Below are positions 1 to 46,027 of a stretch of 46,027 bases of DNA, one piece after another. Positions within the stretch are counted from its first letter, which is position 1. Each line of letters opens with the position of its first letter. Source of the DNA: Acidimicrobiia bacterium. GTDB taxonomy: Bacteria; Actinomycetota; Acidimicrobiia; Spongiisociales; Spongiisociaceae. Under the pieces are notes generated by a model. The model was not told the DNA's origin and searched no databases. It saw nothing but the letters and a program-made list of their open reading frames with translations. Location of the stretch: NCBI GenBank assembly GCA_041576165.1, contig JBFGLM010000039.1, positions 1-46,027 of the forward strand, in the 5' to 3' direction. The translations under genes were made by a program, and so were the position numbers.

Positions 1-6
1 CTCCCA

Positions 7-38
7 GTATTCGGCCGGATACTGATCCGGCCGAATAC
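7..38 (-). terminator. Perfect 14-bp hairpin just downstream of the ABC importer operon
   Basis: GTATTCGGCCGGAT-ACTG-ATCCGGCCGAATAC, 4 nt past the stop of the last minus-strand gene; no clear U-tract. Confidence 0.65.
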
Positions 39-42
39 CCGA

Positions 43-459
43 TTACCCCATGGGTCGGATCGACTCGACCCAGAAGAGGCGGGCGATCCTGTCGAGGTCG
101 TCCTGGGTGACCGCCCGCAGCCGGGCGCCGTTTTGCGTGAGGTCGCGGAGCCGGCCGGAGTAGACGCCGAGCTCCGACAGCGCCTCGCGATGATATGTCT
201 CCATCTCAAACGGGACGATCACCTCGATGTCAACCGCCGAGGCGTTGCGATCGATGGCGGGGTCGATCTTGCCTCCGGCATTGGCGCGGCCCCAGATCGG
301 GCCGGCCAGCAAGATGAACGCCAGCAGCAACACGCCGATGGCCGGCTTGATCCACGGCCGTTCCTTGGTGTCGTCTCCCGCAAAATCCTGCGCACGCGAC
401 GCACCGGCCGCCGACTCTTCTACCCCGTCATCGAGAGCTTCGGGGCGGTCGATGGTCAT
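43..459 (-). CDS. Hypothetical single-pass membrane protein, last gene of the ABC operon
   Basis: ATG at 459 overlaps the permease stop (ATGA); MTIDRPEAL..., one hydrophobic segment (IGVLLLAFILLAGPIWG). Confidence 0.7.
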   Translation of the reverse strand: MTIDRPEALDDGVEESAAGASRAQDFAGDDTKERPWIKPAIGVLLLAFILLAGPIWGRANAGGKIDPAIDRNASAVDIEVIVPFEMETYHREALSELGVYSGRLRDLTQNGARLRAVTQDDLDRIARLFWVESIRPMG

Positions 460-1259
460 GTCGCCGTCTCCACCAGCCCCCACCGCTCGATCGTTCGTTT
501 CTCGAGCGGGGCGAGGATCCAGCGGTCCATGATCATGCCAATGGCGCCGATGGACAGGGCGCTGGCGATGATGATGTCGGTGCGGGCGAACTCCTGGGCG
601 ATGAAGATCCACTGACCCAGGCCGGAGGTGGCACCGACCAGCTCAGCGGCGATGACGGCGCGCCATCCGAAACCGAGGCCCGATCGCAGTCCCGACATGA
701 TGTAGGGCATTGCGCCCGGGAGGATGACCTGTCGGATCACCTGCGTCTTCGAAGCGCCGAGGGTCAGCAGCCCGTTCTCCAGCACCGTCGGGACCAGCCG
801 CACACCCAACATGGTGTTGCCGAAGATGAGGAAGAACGCCGAGTTCCAGATGATGAACACGACCATGGAGGTTCCGGTGCCGAACCATGCGATCGCCAGT
901 GGGACCCAGGCGATACCCGAGATCGCATTGAGGAACGTCGTCAGCGGACCGAGAAACTCGGAAACACGGCGGCTGAGTCCAGCGGCAAGCCCGAGCGTGA
1001 CCCCTGTGATCGCTGCCACGATGAACCCGAGGACGAGCCGGCGAATGCTGGCCAGTACATTGGTGATGTACTCGGCTTCGGCGAATGGCACCTCGAAAGT
1101 GGGAATCGGGCCGGCCATCACTCCCGGCGGCAGATCGAGCGCGGCGATAGCGCCGATCCAGGCGAGCCCCACCAGCGCGAAGGGGACGAGCTTGGCGATT
1201 CCTTTCTTGATGCGGCGGCCGACCGGAACGCCGGTGACGGGTGCGGTGGCGGTGGTCAT
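456..1259 (-). CDS. ABC transporter permease (SsuC/TauC/NitT class)
   Basis: Multiple TMs; EAA-like loop ENGLLTLGASKTQVIRQVILPGAMP; GWRAVIAAELV; ATGA coupling at 1256-1259. Confidence 0.92.
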   Translation of the reverse strand: MTTATAPVTGVPVGRRIKKGIAKLVPFALVGLAWIGAIAALDLPPGVMAGPIPTFEVPFAEAEYITNVLASIRRLVLGFIVAAITGVTLGLAAGLSRRVSEFLGPLTTFLNAISGIAWVPLAIAWFGTGTSMVVFIIWNSAFFLIFGNTMLGVRLVPTVLENGLLTLGASKTQVIRQVILPGAMPYIMSGLRSGLGFGWRAVIAAELVGATSGLGQWIFIAQEFARTDIIIASALSIGAIGMIMDRWILAPLEKRTIERWGLVETAT

Positions 1260-2110
1260 GAGCGCACCATCCCCCACCGATGAACCGTGTACTCCTCGAT
1301 CGGGCGCAAGATCAGCCGGTCGATCAATAGCCATAGCAACCCGAGCAGGATCATGCCCAGCATCACCCGGTCGATGGCACCGGCAGTCCGCCCTTGGAAA
1401 AGCATGAACCCGATTCCGCCGCCGCCGACCACGAACTCGCCGGCGATGAGTGCCCGCCAGCCGTACCCGATGCCGAGGCGCAACCCGGTCATGACGGACG
1501 GGAATGAGCCCGGCATGTAAACATCGCGCACGATGCGATACCATCCGGCGCCGAGCGTGCGGGCGGCGTCACGAAAGCGCGGGGGGATGGTGCGGACGCC
1601 GATCATCGAGTTGAACACCACCGGGAACAGCATCGTGTACACGATGACCGACGTGATCGTGCGTTCAGTGAAGCCAAACCAAGAGATCATCAGCGGCAAC
1701 CAGGCAATGCCCGAAACGGCGTTGAAGAAGCGCAACACCGGCTCGGCTGCATCCGAGATTTCACGGTCGAGACCGAGCAGCCAGCCGAGCGGGACGCCGA
1801 CCAGCACTCCTACCGCTACCCCGATCGCAAGGCGCCCGAGACTGATGGCCACATAGGCCGAGAACGTGCCTTCGCTGATGATCTCAACGAGCGTGCCGAG
1901 CACGTTCTGGGGCGGGACCAGGATCACCTCGGAGGGGCGGAAGAAGAACCAGATGCCCCACCAGATGGCGATCATCACTGCGAACGGGAAAAGCGCCCGC
2001 GCAGTCCCGGTCATGCCGCGACGGCGGCGTAGCTGGGCGGCTTCGGCTTGGGCCGCCCGGACCGCGCCCAGGTCCTTCCCGGTTGCCGTGATGTCTTCGC
2101 GGATCGTCAT
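1256..2110 (-). CDS. ABC transporter permease (SsuC/TauC/NitT class)
   Basis: DAARTLGA EAA loop; GWRALIAGEFV; multiple TMs. Confidence 0.92.
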   Translation of the reverse strand: MTIREDITATGKDLGAVRAAQAEAAQLRRRRGMTGTARALFPFAVMIAIWWGIWFFFRPSEVILVPPQNVLGTLVEIISEGTFSAYVAISLGRLAIGVAVGVLVGVPLGWLLGLDREISDAAEPVLRFFNAVSGIAWLPLMISWFGFTERTITSVIVYTMLFPVVFNSMIGVRTIPPRFRDAARTLGAGWYRIVRDVYMPGSFPSVMTGLRLGIGYGWRALIAGEFVVGGGGIGFMLFQGRTAGAIDRVMLGMILLGLLWLLIDRLILRPIEEYTVHRWGMVRS

Positions 2111-2961
2111 GTCGCTTCTTCGGCCGCCTGAATCTCTGCCGCCTCGGACTGGGCGTGCTCGCCCCGCACGAGGTGCAACACGTGCTCGACGGTCGCTTGC
2201 AGCGAGGCATCCTGGGTCATCATGTCCCAGTTTCGCTCTGCGCGGGGAACCGGAACCGTTACCGACTCTTTGACCCGGCCCGGCCGGGCAGCCAGCGCAA
2301 TCACACGATCGCCGAGGAATACTGCCTCCTCGACCGAATGGGTGATGAAGAAAACCGTCTTGCCGGTCCGAACTGTCAGATCTCGAAGTTCCTCCTGGAG
2401 GGTGAGGCGCGTCATGGCGTCGACCGCCGCAAACGGCTCATCCATCAGGATGATGTCCGGATCTGAGGCCCAGGTTCGCGCGACTGCCACGCGCTGTTTC
2501 ATGCCACCGGAGAGCTGGTGGGGGTAGTGGTGTTCAAAACCCTTCAGACCGACCAGCTCGGTGAGGCGGGCGACGCGCTCTTCGATAACATCCTTGGGCA
2601 CTCGTTGAATCTCGAGGCCATGCGCGATGTTCCGTTGAACGGTCCGCCAGGGGAGGATGGCCAGCTCCTGAAACACGACGCCCCGGTCTCTGCCGGGGCG
2701 GGTGATGGGAGTGCCGTTGACCAGCGCCTGGCCGGAAGTGGGCTTGATGAATCCGGCCAGGATGTTCAGGAGTGTGGTCTTTCCGCACCCGGAGGGCCCA
2801 ACCACGGTGATGAACTCTCCAGGGATGATCGCCATCGAGATGTCATCGAGCGCATGTACGGTTTTTCCCTGCTGGTCGACGAACCAATGGCTCAGGCCAT
2901 TGACCTGGATGGTGGCGGGCGCTCCCGCGCCCGCCACATCGGTCGTCATTGCTTCCGTCAC
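2107..2961 (-). CDS. ABC transporter ATP-binding protein (SsuB/TauB class)
   Basis: Walker A GPSGCGKT, signature LSGGMKQR, Walker B ILMDEPF, H-loop ITHS; start GTG 2961 (overlaps SBP stop) or ATG 2949. Confidence 0.95.
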   Translation of the reverse strand: MTEAMTTDVAGAGAPATIQVNGLSHWFVDQQGKTVHALDDISMAIIPGEFITVVGPSGCGKTTLLNILAGFIKPTSGQALVNGTPITRPGRDRGVVFQELAILPWRTVQRNIAHGLEIQRVPKDVIEERVARLTELVGLKGFEHHYPHQLSGGMKQRVAVARTWASDPDIILMDEPFAAVDAMTRLTLQEELRDLTVRTGKTVFFITHSVEEAVFLGDRVIALAARPGRVKESVTVPVPRAERNWDMMTQDASLQATVEHVLHLVRGEHAQSEAAEIQAAEEAT

Positions 2962-4190
2962 TCGAGCCCGGCGCACTCGTCGACGCTGGTGGGGAGCGGT
3001 GGAAGGTCGGCGATCCACTCCGGATGCTCGGCCAGTACCTCGGCCATCACCCGCGAGTCGAGCAGGTCGTCGGCGGTGAAGGGGCGGTTAGGGCCGTCGG
3101 GGCCCTCCGGCAGCGACTCGAACCGGCCCGCCTCGACCAGGCCGGCCGCAGTCTCTTCTACTCCGACCTCGAGGCAAATCGAGAAGCGCGGATCGTAGGA
3201 GTTCCGCGCCATCGAATTGATGGCGTCCTCCTGGGTGATCCCCTCGATGAATGACAGCACCACCGGAGCGGCCGCCTCAGGGTTGGAGCGGATGATGAAC
3301 GTCGCTTCGACGAGCCCTTCTACGAACGCTTTGAACTCGTCTGGCTTCTCTTCCAGCTGCCCGTCGACCGCGCCCAACCCGATCGTGCTCAGCACCAGGT
3401 CGGCTTCTGACGCAAACTCGATGCCGTTGTCGCCGAGCTCGCGCAGTGCGGATTCGCGGAACGGATCCCACGGGATCACCACATCGACCTCACCGGTCGC
3501 GATGGCGGCCGGCATGTCCGGGACGCTGAGCGCCACGATCTCGAGGTCGTCTTCGGTCATGTTATTGCGCTTGAGGTACTCGGTGAAGAACGCCCGGGGT
3601 GTACCCCCGCCGGTGACACCGATCTTCTTACCCATCAGGCTTTCCGGTGTACCGTCGATTCCCGAGTCGACCCGACCAATCATCGAGATCCAGTCCACAT
3701 ACTTGGCATTGGTGGCGTCGCTGTTGTACGGCGCAATCAGCTTGGTCAGCAATCCGCCAGCCCGCTGCGGCGCCACACCGGTGCCGCCGTTCACTGCGCC
3801 GAATTCGGCCTGGCCGGCACTGAGCCCGGCGGCGATGTCGGCGCCGGATCCGAGCAACTCCAGGTTGACGTCCAATCCGCGGTCGGCCCAGAGGCCGAGC
3901 TCACTGGCGACGAATGACGGCAGGTGCGCCATGTTGTTCACCACCAGCATCGTGACGGGCTCGAACTCCATGGGTTCCTCTTCGTCCATGGGTTCTTCGG
4001 CTGCCGCTGTGGTCTCGGTCGGTTCCTCTTCGTCCATGGGTTCTTCGGCCGCCGCGGTCGTCTCTGCCGGTTCTTCGGCCGCGGCCGTGGTCTCGGCCGG
4101 CTCGTCCGTTGCGGCATCGTCGTCGCCGCCGCAGGCGGCGGCCACCATCGCAAGTGCCAAGAGCAATGCGAACAGTCGTCTGAGCTTCAT
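2958..4190 (-). CDS. ABC substrate-binding lipoprotein (SsuA/NMT1/TauA-like)
   Basis: Lipoprotein signal MKLRRLFALLLALAMVAAA-C after a GGAGG RBS; acidic tether; LMGKKIGVT motif; lies upstream of the ATPase and permeases. Confidence 0.9.
   Translation of the reverse strand: MKLRRLFALLLALAMVAAACGGDDDAATDEPAETTAAAEEPAETTAAAEEPMDEEEPTETTAAAEEPMDEEEPMEFEPVTMLVVNNMAHLPSFVASELGLWADRGLDVNLELLGSGADIAAGLSAGQAEFGAVNGGTGVAPQRAGGLLTKLIAPYNSDATNAKYVDWISMIGRVDSGIDGTPESLMGKKIGVTGGGTPRAFFTEYLKRNNMTEDDLEIVALSVPDMPAAIATGEVDVVIPWDPFRESALRELGDNGIEFASEADLVLSTIGLGAVDGQLEEKPDEFKAFVEGLVEATFIIRSNPEAAAPVVLSFIEGITQEDAINSMARNSYDPRFSICLEVGVEETAAGLVEAGRFESLPEGPDGPNRPFTADDLLDSRVMAEVLAEHPEWIADLPPLPTSVDECAGLE
3964..4110 (-). 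repeat. Imperfect coding tandem repeats forming the acidic linker of the SBP
   Basis: Repeated ETTAAAEEP and EEPMDEEEP units (GGTTCTTCGGC and TCTTCGTCCATGGGTTC recur). Confidence 0.8.
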
Positions 4191-4349
4191 CGTGATCCTT
4201 CCTCCACTCGGTCGGCCGCATCCGGCCGATCCGGCTTGGTCCTCTCGCCAAGCCCGGCCTGAGCGAGCAGGCTCGATCAGGCCGATTGCAAGCATATCCC
4301 ACGAGCCGAACTGGACAAGGTCGACTCGACGGTACAGCTGACAATCGAT

Positions 4350-4361
4350 ATGTTATAGGAT
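4350..4361. promoter_or_regulatory. Candidate GntR operator in the divergent SBP/cupin promoter
   Basis: ATGTTATAGGAT; same AT-nn-TATA-nn-AT pattern as the palindrome upstream of the GntR gene. Confidence 0.45.
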
Positions 4362-4446
4362 CGTACTGACCACGGCTCGTGTATGTCGAACAAATCGTCC
4401 CTCATGACCGAAGGAACGCCGAGGCGGGCACCAGGCGGAAGGCACT

Positions 4447-4872
4447 ATGGAAGCGAAGATCATTCGACCGGCGGACTTCGAGTCCGGAACCGATTACGAG
4501 CCGCCCCTCACCATCGGGTTCGGGATCGACTCTGACACGGTTGAGCGGCCACCGGCCGCCATGGGCAAGACGGTCATCCCACCGGGAGCCAAGAACCAGT
4601 CTCATCGTCACGAAGCTAGCGATGCATGCATCCACATCATCTCGGGACGGCTGAAGTTTCTGTTCGGCGACCCCGGAACCGATCGGGTCGAACACGTTGC
4701 CCAGGCCGGCGACTTCGTCCACATACCCCGCGGGACCGGGCATGGCGTCGAGAACATGTCGGACACCGACGAGGTTCACCTCGTGTTCTGCTACCCCGGT
4801 GTGCCTAACAAAGAGGCCGCAGTAACGGTCATGCTGGAGGACGAATCCGTGATTCGGGAGGGCGGCACCTGA
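4447..4872 (+). CDS. Cupin domain protein
   Basis: Motifs PPGAKNQSHRH and GDFVHIPRGTGHGVEN. Confidence 0.88.
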   Translation: MEAKIIRPADFESGTDYEPPLTIGFGIDSDTVERPPAAMGKTVIPPGAKNQSHRHEASDACIHIISGRLKFLFGDPGTDRVEHVAQAGDFVHIPRGTGHGVENMSDTDEVHLVFCYPGVPNKEAAVTVMLEDESVIREGGT

Positions 4873-4882
4873 CCGCACCGCC

Positions 4883-6118
4883 ATGAGCCAGCCCGACGAT
4901 CTCATCTCGGCGAGGGACGCCGCCAACCTGCTGGGTGTCAAGATCTCAACCATCTACACCTACGTCACACGTGGGCACCTCAACGCTCACCGGCTGCCCG
5001 CCGACCGCGCCAGCTGGTTCAGCCGCGAGGAGGTGGAGCAGCTGCGCCTGCGAACCGGCCGGCGGGCGGCGGGGACCTCACGCGACCTGACATCGTCGAT
5101 CACGCTGATCGCCGATGGCTCGTACTGGTACCGGGGTCACCCAGCGCTGGAGCTCGCCCATGCCGCGACGTTCGAGCGCGTGGCGGAGCTGCTCTGGACC
5201 GGCGTGCTGCCCGATACCGCCATATGGGAGGTCGAGCCCCTGGATCCGGTTCGGACGGGAGCCGCCGATGCAGTCCGGGCCGCCCGCCGCCCGCTCGATG
5301 CGCTCCGGGTAGCGGCGAGTGCGCTGGCGGTCGCCGACGAACTCCGTTTCACGCTCGAAGCGTCTTCGCTGGTGGTGTCGGCCCGCCAGATCCTCGTACA
5401 CCTCGTCCAGATGCTGCCGGAACGATCCGCCGTGGAAGATCCATCCTTTGCGGCGCTGGTTTGGTCCCGGCTCCATGCGAAACCGCCGGCGCCCACCCAG
5501 CTGGCCGCGTTGAACGGAGCGCTGGTGCTTTTGGCCGATCATGGGATCGCTCCGTCCACTCTCGCTGCTCGGACCGCCGCTTCCTACCGGGCCGATCCGT
5601 ACGGCGTCGTCCAGGCCGGGCTGGCCATCATGGCCGGGGGCTGGCACGGCGGGCGCGCCCTGTCCGCCGAGCAGATGCTGGAGGACATCGAAGCGGGCCA
5701 GCCTATAGCGAGGGTGATCGGAGAGCGGTACCGGCAAGGCGGAATCCCGGCGCTGGGCCAGCCACGCTATCCCAACGGGGACCCCCGATTTCGTGTGCTC
5801 CTCGACCTGGTGGAGGGGGCGGCGGTCGATGCGACTGTCGTGCGGGCGATGAAGGACATGGGCGACCTCATCCAACTCCGGGCGTTGCCGCCGCCGTCAG
5901 TCGAGTTCGGACTGGCGGTGATGAGCCGCGCTTTTGATCTGGTCCGGGGCGCGTCGGAGGCCATATTCGCAGTTGCCCGGGCGGCCGGCTGGCTGGCCCA
6001 TGGCATGGAAGAGTATGGGCGGGGTATGGCGCCGGCTCCGGAGTTCCGCTACACGGGTATCTCTCCGGTCGAGCGGCACCGTCACCCCTCCCCGCCACCG
6101 GCGCCGCGGAAGCAGTGA
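4883..6118 (+). CDS. Excisionase-type HTH fused to a citrate synthase-like domain
   Basis: N-terminal ISARDAANLLGVKISTIYTYVTRG HTH; CS motifs YRGH, LADHG, WHGG, ARAAGWLAH. Confidence 0.85.
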   Translation: MSQPDDLISARDAANLLGVKISTIYTYVTRGHLNAHRLPADRASWFSREEVEQLRLRTGRRAAGTSRDLTSSITLIADGSYWYRGHPALELAHAATFERVAELLWTGVLPDTAIWEVEPLDPVRTGAADAVRAARRPLDALRVAASALAVADELRFTLEASSLVVSARQILVHLVQMLPERSAVEDPSFAALVWSRLHAKPPAPTQLAALNGALVLLADHGIAPSTLAARTAASYRADPYGVVQAGLAIMAGGWHGGRALSAEQMLEDIEAGQPIARVIGERYRQGGIPALGQPRYPNGDPRFRVLLDLVEGAAVDATVVRAMKDMGDLIQLRALPPPSVEFGLAVMSRAFDLVRGASEAIFAVARAAGWLAHGMEEYGRGMAPAPEFRYTGISPVERHRHPSPPPAPRKQ

Positions 6119-6148
6119 AATCAGGCCGAGTGGGCGCCACCCGGATGC

Positions 6149-6166
6149 TGCATCCTATAGAATGTA
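6149..6166. promoter_or_regulatory. Near-palindromic candidate GntR autoregulatory operator
   Basis: TGCATCCTATAGAATGTA, an AT-rich dyad about 120 nt upstream of the GntR ATG. Confidence 0.5.
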
Positions 6167-6286
6167 GGGTGGACTGATGGAGGGCACGACGGCCGAAAGC
6201 TCGGCAGCGTTCTCGAGTTGTGCCAAAGCCACGCGCGGCTGGGTCGAGCGTCGGTCTGGCGGCGAGTGGCAGGAGAGTGAATCGCC

Positions 6287-6964
6287 ATGCTGGATTCGAC
6301 AGGGACCGACGTGGAAGCGTTGCTGTCGCGCCGGGTCCGGCACCGCCAGACTGCCCACGAGTTCGTACGCGAGACCCTGCGCCGCTCGATCCTGAGCGGG
6401 GAATTGCCCGGTGGGACCCGACTGGTCCAGGCCGACCTGGCCGAAGCGTTGGACGTCAGCACCACTCCAGTCCGTGAAGCCCTGCGCGACCTTGCATCAG
6501 ATGGTCTCGTCCAGCTCGACGCACACCGTGGTGGGGTGGTTCGTGAGCTGCACGCTGATGAGCTCCTCGAAATCATCGAGATACGCAAGATCCTCGAACC
6601 CGAGGCCATGAAAATGGCGGTGGCGCGCGTCACCGATGAGGTGATCCGGCGCTCGGCCCAGCTGCACCAGTTGATGGAGGACGCCGAAAGCTCCGCTGAT
6701 TTCATCGCCCACAACCGGGAGTTCCACCTCTCGATCTACGATGCGATCGGATCTCCCCGGCTGGTGGCGATCCTGCAAAGCCTGCTCGACGCGTCCGCCA
6801 TGTTCGTCAGCGCCAGCATTCTGTCGCGGCCGGATCTACGGCTGCAGGCCGTGGCCGATCACTCCGAGATTCTCGACGCTCTCCGAGCGCGAGACCCAGA
6901 GTGGGCCGCCCGTGCCATGCTCGACCACATACAGATCCCCCAGCAAGTCTTCGGGGTGACGTAA
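6287..6964 (+). CDS. GntR family (FCD domain) transcriptional regulator
   Basis: LRRSILSGELPGGTRL...LAEALDVSTTPVREAL wHTH; FCD motifs NREFH, DHSEILDAL, MLDHI. Confidence 0.93.
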   Translation: MLDSTGTDVEALLSRRVRHRQTAHEFVRETLRRSILSGELPGGTRLVQADLAEALDVSTTPVREALRDLASDGLVQLDAHRGGVVRELHADELLEIIEIRKILEPEAMKMAVARVTDEVIRRSAQLHQLMEDAESSADFIAHNREFHLSIYDAIGSPRLVAILQSLLDASAMFVSASILSRPDLRLQAVADHSEILDALRARDPEWAARAMLDHIQIPQQVFGVT

Positions 6965-6974
6965 CGCGCCTCGC

Positions 6975-9257
6975 TCAGGTCTCGGCCGCCCGGATCGCCG
7001 CCCACACTCGATCCGGGGTGAGCGGCAGGTCGATGTGGCGCACCCCCAACGGCTGGAGCGCATCCATCGCCGCGCTGTGAATTGCCGGCGTAGAGCCGAG
7101 CGTCCCGGCCTCACCGACCCCCTTGGCCCCGAGCGGGTTGAGCGGACTGGGGGTGACGGTGCGGGCGGTATCGATCATGGGCAGGTCGACCGCGGTCGGC
7201 ACCGTGTAGCCGACGAGGTTGCCAGTGAGCGGGTTGCCGTCAGGGTCGAATCGGGCTTCCTCGAACAGCGCCTGGCCGACGCCCTGGGCGACGCCACCGT
7301 GCTGCTGACCTATCACCAGCATCGGGTTGATCACATAGCCGCAGTCGTCCAGCGAGAGGTGCCGGAGCAGGCGGACCCAGCCCGTCTCGCGGTCCACCTC
7401 GACTACCGCAACGTGGGCGCCGAATGGGTAGGTGGCGTCGGCACTGCCGAACGCCTCGTCCGCTTCGAGCGGGTCGTCTTCGTCGAGCGCAGCCTCGGCG
7501 AGGCGGGCCCAGGTAACCTCGGCGCCCGGCACCCCGGCAACGCCCAGGCCATCGCCGACTGGGACGAGATCCGCCGGTGCAGCTTCCAGAAGCCGGCCGG
7601 CCAGGTCCCTGGCCCGTTCGAGGACCCGGTCCGACGCGACCGAAACCGACGATCCCACCAGCTGCAGGGTGCGCGAAGCGTAAGTCCCGGCAACTCCATC
7701 AGGCACGGCATCGGTGTCCGACTGGATGACAACAACCCGGTCCATGGGGACGTTGAAGCGTGCGGCGGCAATCTGAGCGAAGGTTGTTTGGTGGCCCTGT
7801 CCGTGGCTGGAGCCCCCGGCCCGCACCACGATAGTTCCGTCCGGCGCCACCGTGACTCCGCCGGACTCCATCTTGGGAGTCACGCCGATTGTGGTCTCGA
7901 TGTAGGTGGAGACCCCCACCCCGAGCAGCCGGGGATCGCGGTTGACCCGGCGGCGGTCCCGTTCGGCGGTCCACGCCGGCCAGTCGGCGGCGGCGAGGGC
8001 GTGGTCCAGCGCCCGCGCATAATCCCCCGAGTCGTACGAGATCCCGGACTGGACCGGGCGCGGGCCGTCGAACGGCTTGATGAGGTTGCGCCGGCGGACC
8101 TCCACCGGATCGAGGCCTAGTTCGGCTGCGAGCAGATCCATCATGCGCTCGATCATCTGGGTCGCTTCAGGGCGGCCGGCGCCACGATACGGGCCGACCG
8201 GTGTCAGCGTTGTCACCACCCCTTCGGCGCTCAGCGACATCTTGGGGATGTCGTAGACACCGGAGCTCATCATCATCGTGTAGGTGCCGAACGAAGCGGC
8301 AATCGTTGGGTACGCGCCAGCGTCGTTCCGGTACCGGGCTCGCAGGCCGGTGACCCGCCCATCGCGGGTTGCCCCCATCTCGACGTACTGGATCTGGGCG
8401 CGTCCGTGGACCATGTTGACCATGTTCTCGGTGCGCCGCTCCAGCCAGCGGAGGGGCCGGCCCAACCGAGCGGCGAGGGCGGCGACCACCACGTGCTCCG
8501 GGTAGGTTGGCCCCTTGGCGCCGAAGCCACCGCCGACCGCGGGCACGACGATGCGGATGGAGTCCGGTTCGCGCCCCAACGCGGTCGCTAGCACCCGGCG
8601 GGCGCTGGCGGGATCCTGGGTGCCCATTTGGATCAGGAGGCGTTCGTCGTTCGTCACCTGCGCGAAAATGGCGGACGGCTCCATCGGAACGGGTGCGAGC
8701 CGTTGCTGGACGAGGCGTTGGGAGATGACCACCTCGGCGCCGGCCAGCGGATCATCGTCATTCCCGGCGGTCCCGGACCAGGCCAGGTTGGTCCCGGCGT
8801 CGGGGAATACGACCGGTGCCTCGGGGTCCAGCGCCCGCTCAGGATCGGTGACTGGGGGCAGAGGGTCGATATCCACCCAGACCTGGCCGGCGGCGTCCAC
8901 CGCCGCCCTCTCGGATGACGCCAGTACGACTGCAATCGGATCCCCGACGTAGCGGACATGTCTGGAGACGAGTACGGGGCGTGAAAAATCCGTCGAAATC
9001 ATCGGCGGTGGAGTGATCGAGATGCCCAGGTCGTCTTGGGTGAAAACCGTTGCGCCGTCGGGCACCATCGACGTGTCGATCCCGGTGATCAGGCCGTGGG
9101 CAACGCTTGCGCGGACGAAGGCCGCATGGAGCATTCCCGCGGCGGTCAGATCGCCGGTATAGGCCCGGCGGCCGCGGACCAAATCCGGATCCTCCCGGCG
9201 CTTGACGGCGTGGCCGAGGATCGATCCACCGCTCGTCGCCAGCTGGTCAGTAGTCAT
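6975..9257 (-). CDS. Xanthine dehydrogenase-family molybdopterin-binding subunit (CoxL form II-like)
   Basis: VGGGFGAK, PYRGAGRPE, HGQGHQT, GAKGVGE; lacks the AYxCSFR motif of true form I CODH. Confidence 0.9.
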   Translation of the reverse strand: MTTDQLATSGGSILGHAVKRREDPDLVRGRRAYTGDLTAAGMLHAAFVRASVAHGLITGIDTSMVPDGATVFTQDDLGISITPPPMISTDFSRPVLVSRHVRYVGDPIAVVLASSERAAVDAAGQVWVDIDPLPPVTDPERALDPEAPVVFPDAGTNLAWSGTAGNDDDPLAGAEVVISQRLVQQRLAPVPMEPSAIFAQVTNDERLLIQMGTQDPASARRVLATALGREPDSIRIVVPAVGGGFGAKGPTYPEHVVVAALAARLGRPLRWLERRTENMVNMVHGRAQIQYVEMGATRDGRVTGLRARYRNDAGAYPTIAASFGTYTMMMSSGVYDIPKMSLSAEGVVTTLTPVGPYRGAGRPEATQMIERMMDLLAAELGLDPVEVRRRNLIKPFDGPRPVQSGISYDSGDYARALDHALAAADWPAWTAERDRRRVNRDPRLLGVGVSTYIETTIGVTPKMESGGVTVAPDGTIVVRAGGSSHGQGHQTTFAQIAAARFNVPMDRVVVIQSDTDAVPDGVAGTYASRTLQLVGSSVSVASDRVLERARDLAGRLLEAAPADLVPVGDGLGVAGVPGAEVTWARLAEAALDEDDPLEADEAFGSADATYPFGAHVAVVEVDRETGWVRLLRHLSLDDCGYVINPMLVIGQQHGGVAQGVGQALFEEARFDPDGNPLTGNLVGYTVPTAVDLPMIDTARTVTPSPLNPLGAKGVGEAGTLGSTPAIHSAAMDALQPLGVRHIDLPLTPDRVWAAIRAAET

Positions 9258-9434
9258 ACCATCCTGTTGTCCGTCTGCTCGCCGAACCTAACGCATGGGA
9301 CCCGCAGAGTGCGTGGCCGCATGCATCGGGTTCGGCGAGTAGTGACGTTGTTCTCAATCCAAGTGGCCGATTGGCCCTCCAATGGCGCTCAGGGTTTGCC
9401 ACAATTGCGTTCATCCTGACCTCGGAGACGCCGC

Positions 9435-12104
<2,670 letters not shown>

Positions 12105-12140
12105 CTCAACAAACGGGGTGCGCGGACCGAAGCGGCTGAC

Positions 12141-12936
12141 TCAATCGGTGGGTTGGCGAACCCAGGCCGCCGCCCGGAGGTCGGACGTGACCGCAGCCCG
12201 GGCAACTGTCACCACCACGGCCACGACGCAGATGGCCGCCGTGCCAAGCACCAGGTACATGACCAGGAGCTGGACCACGACGGCCTCGACCGGAGGCACA
12301 CCCGCCAGCAGCAACCCGGTCATAGCTGCCGACCACCTTGGTCCGCTCCACCTGGGGGATCAGGGCCGCTTTGGCCGCTCGGGGCGCCATGAACCGGACC
12401 GCCTGGCGGCGATCGAACCCCAGCCCCAGGATGGCCTCCAGGTCACCAACCCGGTCCCGGCACAACTGGACCGTCTGATTCACCCCGAGCACGGCCGAAG
12501 GCACGGCGTTGCCAATCGTGATGCCGGCCACAACCACCAGTGACACCGGGTCGAAATCGATCACCTCGAATCCAAAGGTCACACCGATACTCACCAGTGC
12601 CGAGCCGATGATCGCGCCACCGGCTGTCGCCGTCAGGCGCTGCACCTGCGACCCCGCCCGCCGGGTCACTACGACGGTGGCGACGACGACCATGCCCGCT
12701 ACCCACAGCCACGCCCACCACCACGCGCCGGCCGACCGGAAGATGAGCGCAAACAGCGCTCCCACGGCCAGTAGCTGGATCGCGGCTCGCACCGCGGCCT
12801 CGATCAGGTCGCGTTCGAGCCGGAGACCGATCCAGGCGCCCAAGCCCAATGCGACGGTCAGAAGTGAAAGGGAGGCGGCGGCTACCGGCCAACCGGTCGC
12901 GCCGCTCGTCAGGGATTGGGCCACCATCATCGGCAT
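12141..12936 (-). pseudogene. fetB: FetB/UPF0014-like ABC permease, frameshifted near 12325
   Basis: One frame gives RAAIQLLAVG...GITIGNA...ERTKVVG; another resumes MTGLLLAGVPPVEAVVVQ; the usual L(I/V)xLPG link is missing. Confidence 0.75.
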
Positions 12937-13033
12937 ACCGGGGACGCTACCGGGCGGTGTGGTGCCACCCGGACCCGACGGCTCTCACGCGGCACGATGG
13001 GGCAGTACGCTCTGCGGCGTGCGCATCCGCGAC

Positions 13034-13642
13034 ATGGGTTTCAGCAAGGCGTTGCGTGAAGCAATCGCCGGCAATTTGGCCGCCTTCGACCGGCTGCAAG
13101 CCGACGAACCCGGGCGAGCAGCTGCCGTGGCCCTGACTCTGATCGGAGCCGGTGGACAGGCCGCGTTCGTCCTTACCCAGCGGGCGTTGCACCTGCGTAA
13201 TCATCCCGGCCAGTTTGCCCTTCCGGGAGGCCGGATCGATCCTGGAGAGACGGCAGAGGAAGCGGCGCTGCGGGAGCTGGAGGAGGAGGTCGGCGTTGCC
13301 CTGGAAGCCGGTGCCGTCCTGGGACTCATGGACGATTACATCACCCGATCCGGTTTTTCCGTTACGCCGGTGGTGGTGTGGGCCGATGGGGCGGATCCGG
13401 AGCCCAACGACCAGGAGGTCCATGCGATCTTCCAGATCCCGATCACCGAGCTCGACCGTGATGACGCCCCGCGTCTCACCCAAATCCCGCAGTCAGACCG
13501 CCCGGTGCTCTCGATGCCCTTGCTCGGGGATTTCATTCATGCCCCGACGGCGGTGTTTCTCTACCAGTTCCGTGAGGTGGCCCTCCGCGGTAATCCCACC
13601 CGGGTGGGCCACTTCGATCAGCCCCCGTTCGCCTGGCGCTGA
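13034..13642 (+). CDS. Nudix hydrolase, CoA pyrophosphatase (NudL-like)
   Basis: LTQRALHLRNHPGQFALPGG followed by Nudix box ETAEEAALRELEEEVG; alternative GTG start at 13019. Confidence 0.9.
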   Translation: MGFSKALREAIAGNLAAFDRLQADEPGRAAAVALTLIGAGGQAAFVLTQRALHLRNHPGQFALPGGRIDPGETAEEAALRELEEEVGVALEAGAVLGLMDDYITRSGFSVTPVVVWADGADPEPNDQEVHAIFQIPITELDRDDAPRLTQIPQSDRPVLSMPLLGDFIHAPTAVFLYQFREVALRGNPTRVGHFDQPPFAWR

Positions 13643-13651
13643 GGACGGGCA

Positions 13652-15394
13652 GTGGAGTCGCGCACGATCCAGTTGCTGGTGGTGGGCGGAACACCAGCCG
13701 GCCTTTCGGTGGCGATCGAGGCCCAGGAATCTGGCCTGTCCGACGTGGTCGTCCTCGAGCCGGGAGCCAGCGTCGTCGTGCCCGACCTGATCGGGCAACA
13801 CGCGATCGATATCCGCTACCGGGAACGTCTCCAGTCGCTGACAACCTCCGACATCGGAGTGGAAGCAATCACCTCGGCGGGTCGGTACCACGCGCAAGCG
13901 GTGGCGCTGGCCGGTCACGTCATCGAAGTTGGGAGCATGCCCGTTCAGGCCGGCCTGGCGGACCGGGTTCACCAAGGAACAGTTCCGCGCGAACCACGCG
14001 ACCTCGATGTCCTCGTCGTGGGATCGGGAGAACTCGCAGTGGAATGGGGGATGCAGCTCTCCCGGGCGGGTGCCGGAGTGGTACTGGCCGCCGGGGGCCT
14101 CGACCTCGATCGGTTGTCGCGGGTCGCCCGGACCATTCTGCTTCGGCTCGAGGCCGAACGGCGAGCCACGATCCTGTGGCACACGGTCCCGGATTCGATA
14201 GCGGAGCTGGACGGCCATCCCATGGCGTACTTCGAGGAGCGACGTACCCCCGACCTTCAGTTCGACCACGTCGTGTTCGCGACTGCGGGACGTGGGGAAG
14301 TGGAACATCTCGACTTCGACGTCCACGTCGGGCACCCCGATCGGATATTCGCCGTGAGAGAAACGGCCACCCGGGATGAGAGCGACGACAACCTGCGGCC
14401 GGTCGTCGCCGGCGACGCCTGGTCGGCGATCCGGGCCGTGCGCTTCCCGGATACATCCGAACCGTACCGACCCCCCGCCCAGTGGCGCCTGGGCGATCGC
14501 ACCACCATCGAGGAGCTACGCGCCAAGTGTTACAACGCCACCATCACCTCTTTTGAACGGAGCCACTCGGACCTCTGGAGAATCCGGGTGCGGCCCGACC
14601 ACGGGGACACCTCCCACCTCCCGGGTCAGTACGCGTCGCTCGGTCTGGGGTACTGGGAGCACCGCTCGGACAGCGCGTCAGATCGAGGATTGGCCGACCG
14701 CTGGGGCAAGCTCATCCGCCGTTCCTATTCGATATCCAGCCCGATCTTCGATGAGGTGGGATACCTCTATGACGCCGCCCGGTCCGACGAGCTGGAGTTC
14801 TACATCGTTCTAGTGCCGCCCTCCGCCCACCGGATCCCGGCGTTGACCACCCGCCTCGCGCTGAAGCGCCCCGGCGACCGGATCTATCTCGGTCCCAAGG
14901 TCGCCGGGCGCTACACACTGGCGCCCGTAAACGATCCAGAACTGACCGTGGTATTCCTAGCCACGGGAACTGGAGAAGCTCCCAACAATGCAATGACGGT
15001 CGAGCTGTTGCGCAAAGGCCACCAAGGACCGATTGTTTCAGTCGTTTCCGTGCGCGTCCTGACCGACCTCGGATATCGCGACGAACACGCCCGGCTGGAA
15101 CGCCGCTTCCCGAACTATCACTACCTACCGATTGCGACTCGAGAGCCGGGCATTCCGAAACGGTACGTTCAGGACTTGATCCGGGAAGACGAGCTGACGA
15201 GATTCGACGTGGCGCTCGACCCGGCCCTCTCCCACGTCTACCTCTGCGGAAACCCGGCCATGATCGGTCTGCCCGAGGGCGACAACGGCCGGTTTCCCGA
15301 GCCGGTAGGTGCGGTCGAGCTGCTCGTAGCCCGGGGGTTTGCGCTGGATCAGCGGGGCCAGCGCGGCACGATCCACGTCGAGGAATATTGGTAA
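13652..15394 (+). CDS. Fusion of a degenerate thioredoxin-reductase-like region and a ferredoxin-NADP+ reductase domain
   Basis: N-terminal VVGGTPAGLSVA and VLVVGSGELAVE; C-terminal PGQY, RRSYSISS, ATGTGEAP, YLCGNPAMI, terminal EEYW. Confidence 0.8.
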   Translation: MESRTIQLLVVGGTPAGLSVAIEAQESGLSDVVVLEPGASVVVPDLIGQHAIDIRYRERLQSLTTSDIGVEAITSAGRYHAQAVALAGHVIEVGSMPVQAGLADRVHQGTVPREPRDLDVLVVGSGELAVEWGMQLSRAGAGVVLAAGGLDLDRLSRVARTILLRLEAERRATILWHTVPDSIAELDGHPMAYFEERRTPDLQFDHVVFATAGRGEVEHLDFDVHVGHPDRIFAVRETATRDESDDNLRPVVAGDAWSAIRAVRFPDTSEPYRPPAQWRLGDRTTIEELRAKCYNATITSFERSHSDLWRIRVRPDHGDTSHLPGQYASLGLGYWEHRSDSASDRGLADRWGKLIRRSYSISSPIFDEVGYLYDAARSDELEFYIVLVPPSAHRIPALTTRLALKRPGDRIYLGPKVAGRYTLAPVNDPELTVVFLATGTGEAPNNAMTVELLRKGHQGPIVSVVSVRVLTDLGYRDEHARLERRFPNYHYLPIATREPGIPKRYVQDLIREDELTRFDVALDPALSHVYLCGNPAMIGLPEGDNGRFPEPVGAVELLVARGFALDQRGQRGTIHVEEYW

Positions 15395-15445
15395 AGCTTC
15401 CCAATATGGATCAAGCTCGGGGCCCGGGACGGCGATGCATTGTGT

Positions 15446-15784
15446 ATGCGGCTGCTCATCGTGGAAGATGACCCTACGGTTCGCCGCCTGATTGAGGTGA
15501 TCCTGCGCGACCTCGGCGAGATCGCCGTGGCCGGCTCGGCGGAAGATGCTCGCCTCGAGCTGATGGCCGAACCGGACGTGGTGGTGCTCGATCTGGGCTT
15601 GCCCCATCTCCGCTGGGATGTACTCGAGAGCGCGCTCGAAACGACTCGTCGGGTTGTGGTGGTCACAGCCCACATCGAGCCGGCCGTCCTCTCCCGGGCT
15701 CGGGAAATCGGTGCGCACTTCGTGATGACGAAGCCGTTCCGGCCCCGCCAGCTGGTCGATGCCGTCGTCGAATCCGGCAGCTGA
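15446..15784 (+). CDS. Single-domain response regulator receiver
   Basis: LLIVEDD, VVLDLGLP, VVVTA, MTKPF. Confidence 0.88.
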   Translation: MRLLIVEDDPTVRRLIEVILRDLGEIAVAGSAEDARLELMAEPDVVVLDLGLPHLRWDVLESALETTRRVVVVTAHIEPAVLSRAREIGAHFVMTKPFRPRQLVDAVVESGS

Positions 15785-15785
15785 C

Positions 15786-16760
15786 TCACACGGTCAGCAC
15801 GAGCTTGCCGGTAGCCGTCCGCTCCGCCAGCGCAGTCAGGGCCTCGCGCGCGTCCGCCAGCGGATAGGTGGCTGAGACGTAGGGGTCGATCGTCCCATCG
15901 ACCGCCCACGCCAGGATCTGGCGGAAGTTGGCGCGATTCCGGTCCGGCTCACGACGCGCGAAATCGCCCCAGAAGACCCCGACGATCGAGCAGCCTTTGA
16001 GGAGGGGAAGGTTCATCGGAGCCTCGGGAATGTGACCCGACGCAAACCCGACCACCAAGACCCGGCCATTCCAGTTGACGCAGCGGAGGGTCTGGAGAAA
16101 CACGTCGCCGCCTACCGGGTCGTAGATGACGTCTGCCCCGGCCCCGTCGGTCAGTTCTTTCACGCGGTCTTTGAGGGATTCAGTCGAGTAATTGATGGTC
16201 TCACTGGCTCCCAGCCGGCGTACCACCTCGGCTTTCTCATCCGACGACACCGCGCCGATCACCCGAGCGCCCAGAGCCCGTCCCAACTGCACTGCCGCGG
16301 TCCCAACTCCGCCCGACGCCCCGGTGACCAAAAGGACCTCTCCCGGCTGGAGCCGGGCCCGGTCCACCAGCGCGTGATACGAGGTGCCATAGGTCATCGA
16401 CATGCCAGCAGCCTTTGCAGCCGGCAGTTCGTCCGGTATCTGGTAGACGTTGTGATGAGGGGCGACGAACTGTTCGGCCATCGCTCCGGCGACATCGAGG
16501 CCCATGACCCGATCGCCGACCGACAGCCCCTCGACGCCGTCCCCTACCTCGCTGATCGTGCCCGCCGCCTCTGAGCCGAGCGTGAAGGGCAGCTCCGGGC
16601 GGAATTGGTACAGGCCCCGGATAACGAGAAGGTCCGGATAGTTGAGGCCGGCCGCCTCGACATCGATGCGTACGTAACCGGGCGGGCACGCCGGCGGATC
16701 GACTTCTTCAAAACGCAGCGAGTCGATCCCACCCAGCTCATGTACGACCTGCGCCTTCAC
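15786..16760 (-). CDS. NADPH:quinone oxidoreductase (zeta-crystallin/MDR family)
   Basis: GLNYPD, GSEAAG, TGASGGVG, YDPVGG, GKLVL. Confidence 0.93.
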   Translation of the reverse strand: MKAQVVHELGGIDSLRFEEVDPPACPPGYVRIDVEAAGLNYPDLLVIRGLYQFRPELPFTLGSEAAGTISEVGDGVEGLSVGDRVMGLDVAGAMAEQFVAPHHNVYQIPDELPAAKAAGMSMTYGTSYHALVDRARLQPGEVLLVTGASGGVGTAAVQLGRALGARVIGAVSSDEKAEVVRRLGASETINYSTESLKDRVKELTDGAGADVIYDPVGGDVFLQTLRCVNWNGRVLVVGFASGHIPEAPMNLPLLKGCSIVGVFWGDFARREPDRNRANFRQILAWAVDGTIDPYVSATYPLADAREALTALAERTATGKLVLTV

Positions 16761-16838
16761 AGTCCCTCCTCGATGAAGCCGGCCCGACTCTAGGGTGATA
16801 TCGCGGTCGGGCTGGTCTATCGGCCGGAGTCGCCATCG

Positions 16839-19800
16839 TCACGGCAATGGGGTCTGGACCAGTGCCACTCCACTGGGGTCACAGAGAAAGCCTCGCCCGA
16901 CCGGCAGCGCCGGCGGAAGCGCTCGAGGCAATCGGGCGCCCAAGGGTTCGCCATCGACGGCCTCCTGTGGCTGCAGAATGAGCCCTCGCCGACCGGCCCG
17001 CAAGGCCTTCGTCCAGTGCCGCACTGTTGAGCGGAGGGCATGACTACGGGCGGCCGCGATGACATGGAGGCCCGGGCGGCGGGCGGCCAGCACGCCGGCG
17101 ATGGCGTCGTCCACGTCGTCGACCTCGTCTGCGTCGTCGACCAGCACCATCATGTCGGCCCCGGGGTAGAGCCCGAGGATCTCACCGAGGTCCTGGGCGT
17201 TGTCTAGAAGGTGGTCGACGCCGGGTTCGTCTCGCAGTGGGGACTGACGCGGACAGATCCCGACGATGCGACACGCGGGTGCCAGGTGGCGAGCAGCCGC
17301 AGCCAGCGTCGCGAGGACTGTTGATTTTCCCGATCGCGGCGAGCCGGTCACCAGGGCGTGGTCTCCCGCCTCGAGCTGCAAGAGAGCCGGCCCGAGATCG
17401 TGGTCACTGATGCCGATCGGTAGTGCCCAGGCGGTACCGGCCCGGGCACCTGCGTGCATGAGGTCGGCGAGCTTCACGGTGGGCGGCAGCGTGTCCACGG
17501 ATGGAGCCGACCGGGGCAATGTTCCGACCGGTCCGGCCGGGAGAATCTCCTCGTCGGCATATGCCACGACCTGGACGAACCGGCCGGAGACAACGTCGAT
17601 CGCGCGGTTCGGACCCAGCTCGGGCAGGTCGCGGGCCATCACCCCGAGGGCGCCGTAGTCCATGCGATCCGCCAGCTGGAAGACGAGACGGGCCCGGAAC
17701 ACTCCCAGCATCACTCCCGGTATGGATCTGGCTTGATCAGCCGACATCACCGTGTATACGGCGACCGATGGTCCGTCCGCCACGATCCGCTGCAGCGCCT
17801 CTCTGTACTCGAGGTCGACCATTTCATCGAACGACCCCCGAAACCCACTGAGGTCATCGAGCAGCAAGAAGATGCGGGTCCGGGCAGCGCGACTGGCGCG
17901 TCGGTGGGCGATTTCGGAATCCAACATGCGCAGGAGCCGCTGCTGCCGCTCGTTTTCACGGCCGGCGATCACCGCCCCGGCGTGGGGTAGTCCCGCCACG
18001 CAGGTCAGCCCTCCTACCTTGTAGTCGATGGCATAGATGTGGGAGTCGTCGGGGTGGTGCAGTGCTATCCCGGCGGCGATGGCCCGCATGGCGTCGCTTG
18101 GTCCGGCCGGCCCCACGAGCAGCAAGTTGCCGTCGACCGGCGGGTCCCAGGTGAACAGCCGCCGGCGTTGTAGCTCGGGCTCATCGGCGAGACCGAGCAC
18201 CAGGCCGTCTGGAACCGCCTCGCCGGGCGTCGCCAGGTCGGCCGGGACGAGTCGGGCGGGAAGCGGATCCGGCCACGGCCGGCGGGGCGGATCGAAGCCG
18301 GCCTGGATGTTGGCGGTGACGATCGCCCCGACCAGCAGGTCCAGCTCGCTCGGGCCGGTGGCGGTGGGCGGGGGCGGCGGGGGATCATGCATGCTGAATT
18401 TGAACGGGCTCAGCCGGATCCCGGCACCGGCGTCCCCGCAGTGTGGCAGCGTGGCGATGGCCGACTGGAACGCCACGAGCTCGCCGGGTCCCAGCCGCAG
18501 GTAACCGCGGCCGGGTCGGGTCCGGGGGATACGGGCGGCGGCCGGATCGTCGAGCACATCCTTCGAGTCGGCCGCAGTCTGGACCCGCAACGAAATCCGC
18601 AGATTCGTGTTGGCCCGGATGGAGTCCTTGACCACCCCGGACGGCCGCTGGGTGGCGAGGATCATATGGACACCCAGACTGCGCCCCCGTTGGGCGATAT
18701 CGACCAGTGCGTTCATGAAGTCGGGCAGCTCCGCGGCCAGCGCCGCGAATTCATCGACGATCAACACCATCCGGGGCAGCGGGGCGCAATCCTGCGCCGC
18801 ATAGTCGGTGATGTCGGAGGCGCCGGCGGCCCGAAGCCGCTGCTCGCGGTAACGCAGCTCGGCCTCCAGACAGGTCAACGCCCGTGCCCCAAGCTGTTCG
18901 TCGAGATCGGTGACCAGCCCGACGACATGGGGGAGACGGCTGCAGGCATCAAAGGCCGAGCCGCCTTTGTAGTCGATGAGCACGAAGTTGAGGCGCTGTG
19001 GGTCGTACCCGGCGGCCAGACCCGCCACCAGTGCCCGGAGCAGCTCGCTCTTTCCAGACCCGGTGGTTCCGGCGATGAGGCCGTGCGGACCGTCGCGCAC
19101 CAGGTCGACCCGCAGATCTCCTCCCTGGCCCCGACCGATGGCGGCAGCCAGCTCCATTCGTTCCGCAGTGCTCCACCGACGCGTGATCGCGTCGGGAGAG
19201 AGTGTGCCGAGCCCGATCATGGGCACCAGCGGCGCAGTCTCCGGAAGCGACGCGCTGGGGCTGACCGTCTCCGGATCGTCCAGGCGAGCCAGGCGGCGGG
19301 CAAGATGGCGGGCGGCGCCGGTGGTCGCGGTCCACGGTTGCACGATGGTGGGGTCGCCGCCTTGCCCCGGGTCGGACACTCGGAGGAGCTCGCCGTCGAG
19401 TTCAACCAGCTGGGTGCAGGCCCCGGGCAGGTCGGTTCGCCGGGACCGGATGACCACCGTGGCGACAGGGAGGCCGGCGCCGGCGAGCACCTCGCGCTGG
19501 ACTGTTCGCAGCTCGGGCTCCTCGGACTCCATATCGCTGATCAACAGCGTGAGCGGCACATCTCCGTCGTAGGGACCGCGCAGGAAACCCAGAATCGACG
19601 CCGCCTGGTCACTGTCGGCCGCAAGGAGCCGGACCTCGCCGTCGTTGGCCCGCACGTGGGGCAGCCACTTCGCCCAGTCCCATGCAGCTGGATGGTCGGT
19701 GAGGACCGCCAGACGTAGGTCCGCTGGTCCCTGCTGGGCGGCCGCCGCGCAGATCCAGGAACGCACGAGCCCCAACGCCTGATGGCGAGACACTCCGTAG

Positions 19801-20864
19801 ATCCCGATGACCGTCCCGGGTCGCAGGTCGACCTGCAGCGGCACATTTGCCAGCCTGCCTGCCCGATCCAGGATTGCCTGCACTTCGGCCTCGAGCCCGT
19901 CCTCGGCGATACCTGCCCTCCAGGCGAGGGTGCCGGTGCCGATCGGGACGCGCATGAAATCGGGATGTCCGGGCCGCCGCTCCCAGATGCGCGGACTTCC
20001 CCGATCCACCGCGGAGACGAGTTCTGCTGCGGAAGCCGCCGACAGTCGCCGGCGCTGCGCTTCGCGCACGACCAGCTCCTCCAGCGTCCGTTCGAACCGA
20101 ATGAGGTCTTCTGCGAATTGTTCGTCGTGGCGCCGCCGGTCCCGCCACCGGCGGATCCGGTCATCCACCACGTTGCCCACCATCATCAAAGGGCCCATCA
20201 GCGCGAACGCCAGGAACATCACCCGCCCAAAGATGATCGCCATGCCTACGCCGAATCCGGCCGGCAAGACGAGGGAAATGGGACTCAATCGTCGGGTCCT
20301 GGAGCGTTCGGGAGTGCGAGTTGGTGGAGTCAGCGCGACCGCGGGGGGTTGGTCGAGTACGCGGGGCGGGCGGTTGAAGGTCACCGCCCCGGCGGCTGCC
20401 GGACCGGGCGGCTCCGCCGGGCGGAGCCGGAACCGGGCGTTGCCCACGCGCAGGTCATGGCCCTCGGGCAGCTCGCAACCGTCGATCGTGACCGCCGTGA
20501 GGCCGACTACCAACTCAGACCGCCCGGCGGGGGCGTGCCGCCAGCGGATGGCGGCGGGCGCCGCGCCGATGTCGTAACGGCCGACGGCCAGGCGCCACAC
20601 CTGGCCGGCCGGCGGGCCTTCAATGGCGTGCAATTCGAACACGGGCTCGGACCCGGCGGGGGTTGCCTCATCGAGCCGAAGCTCGGCTCCGTGGTACAGA
20701 ACTTTCGCCGCAGCGTCTTCGAGCTCGATGGATCGTCCGTCTACTGTGAGCGTCGCCGGCGGCTCGAGGCCAAGCGCACCCAGCACGTCGCCGACGGTCG
20801 CATTGCCCGCCAGGTCGAGCGTCAGGTCGGCTTGAATCGATCCGTGGACCACACTGACGTGCAT
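16839..20864 (-). CDS. EssC/EccC-like FtsK/SpoIIIE type VII secretion ATPase
   Basis: Possible ubiquitin-like and FHA-like N-terminus, FNRPPR, TM pair, WERRP, GPHGLIAGTTGSGKSE, IDYKGG, IVDEFA, GRSLGVHMILATQRP; second ATPase degenerate; third Walker A GSPRSGKS. Confidence 0.88.
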   Translation of the reverse strand: MHVSVVHGSIQADLTLDLAGNATVGDVLGALGLEPPATLTVDGRSIELEDAAAKVLYHGAELRLDEATPAGSEPVFELHAIEGPPAGQVWRLAVGRYDIGAAPAAIRWRHAPAGRSELVVGLTAVTIDGCELPEGHDLRVGNARFRLRPAEPPGPAAAGAVTFNRPPRVLDQPPAVALTPPTRTPERSRTRRLSPISLVLPAGFGVGMAIIFGRVMFLAFALMGPLMMVGNVVDDRIRRWRDRRRHDEQFAEDLIRFERTLEELVVREAQRRRLSAASAAELVSAVDRGSPRIWERRPGHPDFMRVPIGTGTLAWRAGIAEDGLEAEVQAILDRAGRLANVPLQVDLRPGTVIGIYGVSRHQALGLVRSWICAAAAQQGPADLRLAVLTDHPAAWDWAKWLPHVRANDGEVRLLAADSDQAASILGFLRGPYDGDVPLTLLISDMESEEPELRTVQREVLAGAGLPVATVVIRSRRTDLPGACTQLVELDGELLRVSDPGQGGDPTIVQPWTATTGAARHLARRLARLDDPETVSPSASLPETAPLVPMIGLGTLSPDAITRRWSTAERMELAAAIGRGQGGDLRVDLVRDGPHGLIAGTTGSGKSELLRALVAGLAAGYDPQRLNFVLIDYKGGSAFDACSRLPHVVGLVTDLDEQLGARALTCLEAELRYREQRLRAAGASDITDYAAQDCAPLPRMVLIVDEFAALAAELPDFMNALVDIAQRGRSLGVHMILATQRPSGVVKDSIRANTNLRISLRVQTAADSKDVLDDPAAARIPRTRPGRGYLRLGPGELVAFQSAIATLPHCGDAGAGIRLSPFKFSMHDPPPPPPTATGPSELDLLVGAIVTANIQAGFDPPRRPWPDPLPARLVPADLATPGEAVPDGLVLGLADEPELQRRRLFTWDPPVDGNLLLVGPAGPSDAMRAIAAGIALHHPDDSHIYAIDYKVGGLTCVAGLPHAGAVIAGRENERQQRLLRMLDSEIAHRRASRAARTRIFLLLDDLSGFRGSFDEMVDLEYREALQRIVADGPSVAVYTVMSADQARSIPGVMLGVFRARLVFQLADRMDYGALGVMARDLPELGPNRAIDVVSGRFVQVVAYADEEILPAGPVGTLPRSAPSVDTLPPTVKLADLMHAGARAGTAWALPIGISDHDLGPALLQLEAGDHALVTGSPRSGKSTVLATLAAAARHLAPACRIVGICPRQSPLRDEPGVDHLLDNAQDLGEILGLYPGADMMVLVDDADEVDDVDDAIAGVLAARRPGLHVIAAARSHALRSTVRHWTKALRAGRRGLILQPQEAVDGEPLGARLPRALPPALPVGRGFLCDPSGVALVQTPLP

Positions 20865-21202
20865 CAGAAAAACACCGGTGGCGGTCCAACCGCCGTGTCA
20901 GGGCTTTCGATCGGAGCGGCGGCGGCTCCCGCAGCGGATGCCGCGGCTGCGGCTGCCGCTTCGATCCGAGCCGCTTCTCGGCGGGCCCAGTCGGCCGCCG
21001 CGCGGAGGGTGCCGGCGCCGCGGCGCGCGCCGGCGGCGGCGGCGTCGTACTCAGTCTGGAGCGGGGCGGTCGCATCGCCGGCGAGCGCCGACGGAAGGTT
21101 GTCTCCGGTCGGCTGCAGCCCCGACGACGCGCACTCGTCCAGGTCCGCGGCGAGCCCGTCGAGGCCGGCCGCCACCGTACGGTAGAACGAAGCCGTGGCC
21201 AT
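20864..21202 (-). CDS. Small Ala-rich helical protein, probable WXG100-like partner or substrate
   Basis: 112 aa, GGAGG RBS, stop overlaps the ATPase ATG (TGATG), central LAG at the WxG-equivalent position. Confidence 0.6.
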   Translation of the reverse strand: MATASFYRTVAAGLDGLAADLDECASSGLQPTGDNLPSALAGDATAPLQTEYDAAAAGARRGAGTLRAAADWARREAARIEAAAAAAASAAGAAAAPIESPDTAVGPPPVFF

Positions 21203-21226
21203 CCGGCGCCCTCCCTGCCTCCACGC

Positions 21227-21511
21227 TCAACCGGCGCTGACGTAATACGTGTTGGCCAGGTAGTTGAGATCCTCGCCGTATTTCACCAGCCCCGCTGAGT
21301 TGGCGGCCATGAACTCAGAGAGGTTGTTGAGGTGGGGCATGGCCTCTTCCACCAGTCCGGCGAACTGATCGGACGCAATCGCCTCCCACGATTCCTGCAG
21401 GGTTGCCACTGCGCCCTGAATGCTGTGCAGCAGCGTGCTCATGTCCCCGCTCCACGCTGCGAAGTTGTTCCCACACTGAATGATGAGATCACCATCGCCC
21501 CGAATCGCCAT
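21227..21511 (-). CDS. WXG100-like protein with a W-E-A variant motif
   Basis: 94 aa, GAAGGAG RBS, central SWEAIASDQF with Trp42; two genes upstream of the FtsK ATPase. Confidence 0.72.
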   Translation of the reverse strand: MAIRGDGDLIIQCGNNFAAWSGDMSTLLHSIQGAVATLQESWEAIASDQFAGLVEEAMPHLNNLSEFMAANSAGLVKYGEDLNYLANTYYVSAG

Positions 21512-21706
21512 GTCGTCTCCTTCCCGTGCCGGTCTCACCGGTCCGTGTCTGGCCTGTGCCGGCTCGCTTGGAGCATATAACGATGTTTAAGAATGTTCAA
21601 GGAAGCAGATTGATAGTCAGTAGCTGATGAGATCACCGCGGGGTGGCGCACCGATCAGCGATGGAATCAGCGGTGGGAGGGCGCCCAGGCGGGCTCGCGC
21701 CTGCCC

Positions 21707-22585
21707 TCAGATGGCGCCCGGGGAATCCTCGTCGGGCGGAATGGAAGGAGCAGCGGCGGCGGCAGGACCTGCGTCACGGCCGCGACCGCGGCGGCGCCGG
21801 GAAAGGTCCACGAGCGGGACGGCAATCAACGCCGACCACACCGGTGCCAGCCCGGCCACCCCGACCGTGCCGGTCAGTGCGCCAAAGATGGCCACGACGA
21901 GCGATGTGCGGCGTGCCGACAAGATCCGGGCGGGCGACATGACCTCGTTGCCGGTGTCAGTCGGCGCGGAAGGTCGGGGATCCGGGAGGATGAGACCGGC
22001 AATCACGCCAGCGATCACCGCAACGATCGCCGCCAGCGACCACTCGGGATCTATGGCCGGACGAAGGATCAGGAGCCCGGCGGTGGCCGCAGCCGCCGCT
22101 CCGAACGCAACCATCCGCTGGTGCTTCGGCGCCGGACCGGGCAAACGGACGTCGCGAGCGAGCGCAAATGCCATACCCAAGCCGGCCATCCACCCGGCCA
22201 GGGTGCGTGCCCCGTAGAACGCCAAAGCAACTACGAGGAGATAGTCGACGTTAGTGAGAGGGCGCCCGGTGGAGCGGGTGAGAATACGGGCGGCCAGCAG
22301 GGCGGCCACCCCGGCGGCGAGCGCCGAGCGCCCCATGATCAGCCACATCACACCGGCGAGCAGGGCCGCGACAGTGGCGGTGGCATCCCGGTCGGGCTCG
22401 AGTTCACGGGCGACCGCCCAGCCCAAAAAGACGGTCACCATCAGATTGAGGCCGTCGGCGAGGGCTTCCCCGACCTCGCCGTCGGCGACGCCCACCCCCA
22501 CCCCCACCACGAACGCTACGGCGGAAAGGCCGATCGCGGCCAGGTTCGAGTTGTAGCGAAGGTCGAACTTGCGGAACAGGCTCAT
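21707..22585 (-). CDS. Hypothetical multi-pass membrane protein
   Basis: 292-aa ORF with many TMs and a WAVARELEPD motif. Confidence 0.75.
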   Translation of the reverse strand: MSLFRKFDLRYNSNLAAIGLSAVAFVVGVGVGVADGEVGEALADGLNLMVTVFLGWAVARELEPDRDATATVAALLAGVMWLIMGRSALAAGVAALLAARILTRSTGRPLTNVDYLLVVALAFYGARTLAGWMAGLGMAFALARDVRLPGPAPKHQRMVAFGAAAAATAGLLILRPAIDPEWSLAAIVAVIAGVIAGLILPDPRPSAPTDTGNEVMSPARILSARRTSLVVAIFGALTGTVGVAGLAPVWSALIAVPLVDLSRRRRGRGRDAGPAAAAAPSIPPDEDSPGAI

Positions 22586-22614
22586 GGCCCCGCCACGGTA
22601 GCCGCCCGGCCCTT

Positions 22615-22631
22615 TCTCAGGGAGTTCTTAG
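22615..22631 (+). promoter_or_regulatory. MprA-box-type direct repeat
   Basis: TCTCAG-GGAGT-TCTTAG, about 70 nt upstream of the 22701 gene; near-identical copy upstream of the response regulator. Confidence 0.75.
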
Positions 22632-22700
22632 GTCCTACTCATGTGATCCGTACCCGGCCGTGCGACGGTGTAGGTCCCAGCTCATGAAAGGAGACACAAA

Positions 22701-23309
22701 GTGAAGAAGCTGCTTGCCGGGATCGCTGTTGTCGCTGTGCTGGCCGCAGGTGGCATCGCCGCCGTGGGGCTGGTGTCGGGATCGGCGGTCGCACAGGACG
22801 ACGGGACGACCGGAGAACAGGAAACCACCAGGGTCCGCCCCACGCTGGAGGACGCCCTCGGGGAACTCGTCGAGGAAAACGTCATAACGCAGGAGCAGGC
22901 CGATGCGGTCGCCGCCAAACTCAGTGAGACCTTCGCGCATCGCGGCGACTTTGGGAGGGCTGGAGCGTCTGGGCTCCGCGTCCTCCGCACCTTCCTCGAC
23001 GCCCTCGACATGACCCCACCGGAGGTGGCCGAAGCTCTAGAGAACGGATCCACGATTGCCGAGCTCGCCGAAAACGCAGGTCTGGATGTCGAGTCACTGA
23101 TGGACGAAGCAGTCGCAGCGGCCGAGGCACGAATCCAAACCCATGTCGACGCAGGGCGGATCGACGCCGAGACCGCCGCCGAGAAGATCGCCGAGCTGGA
23201 ACAGCGGATCACCGATGTCGTGAATGGTGACGCCGACTTCGGCTTCCGCAGAACACAGGAGGGGCGGTTCGGTCCTCGCTTCGGAGCCGGCGAGGTGGGC
23301 AACGCCTGA
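22701..23309 (+). CDS. Secreted acidic helical protein (possible envelope-stress chaperone)
   Basis: AAGGAG RBS; signal peptide MKKLLAGIAVVAVLAAGG...AVA-Q; two related motifs (VEENVITQEQAD, VDAGRIDAETA). Confidence 0.8.
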   Translation: MKKLLAGIAVVAVLAAGGIAAVGLVSGSAVAQDDGTTGEQETTRVRPTLEDALGELVEENVITQEQADAVAAKLSETFAHRGDFGRAGASGLRVLRTFLDALDMTPPEVAEALENGSTIAELAENAGLDVESLMDEAVAAAEARIQTHVDAGRIDAETAAEKIAELEQRITDVVNGDADFGFRRTQEGRFGPRFGAGEVGNA

Positions 23310-23334
23310 GTTGGGGATCCAACTGAGTGATTCC

Positions 23335-23359
23335 GTGGGGCGCCGCCGAGGCGCCCCAC
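23335..23359 (+). terminator. GC-rich 10-bp hairpin after the secreted protein gene
   Basis: GTGGGGCGCC-GCCGA-GGCGCCCCAC. Confidence 0.6.
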
Positions 23360-23449
23360 TCGCGTGGTCCCTGTCGTATCGTTCAGCACTGGCTGGAGTA
23401 CCGTTGCCATTCGGCCAATCGACTTTCGTCGAGCGATGGGAAGTCACCG

Positions 23450-24253
23450 ATGTCGAGTGCCGGCGACCGAGATCAGCAGGGCGTGGTGGTCCACCTCCTT
23501 GAGCCGCGCGCGGTCTACGACCTGAACCTCGCCACCGATGAGACAAGCTTGATCCTGTCGAAGGCCGGTCTCGAGGAACGGTTCGGGCTCCGGGATATTG
23601 CCGTGCGAGAACGCAAAGGCGACGTCGTGCGGTTCTCGGCTGATGGGATCGATTTCGCTCTGCAAATGGTGGACACTCACCCGCTCGATGTCGTGGACAT
23701 GGTGCTGGACGCCCGCGCCGCGGCGCGAGGGAACGTCATAACCACGACCCGCCAGCCCCGAAACTGGCCGGAGATCGTCCCGCCGCCCGGCCCCGCCTTG
23801 GAAAGAGCGGATGACCCAGATTCGGTCTCTGACCCGCGGACGAGCAGAGCACCCACCCGGCGGCGGCGCATCCTCATCATCGTCTCCGGCATCGTGCTGG
23901 CGGTCCTGGCGGGCGCGTTCGTGGGCGACATGATCGACGAGATGTCCGGACCGGGAGTGGGCGATTCGGTCGAACTTGGCGGCCGGCTGGTCGTGCGCGA
24001 TGTGACCGGAGTCGGTGACGACACGCTGTCGCCGTTTTCCGCCACCGGCCCCTGGGAGCTCACATGGGAGAACCACGGGGCAGGCCCCGGTCTGACCGTG
24101 ACGGCCATTTCGGAGGTCGATCGTTCCGAGACGCCACTCGTCGTTGGCGAAACCGGCGATGTCGGTGTGGCGGGTCCCATCCCGGCGGGGGTGTATCGGT
24201 TGTCGATAGTGGCGGAGGGCGGCTGGCGGATCGTCGTCAGCGTCGAGGGCTGA
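23450..24253 (+). CDS. Hypothetical bitopic membrane protein
   Basis: Cytoplasmic N-terminal domain, RRRR followed by a TM, then a beta-rich C-terminal domain. Confidence 0.7.
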   Translation: MSSAGDRDQQGVVVHLLEPRAVYDLNLATDETSLILSKAGLEERFGLRDIAVRERKGDVVRFSADGIDFALQMVDTHPLDVVDMVLDARAAARGNVITTTRQPRNWPEIVPPPGPALERADDPDSVSDPRTSRAPTRRRRILIIVSGIVLAVLAGAFVGDMIDEMSGPGVGDSVELGGRLVVRDVTGVGDDTLSPFSATGPWELTWENHGAGPGLTVTAISEVDRSETPLVVGETGDVGVAGPIPAGVYRLSIVAEGGWRIVVSVEG

Positions 24254-24256
24254 TAG

Positions 24257-25666
24257 CTATCGATTGCCCGCCGGCTCGGAGAAGTGAGGCCGCCACCAAA
24301 AACCGACCACCGCCCCGCCGTCGGGGTGGTTGGCTGCGAAGGGCTCCCCACCGTGGCCCTCGACGATCTGGACGACGATTGCCAGTCCCAAGCCGGAGCC
24401 AGGCAGATTTCTAGCCGAAGTGGCGCGATAGAAACGCTCAAAGACACGGGGAAGGTCCTCTGGGGTGAATCCGGGGCCGTGGTCTCGGACCTCGAGGCGA
24501 TCCCGCCGGACGGTCACCTCGATCGGAGCTCCGTCTGGGCTCCACTTGTCGGCGTTTTCCAGCAGGTTCCAGATGGCCCGATCGAGCTGGCCTCGGCGGC
24601 CCGTCAGGGGCGCAGGCTCCGACTGGACACTGATCTCGCGACCGGTGCGCCGCCGGCTCCGTTCCACAGTCGTGGCGGCGACGTCAGCCAGGTCGAGCGG
24701 GACAGCCGCCTCGTCGGTGTTGCGATCTGTGGCGAGGTCGACCAGCTCCCCGACGAGTGAGCCCAGCTCTTTCAGCTCGGCATCGACATCGTCGAGCAGA
24801 TGTTTGTAATCCTCCGACGCGAGCTCCTCGGAGCGCAGCAAGACCTCGATGTTGGTCCGCAGCGACGTGAGAGGAGTCCGCAGCTCGTGAGACGCGTCCA
24901 TCACCAGCCGATGTTGTTGGTCTTTCGATTCACGCAGCGCGGCCAGCATCGTGTTGAACGACCGGGCCAGGCGCCCCACCTCGTCCTCACGGTCCACTTC
25001 GATGGGAACCTCCAGCTCCCTGGTTTTCGCGACCCGGTCGGCGGCAGCGGACAGTTCTTCGACCGGACGGACCGTCCGCACCGCGATGAACCACCCGGCC
25101 ACCGCCGCCACTGCCGCCAATACGACGCCGAACGAGAGGATGCGAGTCTGCAGCGCCGCCAGCACCGCCGCGTTCTCCGTGACATCGCGAGCAAACACCA
25201 GCGCGCCGCCATTCCTGGCCGGTAGCACCGCCAACCGGTAGGAACGATCGTCAACCCGGATGTCCGAGAAGGTGGGACCATCACCGTCGACCAGATCCTC
25301 CGGTACCTCGAACGCAGGTGAGCCTTCGACCCGGAGCGTCACGTCACCCGCACCATCGACACCTTGGACGATCAGGTCTGGTGAGATCAGCGCCGCTCTG
25401 CCATCTCGCCGCTCAAACGGACCAAACTCGCCGTCTCGGTTGCGGATTCGGGGGAAGCGGATGACCTCGGGTTGGGCCGCGCTGCCGGCGCCCACCAACA
25501 GGTCGACCGCACGGGGTGGCAGCTCGCGCATCCGTTCCCGCAGAAACGCATCTGCTTCGGCGTCGAGGGCCCGACCCGTGCTGAAGAGCGCCCCAGCACC
25601 AGCCACGGCCGAGACGGCGATGGTGCTGGCGGCCAGGATCAACGCGAAACGCCAGCGGAGACTCAT
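24257..25666 (-). CDS. mprB: HAMP sensor histidine kinase, MprB-like
   Basis: H-box DASHELRTPLTSLRTN, NLLENADKWSP, DHGPG, GSGLGL; ATG at 25666 overlaps the RR stop. Confidence 0.88.
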   Translation of the reverse strand: MSLRWRFALILAASTIAVSAVAGAGALFSTGRALDAEADAFLRERMRELPPRAVDLLVGAGSAAQPEVIRFPRIRNRDGEFGPFERRDGRAALISPDLIVQGVDGAGDVTLRVEGSPAFEVPEDLVDGDGPTFSDIRVDDRSYRLAVLPARNGGALVFARDVTENAAVLAALQTRILSFGVVLAAVAAVAGWFIAVRTVRPVEELSAAADRVAKTRELEVPIEVDREDEVGRLARSFNTMLAALRESKDQQHRLVMDASHELRTPLTSLRTNIEVLLRSEELASEDYKHLLDDVDAELKELGSLVGELVDLATDRNTDEAAVPLDLADVAATTVERSRRRTGREISVQSEPAPLTGRRGQLDRAIWNLLENADKWSPDGAPIEVTVRRDRLEVRDHGPGFTPEDLPRVFERFYRATSARNLPGSGLGLAIVVQIVEGHGGEPFAANHPDGGAVVGFWWRPHFSEPAGNR

Positions 25667-26355
25667 TGCTCTCGGAGCACGTAGCCGACCCCCCGGACCG
25701 TATGGATGAGGCGGGGTCGGTCGCCTTCCTCGCTCTTGCGCCGGAGATAGCCGATGTAGACGTCGAGTGAGTTCGAGCTCGTCGCGAAGTCGATTCCCCA
25801 AATCCGCTCATAGATCACGTCGCGTTCGAGCACGATCTCGGCGTTGGCCATCAGCAGCTCGAGCAGGTCGAACTCGGTCTTCGTCAGGTCGATCCGGAGT
25901 GCACCCCGGCGTACCCGCCGGCTCGGGAGGTCGAGCTCGAGATCGGCATACGTGAGCACGTCGGCGTCGGTGAGCTCGAGGCTCCGGCGCAGCAATGCGC
26001 GGATGCGGGCCAGTAGTTCGTCAAGCGAGAACGGTTTGACCAGGTAATCATCGGCCCCGGCGTCAAGCCCGGCGACGCGGTCAGCGACCTCGTGCTTGGC
26101 CGTGAGCATCAGGACGGGTGTGCGATCTCCGCGAGCCCGCATCCTGCGGCAGACCGTCAGGCCGTCGACGTAGGGCATCATCACGTCGAGGACGACCAGA
26201 TCGTGGCCTCGCTGATCCAGCGCCTGCAAGGCGGCAGCGCCGTCGCCCGCGATCGCTACGTCATAGCCTTCGAGCCGCAGCGCCCGGCGCAAGGAATCGC
26301 GGACCGCTCGATCATCTTCGGCGACCAGAAGCTGGGCACTGTGCGCGGTGTTCAT
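25663..26355 (-). CDS. mprA: OmpR-family response regulator, MprA-like
   Basis: AEDDRAVRDSLRRAL, LDVMMP, SNSLDVYIGYLRRK, LIHTVRGVGY. Confidence 0.9.
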   Translation of the reverse strand: MNTAHSAQLLVAEDDRAVRDSLRRALRLEGYDVAIAGDGAAALQALDQRGHDLVVLDVMMPYVDGLTVCRRMRARGDRTPVLMLTAKHEVADRVAGLDAGADDYLVKPFSLDELLARIRALLRRSLELTDADVLTYADLELDLPSRRVRRGALRIDLTKTEFDLLELLMANAEIVLERDVIYERIWGIDFATSSNSLDVYIGYLRRKSEEGDRPRLIHTVRGVGYVLREQ

Positions 26356-26378
26356 GGTCTCCAGGCTACGGCGCGACG

Positions 26379-26395
26379 CTAAGAACTATCTGAGA
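26379..26395 (-). promoter_or_regulatory. MprA-box-type direct repeat (autoregulatory)
   Basis: Minus strand TCTCAG-ATAGT-TCTTAG, ending 23 nt upstream of the RR ATG. Confidence 0.75.
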
Positions 26396-26429
26396 ACGGG
26401 CGCGGCACGCGGCTGCAATCCGCCGTCCA

Positions 26430-27431
26430 TCAGCCCGCAACCGAGATCGTGACCTCGGCGCTGTAACGGTCCTCCCCGTTCCACACCCAGGTGGCCTCGA
26501 TGACGTGCGAGCCCGGGTCGAGCTGGTCGAGAACGATTCCTTCGAGGCGGACCATCGTCCCGAACAAGTTGGTGATCGGCAGCTTGACCAGGTCGCCGGC
26601 CGCAGTTCCGTCGACCGTAACAACCACAGTGGTGTCTTCGGCCCGGAATGCTGCCTCATCGCCGCTGTCGTACGGGAGGTTGTAGAACCAGCCTTCCAGT
26701 AGGTAATAGGCATCGCCCCGGCCGATGCTGGCCGTCGCGGTACAGGCCGGGGTGGACCCGGTGCAGGTGCCGCTCAACCCGACGAGGTGGATCTGAGGGG
26801 GCAACACCACGGGCTCCAGACCGAGTCCCCGCGCCAGGAAGCTGGCCATTTGGGCGCGGATGACCTCGGCCTCAGGACAGAACAGGGTGCCGTCTGCGTT
26901 GCAACCAAGCGTGATCCCGGCCGCCGCGATGGCGTTGATGTTGGGCGCGTGCGTGCCGCGCACATCGGTGAAGGGACCGGTCGTGAGGGGAGTCAGGTCC
27001 AGGCCTCGGGCCAGGAACGACGCCATTTGCTCGCGGGTGACAAAGTCATTCGGACAGAAGACACCGGGTCCACAACCGAGAGTGATACCGGCAGCCGCGA
27101 TTGCACCGATGTTGGAGGCGTGGACGTTGCTCGCAGTGACGTCGCTGAAGGAAGGAGCGCTCGGCACCAGGTCCAGGGCGCGGGCGAGGAAGCTGGCCAT
27201 CTGCGCCCGCGTCACCGGCAGATCCGGACAGTAGGCAGTGCCCTCGGGTACGCAGCCACCCGTGATGCCGGCCCGGGCGATCGCCTCGATGTTCGGCTCG
27301 TGTGTCGTTGCGTTCTCGTCGAAGAACGTGCCGCCCGGTCGGTCGACCTGCGCGATGCCCCGATCCGGCAGGAGGACCGCGCCGGCCCCAACTACAGCCA
27401 CCGCAGCCAGCACGACTGCAAACCGGCGCAT
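26430..27431 (-). CDS. Secreted protein with three Cys-containing SLH-like repeats and a C-terminal beta domain
   Basis: Signal peptide MRRFAVVLAAV...; three copies of I.A.A.AGIT.GC...(Y/F)CP...V(T/I)R.QMASFLAR. Confidence 0.85.
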   Translation of the reverse strand: MRRFAVVLAAVAVVGAGAVLLPDRGIAQVDRPGGTFFDENATTHEPNIEAIARAGITGGCVPEGTAYCPDLPVTRAQMASFLARALDLVPSAPSFSDVTASNVHASNIGAIAAAGITLGCGPGVFCPNDFVTREQMASFLARGLDLTPLTTGPFTDVRGTHAPNINAIAAAGITLGCNADGTLFCPEAEVIRAQMASFLARGLGLEPVVLPPQIHLVGLSGTCTGSTPACTATASIGRGDAYYLLEGWFYNLPYDSGDEAAFRAEDTTVVVTVDGTAAGDLVKLPITNLFGTMVRLEGIVLDQLDPGSHVIEATWVWNGEDRYSAEVTISVAG

Positions 27432-27898
27432 CACACGTCCTCGATGTCGATTGACGCCAGCAGCTCGTTGGCGCTGGCCACCAGGGCTTCCCGATCGGTG
27501 TCGGCGACCACGACATACAGGCACCACGCCCGCCCGGACGCCTGGAAGAATCGCTGGACCCCAACCAGGCCCGTCAATGGACGCTGCATTGAGTTCGGAT
27601 CGAAATCCTCTGCGGCAAGTGGAAGAGGCAGACCGACGGTCTCAAACAACGCCTGTCCTACGTCGCGGCGGTTGTACTCGAAGAGCACGATGAGGATGTC
27701 GCCGGCGCGCATTATCTCAACGCCGCCGCTCCCGAAATCGCCCCGCTCCGCGGGAAGCGCAAAGTTGGCAGCGTGCAGAACTGCGTTGGTTTGCTCGCCT
27801 GTGCCGTCGGCGGCCAGCGCCGACGTGTTGGCGAACCTTCGGTAGATCTCTGCATCCCATCCGTCGGGTAGGTCGATGGTGATCCCGCCCCCTTGCAT
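27431..27898 (-). CDS. Hypothetical protein in the mau-like operon
   Basis: MQGGGITIDLPDGW...LHAANFALP...GDFGSG; TGATG overlaps at both ends. Confidence 0.75.
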   Translation of the reverse strand: MQGGGITIDLPDGWDAEIYRRFANTSALAADGTGEQTNAVLHAANFALPAERGDFGSGGVEIMRAGDILIVLFEYNRRDVGQALFETVGLPLPLAAEDFDPNSMQRPLTGLVGVQRFFQASGRAWCLYVVVADTDREALVASANELLASIDIEDV

Positions 27899-28572
27899 CA
27901 CGGCCACGCGAGAACTCCGGCCGCTACGAGCATCACCACCAGCTGAGCCGCAACCGCGGATCGGTGGGCGAGGGCGGCCCGGTACTGCATGCGGCGGTGC
28001 AGCTCGCGCAATGCTTCCGGGGTGGTGACGGACGCCACGGACCATAGGACGAGCGCACGGCCCGCACCGAAGACGGCGCCCAGGGATCCACCCATGACCC
28101 AGCTTCCCGACAGCAATGCCAGGGCGAACGTGGCGTAGACCGAGGCGGATGTGACGATCGTCAGAATCCCGGCCCCGAGCTGAAAGCCGTAGCCGGCGCC
28201 ATACACCCATCCCCGGTAGGTCGTGAGCCAATCCTCATTCACCTGGCGTTTGGGGGTCGGCAGCCGGACGACACCAAGGTCGAACAGGACTCCGGCCGCC
28301 ACCACAACGGCGGCGACGGCCGCAGTCCCCGCCGAGCTCATTTCCGACAACAACATGGCGCCGAGCGCGCCGAACAAGCTCCCGGTCAGGACGCCGCCTG
28401 TGATCGAGCCGATGAGGTAGGCAACTGCCGTGACTCCGAAATTCATGTTGCGTGACCGCTCGCCGAGCGGGTGGATGCTGGCCAGCATCGACTCTCCTCA
28501 GGGAGACCAGCTCGATCGAATCGCCCCAGTCATTGCCAGGACGATGGCAGCGCCGAACAGCGCCCCGGGCAT
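27898..28572 (-). CDS. MauF/DsbD-like membrane protein, predicted selenoprotein (UGA at 28500-28498 = Sec25)
   Basis: ATG 28572 overlaps the upstream stop; reads MPGALFGAAIVLAMTGAIRSSWSP-UGA-GESMLASIHPLG in frame into the 27898..28488 ORF; hairpin follows. Confidence 0.75.
28474..28489 (-). promoter_or_regulatory. Candidate bacterial SECIS hairpin
   Basis: GAUGCU-GGCC-AGCAUC starting 8 nt after the UGA; second hairpin CCGCUC-GGC-GAGCGG at 28470-28456. Confidence 0.6.
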
Positions 28573-29315
28573 CAGGTGTCGTCTCTTTCTTCGACGGTGT
28601 TCGGGTCGGGATACAGACTGGGGTCGCCCGGGTGGATTCCGGCGGCCGCCAGCTCGTCGTCGGCTCGCTGCTCCCGTTCCCGTCCCGTGCTGCCGTGCCG
28701 GCGCGGGTTGGTGGTCAGGCCGGCGTCGGCCACCGCCTGTTTGAGGAGCGACGCAACCTGACGCCAGGACCCGGCGGCACCTTCGCCGAGGGTGGTGCCG
28801 CTGGGGCCGTCGACGAGGATGAAATACGGCGACACCGGCACCTCGTAATCCTCCCAAGCTTGAGTGGTGGCGACCGTCGGCACGTGGGATGGAGCGAGTT
28901 CGCGCAACAGCGATTCGCTCTCCTGATCCAGCCCTTTGGTGACGATCACCAGCCGGGTTTGGTCTCCGGGGAGCTCGAGGTCGCGATCGGCGAAGGCCTC
29001 CCAGAAACCGCGACAGGTCGTACAGCCCGTCGTGAGAAAGGCCAGCAGCGTGGTGTGATCTGTGTTGACCACACCGACCTTCATCGCAGTCCCGGTCGGG
29101 GTGCTTCCCATCACGTCCCGAGCAGGGGTGGCATTGGGACGCGGCGCGGCGACGCCATCGCGCGTCTTGAGTTCGATGCGGGACGTCTGGCGGTTCTCTC
29201 CGTAGCCCATGTCGTGCAGGGTGCGCAGAATCTCGGCGTGGCTGCGCAGCAGCCCGGCGACGAGCAGACCGAGAACCGCCACGGCAAATATCACCACTAC
29301 GAGCAGGGTGGTCAT
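28572..29315 (-). CDS. MauD/TlpA-like membrane-anchored thioredoxin-fold protein
   Basis: N-terminal TM, FLTTGCTTCRGFW CxxC, cis-Pro VPVSPYFILVD; ATGA coupling. Confidence 0.85.
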   Translation of the reverse strand: MTTLLVVVIFAVAVLGLLVAGLLRSHAEILRTLHDMGYGENRQTSRIELKTRDGVAAPRPNATPARDVMGSTPTGTAMKVGVVNTDHTTLLAFLTTGCTTCRGFWEAFADRDLELPGDQTRLVIVTKGLDQESESLLRELAPSHVPTVATTQAWEDYEVPVSPYFILVDGPSGTTLGEGAAGSWRQVASLLKQAVADAGLTTNPRRHGSTGREREQRADDELAAAGIHPGDPSLYPDPNTVEERDDT

Positions 29316-30637
29316 GGCTGTCCCCACACTACTGGCACGTCGCCCGCGCGCCCGAAATGGAAATTGATGTGCGAGTTGCCAGCACTGTTGGAGTTGCGCA
29401 GCAGCCATTGGTTTCCTCGCACAACGCCGATCGTGTCTACTCCGTCTCCGTTCCAGTCACCAACGACCGGAATGTCATCGGGCTCGCCGTACCACACCGC
29501 AATATCGACCGGACCGGCGGCATTGGCAGTCCGCAACTGGAACTGCGAACCCCGCCGGACCCCGATCGTCGAAGGGCCGGTGCCGTTCCAATCCCCCGCC
29601 ACCGGGACGTCCCCCGCCTGACCAAAAACAAACTCGGAATCAGGACCGCCGGGGATGAGATCATTCCTCAACTGCCACCGCCCGTCTTTGAACGCTCCGA
29701 GGCCGCTGATCCCGTCCCCATTCCAGTCGCCCACGACGGGGATGGCACCGGCGTCGCCGAACTCGAGGACGATGTCGGGTGGACCCGGCTCCAGACTGTT
29801 GCGCAACAGCCAGGTGAGCTGGCCACCGAACGGGCCGTACTTGGTGCCGCGCACGACGCCGGGTGTCTTCGTCCCGTCTCCGTTCCAATCGCCCATCACG
29901 AAAACGTCGTCCGGCTTGCCGTATTCGAAGTTCAGTGTGGCGCCCTCACCGAGCGACTCGCTGAGGTACCAGGTCGTATCCCGCACCATCCCTGCCAGGG
30001 TCGAGGAGTTCGGGCTGGTGTGGAGGCAGGGTCGGTTGTGGAACCGGGTCCCATTGTCGGTGGCGCTGGCGGTTGTGCAGGTCGGGTCGAACTGCCACGG
30101 CGGGACGCAGGTGACGACGCGGCACAAGATCGGTCCGACGCAGCGCACGTTCTGATTGCATTGCCCGTAGCGGAAGCTCGTGCAGCAGGCTTTCCGGTTA
30201 CTGCAGCTCCCGTTGGCGCACCCGCACCCGCAGTCGGCACAGGTCCTCGAGCACAATCCGTTGGAGCCACATCCACATCCGTTGCAGTCGGCATTGCAGT
30301 CGAGGTAGTACCGGGGCATAGAGACGCCCCCCACGTCGCAGAAGCCCGATCCGTCGGCTTTCCACCAGCCGGCGGCGACGGTCCCCGGAGGACAGGTGTT
30401 GCTCCCGGTCAGGGTGCAGCAGAACTCCGTGTAGCCGTCACAGCAGAGATCGGTGCAGTTGCAGGTTGAGCCGTTGCACGAGCAGATGGCCGCATATGCC
30501 GACCCGGGCCGCAGGATGTACCGGAGCGGCGCCACCGTGAGCGCGGCGCCCACCAGGGCGGCTCTGGTGAGAAACCCCCTTCGGCTCGTTGTGCTGTCGA
30601 GCACCGCAGTGCTGCGCTCCATGAGCCAACTGCTCAT
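29312..30637 (-). CDS. Tat-exported Cys-rich MauA-like domain fused to GDWNGDG (FG-GAP-like) repeats
   Basis: SRRGFL Tat motif, AYA cleavage site, 28 Cys in about 155 aa including GSNTCPPGT...W...YYLDC, then four (V/A/M)GDWNG(D/T)G repeats. Confidence 0.85.
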   Translation of the reverse strand: MSSWLMERSTAVLDSTTSRRGFLTRAALVGAALTVAPLRYILRPGSAYAAICSCNGSTCNCTDLCCDGYTEFCCTLTGSNTCPPGTVAAGWWKADGSGFCDVGGVSMPRYYLDCNADCNGCGCGSNGLCSRTCADCGCGCANGSCSNRKACCTSFRYGQCNQNVRCVGPILCRVVTCVPPWQFDPTCTTASATDNGTRFHNRPCLHTSPNSSTLAGMVRDTTWYLSESLGEGATLNFEYGKPDDVFVMGDWNGDGTKTPGVVRGTKYGPFGGQLTWLLRNSLEPGPPDIVLEFGDAGAIPVVGDWNGDGISGLGAFKDGRWQLRNDLIPGGPDSEFVFGQAGDVPVAGDWNGTGPSTIGVRRGSQFQLRTANAAGPVDIAVWYGEPDDIPVVGDWNGDGVDTIGVVRGNQWLLRNSNSAGNSHINFHFGRAGDVPVVWGQP

Positions 30638-31197
30638 TCAGCCACCCTGGTCGTCTGCATGCTCCCCAGTGACCCCTGCCGGCCTGCAACGATACTCGCG
30701 CTCCGGGCCAGAAGTGTCAGCGCCACGTAGAGCAGGTAGGCGGCCACCAGCGTGGCCGCTACAAACGGGAGCCCGGCCCAGGGCTGATCCGCCAGGATTC
30801 GGCTGACCGGTCCGATCTGGGCCACCGCCACCCACCCGCTGGTGATCGCCCCCACCAGCGTGATCCCGATGTGCGTTCGGGAGGGTGGAGTGTCGGCCTT
30901 TCCGAAGCACCCACACGACGCCACCGGAAGGTCACGAACCAGTGCCAACCCAGCGAAACCGGCGAAGGTGACGTAGGCGGCCGCCAGCAGCCCGGCGAAA
31001 AGTGGGCGCCCGGTCCAGATGGCGCCCGCGGCGATCAGCACCTCAACGCCTCCCAAGCCGCGTACCAGGGCGAAGGAGCGGGGCAGGCCGGCTGCGGCGA
31101 GAGCGCCCGAGGTCCCACGCGGATCATGGAGCTTGAGGGCTCCGGCCACGCCCAGCAGAAGCGCGAAGGCGTAGAAGGGCCCGGCGAGCGGCGTCAT
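30634..31197 (-). CDS. MauE/DoxX-family membrane protein
   Basis: GVAGALKL, G.VEVL, ASCGCFG motif, about 5 TMs. Confidence 0.88.
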   Translation of the reverse strand: MTPLAGPFYAFALLLGVAGALKLHDPRGTSGALAAAGLPRSFALVRGLGGVEVLIAAGAIWTGRPLFAGLLAAAYVTFAGFAGLALVRDLPVASCGCFGKADTPPSRTHIGITLVGAITSGWVAVAQIGPVSRILADQPWAGLPFVAATLVAAYLLYVALTLLARSASIVAGRQGSLGSMQTTRVAE

Positions 31198-31402
31198 GGT
31201 CGTCGAGGCTAGTTAGTCGCGTGCGGCTTGCCGCAGTCCTTTCTCACGACGCTGCGTCGGTGAGGACTAGTCCCGGCGAGCGGGTCCTAGATGCCCTCCG
31301 CACTTCGTCAAGAACGCCAAATGTGGCGTCGATACCACTTTTAGTGAGAGAGTGAACCGGTCGGGGATGCCCGGGTACTCGAAGACGAGCAGGAGGCTTC
31401 GA

Positions 31403-32029
31403 ATGACCTTGCGCACCCGCGCCGTGGCGGTTCGTGGAACCGTCGTGCTGTTGGCAGTGGTGCTGGCAGCCTTTTCTGTAATGACCGCATCTCGTGCGGC
31501 GTTCACCGACACCACCGACAACACCGGCAACGACTTCGCCGCCGGCACGGTGATCCTGGTCGACGACGACACCGGCAGCGTGCTCTTCAACGTTCCCAAC
31601 CTCAAGCCCGGTCAGTCGGTGGAGAACTGCGTTGAGGTCACGTATCAGGGCAGCGTCGATGCCAACGTGCGCCTGTACGGTGCCAACCTGGCTACCACGA
31701 CTGCCACCAACCTCGCTCCCCAGTTGAACCTCACAATCGAAGAGGGCACCGGGGGCGGCTTCGTGGCGACCGAGCTCGGCGGCGGTGAGGGAGACTGCAC
31801 GGGCTTCGTAGCCGGCTCCACCTTGACCACTGCGGTCACGGACACCATCGACGAGTTCGCGACGGTGGCCACCAACTTCGGTTCGGGCCTGTCGACGTGG
31901 GCGCCGCTGGGAGGTTCCAACGACGCCCGCACCTACCGATTTGTGGTCGAGTTGGACGCCGCGACGACCGATGCATTCCAAGGAATGGATGCACAGATCG
32001 ACTTCGTCTGGGAAGCCCAGAACACCTGA
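31403..32029 (+). CDS. TasA/camelysin-like SipW-dependent secreted protein
   Basis: AGGAGG RBS; SRA-AFTDTTDNTGNDFAAGTV; LFNVPNLKPGQS; C-terminal aromatic strand FVWEAQN. Confidence 0.8.
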   Translation: MTLRTRAVAVRGTVVLLAVVLAAFSVMTASRAAFTDTTDNTGNDFAAGTVILVDDDTGSVLFNVPNLKPGQSVENCVEVTYQGSVDANVRLYGANLATTTATNLAPQLNLTIEEGTGGGFVATELGGGEGDCTGFVAGSTLTTAVTDTIDEFATVATNFGSGLSTWAPLGGSNDARTYRFVVELDAATTDAFQGMDAQIDFVWEAQNT

Positions 32030-32042
32030 TTCAAGGAGCTCC

Positions 32043-32066
32043 GGTGGGAGGCGTCGGCCTCCCACC
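32043..32066 (+). terminator. Intercistronic 10-bp hairpin after the TasA-like gene
   Basis: GGTGGGAGGC-GTCG-GCCTCCCACC. Confidence 0.6.
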
Positions 32067-32076
32067 TAACCCGACC

Positions 32077-33012
32077 ATGGGACTCAGAACCGCCGTTACA
32101 GACCCGGACCTCGTCCGGTCGACCCCGCCACCGGGGGATCCGGCGCAGCTGCCGGAGCGGTATCCGCTGCCCGGGCCTCCGGCGATCAAGCCGTCCCCGA
32201 GCCCGCCCCGGTCTCGAGTGCTGATCGATCTGCGGCCCGACCGGGCGCCGGAACCGGAGCCTCTCCGGTGCCCGCTCGAGGCCGGCACGACCTCAGCAGG
32301 TCACGCCGGGGACGGCAGGACCGAAATCATCGAGCAGGCCGGCGGATTCCCATACGCTGCTTCGCGACCTGCAGCCCTGAGCCTGGCGACGGCCGCTGGG
32401 CCTGAGCGCTCCGAACTCCTCAATGACGATCAGCTCCAGGCGTCCCTCGGCGAGCCCGGCGGTGCGCTCGACGGCGAGGTTGACACCGCACGATCCACCA
32501 GGACGTGGCCCGAAGTGCGCTTCTACCTCGGCGCATTCAGCCTCTTCTTCGTCTCCTACGTTCTCGTCACGGCGCTGCTGGTAGCAGGCGCAACGGTGGT
32601 GCTGGGGCTGCGCCCCGTTGCAGTGACGTCGGGATCGATGGAACCGGTGATTCGGGCCGGCGATGTCGTCATGTTCGCCGGTCCACCCGCGGAGCTCCTC
32701 GGTCCCGGCACCGTCGTCGGTTTCGACGAGCCGGGCACAAACCGCCCGGTGACCCATCGGGTCGTTCGGGCCAATCCGGACGGCACATATGTAACCCAGG
32801 GTGACGCCAATCCCAAGCCCGATCCCCAACAGCTGGACATGGACCGCGTGTGGGGAGTGGGACGGTTGCTCATCCCTTACGCCGGATATCCGGCGACGTG
32901 GCTGGCGGTGGGTGCTGGTTGGAAAGTCGCGGCCCTGGTGGTGTTCCTGCTCGGTTGCGGGATCTCGTGCCGCTGGGCAGTTCTCGACGAATACAACCCC
33001 TGGCTGGCGTAA
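32077..33012 (+). CDS. sipW: Signal peptidase I, SipW/ER type (S26B)
   Basis: VTSGSMEP.I..GD, VTHRVV (Ser/His dyad), TQGDAN; start uncertain because of a long Pro-rich N-terminal extension. Confidence 0.88.
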   Translation: MGLRTAVTDPDLVRSTPPPGDPAQLPERYPLPGPPAIKPSPSPPRSRVLIDLRPDRAPEPEPLRCPLEAGTTSAGHAGDGRTEIIEQAGGFPYAASRPAALSLATAAGPERSELLNDDQLQASLGEPGGALDGEVDTARSTRTWPEVRFYLGAFSLFFVSYVLVTALLVAGATVVLGLRPVAVTSGSMEPVIRAGDVVMFAGPPAELLGPGTVVGFDEPGTNRPVTHRVVRANPDGTYVTQGDANPKPDPQQLDMDRVWGVGRLLIPYAGYPATWLAVGAGWKVAALVVFLLGCGISCRWAVLDEYNPWLA

Positions 33013-34319
33013 TGATGCGGCGGCTGGCGACAGGATCGATGCTCGTCATCGTTGCCCTGGCCGCTCTGCTGCCGGCGGTCGGGGCGGTTTTCGTAGGCGC
33101 AACCTCGAACCAGTCGAATTCGTTCACGGCATCGAACACCTTCTCATCTTTGCGAGTGGTCACCTACCAAGTCGGGAGCGGAGCTTTCGCCGGCGCCACC
33201 TATACGTTGACGCTCGATCAGGCGCTGCTGCCGAACTACTTCGTGATGATGAGGGGCGCAGCGGGTGACGGGACTGCCGGCAGCGGGCGCGGTCCCGACG
33301 CCAACTACGCACGGGTCTCGGGTGATCCATTCGGGAACTTCGGGGTCGTCACGGCGGCCAACCAGCTCCGGCTGGAGCGGCGTGGTACGACCGGTGATTG
33401 GCAGGGCCAGGTCGTCGTCGTGGAGTCTGTGCGGAACGACCTGACGTCTGGCTTCCGCCTCCTGGATGTGGTCGAGCGCAACATGGGCCCGGGTGTGACC
33501 ACCGCTGCGTCTACCGCGACTGTGCCGTGGACCTCGATCGGTCAGGTCGGGCTCTACGGCGGAACGTATGGCGGCGGGCTCGACGCCACCGCCACTGCCC
33601 TCGCGGATCACCAGGTCGGCTGGGCCCGCATCCATCCAACAGGGCCCAACGTCGTGAACTATGTGCGGGAGGCGGGGCTGGGGGGCTCCCTATCCGGCAC
33701 GAGCCGATTCACGACGTATGTGGTGGAGTGGGGCGCAGAGTGGATCATCCAGCGCGCCACCGTCGCGGGCGCCAACGGCGGTAACGGCGTGAATGCACCC
33801 GGTGAGTACGACACGGCCCCGATCGCCCCGGTGCCGCGGGACCAGACATTCGTAGCGGCGTACGGGCATACCACCTCCAACCGACTGTCGGCAGGATGGG
33901 CCGGTCAGGTATTCACCCTCGGCGATGGGGTTGCGCAGAACGCCGTAGAGACCAGGGTGGCAGTGGGAGCCGAAACGGCCGGCTCGCGGACTGTCGAAGT
34001 GTATGTCCACACCCACCCGAGACTGGCGGTGGATCACCGGTTCGGACGCGACGGCAGCATCGCCACGATGGCGCTGACCGGCTCGGTCGCCGTCGACGGC
34101 ACGATTGACACCGAAACATACGTCGGCGGCGCCGTGGCCCGCACAGGGGAAAGCCGTCTGGCCATCATCTCCAACAGCAGCAACGGCAGCGGCATCCAGT
34201 TCCCCCGTCCCCAGGTGTGGTCGCGGCCGACCGGTCCTGGCACCGTTACCTGGAGCCGGTCGCGGAGCGGCCAACCGGGAGCTTTCTGGCTCCAATCGGT
34301 TGATTTCGCCAACGTGTGA
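33012..34319 (+). CDS. Large SipW-class secreted protein (possible minor or adhesin subunit)
   Basis: ATG overlaps the sipW TAA; GA-VFVGATSNQSNSFTA leader motif; Gly/Thr-rich beta body. Confidence 0.75.
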   Translation: MMRRLATGSMLVIVALAALLPAVGAVFVGATSNQSNSFTASNTFSSLRVVTYQVGSGAFAGATYTLTLDQALLPNYFVMMRGAAGDGTAGSGRGPDANYARVSGDPFGNFGVVTAANQLRLERRGTTGDWQGQVVVVESVRNDLTSGFRLLDVVERNMGPGVTTAASTATVPWTSIGQVGLYGGTYGGGLDATATALADHQVGWARIHPTGPNVVNYVREAGLGGSLSGTSRFTTYVVEWGAEWIIQRATVAGANGGNGVNAPGEYDTAPIAPVPRDQTFVAAYGHTTSNRLSAGWAGQVFTLGDGVAQNAVETRVAVGAETAGSRTVEVYVHTHPRLAVDHRFGRDGSIATMALTGSVAVDGTIDTETYVGGAVARTGESRLAIISNSSNGSGIQFPRPQVWSRPTGPGTVTWSRSRSGQPGAFWLQSVDFANV

Positions 34320-34527
34320 AGCGTGGGGCTAGCGCCCATCGCACAGAATGCGGTTGCTCCACCACGCAATGTCGAGAAAGTACTTTCCTTCGCCAACAAT
34401 TTCCGATATGTTCAGGGGCCGATAGGACTCCTTGTTGAGGCCGCTCCGCTAACACGCCCGTGGGGGAACCTGTGAAACCGCTCCGCGCACGCAGCCGGCT
34501 GTCCGTTCGACGTCCGGGTGGGCTTCG

Positions 34528-35145
34528 ATGAGCGAACGCGCCCTGGACATGAAAGTTGCGATCAAAGGTCACAACGGCGACCAGCAAGCGTTGCTCGAGG
34601 CCCTGAACGAAGCAGACATTGCGGCCGAAGTCGCTGATGATCTGCGCGTGTGGGCAAATGGCTCGGGGCCGCGAGCCGTCGTAATGGCGGTCGACACTGC
34701 TGACGAGATGGAGGCGATCATCGACCTGCGGGACTCCAACTGGGACCTGGTGGTCGTCACGCTGACCCGGGATGACTCACAGGCAACCTATCGCAGCGCG
34801 CTCCGGGCCGGAGCGACGGCGTCGGCGCCCGCCGACGCTCCGATGGACCACATCGTCGAGGTTGTCCGCGAAGCGCTTCATGGTCGCTCGATCCTGCCGG
34901 CCGATGTGGCCCGCCGCCTGGCGCTCGACGCCCCCGATCAGCCGAGTGACTACGCCCCTCGCCTCGACGAGATCGGCTGGATCCAGGCGATGGCGTCGGG
35001 TGACACCATGGCCGAGATCGCCGAGTCCGCGGGCGTGACGAAGTCGGAGCTGTCCAAGCGGCTGAACGAGTTGTACCGGCGGATCGGGGTCGAGAACCGC
35101 ACCGAAGCGATCATCAAGTTCGCCCGCTGGGGCCTGCTCGACTAG
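34528..35145 (+). CDS. NarL/LuxR-type regulator with an atypical receiver domain
   Basis: ALRAGA, LYRRIGVENRTEAII...WGL HTH; receiver lacks the acidic pair and the conserved Lys. Confidence 0.8.
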   Translation: MSERALDMKVAIKGHNGDQQALLEALNEADIAAEVADDLRVWANGSGPRAVVMAVDTADEMEAIIDLRDSNWDLVVVTLTRDDSQATYRSALRAGATASAPADAPMDHIVEVVREALHGRSILPADVARRLALDAPDQPSDYAPRLDEIGWIQAMASGDTMAEIAESAGVTKSELSKRLNELYRRIGVENRTEAIIKFARWGLLD

Positions 35146-35271
35146 GCAGACGCAACCACCGGGCCAACCGCGGCACCACCGGCTGTGCAACCGCGCCGGC
35201 TGCTTCCACAAGCCGGAACTGATCGAGCTTGCCGTGGGTCGCAGTAGGCTCCGGAGCGCAGGCGATAAGAG

Positions 35272-36450
35272 GTGCGCGTGGAGGTTGGTGAGGTCGCCAC
35301 CCGGTTCTTCACATTCGGAGGCGATGGCGACGTCTTCGAGTTTGCCAGCGGCGAGACTATGGCGCCGATCACTCTGGCGTACGAGCTTTACGGAGACCTC
35401 AACGAGGCCCAAGACAACGCCATCCTGCTGTTCCACGCTCTCACCGGCAGCCACCACGCCGCGGGCTACAACCCGCGCATCGACGAGGTGGGCGACCTAT
35501 GGACCGAGGAAACCCACCTGGGCTGGTGGAACGACTTCATCGGTCCCGGACGAGCCCTCAACACCGACAAGTTCGCGGTCATCTGCGTCAACTATGTAGG
35601 CGGCTGTTACGGCTCGACCGGGCCTGCCTCGATCAATCCGGTCACCTCCAAGCCGTACGGCAGCAGCTTCCCAGAGGTCACCGTGGGCGATGTCGTGTCG
35701 TCCCAGGTCCGCCTGCTCGATCACCTGGGGATCCGGCGCCTGCACGCCGTGGTGGGTGGATCGGTGGGCGGGATGATGTGTCTGTGGTTCTCTACGCACT
35801 ATCCAGAGCGGGTCCGGTTCGTCGTCCCAATTGCGGCCGGACTGCGGGCGACCCCGCTTCACGTGATCTACAACTTCGAGCAGATCAACGCGATTATGAA
35901 CGACCCGAACTTCAACAGTGGAGATTTCTATGAGGGTCCGCGGCCAGATGCGGGCTTGAGCTTGGCCCGCATGATCGGGCACAAGACGTTTGTGAGCTTG
36001 GCGGCGATGGAGGAGCGGGCCCGGGGCGAGGTGCTCTCGGTGGCGGACGATCGGGTCCGCAATCCGCTCGAGTCGTACATGTGGCATCAAGGCCAGAAAT
36101 TCGTCCAGCGGTTCGACGCCAACACGTACCTTCGCACCATGTTGATGTGGCAGGAGTTCGATCTGTACAGGCTGGCCGAGCGGGAAGGATCGACGGTAAT
36201 CGAGATGCTGAGCCGTTGTGAGGACCACGAATACCTCGTGTTCTCGATCGACTCGGACGTCTGTTTCTACCCCGAGGAGCAGCATGAGCTCATGATGGAA
36301 CTGAAGGCCGCCGGAGTGCCGGCGCGGCGCATCACGGTTCACTCCGAAAAAGGCCACGACTCGTTTCTGCTGGAGCCGGAACTCTTCACGCCGCACCTGC
36401 GCGACCGGCTCGAGGGCGACTGGGAGCCGGCCCGGTGGGGAAGAGAATGA
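35272..36450 (+). CDS. metX: Homoserine O-acetyltransferase
   Basis: HALTGSHH, GGCYGSTGP, nucleophile GGSVGG, RFDANTY, GHDSFL. Confidence 0.93.
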   Translation: MRVEVGEVATRFFTFGGDGDVFEFASGETMAPITLAYELYGDLNEAQDNAILLFHALTGSHHAAGYNPRIDEVGDLWTEETHLGWWNDFIGPGRALNTDKFAVICVNYVGGCYGSTGPASINPVTSKPYGSSFPEVTVGDVVSSQVRLLDHLGIRRLHAVVGGSVGGMMCLWFSTHYPERVRFVVPIAAGLRATPLHVIYNFEQINAIMNDPNFNSGDFYEGPRPDAGLSLARMIGHKTFVSLAAMEERARGEVLSVADDRVRNPLESYMWHQGQKFVQRFDANTYLRTMLMWQEFDLYRLAEREGSTVIEMLSRCEDHEYLVFSIDSDVCFYPEEQHELMMELKAAGVPARRITVHSEKGHDSFLLEPELFTPHLRDRLEGDWEPARWGRE

Positions 36451-36474
36451 CCGTATGAGAGGTTGGGATCGGTA

Positions 36475-37755
36475 ATGGCTGATCACGAGTTTGGATTCAA
36501 CACGCGCGCCATTCACGCCGGCCAGCCGCCCGATCCCGAGACGGGCGCCCGGGCGATGCCCATCTACGCGACGACCTCCTATGTGTTCGAGGACCCGCAG
36601 AATGCGGCGGACCTGTTTGCTCTCCAGACATACGGCAACATCTATACGAGGATCGGGAACCCCACCACAGCAGCGTTTGAAGAGCGGATGGCCTCGCTCG
36701 AAGGCGGGATCGGCGCGTTGGCGACGGCCTCGGGCATGTCGGCGCAGCTGATCTCCGTGCTGACAATCGCACAGTCGGGCGATCACATCGTCGCCAATCG
36801 AGCGTTGTACGGGGGCACGTTCACCCAATTCGATGTGACCTTGCGCCGCATGGGCATCGACGCAACCTTTGTCGACACCAACGACCTCGATGCAATCGGA
36901 GCCGCCATTCAGGGCAACACGAAGCTGGTGTTCGGAGAGACCATCGGTAACCCCGCCGGGGACGTTCTCGACATCGAGGGTGTGGCGGATGTAGCCCATG
37001 CGCATGGCCTGCCGCTCATCATCGACAACACATTCGCAACTCCGTACCTCTGCCGCCCGATCGAGCACGGTGCGGACGTGGTGGTGCACTCGGCGACGAA
37101 GTTCATCGGTGGTCATGGCGTCGCCATCGCAGGGGTGATCATCGAGAACGGCCGGTTCAACTGGGCGAACGGCAAATTCCCACTCATCACCGAACCGTCG
37201 CCCGCCTACCACGACCTGCGTTTTTGGGAGAACTTCCGCGAGTACGCCTACCTGACGAAAGCAAGGACCGAGCTGCTGCGCGACACGGGCGCGGCCCTGT
37301 CGCCGTTCAACTCCTTCCTCCTGCTGCTTGGATTGGAGACGCTGCCGCTGCGGATGCAGCGCCACACGCACAACGCCCGCATCGTGGCCGAGCACCTGTC
37401 GCAACACGAGAAGGTTTCGTGGGTGAGCTCACCCGTGCTGCCGTCCCATCCCACCCATGAGCTTGCGCGGAAATTCGTGCCGGAGGGCCCGGGAGCGGTG
37501 TTCACCTTCGGGGTGAAGGGTGGCTACGAGGCCGGCGTGCAGTTCATCAAGAACGTCGAGCTGGCCAGCCACCTCGCCAACGTGGGTGACGCCAAGACGC
37601 TCGTGATCCATCCCGCCAGCACCACCCACCAGCAGGTTCCTGCCGAGGAGCGAGACGCAGCGGGCGTTGGCGCCGATATGATCCGGATCTCCGTCGGTCT
37701 CGAAGACGTCGAGGACATCCTGTGGGACCTCGATCAAGCTTTGGCGGGCGCATGA
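36475..37755 (+). CDS. metY: O-acetylhomoserine aminocarboxypropyltransferase (sulfhydrylase)
   Basis: IYTRIGNPT, DNTFATP, PLP Lys HSATKFIGGHG, HLANVGDAK, IHPASTTHQQ. Confidence 0.95.
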   Translation: MADHEFGFNTRAIHAGQPPDPETGARAMPIYATTSYVFEDPQNAADLFALQTYGNIYTRIGNPTTAAFEERMASLEGGIGALATASGMSAQLISVLTIAQSGDHIVANRALYGGTFTQFDVTLRRMGIDATFVDTNDLDAIGAAIQGNTKLVFGETIGNPAGDVLDIEGVADVAHAHGLPLIIDNTFATPYLCRPIEHGADVVVHSATKFIGGHGVAIAGVIIENGRFNWANGKFPLITEPSPAYHDLRFWENFREYAYLTKARTELLRDTGAALSPFNSFLLLLGLETLPLRMQRHTHNARIVAEHLSQHEKVSWVSSPVLPSHPTHELARKFVPEGPGAVFTFGVKGGYEAGVQFIKNVELASHLANVGDAKTLVIHPASTTHQQVPAEERDAAGVGADMIRISVGLEDVEDILWDLDQALAGA

Positions 37756-38249
37756 CCGCCACCGCCTCGACCCCGGCAGTGCTCGAAGTCGATGCCAGGG
37801 AACGTCTCCGCATCATTCGCGAGGCCGAATCCGTGGCACTGGTAGGAGTCTCGGCCAACCCGATCCGGTCCTCCAACTTCGTGGCCACCTATCTCGTTCG
37901 AACGCACCTGAGGGTGTATCCGGTGAACCCGTTCTACGAAGAGGTGCTGGGCCTGAGGTGTTACCCGTCGCTGGCCGACCTGCCGGAGGTTCCCGACATC
38001 GTGGACGTGTTCCGCAAGCCGGACGAGATCCCGGGGGTCGTAGCCGGCGCAATCGACGTCGGAGCCAGGGTCGTCTGGTTCCAGCTCGGATTGCGCCACG
38101 ACGAGGCGGCGGCAGCTGCCTTCGCGGCCGGGCTCCAAGTGGTACAGGACCGGTGCCTGAAGATCGAGCACGCACGGTTCGCAGGGGGCCTGCACCTCGG
38201 CGGATTTGACACGGGAGTCATCAGCTCCAAGCGTCGCCGACCGATCTGA
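37752..38249 (+). CDS. CoA-binding domain protein (YccU-like)
   Basis: VALVGVSANP.R.S, YPVNP, DIVDVFR, WFQLG, DRCLKIEH. Confidence 0.92.
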   Translation: MTATASTPAVLEVDARERLRIIREAESVALVGVSANPIRSSNFVATYLVRTHLRVYPVNPFYEEVLGLRCYPSLADLPEVPDIVDVFRKPDEIPGVVAGAIDVGARVVWFQLGLRHDEAAAAAFAAGLQVVQDRCLKIEHARFAGGLHLGGFDTGVISSKRRRPI

Positions 38250-38304
38250 GCAACCCCCGTCGAATCTTTCGGAACTCGTCCAGGGCACCTAACGTTGTCT
38301 CCTG

Positions 38305-39738
38305 GTGCGTGTTCCGCCGGTCCGGCTGCGGGGATGGGGAATCCGTGGAGGGGAACTCCTTGCGGTGATTCTCGTGCTCGCGCTCGCGCTGCCGGCGGTC
38401 GCGGCCCAGATCTTCGTCGAACACTTCGACACAGATCCCTTTCCGCCCGTGCCCGAGCCCCCGCCGGTGCCCGAGCCGCCCCCCGGAGAGGAACCGCCCC
38501 CCGATCCGCCTCCACCGGAGCCGTTGTGGGATCCGAACTGGATCGACGTGCGCACGGGCGACATCGACAACACCGCCGTGACCAGCCCCGGTTACATCGG
38601 CGACGCGGTAGCTATCGAGATCCCCGCCGGCACCAACCGCGGAGTGGGAGCCCGCTATTACTACCCGGGCGACGACGACCCGGATGAGGCGTGGTTCCGC
38701 TACATGTTGCGGTTCGACGATTGGGCCGCCACGACGGACGGCAAGCTGCCCGGGTTTGCCGGTATCTACGGCTCGACGGCCCGGGGTTGTCTCCCCTCCA
38801 CCGAAGCTTCTCCCGGCTGGTCGGCCCGGGTCGTGTTCAAAGCGGACGGGACGGCCGGGGCGGGACCGGGCGAGACCCGGCTGGGCTATTACGTGTACCA
38901 CCTCGATCAGCCGACGGCATGCGGGCAGACGATGCTGTGGGACCCCGGCGTCGTACGCGACAATCGCTGGTATTGCGTCGAGGGCCATGCGCGGTTGAAT
39001 TCCCTCGGTCAGAACGATGGCATGCTGACGGCGTGGCTTGACGGAGAAGAGGCCCTGCGTTGGGAGGGCCTGGCGTTCCGGCGCGATACCGAAGACTTCA
39101 TCCACATACGGGAGTTCTGGCTCAACGTCTTTTTCGGCGGCACTGCAGCGACGCCGGTGGATCTGGATCTGTCGCTCGACGAGCTGGTGGTGAGCGACAG
39201 CGGCCGGGTGGGGTGCCCCGATCCCTTCTCGGATGACAACGGTTCGGTGCATGAGCCGGCGCTCAGCGAACTGAAGGCGCGGGGCATCTACAACGGGTGC
39301 GCCTCCCAGGTTTCGTGCCTGGAAGATGAGCTGAGTCGCTGGGCGATGGCGGTGCTCCTGGACCGGACCCTTGGCCTGGCGCCTACGTCGGAGAACTTCT
39401 TCACCGACGACGATCAACACTGGGCGCGCAGCCACATAGACCGGCTGGCCGCAGCCGGGATCACCAGGGGTTGCGAGGTGGGCTTGTTCTGTCCGGACGA
39501 TTCGATCACTCGGGCAGAGTTCGCCGTCATGCTGCGCCGGGCGTTCGGGTTCCCGGCCTCGTCCACCGACTATTTCACCGACGACGACGGGCACTGGGCC
39601 GAGGACGACTTCAACAGCCTGGCCGAGGCGGGTGTCACGCTCGGGTGCACCACCACGACGTATTGCCCCAATGCCGGATTGATCCGGGGCCAGGCGGCCA
39701 GCTTGCTGCTCAGGGCCCTCGACTGGATACCGGCCTGA
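38305..39738 (+). CDS. Secreted polysaccharide lyase 14-like domain with C-terminal SLH-like repeats
   Basis: Signal peptide, PEPPP linker, GKLPG, WSARV, YVYH, NDG.L..WLDG, FFGG; repeats such as AAAGITRGC...FCPD...TRAEFA; start 38305 or 38365. Confidence 0.75.
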   Translation: MRVPPVRLRGWGIRGGELLAVILVLALALPAVAAQIFVEHFDTDPFPPVPEPPPVPEPPPGEEPPPDPPPPEPLWDPNWIDVRTGDIDNTAVTSPGYIGDAVAIEIPAGTNRGVGARYYYPGDDDPDEAWFRYMLRFDDWAATTDGKLPGFAGIYGSTARGCLPSTEASPGWSARVVFKADGTAGAGPGETRLGYYVYHLDQPTACGQTMLWDPGVVRDNRWYCVEGHARLNSLGQNDGMLTAWLDGEEALRWEGLAFRRDTEDFIHIREFWLNVFFGGTAATPVDLDLSLDELVVSDSGRVGCPDPFSDDNGSVHEPALSELKARGIYNGCASQVSCLEDELSRWAMAVLLDRTLGLAPTSENFFTDDDQHWARSHIDRLAAAGITRGCEVGLFCPDDSITRAEFAVMLRRAFGFPASSTDYFTDDDGHWAEDDFNSLAEAGVTLGCTTTTYCPNAGLIRGQAASLLLRALDWIPA

Positions 39739-39892
39739 GAGCGCGCGCCAATGGGCCACCACATCGAGCCTGGATCCCTCGTGAGCCATCAATCGGACGC
39801 GAAACGCCTGCTCGTGGACACTGTGAGCACCGGGTGTCGCAATGCATGGGGGAGCGCTGGGTGTTGGCGCACACTCTCGCCGGGACAAATGA

Positions 39893-40651
39893 TCACTCCG
39901 TGGCCCGCTCCCACAGTCGCGACATGCCCCCCAGCCACCGGTCCTCATCGTCGGCCTTGCGCCGGACATATTCGGCAACCTCGGGGTGGGGGAGGATGAG
40001 GAAACGTTCGTCGGCCAGCCCATCCACCACTGCGTCGGCGACCTGCGCGGGACTTGCAGGTTCGCCGGAAACGTCCAGTGAGAAGCGCTCCGTCAGCGGG
40101 GTCTCGACCACGAGTGGGCAGACCGCAGACACCCGGATGTTCTCGCCTCGGTGGGTGATGGCCAGCCACTCCGCCAGCGCCAGCGACGCGTGTTTCGTGA
40201 CCGTGTAGGGCAGGCTCGACAGAGACGCCAGCAGCCCGGCGGCGGACACCGTCTGGAGGAGGTATCCGCCCCCGTTGGCGATCATCCCCGGAATGACGGC
40301 CCGGGCCGCGTAGACGTGCGCCATGACATGCAGCTCCCACAGTTGGTGCCATCCGGCGTCCGGCACTTCGAGCCCGCCGTCGATGGAGAAGCCGGCGTTG
40401 GAGACTAAGAGGTCGATCGGCCCGTGCTCCGCCTCCGTGCGTTCCACCAATGCCCGCACCGACGATTCAGCAGTGACGTCGCATTCGACGCCGATTGCAC
40501 CCAGGCGGGATGCCGCCTCAGCGGTTCGCTCGGCCCCGAGATCAGCAATCACGACCGTGCGGGCGCCCTCCGCCAGAAAGCGTTGTGCCAGAGCTGCACC
40601 AATGCCGCTGGCGCCGCCCGTGATGATGCAAATGGTCTGCGCAAGCTCCAT
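39893..40651 (-). CDS. Short-chain dehydrogenase/reductase
   Basis: TGGASGIG, SNAG, YTVTK (YxxxK). Confidence 0.93.
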   Translation of the reverse strand: MELAQTICIITGGASGIGAALAQRFLAEGARTVVIADLGAERTAEAASRLGAIGVECDVTAESSVRALVERTEAEHGPIDLLVSNAGFSIDGGLEVPDAGWHQLWELHVMAHVYAARAVIPGMIANGGGYLLQTVSAAGLLASLSSLPYTVTKHASLALAEWLAITHRGENIRVSAVCPLVVETPLTERFSLDVSGEPASPAQVADAVVDGLADERFLILPHPEVAEYVRRKADDEDRWLGGMSRLWERATE

Positions 40652-40712
40652 GCTCCGACGATAGGGCGGCGGCGGCGGGCGCGTCGGGTGTGAGTGGTGG
40701 CATACTGCATCT

Positions 40713-41402
40713 GTGCGTAGACAGATTCGAGCGTTGCTGGATCACATCGTTCCCGGACCGATGTTCGGAGTCTGGTCGTGGCGATATCTCGACAAATGGC
40801 GGACGGTCAAATTGGTGGCGTCCCGCCGGGTGTGGCGGCTCTACACCAAATTCCATGACGCGTATCCGGTCGGTTCCCAACTGCCCAACATCGATCTGCC
40901 CCGCACCGACGGGAGCCGGGTGAACACTGAAGCCTTCAACGGCGAGAAGCACTTTGTGATCTGGACTGGGGCCATCACCTGACCACCCTTCCGGCGGCAG
41001 TTGCCGCCGATGGAACAGCTCAGGCAGAAGTACTCCGACCGGGACGTCGCGTTCGTGCCCGTCTACGTGCGCGAGCCTCACGCGGGAGAGCACGGCTTCA
41101 CGGAGTACCGCAAGCACGAGAGCTTCGAACACAAGCTCGCCTATGCGGAAGAACTGATCAAGATCAAAGACCTGGAGACCCCGGTCGCAGTCGACGGCAT
41201 GGACGAGGCGGTTCACGCCATCCTCGGCGACCTGCCCAACGTCGTCTACGTCGTCGACAAGGCCGGCACGATCGTTTACAAGGCCCCGTGGTTGGACGCA
41301 GCGAAGGTCGACCGGGTTCTGGCGCAATTGGTGTCGGCCGACGACCCGAGCCGGCCGGTCTGGCCGACAATCGAGACCAAGCACCTCAGCAGCGCGATCT
41401 GA
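40713..41402 (+). CDS. Deiodinase-like thioredoxin-fold selenoprotein (UGA at 40980-40982 = Sec90)
   Basis: ORFs 40713..40982 and 41001..41402 are in frame and read WTGAIT-UGA-PPFRRQLPPMEQL...VYVREPH, matching deiodinase GSxT-U-PxF and VYIxEAH motifs. Confidence 0.85.
40992..41009 (+). promoter_or_regulatory. Candidate bacterial SECIS hairpin
   Basis: CGGCGGC-AGUU-GCCGCCG starting 9 nt after the UGA. Confidence 0.7.
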
Positions 41403-41426
41403 TCCGGTTCGTCGTCCGCCGGTCGG

Positions 41427-42671
41427 TCACGTCTTCGGAGCGCCCACCTCCGCCAGCCTCTTCTCCAGAAACCGTCGCTCCGGGTCGCTGTCGGTACGGT
41501 TCAGCGCTTCCCGATACGCGGCGGCCGCGGCGGCGTGCTGCTGCAGGCGGCGCAACAGGTCAGCCCGGGCCGAGTGGAACAGCCGGTAGTCGCCGAGTTC
41601 ACCGGCCAGTGCGTCGATCTCGGCCAACCCGGCCTCTGGACCCACGGCCATGGCGATAGCCACGGCCCGGTTGAGCTGCACGACCGGCGACGATAGGTGC
41701 CGAGACAGTTCGCTGTACAAACCCACGATCTGGGGCCAGTCCGTCTGGGCCGCGTCGGGCGCCGCACAGTGGAGGTGAGCGATGGCGGCCTGGAGCTGGT
41801 ATGGGCCCGGCCGCCGCAAACTCAGGGCTAGCTCGACCAGTGCGGCACCCTCCTCGATCCTGGCCCGGTCCCACAGCGCCCGGTCTTGTTGCTCGAGCAG
41901 CACGAGGTCGCCGGCAGCATCCGTTCGGGCCACCGCCCGAGCATCGTGCAGCAGCATCAGTGCCAGGAGCCCGGCCACTTCCGGCTCGTCCGGCATCAGG
42001 CCGTACAGGTGGCGGCCGAGCCGGATCGCGTCGGCCGCCAAATCGGCCCGGATCAGCGCGTCACCCGAGGTCGCGGCGTAGCCCTCGTTGAAGATCAGAT
42101 AGATGACGGCCAAGACCGCGGCCAGCCGGTCCGGCTGCTGATGGGCGGGCGGCATCCTGAACGGGATGTTGGCTTCGGTGATCTTGCGTTTGGCCCGGAC
42201 GATGCGCTGGGCGAGGGTGGCTTCCGGGACCAAGAACGCCCGGGCGATCTCAGTAGTGGTCAGACCGCCCACCCCCCGCAGGGTCAATGCCACCTGTGCG
42301 TCGGTCGAGAGTGCCGGATGACAGCACATGAAGATCAGGGCGAGCTGGTCGTCGACTGTGGGCGGCTCGTCGATCATGTCGCCGTCCCTACCCCGCAGGT
42401 CCACCTCGATCTCGGACTGCAGCTCCCGGGCCCGATTTTGCTGGGTCCGCGAGCGGCGGATCCGGTCGATGGCTTTGCGCTTGGCGGTTGTCGTGAGCCA
42501 GGCCCCCGGCCGGTCGGGGATTCCTTCCTCGGGCCAGGTGCGGAGAGCTGCGACGTACGCGTCTTGCAGGGCTTCTTCGGCAAGGTCGAAGTCGCGTAGC
42601 TGCCGGACGAGGGTGGCGAGCACCAGCCGGGTCTCGCGGCGGAAGATTTCGCTGAACTCAGCATCCATCAT
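41427..42671 (-). CDS. ECF42-type sigma factor with a C-terminal TPR extension
   Basis: [49 protein letters not shown]; YciI gene upstream. Confidence 0.92.
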
Positions 42672-42707
42672 CGCGCACACCGCCCGGCGCGGGGTACGCG
42701 GTCGCCA

Positions 42708-43070
42708 TCAGGCCGGCGCCCTGGAGGGGTCGCGTACGGGACGGACCTCCACCGCACCGTATCTAGCCGCCGGCAGCGCGATGGCAGCCTCGATCGCCGC
42801 ATCCAGGTCTTCGACGTCGATGATGTAGTAGCCACCAAGTTGTTCCTCAGCCGTTGTATGTGGCCCGTCCGCAGCCAGGGTTTCACCATTACGCAGCCGG
42901 ATCGTGGTCGCCGACGACGACGGGTGTAGCGCCCGCGCCTCCACCAGGATGCCACGGCGGCCTGCCTCCTCTGAATATGCCTCGTACTGCGCCCACAGTG
43001 TCGCTTGTTCGGGGGTGCTCGGCCCTGGCTCGTCGGCCTCGTTGGTGTAGATCAGCAGCAGATACTCCAC
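42708..43070 (-). CDS. YciI/DGPF domain protein
   Basis: GTG after GGAGG; YLLLIY, DGPHTTAEEQLGGYY, VEVRP. Confidence 0.9.
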   Translation of the reverse strand: MEYLLLIYTNEADEPGPSTPEQATLWAQYEAYSEEAGRRGILVEARALHPSSSATTIRLRNGETLAADGPHTTAEEQLGGYYIIDVEDLDAAIEAAIALPAARYGAVEVRPVRDPSRAPA

Positions 43071-43098
43071 ACAGCCCTCCTCGGCCGTACCAGATTCC

Positions 43099-43125
43099 GA
43101 CGAATGCCACCCAGCGAAATCGACA
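43099..43125 (-). promoter_or_regulatory. ECF42-type promoter of the yciI-sigma operon
   Basis: Minus strand TGTCGA-N17-CGTC, 28 nt upstream of the yciI GTG. Confidence 0.7.
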
Positions 43126-43169
43126 ATCACAGAGGGCGGCGCCCGGGATACTGGGCCGAGCCGCCGGCG

Positions 43170-44429
43170 CTACTTGATCCCGGACGTCGCCACGTTCTCG
43201 ACGAAGTAGCGCTGGGCCAGGGCGAACACGGCGAAGGGGATGATCACCGAGAGCACGATGGCGGCGAAGATCAGGTTGGGACCCTCGCCGGACTGCCCGC
43301 CGAGGTTCTGGAGTGCCAGGGTCAGGACGAAGTCGTCCGTGTTACCCAGGTTGATCGACACCAACGGCCAGATGAACGAGTTCCAGGCATACAGGAACAT
43401 GAACGTGGCGAGAGTGGCGATGGCCGGCCACGACAGCGGCACGAAGATGCTCCAGAGGATCTTCCAGCGCCGGGCGCCGTCGATGAAAGCGGCCTCCTCG
43501 AGGTCCCGGGGTATGGCGATGAAGAATTGGCGCATGAGAAAGGTCCCGTACGCGTTGAAGAGGAACGGCCACACCAGCGAGCCGAGAGTGTTGACCCACC
43601 CCAGGCTGACCATCAGCCGGAACAGGGGGACGATCAGCACGATGAACGGGATCATGATGGAGCCGATGTAGGCAATGAAGATCTTGTCGCGCCCCGGGAA
43701 TCTCACGCGGCTGAAGGCATAGCCACCCATGATCGAGGTGAAGAGGGTGCCTCCGACCACAAGCAGCGTCACCAGGATCGTGTTGGTGAGCGAGCGGTCG
43801 AAGTTGCGAAGTTCGATGATCTCGGAGAAGTTGCGCCATTGCGGATCGACGGTCTCGGCTCGCATTGCAGTGCGGGCAACCGCGAACGTCTCGACCGATG
43901 GATCGGCGATGGCCACGAAGCGCCCGACCGCGGTTCCGCGCTGTAGTGCGAGTGTCCTGATGTCGTCGCCCACTGCCACCTCGTACAGCGGCAGCGTCTC
44001 GCCCTCGACCGTCGTCGACGCCCCAGTCTCGCTGGCCAGTTCGAGCGGCCACGCCAGTGTGTCATCTGCGTCGTCGGGGTTGACAAAGAGCCCGGCGTCG
44101 ACGCCGGACTCGGCCTGGTAGACCGACTCGGTGCCGAGTCCGGGAACCTCCAGCGCAAAGAGGTCCACTTCTTCTCCGTCGACCGTCGCAGTTGAGGGGG
44201 ATCGGGGCAAGATCTTCGGGGGATACCGGAACGTGTCATCGGGAGTCTTCACGGCGGTGGCGGCCATGAAGAAGAAAGGGAACAGCATTGCTGCGGCAAA
44301 CGCGACGAGGATCAGGTAAGCGCCCCCACGGCCGATCACCCTGCGTATGAGCTTGCCCCGGCGGTCGGTTCGGACCTGCCGGTTGCGGACGGAGGCCGCA
44401 GGCGGGGCGGACGCAGGAAGGTCGGTCAC
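43170..44429 (-). CDS. Carbohydrate ABC transporter permease (MalG-like)
   Basis: FLMRQFF, LEEAAFIDGA, WNSFIWP, QRYFV; GTGA coupling. Confidence 0.92.
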   Translation of the reverse strand: MTDLPASAPPAASVRNRQVRTDRRGKLIRRVIGRGGAYLILVAFAAAMLFPFFFMAATAVKTPDDTFRYPPKILPRSPSTATVDGEEVDLFALEVPGLGTESVYQAESGVDAGLFVNPDDADDTLAWPLELASETGASTTVEGETLPLYEVAVGDDIRTLALQRGTAVGRFVAIADPSVETFAVARTAMRAETVDPQWRNFSEIIELRNFDRSLTNTILVTLLVVGGTLFTSIMGGYAFSRVRFPGRDKIFIAYIGSIMIPFIVLIVPLFRLMVSLGWVNTLGSLVWPFLFNAYGTFLMRQFFIAIPRDLEEAAFIDGARRWKILWSIFVPLSWPAIATLATFMFLYAWNSFIWPLVSINLGNTDDFVLTLALQNLGGQSGEGPNLIFAAIVLSVIIPFAVFALAQRYFVENVATSGIK

Positions 44430-45982
44430 GCGCTGAGTACCCCATCTTCGCCGGACCGTCGGAAGTAGAGCAGGGTGATCCCAAAGATGAGCACGAAGAG
44501 TGCCCACGCCACCGCCGAGGCGTAGCCGATTTCGAACTGTTGAAACGCATTCTGGTAGAGGTAGACGACGGGAGTGAGCGTTGAGTTGCCTGGTCCCGCC
44601 GGGGAGTTCGGCGACTGCAGGATGAACGGTTCGTTGAACATCTGTAGCGCCAGGATCGTGGTCGTCGCGACGACGAAAACAGTGGTCGGGCGGAGTAGCG
44701 GCACTGTTATCCGTCGAAACCGTGTCCAGGGGCCGGCGCCATCGATATCCGCTGCCTCATACAGCGTGCCATCGATGCCCTGCATGCCCGCCAGGAACAG
44801 AACGGTGTTGAAGCCGATCTGCTGCCAGGCAAAGAGGATGATCACGGAGAACAAGGCAATGTTGGCGTCCGAGATCCACTGCGGTTGGGGGGCTTCGATT
44901 CCGGACCCGAAGAGGGCATTGAACCACTCGGTCAGCTTGAGGATCGAGAAGTTGACGTACCCAACCGTGGAGTTGAAGAGCTGTTTCCAGATGAGCGTCA
45001 CCCCTACGACGCCTGCGATGGAGGGAAGGAAGTACACGGCTCGGAACACTTTCATACCCGGCAGCTTCGAGTTGAGAAGCGCTGCGAGGAACAGGGCAGG
45101 AGCGACCGCAGCCGGGATGGCGATGAGGCCGAAGACGATGATGTTGCGCAGCGATCTGAGGAAGAGGCCGTCGGATAGAAGGTCGCGGTAGTGGCGCAAG
45201 CCCACGAAGGTGGCGTCGGTGAGGCCGTCCCACTCGGTGAAGCTGATGAACAGAGACACCACGAGCGGCCCGGCGAAGAACGCCAGGAAACCGAGTGCGT
45301 TCGGGGCGGCGAACAGTAGACCGTCCATGGCTTCAGCTTGGGTACGGTCGGTACGAAAGAATGTGGCTGCCTGGTCCGACCAGAGCAAGCGGGCAGCGGC
45401 GGCGGCCGTCGCCGCCACGACGAGTAGGGGCAGGACCTGCGGCTGCGCCGCACGCTGCAAGAACTCCACGATGCCGGGGATCAGGCCCATCGTCAACAGC
45501 AGCACCACTCCACCGGCCACCATGGTCCAGCGGGCTACCTGCCCTAACGCTGCCTGCGCCCCTCCGCTCGCTCGCCCCGCCATCCCTGATACCAGCCAGC
45601 CGAGCACCACGACTCCCAGCCAAGGAGCAGCCGGGTTGAACGCCTCACCGACGGCGTCGAGACCGTTGAACAGGTCCATGCGGTTGAACGCCACAAAGCC
45701 TGCAACCACTGCGAACAGATAGTCGATGACGAATCCGGCCAAGCGTCCAACGTGGCGCCGTTGCCATGTCCCCCGCAGCGCTACGAGGGAAGCGAGCAAC
45801 GCGCCCAGCATTCCCACCAGCAGGGTCCAGCGCAGGGGTCCCCGCACGTCTACCCCGCGACGGGCGGCGACGGCGCCGACCAGCAGCACCAAAATCACGA
45901 CGACCAGCCCTCGCCAGACCAGCAGTGCTTGGTACCAGCGGGGCGTGACCATCGCCGGGCGGGGAGAAGATACGGCTGTCAA
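44426..45982 (-). CDS. Carbohydrate ABC transporter permease (MalF-like) with an N-terminal membrane extension
   Basis: LYEAADIDGA, RITVPLL, GYASAVAW; about 220 aa of extra TMs at the N-terminus. Confidence 0.9.
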   Translation of the reverse strand: MTAVSSPRPAMVTPRWYQALLVWRGLVVVILVLLVGAVAARRGVDVRGPLRWTLLVGMLGALLASLVALRGTWQRRHVGRLAGFVIDYLFAVVAGFVAFNRMDLFNGLDAVGEAFNPAAPWLGVVVLGWLVSGMAGRASGGAQAALGQVARWTMVAGGVVLLLTMGLIPGIVEFLQRAAQPQVLPLLVVAATAAAAARLLWSDQAATFFRTDRTQAEAMDGLLFAAPNALGFLAFFAGPLVVSLFISFTEWDGLTDATFVGLRHYRDLLSDGLFLRSLRNIIVFGLIAIPAAVAPALFLAALLNSKLPGMKVFRAVYFLPSIAGVVGVTLIWKQLFNSTVGYVNFSILKLTEWFNALFGSGIEAPQPQWISDANIALFSVIILFAWQQIGFNTVLFLAGMQGIDGTLYEAADIDGAGPWTRFRRITVPLLRPTTVFVVATTTILALQMFNEPFILQSPNSPAGPGNSTLTPVVYLYQNAFQQFEIGYASAVAWALFVLIFGITLLYFRRSGEDGVLSA

Positions 45983-46004
45983 GTTATTTCAGCGGTCGAG
46001 CGGT

Positions 46005-46027
46005 GGGGCCGGTCGGGGACCGGCCCC
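46005..46027. terminator. Perfect 10-bp GC hairpin upstream of the permeases
   Basis: GGGGCCGGTC-GGG-GACCGGCCCC at the window end; typical position of an intercistronic hairpin after an SBP gene, which would lie outside the window. Confidence 0.5.

Follow-up and report, generated by a model that had tools for sequence, protein, structure and literature searches.

Electron transporters of the CcdA type carry a pair of cysteines, one in transmembrane helix (TM) 1 and one in TM4, that forms a redox-active disulfide. MauF is required for the biogenesis of methylamine dehydrogenase. The passages of the MauF literature returned by our search name mauF only as part of its gene cluster and give no biochemical account of the protein. 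Membrane selenoproteins form a third point of reference, and a 2026 review, which lists 119 prokaryotic selenoprotein families, includes several as comparative-genomics predictions, among them TsoB (rhodanese/DsbD fusion-like, NF045694) and the MerT-like, YeeE/YedE and SO_0444 proteins, in which selenocysteine (Sec) lies within or beside a membrane domain that resembles transporters or electron carriers in type.

Here, we describe a gene in a 46,027-nt stretch of DNA from an Acidimicrobiia bacterium (assembly GCA_041576165.1, contig JBFGLM010000039.1; hereafter the window, meaning the whole stretch that was analysed) that, judged by sequence comparison, encodes a genuine selenoprotein homologous to MauF, with a probability of roughly 0.93. 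The fullest account that we can offer is very likely also correct, namely that the product is a 224-residue polytopic membrane selenoprotein, an actinobacterial MauF homologue of the DsbD_2/CcdA superfamily, with a less certain part in a redox relay. A first-pass annotation of the window had proposed a hidden MauF/DsbD-like selenoprotein at this position, and its interpretation is supported by the cysteine found at the UGA column of homologues, by the conservation of the UGA, by the Sec machinery of the genome, by the contigs of three public sequencing runs of one study and by truncated database entries.

A MauF-like gene with an in-frame UGA

The gene occupies positions 27898..28572 of the reverse strand, on which its hairpins and the other cassette genes described below also lie, and comprises 224 codons and a stop. 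The A of its ATG (28572-28570) is at once the last base of the TGA (28574-28572) that ends the thioredoxin-like gene upstream, a TGATG overlap (28574-28570) that bears out the claimed coupling to a MauD-like stop. From this start the frame reads MPGALFGAAIVLAMTGAIRSSWSP, meets TGA at 28500-28498, continues as GESMLASIHPLG... and ends at the TGA at 27900-27898. When TGA is translated as U, the internal codon (28498..28500) becomes residue 25 in the context RSSWSP-U-GESML, with the motif WSP-U-G. The first-pass annotation had correctly read RSSWSP, the TGA and an in-frame GES, and had rightly stated that the rest of the protein holds no cysteine, the count in the read-through translation being 0.

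Ordinary gene callers start instead at the ATG at 28486..28488 and return a 196-aa ORF (27898..28488), the very truncation that had been predicted. Database proteins of the family are affected in the same manner: in public protein sets they have lengths of 194-207 aa and open with MLASIHPLGER or MLSSI..., or otherwise are full-length forms with Cys.

Relation to MauF and to the DsbD/CcdA superfamily

The read-through protein is 32% identical to annotated MauF over 202 aa (E 2e-15). Pairwise alignments with MauF of Paracoccus and Indioceanicola give 32-33% identity over 169-202 residues (E 2e-15 and 2e-16), and in both of them U is aligned with the Cys of STWSPCG, a MauF motif cited in the first-pass annotation and now seen in Paracoccus methylovorus MauF, where LSTWSPCGYS aligns to SSWSPUGES. 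A tblastn search against plasmids returned six records in which the matching gene, at 31-34% identity, is annotated as MauF. In common with MauF of P. methylovorus plasmid p2 and Indioceanicola profundi, the protein has S-x-W-S-P-(C/U)-G at the end of TM1 and one conserved redox residue, and its gene is accompanied by MauE- and MauD-type genes and by one for a TAT-exported Cys-rich protein, the long leader of which is similar to the MauA leader. Unlike MauF, it carries Sec for Cys and has an N-terminus about 55-65 residues shorter, while its gene neighbourhood departs from mau clusters in that the presumed client is another, larger Cys-rich protein and in that there is an additional conserved gene without an assigned family. 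Methylamine dehydrogenase (MauA PF02975, MauB PF06433) was not found in the 96.5%-complete source genome, the Paracoccus plasmid control being positive. Because neither mauA nor mauB was found in this genome, and because the Cys-rich neighbour matches only the leader of MauA, we call the gene MauF-like rather than mauF, and use Sec-MauF for its selenocysteine form.

Membership of the wider superfamily is indicated by a match to PF13386 (DsbD_2) at 26.4 bits against a cut-off of 24.9, which covers residues 9-197 and so spans the UGA; together with the MauF alignments it bears out the label ‘MauF/DsbD-like’. The structure model (pLDDT 86.8) has about six TM helices, and the positive-inside rule, judged by eye, suggests an N-out/C-out topology as in CcdA. 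Both this helix count and the DsbD_2 match above cut-off are likenesses to CcdA/DsbD-beta (5VKV), the structure that is also the top Foldseek match, a weak one (E 0.21, TM 0.37). VIA-align gave a best Z of 7.9, below 8, to unrelated helical transporters or generic helical bundles, and a search of PDB sequences with the family profile found nothing meaningful.

Compared with electron transporters of the CcdA type, Sec25 would take the position of their first active-site Cys, presumably the one in the TM1 S-P-C motif. Unlike CcdA, the entire MauF-like family lacks the second active-site Cys of TM4, and the TM1 position alone is conserved; in the family alignment the Sec/Cys column is the single invariant redox residue. 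The intramolecular disulfide shuttle of CcdA therefore cannot operate here as described, and in a thiol-disulfide (selenenylsulfide) relay Sec25 would be the lone nucleophile. The protein is also set apart from TsoB and the other listed membrane selenoproteins by its WSP-U-G motif with one Sec and by its gene context, and NCBIfam models, including NF045694 and NF033936, gave no match to it at E <= 0.1.

A conserved cassette and the proposed relay

The MauF-like gene is part of a five-gene cassette, which is conserved and translationally coupled, and in which stops and starts overlap in the window. The MauE-like membrane protein (30634..31197; PF07291, E 7.5e-13) has a CGCF motif in common with Paracoccus MauE, and its gene is present in 54 of 80 loci of public relatives. 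The second gene (29312..30637) encodes a protein with a TAT signal (TIGR01409), an N-terminal Cys-rich domain and GDWNGDG repeats; found at 68/80 loci, it has 18-28 Cys and an invariant GWW motif. Its stop overlaps, as ATGA, the start of the gene for the MauD-like membrane-anchored thioredoxin-fold protein with a CTTC motif (28572..29315), itself present in 68 of the 80 loci and adjoining the MauF-like gene in 26 of 30. This protein matches the MauD model TIGR02661 with an E of 0.013, far below the cut-off, and Paracoccus MauD in BLASTP with an E of 2e-5, its CxxC being aligned and its architecture alike. Sec-MauF comes fourth, and the fifth gene (27431..27898), whose start overlaps the MauF-like stop (TGATG), encodes a 155-aa protein without a Pfam match that is conserved at 69/80 loci; in one database protein (P0105) it continues the MauF-like protein, by fusion or by read-through. 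Comparison with MauJ rejected that identity for the downstream protein. Cassette gene order varies between loci, 23 having one order and 11 another.

The Cys-rich domain belongs to no Pfam family in a scan of 49 members and to no PDB family in a profile search. The leader of the protein resembles that of MauA (hhalign E 2.2e-5), and by eye the mature domain appears alike as well (C..CPPGT..W..Y.DC); because BLASTP, hhalign, the PDB profile and Pfam support the leader alone, we dropped the claim of a MauA-like mature domain.

The likely partners of Sec25 would be the CxxC thioredoxin-fold protein and the CGC protein of the cassette, and, by analogy with MauE, MauD and MauF and the disulfide-rich MauA, the relay would help the Cys-rich TAT-exported protein of the same cassette to fold or to become cross-linked. 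We infer such a redox-relay role at somewhat less than even odds. Prediction of a complex between the MauF-like protein, in a Cys form, and the adjacent MauD-like protein scored 0.00, which counts neither way. A genuine Sec residue could also serve otherwise, by binding a soft metal or chalcogen or moving it across the membrane instead of passing electrons on. Such a function is found elsewhere in the LysE/DsbD superfamily and in membrane selenoproteins of the MerT-like, YeeE/YedE and SO_0444 types; the 2026 review lists several transporter-type selenoproteins, some sources name relatives TauE/SafE exporter, and a lone Cys or Sec lacking a resolving partner suits ligand binding better than a CcdA-type shuttle. 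The steady companions of the gene, however, encode a CxxC thioredoxin-fold protein, a CGC MauE-like protein and a protein of 18-28 Cys and are not concerned with metal handling, and its nearest named relative, MauF, is part of a protein-maturation cluster, so that we consider such a role rather unlikely and prefer the relay.

Conservation of the UGA and of the downstream hairpins

Reading the UGA as Sec finds its main evidence in relatives. The first-pass annotation had looked to tBLASTn alignments for Cys in homologues and for a conserved UGA in relatives, and both are seen. Across the 80 loci of public relatives the column is TGA in 69 and TGC or TGT in 11, and never TAA or TAG; related genomes have TGA in 27 of the 29 rows that reach the column, and a phylum-wide sample of 251 genomes has it in 34/42 matches, the others having Cys or not reaching the column. 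True MauF and the full-length database homologues with WSPCG have Cys at this column, and orthologues keep the frame on both sides of the UGA.

The UGA would be decoded as selenocysteine through a downstream stem-loop system, and the candidate signal, defined by comparison of these genes, is one that begins 8 nt downstream, within the coding sequence for S-M-L-x-S-I...P-L-G-E-R. Its first element, the candidate SECIS core, is hairpin 1 (28474..28489), GAUGCU-GGCC-AGCAUC, with 6 bp; the perfect stem 8 nt past the UGA that had been reported is indeed there (28489-28474). It is followed by a second conserved stem-loop, hairpin 2 (28456..28470), CCGCUC-GGC-GAGCGG, which has 6 bp here and 7 bp in most relatives, and the spacing of the two is fixed. 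Hairpin 1 forms 6/6 pairs in 66 of the 69 TGA forms and in none of the 11 Cys forms, and in 25 relatives it is 100% paired, its sole changes being wobble-compatible. For hairpin 2, 97.7% of cells are paired, and two of its pairs show compensatory CG->UA changes of both bases; pairing is complete in 53/69 Sec forms and gone in the Nitriliruptoraceae/Euzebya group. The codons within the stems vary little in the UGA forms, both for hairpin 1 (Ser+3 TCG 67/69, Ser+7 AGC 69/69, Ile+8 ATC 68/69) and for hairpin 2 (Pro+10 CCG 66/69, Arg+14 CGG 54/57), while Ser-2 of the same genes, which lies outside the stems, uses five different codons and the Cys forms are unconstrained. Synonymous codons that are frozen within the stems and free beside them show, at the level of codon usage, RNA-level selection on the hairpins in the UGA forms only.

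The window by itself is less telling. A perfect 6-bp hairpin lies 5-12 nt downstream of 26 of its 1130 TGA triplets (2.3%), which gives the chance level, and the 71-nt fold is not exceptional against shuffles (z = -0.29); the significance of hairpin 1 thus comes from the comparison with relatives and not from this window alone. An Rfam search of 28350-28600 gave no match. In neither hairpin do all members show the G/U that is conserved in the loop of the E. coli-type SECIS: the loop of hairpin 1 is freely variable, and a conserved loop G occurs only in hairpin 2, so that either of the two may be the one that binds SelB.

The same stretch could be read as a site of conserved termination-reinitiation, or as a low-selenium fallback, with the UGA as a true stop that yields a 24-residue TM peptide and with a 196-residue protein re-initiated at AUG 28488, 9 nt downstream. 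The Shine-Dalgarno-like GGAGAG just 5' of this AUG in the window would fit, but GGAG occurs in only 30 of the 69 forms (Gly GGA/GGG) and is missing in 39 (GGC/GGT). Likewise, each of the 69 UGA forms has a start codon at +4 (ATG 68, GTG 1), where 7/11 Cys forms have Leu, yet the AUG lies within the stem of hairpin 1, which accounts for its conservation equally well. All public gene calls start at the equivalent of AUG 28488; against them stand a stop that is TGA in 69/69 cases, never TAA or TAG, with Cys as its counterpart in relatives, and 24 upstream codons that are in frame, conserved and homologous to TM1 of MauF/DsbD_2. The short product would be deprived of TM1 and of its sole redox residue, and we regard reinitiation as improbable.

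Selenocysteine machinery

Insertion of Sec, the reading that we retain, calls for dedicated machinery, and a search of the genome for selA, selB, selD and tRNA-Sec, as the first-pass annotation had suggested, found them all: selA and selB are each present twice, the selD frame itself contains a TGA, and there are two copies of tRNA-Sec, whose anticodon is UCA. Of 61 related genomes, 57 have a selA match above the cut-off, and in one relative that carries the TGA form (G039, 98% complete) selA was not found. The same window contains a further selenoprotein gene, deiodinase-like, which came from a Pfam scan of four read-through candidates.

An open frame under TGA as a residue does not identify the residue inserted, and the UGA might be read as Trp, Cys or Gly by an alternative code or near-cognate suppression. 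This is highly improbable: TGA terminates neighbouring genes and the MauF-like gene itself, the Sec machinery is complete with tRNA-Sec(UCA) present, homologues have at this column Cys, the usual counterpart of Sec, and the downstream hairpin specific to UGA forms is what SelB-dependent decoding needs. That this one genome carries a nonsense mutation (pseudogene), or has been wrongly sequenced or assembled at the codon, as the state of the source assembly (161 contigs, estimated contamination 7.5%) might suggest, can practically be dismissed: 69 public assemblies, independent of one another, and most related genomes have TGA there too, the downstream frame is intact and conserved, and contigs from three further public runs of one study give TGA at the codon and no other letter, neither TGC, TGT nor TGG.

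Implications

Sec-MauF is widespread in actinobacteria, real yet routinely mis-annotated, and on the comparisons above we read it as a new selenoprotein family. None of the 119 families listed in the 2026 review corresponds to it, NCBIfam offers no model for it, and a search of the selenoprotein literature found no description of it, so that the catalogues and annotation models now in use have apparently missed the family. A ‘K07090’ selenoprotein group in 49 genomes, from an Actinomarina preprint (10.64898/2026.04.03.716425), may be the same family. In hundreds of public genomes and metagenomes the gene call is truncated, without the first helix and the only redox residue. Few selenoproteins have their Sec within a polytopic membrane protein of this superfamily, DsbD/CcdA, and Sec-MauF would be one of them; its paired conserved hairpins are a clean data set with which to define the actinobacterial SECIS, outside the coverage of Rfam.

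The exchange of Sec and Cys marks the SPCG Cys of MauF as a catalytic redox residue and makes the question of MauF function testable; two carriers, both with the TGA form, are in culture (Actinospongicola halichondriae Hal317 and Angustibacter sp. McL0619; records NZ_CP171622.1 and NZ_CP188257.1), so experiments are possible. We tentatively raise the further idea, itself rather doubtful at present, that a so far unrecognised system for protein maturation, widespread in Actinomycetota and made up of the MauE-like and MauD-like proteins, Sec-MauF and the fifth protein, has Sec-MauF as its catalytic centre. In it, a lone membrane-embedded selenolate lacking a resolving Cys would carry thiol-disulfide exchange across or within the membrane and build the disulfide or cross-link network, possibly with a Trp-derived cofactor as in MauA, of the GWW Cys-rich TAT proteins, which would form a new family. 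If true, this would provide the first biochemical handle on the part that MauF plays in methylamine dehydrogenase biogenesis.

A MauF-like frame read through an in-frame UGA

The gene at 27898–28572 on the minus strand is translationally coupled in its layout to the gene upstream, its ATG (28572–28570) having one base in common with the preceding TGA stop. The 24 codons from this start read MPGALFGAAIVLAMTGAIRSSWSP and are followed by a TGA at 28500–28498, beyond which the frame remains open (GESMLASIHPLG...) as far as a TGA stop at 27900–27898. This reading frame and its UGA, as described in the first-pass annotation, are confirmed: ordinary ORF calling yields only a 196-aa piece from the ATG at 28488, the translated read-through protein is devoid of cysteine, and the hairpin GAUGCU-GGCC-AGCAUC (hairpin 1, 28489–28474) lies 8 nt 3′ of the UGA. 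The codon also stands in public sequencing runs: contigs from three runs of a single study, possibly with the source sample among them, span 28465–28700 without a differing letter, the single difference within 28300–28700 being A>G at 28347. Parts of the window occur in 13 public runs from six studies, none of them RNA. The interpretation of the gene as encoding a selenoprotein, with selenocysteine at residue 25 (Sec25) in the motif WSP-U-G, is supported.

When the UGA is translated as Cys, residues 9–197, a stretch that spans the UGA, score 26.4 bits against Pfam DsbD_2 (PF13386), above its cut-off of 24.9. None of the NCBIfam models matches the read-through protein. A tblastn search of 72,556 plasmids matched eight records, and in six of these, five from Paracoccus and one from Indioceanicola, the match falls in a gene labelled ‘methylamine utilization protein MauF’, at 31–34% identity; both plasmid records inspected contain full mau clusters, ordered mauF-B-E-D-A.... 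Pairwise BLASTP against annotated MauF (E 2e-15 with 32% of 202 residues identical, and E 2e-16 with 33% of 169) aligns SSWSP-U-GES to STWSP-C-GYS, which verifies the MauF motif given in the first-pass annotation (STWSPCG) and places the Sec column at a Cys of true MauF.

Conservation of the UGA

Matches occur in 30 of 61 genomes drawn from the same family and order, a set that contains the genome of the window itself, and 26 of the 33 matches have an in-frame TGA. Of the extracted rows, 29 extend to the Sec column; 27 of them have TGA there and the remaining two Cys (WSPCGESLQ). The rows behind these counts include the unpublished genomes G032 and G043, and two of the 27 belong to a more distant paralogue with the motif GS[TP]-U-TFNSAW. 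This DsbD_2-like paralogue (loci L050 and L051 of genomes G003 and G009, about 1429–1515) differs in its downstream sequence, lacks the neighbouring genes described below and may be a second Sec-containing subfamily.

A pattern scan of species-representative genomes found at least 589 relatives, the best 80 loci of which have TGA in 69 (UGA forms) and, like true MauF, Cys in 11 (TGC or TGT; Cys forms), with these counts, and the hairpin and codon counts given below for the same loci, taken from named public records only. Acidimicrobiia are the main source of the 80, the others being Nitriliruptoraceae, Euzebya, Gaiellales, Solirubrobacterales, Thermoleophilia, Mycobacteriales MAGs and a Dormibacterota MAG; two cultured strains are represented, Actinospongicola halichondriae Hal317 and Angustibacter sp. 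McL0619, and neither the one ‘Acidobacteria’ MAG nor the one short ‘Gammaproteobacteria’ contig is relied on. In an even sample of the phylum (251 genomes, with unpublished G229, G061, G281, G177 and G106 among the rows), 41 had a match at E ≤ 1e-10, and 34 of the 42 matches have one TGA, down to 26–36% identity. Among the 80 loci, neither TAA nor TAG was found as the stop at the Sec column.

In a quick maximum-likelihood tree of 83 rows, in which two true MauF served as outgroup to the window and the 80 loci and no row was dropped, the 11 Cys forms make up two well-supported clades (99*, 100*) nested among the UGA forms, so placed that at least one Sec/Cys switch is needed; the branch joining the two clades has a support of 68. 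With few of its deep forks resolved and a long branch to the outgroup, the tree does no more than suggest that Sec may be ancestral in the actinobacterial clade and Cys secondary.

An RNA signal downstream of the UGA

Hairpin 1 of the window is weak evidence by itself: its local fold does not stand out from shuffled sequence (z = -0.29), and perfect 6-bp hairpins beginning 5–12 nt downstream accompany 26 (2.3%) of the window’s 1130 TGA triplets. Across an alignment of 25 UGA forms it is paired in 100% of cells, with five of the six pairs invariant and one GC changed to GU. A second hairpin, CCCGCUC-GGN-GAGCGGG (hairpin 2; in the window the 6-bp form CCGCUC-GGC-GAGCGG, 28470–28456), follows 26 nt 3′ of the UGA and is paired in 97.7% of cells of the same alignment, where two of its pairs show CG to UA double changes. 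Of the 69 UGA forms among the public loci, 66 have all six pairs of hairpin 1 (the other three have 5, 5 and 4), as against none of the 11 Cys forms, which have 1–5 pairs; 53 of the 69 have a complete hairpin 2, which the Nitriliruptoraceae/Euzebya group has lost.

The clearest evidence for an RNA signal is the freezing of synonymous codons within the stems. In the 69 UGA forms, Ser +3, Ser +7 and Ile +8, in the stem of hairpin 1, are TCG in 67, AGC in 69 and ATC in 68, respectively, and in the stem of hairpin 2 Pro +10 is CCG in 66 and Arg +14 is CGG in 54 of 57. Outside the stems, Ser -2, Pro -1 and Gly +1 use 5, 4 and 4 different codons, and Arg +16 and Arg +19 many. The codons are not frozen in the Cys forms, in which the peptide is often changed to S-L-Q-A-Q-I. 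A decoding signal is clear for the family, either hairpin being a candidate for the one that binds SelB; an Rfam search at the hairpin region found no matching family. In all four metagenome runs, word depth rises from about 5–10 to 54–272 over the UGA–hairpin stretch (28454–28495), carried by many 32–48-nt contigs with divergent continuations, which fits a stretch that is apparently common, letter for letter, to many co-occurring community members.

Selenocysteine machinery and other selenoprotein genes

The machinery called for by this reading, selA, selB, selD and tRNA-Sec, was all found in the genome (5.1 Mb, 161 contigs, 96.5% complete, 7.5% contamination), which has two selA–selB pairs, a selD whose frame contains one TGA, and two tRNA-Sec genes that have the anticodon UCA. 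The pairs and the tRNA genes are spread over contigs C24 and C100, C1 and C145, and their doubling could reflect either true duplication or contamination of the assembly. Since selA scores above the cut-off in 57 of the 61 related genomes, Sec use is a lineage trait; G039, which carries a TGA form, gave no selA match.

Similar hairpin geometry is seen in two other Sec genes of the genome. A deiodinase-like gene in the window (40713–41399, plus strand; UGA 40980–40982, GAIT-U-PPF) matches Pfam T4_deiodinase (E 1.4e-14, residues 27–190, spanning U at residue 90), has a 7-bp hairpin with the 4-nt loop AGUU starting 9 nt 3′ of its UGA, and belongs to a family already on the selenoprotein list of a 2026 review (PMC13188914). 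The selD gene (locus L011, C1 171385–172317, minus strand) itself encodes a selenoprotein (GAG-U-ACK), with a 7-bp hairpin (loop GUC) 26 nt 3′ of its UGA and, about 8 nt 3′, what looks by eye like an inverted repeat (AGCUCG...CGAGCU), a spacing like that of the two hairpins of the MauF-like gene.

Annotation and novelty

A search of 5.8 billion proteins gave 963 matches (E ≤ 0.001) among 7,999 candidates scored. The best are of two kinds: entries of 194–207 aa starting MLASIHPLGER or MLSSI..., which are miscalled UGA forms and bear out the predicted truncation of public gene calls, and entries of 216–223 aa with WSPCG, for example from Solirubrobacteraceae. They are named hypothetical protein, MFS permease, TauE/SafE or CcdA, and none selenoprotein. 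None of the 119 prokaryotic selenoprotein families tabulated in the 2026 review is entered under MauF, DsbD_2 or WSP-U-G, the nearest names being TsoB (a rhodanese/DsbD fusion, UxxxxU), SO_0444, MerT-like and YeeE, and the review makes no mention of Actinomycetota or transmembrane proteins; a full-text literature search found no description of the family. The preprint 10.64898/2026.04.03.716425 reports a selenoprotein group ‘matching K07090, unknown function’, predicted by deep-Sep in 49 Actinomarina genomes, which might be a related membrane family. That the gene represents a new selenoprotein family, widely mis-annotated, is well-founded.

A Mau-like cassette with a presumed different client

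The gene is the fourth of five consecutive genes with overlapping stops and starts. The first encodes a MauE-like protein (PF07291, E 7.5e-13) with a CGCF motif as in Paracoccus MauE, the second (29312–30637, minus strand) a TAT-signal protein of 441 aa that combines GDWNGDG repeats with an N-domain very rich in Cys, the third a membrane-anchored thioredoxin-fold protein (CTTC) resembling MauD, and the fifth a 155-aa protein without a family match. Of the 30 loci from related genomes, 26 have the thioredoxin gene adjoining the MauF-like gene, and a scan of the 80 public loci, limited to plus-strand ORFs, found the fifth gene in 69, the Cys-rich protein and the thioredoxin in 68 each, and MauE in 54. 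Gene order varies (the window’s order in 23 loci, the Cys-rich gene last in 11), and such variable order of co-occurring genes argues for functional linkage. In P0105, a 354-aa database protein from one public genome, the truncated MauF-like ORF continues into the fifth gene (...GGRSMSALSGSGITIDVPGGWDGRIY...), a fusion or read-through call that supports a link between the two proteins.

In an alignment of 49 sequences of the Cys-rich domain, 13 Cys and the motifs GWW and FRYG..C are invariant, and searches of Pfam and PDB turned up no relative of the domain; C-terminal domains differ between lineages, and some members consist of the Cys-rich domain alone. Its unusually long TAT leader (..LVER....L.RxSRRGFL) is similar to the MauA leader by BLASTP (E 8e-4) and by hhalign (E 2.2e-5), but the likeness is limited to the leader, a resemblance of CPPGT..W..Y.DC to mature MauA, noticed by eye, being without statistical support. 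Neither light nor heavy chain of methylamine dehydrogenase was found in this 96.5% complete genome, by a search whose light-chain model finds MauA on a Paracoccus plasmid. We therefore regard the genes as a maturation cassette that is Mau-like but differs from the mau cluster in its presumed client, and not as a methylamine pathway.

Proposed role of Sec25

A confident AlphaFold model (pLDDT 86.8, pTM 0.85) contains about six membrane helices, with a helix break at the S-P-U residues; in Foldseek the model matches the CcdA NMR structure best, though weakly (E 0.21), and VIA-align returned generic bundles only. By eye, the positive-inside rule places the termini outside, as in CcdA. The alignments contain one invariant redox residue, the U/C column, which we take to be the position of the CcdA TM1 Cys, whereas the TM4 Cys of CcdA has no counterpart in the family. 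The main functional rival is a metal- or chalcogen-handling role for the protein. From the single redox residue, its TM1 place and the missing TM4 counterpart, we propose a redox relay, in which Sec25 would be the lone nucleophile of a selenenylsulfide exchange, the MauD-like CxxC and/or MauE-like CGC proteins would be its partners, and the Cys-rich exported protein would be matured.

Follow-up and report, generated by a model that had tools for sequence, protein, structure and literature searches.

A Tat-exported, cysteine-rich protein of Acidimicrobiia with probable MauA ancestry and a candidate selenoprotein MauF in its operon

A contig of an Acidimicrobiia bacterium (GCA_041576165.1 JBFGLM010000039.1:1-46027; this whole stretch of 46,027 nucleotides is called the window below) encodes an exported, cysteine-rich protein with motifs recalling the MADH light chain, MauA. 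So far as we are aware, this light-chain fold has been described only in the TTQ subunit of amine dehydrogenases. Does this protein descend from such a subunit, and if so, could it still carry a tryptophan-derived quinone? A sequence-only reading of the locus had described a MauA-like domain apparently lacking the TTQ tryptophan and fused to a GDWNGDG repeat module. We analyzed the gene, its relatives and its neighborhood.

Core protein and family

The gene (29312-30637, minus strand) encodes 441 residues, with a GC3 of 0.81 and codon usage of the kind expected for a genuine gene; an ORF on the plus strand (29357-30469) was rejected as the shadow of this overlapping gene. Inspection of the ORF and the Tat model TIGR01409 confirmed the inventory of the sequence-only reading, namely a Tat leader, an even number of 28 Cys with CC pairs and a CGCGC run, and four repeats plus a partial one. 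TIGR01409 matches residues 17-45 above the NCBIfam cut-off, and A47 is invariant in 234/234 relatives; we infer cleavage at AYA. The leader is similar to that of MauA (hhalign E 6e-4). All 28 Cys fall within residues 52-204, including three CC pairs and a single CGCGC run (136-140), and the same segment holds a WW pair (91-92) and a PPW motif (179-181). Neither the core nor the whole protein matched any Pfam model, or any NCBIfam model beyond TIGR01409, and searches of PDB sequences and of plasmids returned no match.

Searches for relatives yielded 712 and 1,941 clusters (90% identity, over the range of lengths searched), and the family has 474 representatives at 50% identity. GTDB gave at least 567 matches, the best 80 of which were taken; almost all of them carry Acidimicrobiia or Actinomycetota in their titles. 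Actinospongicola halichondriae is a carrier available in culture. Alignment and residue counts below cover 367 relatives among the matches listed. No description of the core family was found in the literature, within which subscription papers were thinly covered (PMC5962788, available text). The family as a whole favors even Cys counts (331/359 near-full cores), and Cys appear and vanish pairwise across it, as at 136-151 (phi 0.99), 138-152 and 54-66. These even counts and pairwise gains and losses thus point to core Cys that are paired as disulfides.

Besides Cys, G90, W91 and W92 are each found in 367/367 relatives, R109, D113 and the F155-R156-Y157-G158 stretch each in 366/367, and R173 in 365/367, followed by W181 (301/367) and D67 (290/367); H200 is swapped for Q or M. 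Co-variation analysis of the core, with an effective number of about 170 sequences, coupled A94 to Y111, D95 to P108 and Y111 to V175. The last coupling (z 8.7) fixes the strand register, in which W92 would share a sheet face with Y111 and D113, and R173 would sit opposite D113 as its cross-strand neighbor. Further couplings link Y69 to D194, both R148 and D67 to H200, and K93 to W181. Given such couplings between the C-terminal extension and the core, the extension would pack on the core; the K93-W181 pair would map W91 and W181 to the sheet face opposite W92.

Table 1. Features of the locus, in the order of transcription.
Feature	Coordinates	Strand	Basis
mauE-like gene, DsbB-like membrane disulfide generator, CGCFG motif	30634..31197	-	Pfam MauE E 7.5e-13
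Tat leader of core protein, residues 1-49	30491..30637	-	TIGR01409; invariant A47
Cys-rich core of probable MauA fold (28 Cys), residues 50-205	30023..30490	-	AF2 model; fold matches AADH/MADH light chains
W92, predicted MADH Trp57 counterpart	30362..30364	-	367/367; hhalign pairing with Trp57; co-variation register
D113, predicted MADH Asp76 counterpart	30299..30301	-	366/367; predicted neighbor of R173
R165, MADH Trp108 position in best alignment	30143..30145	-	gapless FRYG..C166 versus MauA YRP..WCFG
C-terminal module of five ~45-aa repeats, residues 213-441	29315..30001	-	two repeat phases; VCBS/FG-GAP-like
mauD-like gene, membrane-anchored thioredoxin (CxxC)	28572..29315	-	BLASTP to P. 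denitrificans MauD E 4e-5
mauF-like gene, DsbD/CcdA-type membrane protein, 224 aa with TGA as Sec	27898..28572	-	read-through ORF
In-frame TGA at Cys of MauF WSPCG motif, predicted selenocysteine	28498..28500	-	aligns with P. denitrificans MauF Cys
Two hairpins after TGA, second fitting bacterial SECIS model	28455..28489	-	co-variation
orfX, conserved 155-aa protein, Mog1p/PsbP-like fold	27431..27898	-	AF2 pLDDT 93.5

Operon

The core gene is the second of a five-gene operon, mauE-core-mauD-mauF-orfX, in which neighboring genes overlap stop-to-start (Table 1). The sequence-only reading had noted neither this operon, which is conserved, nor the predicted Sec codon of mauF. We compared 81 loci, the window and 80 others, with flanks of at most 8 kb, many of them ended by contig edges. 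A mauE homolog is present in 70/81 loci, with the CxC motif in 69/69; mauE is fused to the core in 5/120 matches listed, and a CxCFG motif lies upstream in 7/11 loci that have no mauE match. Homologs of mauD (76/81; CxxC in 75/75), mauF (59/81) and orfX (71/81) are similarly frequent. OrfX resembles Tsi3 (Z 6.3) and PsbP (Z 5.8) in fold, where Z about 6 is a common level, with a best Foldseek E of 8e-3; it has no evident signal peptide and no convincing Pfam or PDB sequence match. In the 80 loci and the window, MauG, MauB, amicyanin and MauJ gave 0 matches in the same search that found MauF 58, MauD 54 and MauE 17 times. No other gene family recurs above 17 loci, no flavoprotein or electron acceptor recurs in the 80 loci, and ORFs with a CxxCH motif are present in 7 loci without any of them recurring, the five tested having no Pfam match. 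An Rfam search of the window gave no match.

According to the available text of bioRxiv 10.64898/2026.03.05.709764, MauE resembles DsbB, being a generalist oxidase that has a CXC site, and MauA occurs in only ~10% of MauE-bearing species; Streptomyces mauE/D clusters, as described in the accessible part of PMC7794033, accompany Cys-rich precursors. In both systems, as here, MauE (CGCFG) and MauD (CxxC) accompany a secreted, Cys-rich substrate away from any methylamine cluster. What sets the present operon apart is its substrate, an anchored domain of probable MauA fold, and the conserved presence of MauF and OrfX; the available texts of the two sources mention neither MauF, nor the core family, nor selenium.

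Relationship to MauA

The confident AF2 model of the core (pLDDT 92.6) was compared with 48,161 chains. AADH and MADH light chains, on which the sequence-only reading had suggested superposing the core, took the top two ranks (AADH, Z 2.8, rmsd 3.6, 73 aligned; MADH, Z 2.5, rmsd 4.4, 77 aligned), at weak scores (overall Z 2.5-3.0, rmsd 3.1-5.2, 65-81 aligned), chromodomains reaching Z 2.3 in the same search. In Foldseek the top four rows are AADH, yet with E 1.1 (all E >1). Profile comparison with 120 MauA sequences gave a local score of 24.5, above 100/100 column shuffles (mean 13.7, max 22.2), and the aligned motifs are collinear between the core and MauA. The hhalign probability of core against MauA is only 9-14%; neither the global hhalign alignment nor pairwise BLASTP (E 0.06) is significant, PF02975 matches 0/76 family members at E up to 10, and a PDB sequence search found no match of the core to the solved MADH/AADH light chains. 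The Atlas ties the family to actinobacterial clusters (207-216 aa) with PF02975 on 13-14% of their members, at a feature score of 0.79-0.80, which is a lead only, and a TM of 0.48. These signals, each of them individually weak, are concordant with each other and with the mauE/D/F neighbors, and we therefore consider it very probable that the core descends from a MauA-type (MADH/AADH) small subunit.

With MauA (PF02975), the family of its best though weak fold matches, the core shares the Tat leader, the CPPG and YR motifs, counterparts of Trp57, Asp76 and Cys46/77/121, and adjacent mauE, mauD and mauF. It differs in the absence of Trp108, the change of Thr122 to Arg, 22-30 Cys instead of MauA's 12, a C-terminal extension and fused envelope modules, and it has no PF02975 match and no mauB, mauG, mauJ or amicyanin gene nearby. 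Having neither Trp108 nor MauG/MauB nearby, the protein is not a MauA member in the defining sense; it is most likely descended from MauA.

Quinone-site residues

In MADH, Trp57 is the quinone-bearing residue of TTQ; Asp32, Asp76, Thr122 and Pro100 also have roles at the site, and Pro100 adjoins Trp108. We took P. denitrificans MauA, from the mau cluster of NC_008688, as the reference, in mature numbering. Its Trp57 lies 11 residues after Cys46 of the CPPGT motif, the Trps upstream being 13 and 26; Asp76 stands just before a CC pair and Trp108 just before Cys109. The TTQ cross-link joins Trp57 and Trp108 (PMC11951088, available text).

The hhalign alignment pairs W92 with Trp57, C100 with Cys61, F155-R156 with Tyr98-Arg99 and C166 with Cys109, the later part being of low confidence. 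The sequence-only reading correctly noted that the mature chain has no Trp upstream of NTCPPGT; the quinone Trp of MauA, however, lies downstream of that motif. By alignment and strand register, W92 is the Trp57 counterpart, so the WW pair holds the Trp57 position rather than replacing it, contrary to the suggestion that it stands in for the quinone Trp. The residue missing by alignment is instead Trp108, the cross-link partner. Column 165, its position in the best alignment, holds A in 141, P in 65, R in 49 and S in 29 relatives, also G, and never W; a Trp anywhere in residues 153-172 occurs in only 5/365 members, whereas MauA has Trp108 in 120/120. An earlier register based on Cys spacing, which placed Trp108 at Q159, was dropped for the gapless alignment; neither column contains Trp. 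By alignment, only one of the two TTQ tryptophans is conserved across the family.

At the Thr122 position, which is T or S in 119/120 MauA, the family has the near-invariant R173. By profile the Asp32 counterpart would be D67; the structural alignment begins with Y69 at that position, against AADH residue 84. The Asn104 position is N or H and the Tyr119 position I or V in relatives, and Y157 aligns with Pro100. With Trp108 left without a counterpart, and with genes for MauG, MauB and amicyanin lacking from the flanks (at most 8 kb) of all 80 loci, the core very probably makes no canonical TTQ. The earlier description as a MauA-like domain lacking the TTQ tryptophan therefore stands as to kinship and as to the unlikely cofactor, and fails as to which Trp was lost. 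The site of the core is somewhat more probably non-quinone than quinone, although the strict conservation of W92 and D113 is the pattern expected of a Trp-quinone site and counts against this reading.

MauF

The mauF start at 28572 overlaps the mauD stop, and the frame runs through a TGA. Among the 60 loci with the WSPCG motif, the Cys codon is TGA in 48 and TGC/TGT in 12, and never another stop or TGG; because a single split on the tree separates TGA-type from Cys-type genes, these 48 TGAs are not independent. The codon after TGA always encodes Gly, with all four third bases used, and a downstream Ser is AGC in 47/47 TGA-type genes. Only with read-through does the protein pass the cut-off of the DsbD_2 profile (26.4 versus 23.8 bits), and in a search of 72,556 plasmids all matches of the read-through protein (6/6) are annotated MauF.

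The two hairpins downstream of TGA are paired in 98.7% of cells, with 32 compensatory cells, and 0/500 shuffles scored as high, in a test that relatedness inflates and for a structure drawn from the same sequences; in Cys-type genes pairing is 60%. The bSECIS model given in the available part of PMC13188914 (apical-loop G, 16-37 nt from UGA) is matched by hairpin 2 in 46/47 TGA-type versus 2/12 Cys-type genes. A double hairpin is atypical for bSECIS, and a wider stretch of the window has an alternative minimum-energy fold. A ribosome-binding-like GAGG 7 nt before an in-frame ATG would permit a stop-and-restart reading, which is disfavored because hairpin 1 buries this ATG in 47/47 and mauD ends in an overlap with the upstream ATG. 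Genome-wide recoding of TGA was rejected, since 41/44 TGA-type mauF genes also end in TGA. No tRNA-Sec was found in the window or in the 60 of 80 loci scanned, as expected with short flanks; Sec machinery is present in another Acidimicrobiia order (bioRxiv 10.64898/2026.04.03.716425, available text). Overall, it is highly probable that MauF here contains selenocysteine.

Bacterial thiol-oxidoreductase selenoproteins (119 families in the 2026 table of PMC13188914, available text) have, as predicted here for MauF, Sec at a conserved redox Cys, Cys-type homologs and a downstream SECIS. That table contains no MauF or DsbD_2 family, its only DsbD-named entry being the rhodanese/DsbD fusion TsoB, and a term search of the main texts of deep-Sep and BSepDB did not return MauF. 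A literature search that covered few subscription papers found no description of a Sec-containing MauF.

C-terminal tail

GDWNG repeats start at residues 249, 303, 348 and 393, followed by the terminal partial unit. A Dx[DN]xDG loop, the calcium-binding loop of VCBS-type propellers (PMC8023676, available text), is present in 3/4 full repeats, the third having T for the second D. FG-GAP_3 matches the tail here at E 0.043, and of 20 aligned tails it weakly matches 12 (E ≤0.1, the best being 1e-5). Among these 20 tails, repeats occur in two circularly permuted phases, and since both total five units, the tail probably forms a velcro-closed, five-bladed VCBS/FG-GAP-like propeller. VCBS/FG-GAP and tachylectin-like propellers share with it a DxDxDG-type loop, a ~45-aa repeat and an occurrence in secreted actinobacterial proteins with extra catalytic domains (same source); the tail differs in its five units and circular permutation and has no solved relative by sequence.

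In the family, 71/367 relatives carry these repeats, 276 have another tail and 20 almost none, some of these sequences being partial. Pfam scans of 96 relatives gave LGFP in 25, SLH in 4, FG-GAP_3 in 4, CWB2 in 3 and DUF4214 in 3. The same repeats occur on 12 other ORFs within the loci, of which four were tested and proved to be one amidase, two SpoIID proteins and one VanW protein. The tail is thus in all likelihood a swappable envelope anchor module. The sequence-only reading had pictured a Ca-binding propeller that replaces MauB or acts as an adhesin: a propeller is plausible and envelope attachment fits, while the MauB substitute is not supported, given that 296/367 relatives do without this tail and that the repeats also sit on amidase, SpoIID and VanW proteins.

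Discussion

Taken together, the protein is best explained as a Tat-exported, envelope-displayed, disulfide-knotted descendant of the MADH/AADH small subunit without TTQ, with a non-quinone site and a folding pathway of MauE, MauD and Sec-MauF; we give this reading a probability of roughly 0.5. In this putative model, the precursor would be exported by Tat, perhaps held beforehand by cytoplasmic OrfX as a chaperone, a guess from its fold. Afterwards, MauE would oxidize the 22-28 core Cys to disulfides via MauD, and MauF with its selenocysteine would supply reducing equivalents, so that wrong Cys pairs may be isomerized. The repeat propeller would anchor the protein to the envelope, as on cell-wall enzymes. 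The old active-site face with W92 and D113 would be kept and rebuilt with R173, R109, Y157 and a cluster of Y69, D194, R148 and H200, and this Arg-rich site is predicted most likely to bind or act on an anionic envelope ligand.

An unlikely but substantial alternative is that the core is a new quinoprotein, in which W92 is oxygenated like Trp57 with the help of D113 and either stays uncross-linked or is joined to Y157 or a Cys, giving an amine oxidase or dehydrogenase that works at the surface without MauB and whose pocket is closed by the C-terminal extension (178-205). The near-complete conservation of W92, D113 and Y157, the N or H at the Asn104 position, the placement of W92 and D113 on one predicted sheet face, and the alignment of Y157 with Pro100, the neighbor of Trp108, all fit this idea. 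So does the one 7-OH-Trp that preMADH bears before MauG acts (PMC11951088, available text). Yet no MauG, flavoprotein or electron acceptor recurs across the 80 loci, and every TTQ/CTQ route described in that source uses such an enzyme. R173, at the Thr122 position, would be able to form a salt bridge with the Asp76 counterpart; either D67 or Y69 may stand at the Asp32 position; and the Tyr119 position is I or V. In its full form, a MauG/MauB-independent surface quinoprotein with Trp92 uncross-linked or tied to Tyr157, swappable anchors, a Sec-MauF disulfide pathway and an as yet undescribed putative cofactor, the proposal is slightly more doubtful still.

It is improbable that the likeness to MauA is convergent, an unrelated disulfide-rich surface domain having recruited the generalist mauE/D/F genes. 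Such an origin would agree with the missing sequence match to MauA structures or PF02975, with Z values of at most 3.0, and with the scarcity of MauA among MauE-bearing species (bioRxiv 10.64898/2026.03.05.709764, available text). Against it, the fold search, profile alignment, leader likeness and bridging Atlas clusters all name the MauA family, the aligned motifs are collinear, and the plasmid matches of MauF are solely annotated MauF.

That the core binds metal, as the sequence-only reading had offered, with the Cys as ligands and the protein a secreted metal sponge or metal-cluster protein, is a distant prospect. It would account for the CC and CxC motifs, for the density of Cys (28 within 153 residues) and for the exchange of H200 for Q or M, as at copper sites, and Tat export is typical of cofactor proteins. 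In contrast, disulfide-forming genes almost always adjoin the core gene, and the MADH light chain is itself disulfide-bonded (bioRxiv 10.64898/2026.03.05.709764, available text). The even, pairwise co-varying Cys, the disulfide-pathway neighbors and also Tat export disfavor metal binding through Cys.

A last alternative is a MADH made of one chain, its fused propeller taking the place of MauB, itself a propeller, and its TTQ being made with another conserved Trp (W91 or W181). It is very improbable and largely refuted: the repeat tail is confined to 71/367 relatives, and the others end in modules that are not propellers or have hardly any tail; amidase, SpoIID and VanW proteins bear these repeats too; and W91 and W181 would lie on the opposite sheet face.

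Under the preferred reading of a TTQ-free descendant of the MADH/AADH small subunit, a fold of the MADH light-chain type would here stand alone as a domain at the surface, across a large family left unannotated by Pfam and NCBIfam searches. We know of no test of the role of MauF. A predicted Sec at its only conserved Cys would mark this residue as redox-catalytic, which offers a concrete hypothesis of that role. MauF would also be a candidate selenoprotein family, in which an ORF caller that stops at TGA starts mauF 28 codons late. As the core family keeps the predicted quinone Trp and the adjoining Asp, without the partner Trp or MauG, it may provide a natural test of MauG-independent first hydroxylation of Trp57 and of other cross-links.

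The core, a Cys-rich MauA-fold domain, and its C-terminal tail of GDWNG repeats also occur in other arrangements among the relatives. In the locus L065, the repeat module forms an ORF of its own (8509–9150) directly after the core, representing either a split gene or a frameshift. At the opposite end, MauE is joined ahead of the core's Tat leader in the relative proteins P0156, P0175, P0182, P0202, and P0229, by either a real fusion or a read-through gene call. Moreover, a convergent gene with GDWNG repeats of the core-tail type lies directly downstream of orfX in the loci L022, L037, L045, L046, L053, L055, L056, and L063; both of the genes tested among these convergent repeat genes are SpoIID-like.

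Under ORF calling that stops at TGA, the start of mauF is placed at 28488, leading to the loss of the catalytic motif. In several loci with a Cys-type mauF, which carries a Cys codon at the WSPCG motif, orfX precedes mauF instead of following it. The SLH-domain, response regulator, and histidine kinase genes at the orfX end are seldom kept next to the operon in the relatives' loci.

Genes of the operon and other gene sets in the window
Feature	Position	Strand	Remark
FtsK/EccC-like ATPase adjoining weak WXG100 match	16839–21538	−	type VII secretion-like set
SLH-domain protein, then response regulator and histidine kinase	24257–27431	−	SLH gene overlaps orfX stop
orfX	27431–27898	−	PsbP-like and conserved; signal peptide not evident
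mauF	27898–28572	−	TGA in frame at conserved Cys; SECIS-type hairpins
TasA/camelysin-like gene, SipW-type signal peptidase, and secreted protein	31352–34319	+	divergent from operon
Fusion of a polysaccharide lyase 14 domain with SLH	38305–39738	+	catalytic domain and anchor in one protein

Elsewhere in the window, the TasA/camelysin-like and SipW-type set is possibly a matrix-fibre cluster, and the polysaccharide lyase 14–SLH protein provides a further example of a catalytic domain combined with an anchor.

The Atlas clusters of 207 and 216 aa linked to the core family consist of stand-alone actinobacterial proteins, 13%–14% of whose members carry PF02975, the Pfam family of MADH/AADH light chains. 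These clusters are likely intermediates between MauA and the core family.

Follow-up and report, generated by a model that had tools for sequence, protein, structure and literature searches.

Does a pair of adjacent open reading frames in the genome of an Acidimicrobiia bacterium encode two small proteins, or a single protein in which an in-frame UGA is read as selenocysteine (Sec), and what could such a protein do? The locus lies in a window of 46,027 nucleotides, by which we mean the whole stretch of DNA analysed. An earlier note, made from the letters alone, had joined the two frames into a hidden deiodinase-like selenoprotein, pointed to a hairpin behind the UGA and suggested a reductive dehalogenase or a peroxidase-like enzyme. 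At 40713-41402 on the forward strand, frame 1 runs from a GTG start through 89 codons to a TGA at 40980-40982, and then through 139 further codons to a final TGA. Reading the first TGA as Sec yields a 229-aa protein with Sec90 in the motif G-A-I-T-U-P-P-F and the two stretches that the note had named, TGAIT-U-PPF and VYVREPH. The translation contains no cysteine at all, and so no resolving cysteine, as had also been stated.

Protein databases hold this family in pieces. A search for close homologs returned 32 matches among 476 candidates, all of them C-terminal halves of 126-133 aa and one of them the window's own. A search with the N-terminal half returned eight close homologs, all ending exactly at GAIT; six of these are 89 aa long from the same start point, which backs the GTG start. 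Deiodinase-like selenoproteins of this clade are systematically mis-annotated: all 31 other close-homolog matches and all eight N-terminal matches are stored as halves. At the DNA level, a scan of GTDB found 98 relatives, of which 80 loci were retained; together with a tandem second copy in two of these loci and the window itself, they provide 83 Sec-type copies. At the codon corresponding to residue 90, all 83 copies have TGA and none has TAA or TAG, in records whose titles name Actinomycetota, Nitrospinota, Tectomicrobia, Chloroflexota, Binatia, Acidobacteriota and Methylomirabilota. A search of the full library gave 1392 clusters at E <=0.001. Among the 150 matches listed, 122 span position 90, where these distant homologs carry Cys in 106 cases (two of them unrelated CxxC multidomain proteins), Ser in seven and another residue in nine; the 28 non-spanning matches are fragments, four of which terminate at GAIT or GALT. 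Neither of the two outcomes that the earlier note had named as refuting was found: homologs do have U or C at this position, and the two halves fall in one domain rather than in unrelated families. Relative to 14 close relatives, amino acid identity is 50% on the 5' side of the TGA and 54% on the 3' side, with about half of the synonymous sites changed on both sides, and the Met that opens the annotated C-terminal half is present in 17 of the 83 copies. We regard it as nearly certain that the two annotated frames form one protein, as the earlier note had proposed, with Sec inserted at UGA90 through SelB and the hairpin. On the opposite strand, an ORF of 280 aa (40542-41384) has no Pfam match and was taken as a shadow frame.

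The hairpin itself is present as described: at 40992-41009 of the forward strand (CGGCGGC-AGTT-GCCGCCG), seven base pairs enclose an AGUU loop, the stem beginning 9 nt and the loop 16 nt after the UGA. According to the available text of a 2026 review (PMC13188914), the consensus bacterial SECIS (bSECIS) has a loop of 3-9 nt situated 16-37 nt from the UGA, a stem of 4-16 bp, a G in the first two loop positions and a minimum free energy of at most -7.5. The window hairpin agrees with all of these features (4-nt loop, G second, 16 nt from the UGA, 7 bp, -14.1 kcal/mol). As stand-alone evidence it was rejected, given that its folding z against shuffles is -0.8 to -1.9 and that a similar loose bSECIS filter passes 126 of the 1130 TGA trinucleotides (11%) of this 66% GC window. 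Above-chance support comes from conservation in relatives, not from the window hairpin itself. The G at 41000 (+18 after the UGA) is kept in all 83 copies, and a complete six-pair stem occurs in 76 of them, in two registers one base apart (the loop is of the AG(U/G)U type in 47 copies, and GGUC or a similar sequence in 29). Where RRQ follows Sec (50 copies), the codon at +6 is always CAG (75% of Gln codons elsewhere) and that at +5 is CGG in 48 copies (31% of Arg codons elsewhere), while Leu at codon +7 is TTG in 20 of 20 (12% elsewhere). Comparisons of codons for the same residue at +4 to +7 differ in 4 of 56 cases, against 56% and 48% in the flanks; these conservation counts all come from related sequences and are not independent trials. 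Covariation within the close clade appears modest: 97.4% of stem cells are paired, and both this share and the covariation score beat 499 of 500 shuffles, but only two pairs show two-sided changes (matched by 186 of 500 shuffles), and a stem slid by -3 still pairs 90.6% of cells. Across relatives, the alignments indicate a conserved bacterial SECIS with frozen synonymous sites.

Neither selA, selB, selD nor tRNA-Sec was seen in the window, where Rfam, ARAGORN and promoter/terminator scans also returned nothing relevant; 15 relative loci likewise yielded no tRNA-Sec. In one relative locus (L005), selB ends 40 bases from the stop of the selenoprotein gene and is followed by selA; in another (L047), a selB and selA pair lies near the gene. 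Sec decoding in the source organism is therefore inferred; the window also holds a second U/C gene, described below. In L047 an IS3-family element cuts the selenoprotein gene in two beyond roughly residue 118 (8248-10339 of that locus), the remainder lying about 1.3 kb downstream, directly before selB. As far as its available text goes, BSepDB lists FO_M_Nitrospinota_01, the title of relative locus L040, with 54 selenoprotein genes (PMC13326102).

The joined protein matches the Pfam deiodinase family PF00837 at 54.4 bits (cut-off 27; E 1.4e-14) over residues 27-190, that is, across the TGA; the C-terminal half alone reaches E 6.4e-7 and the N-terminal half has no deiodinase match. The profile comparison suggested in the earlier note supports the deiodinase-like assignment, with AhpC-TSA and Redoxin also above their cut-offs. 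A match to the NCBIfam deiodinase family protein NF038285 covers residues 53-191 (E 1.4e-19), and its 70.8 bits lie far under the curated cut-off of 250, so that equivalog identity was rejected; members of this bacterial family have about 347 aa and the window protein is shorter. In a quick, midpoint-rooted tree of 49 of the 83 Sec-type sequences and 95 of the 150 representatives, built without animal sequences, the window protein falls inside an all-Sec clade of 30 rows (SH-aLRT 98) that includes Acidimicrobiia, Nitrospinota/Tectomicrobia-like and Chloroflexota lineages. Owing to this partial sampling, the midpoint rooting and the absence of animals, no direction of Sec/Cys change or of transfer is drawn from it. 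The gene is a new member of the bacterial deiodinase-like selenoproteins, in a distinct clade.

Several features of the relatives may be mentioned here. The nearest Cys clade, a well-supported non-Sec group next to the Sec clade (P0036, P0039, P0042-P0050, P0064, P0085 and P0096), mostly has AMT-C-PPAR, with an N-terminal membrane anchor in 11 of 14 members and Ser at the active site in one. Two loci titled Verrucomicrobia (L006, L013) match the Acidimicrobiia locus L009 in gene order and in 70-89% protein identity, and are possibly mis-binned contigs or the result of recent transfer. Tandem, divergent deiodinase-like selenoprotein paralogs, both with an in-frame TGA, occur at L044:9175-10657 and L046:9971-11459, adjoining AtuA/DUF4387 and EamA genes. 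Searches with the selenoprotein gave no phage match and a single, distant plasmid match.

This kind of protein, including the T-U-PPF motif without a resolving Cys, has been known since 2005. In the accessible part of the original report (PMC1088965), bacterial deiodinase-like selenoproteins from the Sargasso Sea were presumed to have a different, redox function. Two of its four sequences have T-U-PPF, one has T-U-GPF and one U-x-x-C, the last also sharing the LPN loop and late Trp of the window protein. Other common features are the Y-x-R/K-E-x-H loop, a Pro at the position of Dio3 Phe258, a bacterial SECIS of the same type, whose G at +18 is present in three or more of the sequences, and the existence of Cys-containing homologs. 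The window protein differs in having GAIT instead of GSYT or GSIT before Sec and EPH instead of EAH, and in its clade-specific WSWxYL N-terminal arm and C-terminal tail. A GOS survey counted 22 deiodinase-like selenoproteins (PMC2398784, available text). In the 2026 review, the motif given for the family is UxxC, which the window clade lacks, and the function is left largely open (PMC13188914); the available portion of the deep-Sep paper does not mention the family (PMC12013277). The clade may already be catalogued in BSepDB. Literature searches, with most subscription journals outside their coverage, found neither a functional study of a bacterial deiodinase-like protein nor a description of a catabolic gene context for such selenoproteins. 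To a specialist in selenoproteins, a further hidden member would be no surprise. The clade suits functional testing, being small, soluble and free of a TM anchor, and its clean U/C site allows both Sec and Cys versions to be expressed.

A structure model based on a 144-row alignment (mean pLDDT 95.4, pTM 0.92) predicts a thioredoxin-like fold in which Sec sits at the head of helix 91-106 and the N-terminal helices are well ordered. Foldseek ranked mouse Dio3 (4TR3) and Dio2 (9H48) as the top matches of the model, and the best solved-structure matches in a HMMER sequence search were likewise Dio3 and Dio2. In VIA-align, 4TR3 scores Z 17.9 (rmsd 2.2, 158 residues aligned) and 9H48 Z 17.7 (2.6, 163), values with which a Bacteroides ResA/TlpA-like protein ties (2LS5, Z 17.3), whereas the 1-Cys peroxiredoxins AhpE and Bcp reach about 16. 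Dio1-3 share with the window protein this fold, the Sec position and T-U-P-P-F. ResA/TlpA proteins and AhpE/Bcp share the thioredoxin fold, the N-terminal beta-hairpin and a Pro in the loop that precedes the penultimate strands; the window protein differs from them by the absence of CxxC and PxxxTxxC and by the deiodinase insertion.

Residues were mapped onto Dio3 through the HMMER alignment to 4TR3. T89 corresponds to Dio3 Thr169 and is followed by the retained U90-P-P-F. In the deiodinase-type insertion loop (residues 118-135; 41064-41117, forward strand), Y118, E121, H123 and H135 correspond to Tyr197, Glu200, His202 and His219. T89, Y118, E121 and H123 are invariant in the 49 Sec rows and H135 is kept in 45. 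A Ser/Thr/Tyr/Glu/His/His set has been proposed as the deiodinase proton relay (PMC11592359, available text); five of its six members are kept, as in Dio1-3, the Ser being replaced by Ala87. In DIO1, the Thr is essential and this Ser is not (PMC9141512, in part). The relay residues may also act as structural anchors of the loop, according to the accessible text of PMC7506546.

The presumptive substrate pocket is where the protein departs from the animal enzymes. The L174-P175-N176 loop and the invariant W193 (41232-41291, forward strand) stand at Dio3 Tyr257-Phe258-Glu259 and Arg275: the replacement of Tyr257/Phe258 by L174/P175 lies inside the HMMER alignment, and that of Arg275 (Lys in Dio2) by W193 follows from a gap-free extension two residues past its end. 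The start of the Dio AHxxDGW loop is replaced by PHAGEHGF, and DGW is absent. In the part of PMC7506546 available, Tyr257, Phe258, Arg275 and the DGW loop are tied to the thyroxine pocket, and a Phe258Pro mutant of Dio3 shows lowered activity. Where animal deiodinases have Phe, P175 is kept in all 49 Sec rows. We take this position to be the cis-Pro site of the thioredoxin fold. The positions of the proximal and distal deiodinase cysteines (PMC9141512, in part) hold I88 and T156. Any Cys is lacking in 27 of the 49 Sec rows, and a single one is found at position 148 in 14 rows of a Binatia/Chloroflexota group. The residue at +3 after Sec is F in 47 and Y in 36 of the 83 copies, CxxC and UxxC being absent. 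The PxxxTxxU motif of Sec-peroxiredoxins (PMC13188914, available text) is also missing: the window protein reads I-W-T-G-A-I-T-U, with Ile at -7 and Ala at -3, the latter position holding Ala in 57 and Ser in 26 of 83 copies.

The N-terminal arm (residues 1-52; 40713-40868, forward strand) is located where animal deiodinases carry their TM helix and linker. It consists of a PGP-x-x-G-x-WSW-x-YL motif followed by an amphipathic helix at 38-49. The earlier note had called its basic, Trp-rich character unusual: the composition stands (11 K/R, 3 D/E and 4 W), while the G-x-W-S-W-x-Y-L arm turns out to be a clade signature found in 48 of 83 copies. By 19-residue hydropathy, no transmembrane segment was found, with a maximum of 1.08 over the whole protein and 0.72 over residues 1-52; the first 60 residues of the 49 Sec rows reach at most 0.79, with no TM anchor. 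The arm probably caps the active site or forms a dimer.

In the window, the gene has a divergent SDR gene upstream and, downstream, a convergent unit on the reverse strand (41427-43130) made of a YciI gene and an ECF sigma factor with a DUF6596/TPR extension; the stops are about 25 bases apart, with no terminator-like site found by the scan. The gene context of relatives is richer. Within 10.5 kb, an M24-family hydrolase gene of at least 44% identity occurs in 26 of 47 close loci (27 with a 26% match) and a Gfo/Idh/MocA gene in 29, against none of 33 distant loci for either, counts inflated by kinship since one Nitrospinota-like lineage accounts for 23 of the 26 M24 loci and 19 of the 29 Gfo loci. 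Nothing of this M24/Gfo-type cluster is present around the window gene. Identity between the Acidimicrobiia-type and Nitrospinota-type M24 genes (45-49%) matches that of the selenoprotein (44-51%), which fits joint inheritance; Gfo genes are 30-39% alike between lineages. The Acidimicrobiia clusters of relatives further contain SDRs, cyclases, an amidohydrolase, an HpsN-like dehydrogenase, CocE/NonD and other hydrolases, molybdenum hydroxylase subunits, EamA and branched-chain ABC genes, the HisD-like gene being nearer HpsN (4e-114) than HisD (8e-78). Structure comparison of the cluster's M24 and Gfo genes gave generic matches only, and the pathway could not be named. Gene content suggests that these clusters possibly serve small-molecule catabolism, of N-heterocycles or organosulfur compounds, and their recurrence narrows the hunt for a substrate.

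What reaction would such a protein carry out? In the scheme that we favour, SelB would bind the hairpin 16 nt downstream and Sec would be inserted at UGA90, producing a cytoplasmic, soluble, thioredoxin-fold protein. By homology, the nucleophile would be the selenolate of Sec90, located where helix alpha1 starts, and T89, Y118, E121, H123 and H135 would form a hydrogen-bond and proton-relay network as in Dio1-3. The selenolate may then attack an electrophilic halogen or sulfur of a small-molecule substrate while the relay (T89/E121/H135) protonates the leaving carbon, amounting to a two-electron reductive cleavage; the substrate would be an aromatic or N-heterocyclic compound under breakdown, not thyroid hormone. 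Lacking any cysteine itself, the protein would depend on an outside thiol or partner protein to re-reduce its oxidised selenium. That the steps after Sec insertion hold jointly, giving a soluble, externally re-reduced selenoenzyme for reductive bond cleavage, we put at slightly short of an even chance; that the leaving atom is a halogen is doubtful. The boldest version, close to the dehalogenase of the earlier note, makes the Sec-only clade a soluble bacterial reductive dehalogenase with deiodinase chemistry, encoded in a cluster shared across phyla (M24 hydrolase, Gfo oxidoreductase, cyclase and molybdenum hydroxylase), where it would strip iodine or bromine from a natural halo-aromatic or halo-heterocycle; this reading seems rather improbable. 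If true, it would mean a cobalamin-free and flavin-free selenium route to bacterial dehalogenation, and would offer a living model of how thyroid-hormone deiodinases arose. Reductive cleavage as a whole is opposed by the missing catabolic cluster in the window, by the possible role of the relay residues as anchors of the loop, by P175 at the Dio3 Phe258 position and by the tie with 2LS5.

The last two points lead to a single-Sec thiol/disulfide oxidoreductase of the ResA/TlpA/glutaredoxin type, which would reduce mixed disulfides or selenosulfides on proteins or low-molecular-weight thiols. The invariant Pro at the thioredoxin-fold loop, ResA/TlpA proteins close behind in sequence and fold searches, the Redoxin and AhpC-TSA scores and the TlpA-like membrane anchors of the closest Cys clade are all consistent with it. 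However, no copy has CxxC or UxxC, with F or Y at +3 throughout, the Dio insertion with its invariant E/H is unneeded for disulfide exchange, and the Sargasso members filed as deiodinase-like also carry Pro there (PMC1088965, accessible part). We consider this function possible, if on the whole unlikely. 

A one-Sec peroxidase, an antioxidant resembling 1-Cys peroxiredoxins or GPx whose recycling would fall to an AhpD/CMD-type or glutaredoxin partner, is unlikely, and the peroxidase-like option of the earlier note loses ground with the absence of PxxxTxxU (Ile at -7 and Ala at -3 in the window). Its best arguments are the peroxiredoxin-like fold shared with AhpE and Bcp, and gene context: on a Mycolicibacterium plasmid, the gene of a distant Cys-type homolog is flanked by a CMD-family gene on one side and a glutaredoxin gene on the other, and a CMD gene lies near the selenoprotein gene of locus L080. 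The Mycolicibacterium context favours redox-housekeeping functions, disulfide exchange included, for at least part of the deiodinase-like family; among the neighbours scanned in a chosen subset of the close clade, however, no CMD or glutaredoxin gene appeared. The positions of the peroxiredoxin Arg and the GPx Trp-Asn are presumably those of L174/P175, which would also count against a peroxidase.

That the protein is a true iodothyronine or iodotyrosine deiodinase, with thyronine-type substrates, is very improbable. T-U-PPF, the Y-x-x-E-x-H loop and His135 do match Dio1-3, but the protein is not taken for an iodothyronine deiodinase because the thyronine-pocket residues (Arg275 to W193, Tyr257/Phe258 to L174/P175, AHxxDGW to PHAGEHGF), both recycling cysteines and the membrane anchor are all absent. 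Its SECIS, bacterial and in-frame, is a further difference from Dio1-3. Finally, the reading of the TGA as a real stop, leaving a pseudogene or two separate small proteins, could invoke the half-length database entries and the lack of visible Sec machinery in the window, but appears effectively refuted by the alignments, in which TAA and TAG never occur in 83 copies from several phyla, the stop coincides with the catalytic Cys position, both halves are equally constrained, the start Met of the C-terminal half is mostly missing and the SECIS is conserved.

Other candidate selenoproteins came to light during the analysis. The second U/C gene of the window, at 27898-28572 on the reverse strand (TGA at 28500-28498), would encode a DsbD_2 (CcdA/MauF-like) membrane protein with SWSP-U-GESML, and clusters with MauE-like, MauD-like and Cys-rich TAT-signal genes. 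Among 120 homologs listed, 27 match the pattern with Cys at the U site and two more show WSPCG by eye; the other 91 start right after the U site at ML(A/S/T)S, as UGA-truncated genes would. At 14 nt from the UGA, its hairpin loop falls just under the consensus distance. No match to a DsbD_2 selenoprotein family was seen in Table 1 of PMC13188914 or in the available portion of deep-Sep (PMC12013277), and this candidate may be more novel than the deiodinase-like gene. Near the deiodinase-like gene of L080, a GrdB-like candidate hidden selenoprotein carries V-U-PIC (8883-9836), and L011 holds an AhpC/TSA-type candidate on the reverse strand (18527-19200) with an in-frame TGA after FDFGHV. Elsewhere in the window, a reverse-strand gene at 16839-21538 encodes an FtsK/SpoIIIE-domain ATPase of 1341 aa and lies downstream of two ORFs, each about 100 aa long, an arrangement that we take to resemble type VII secretion-like loci.
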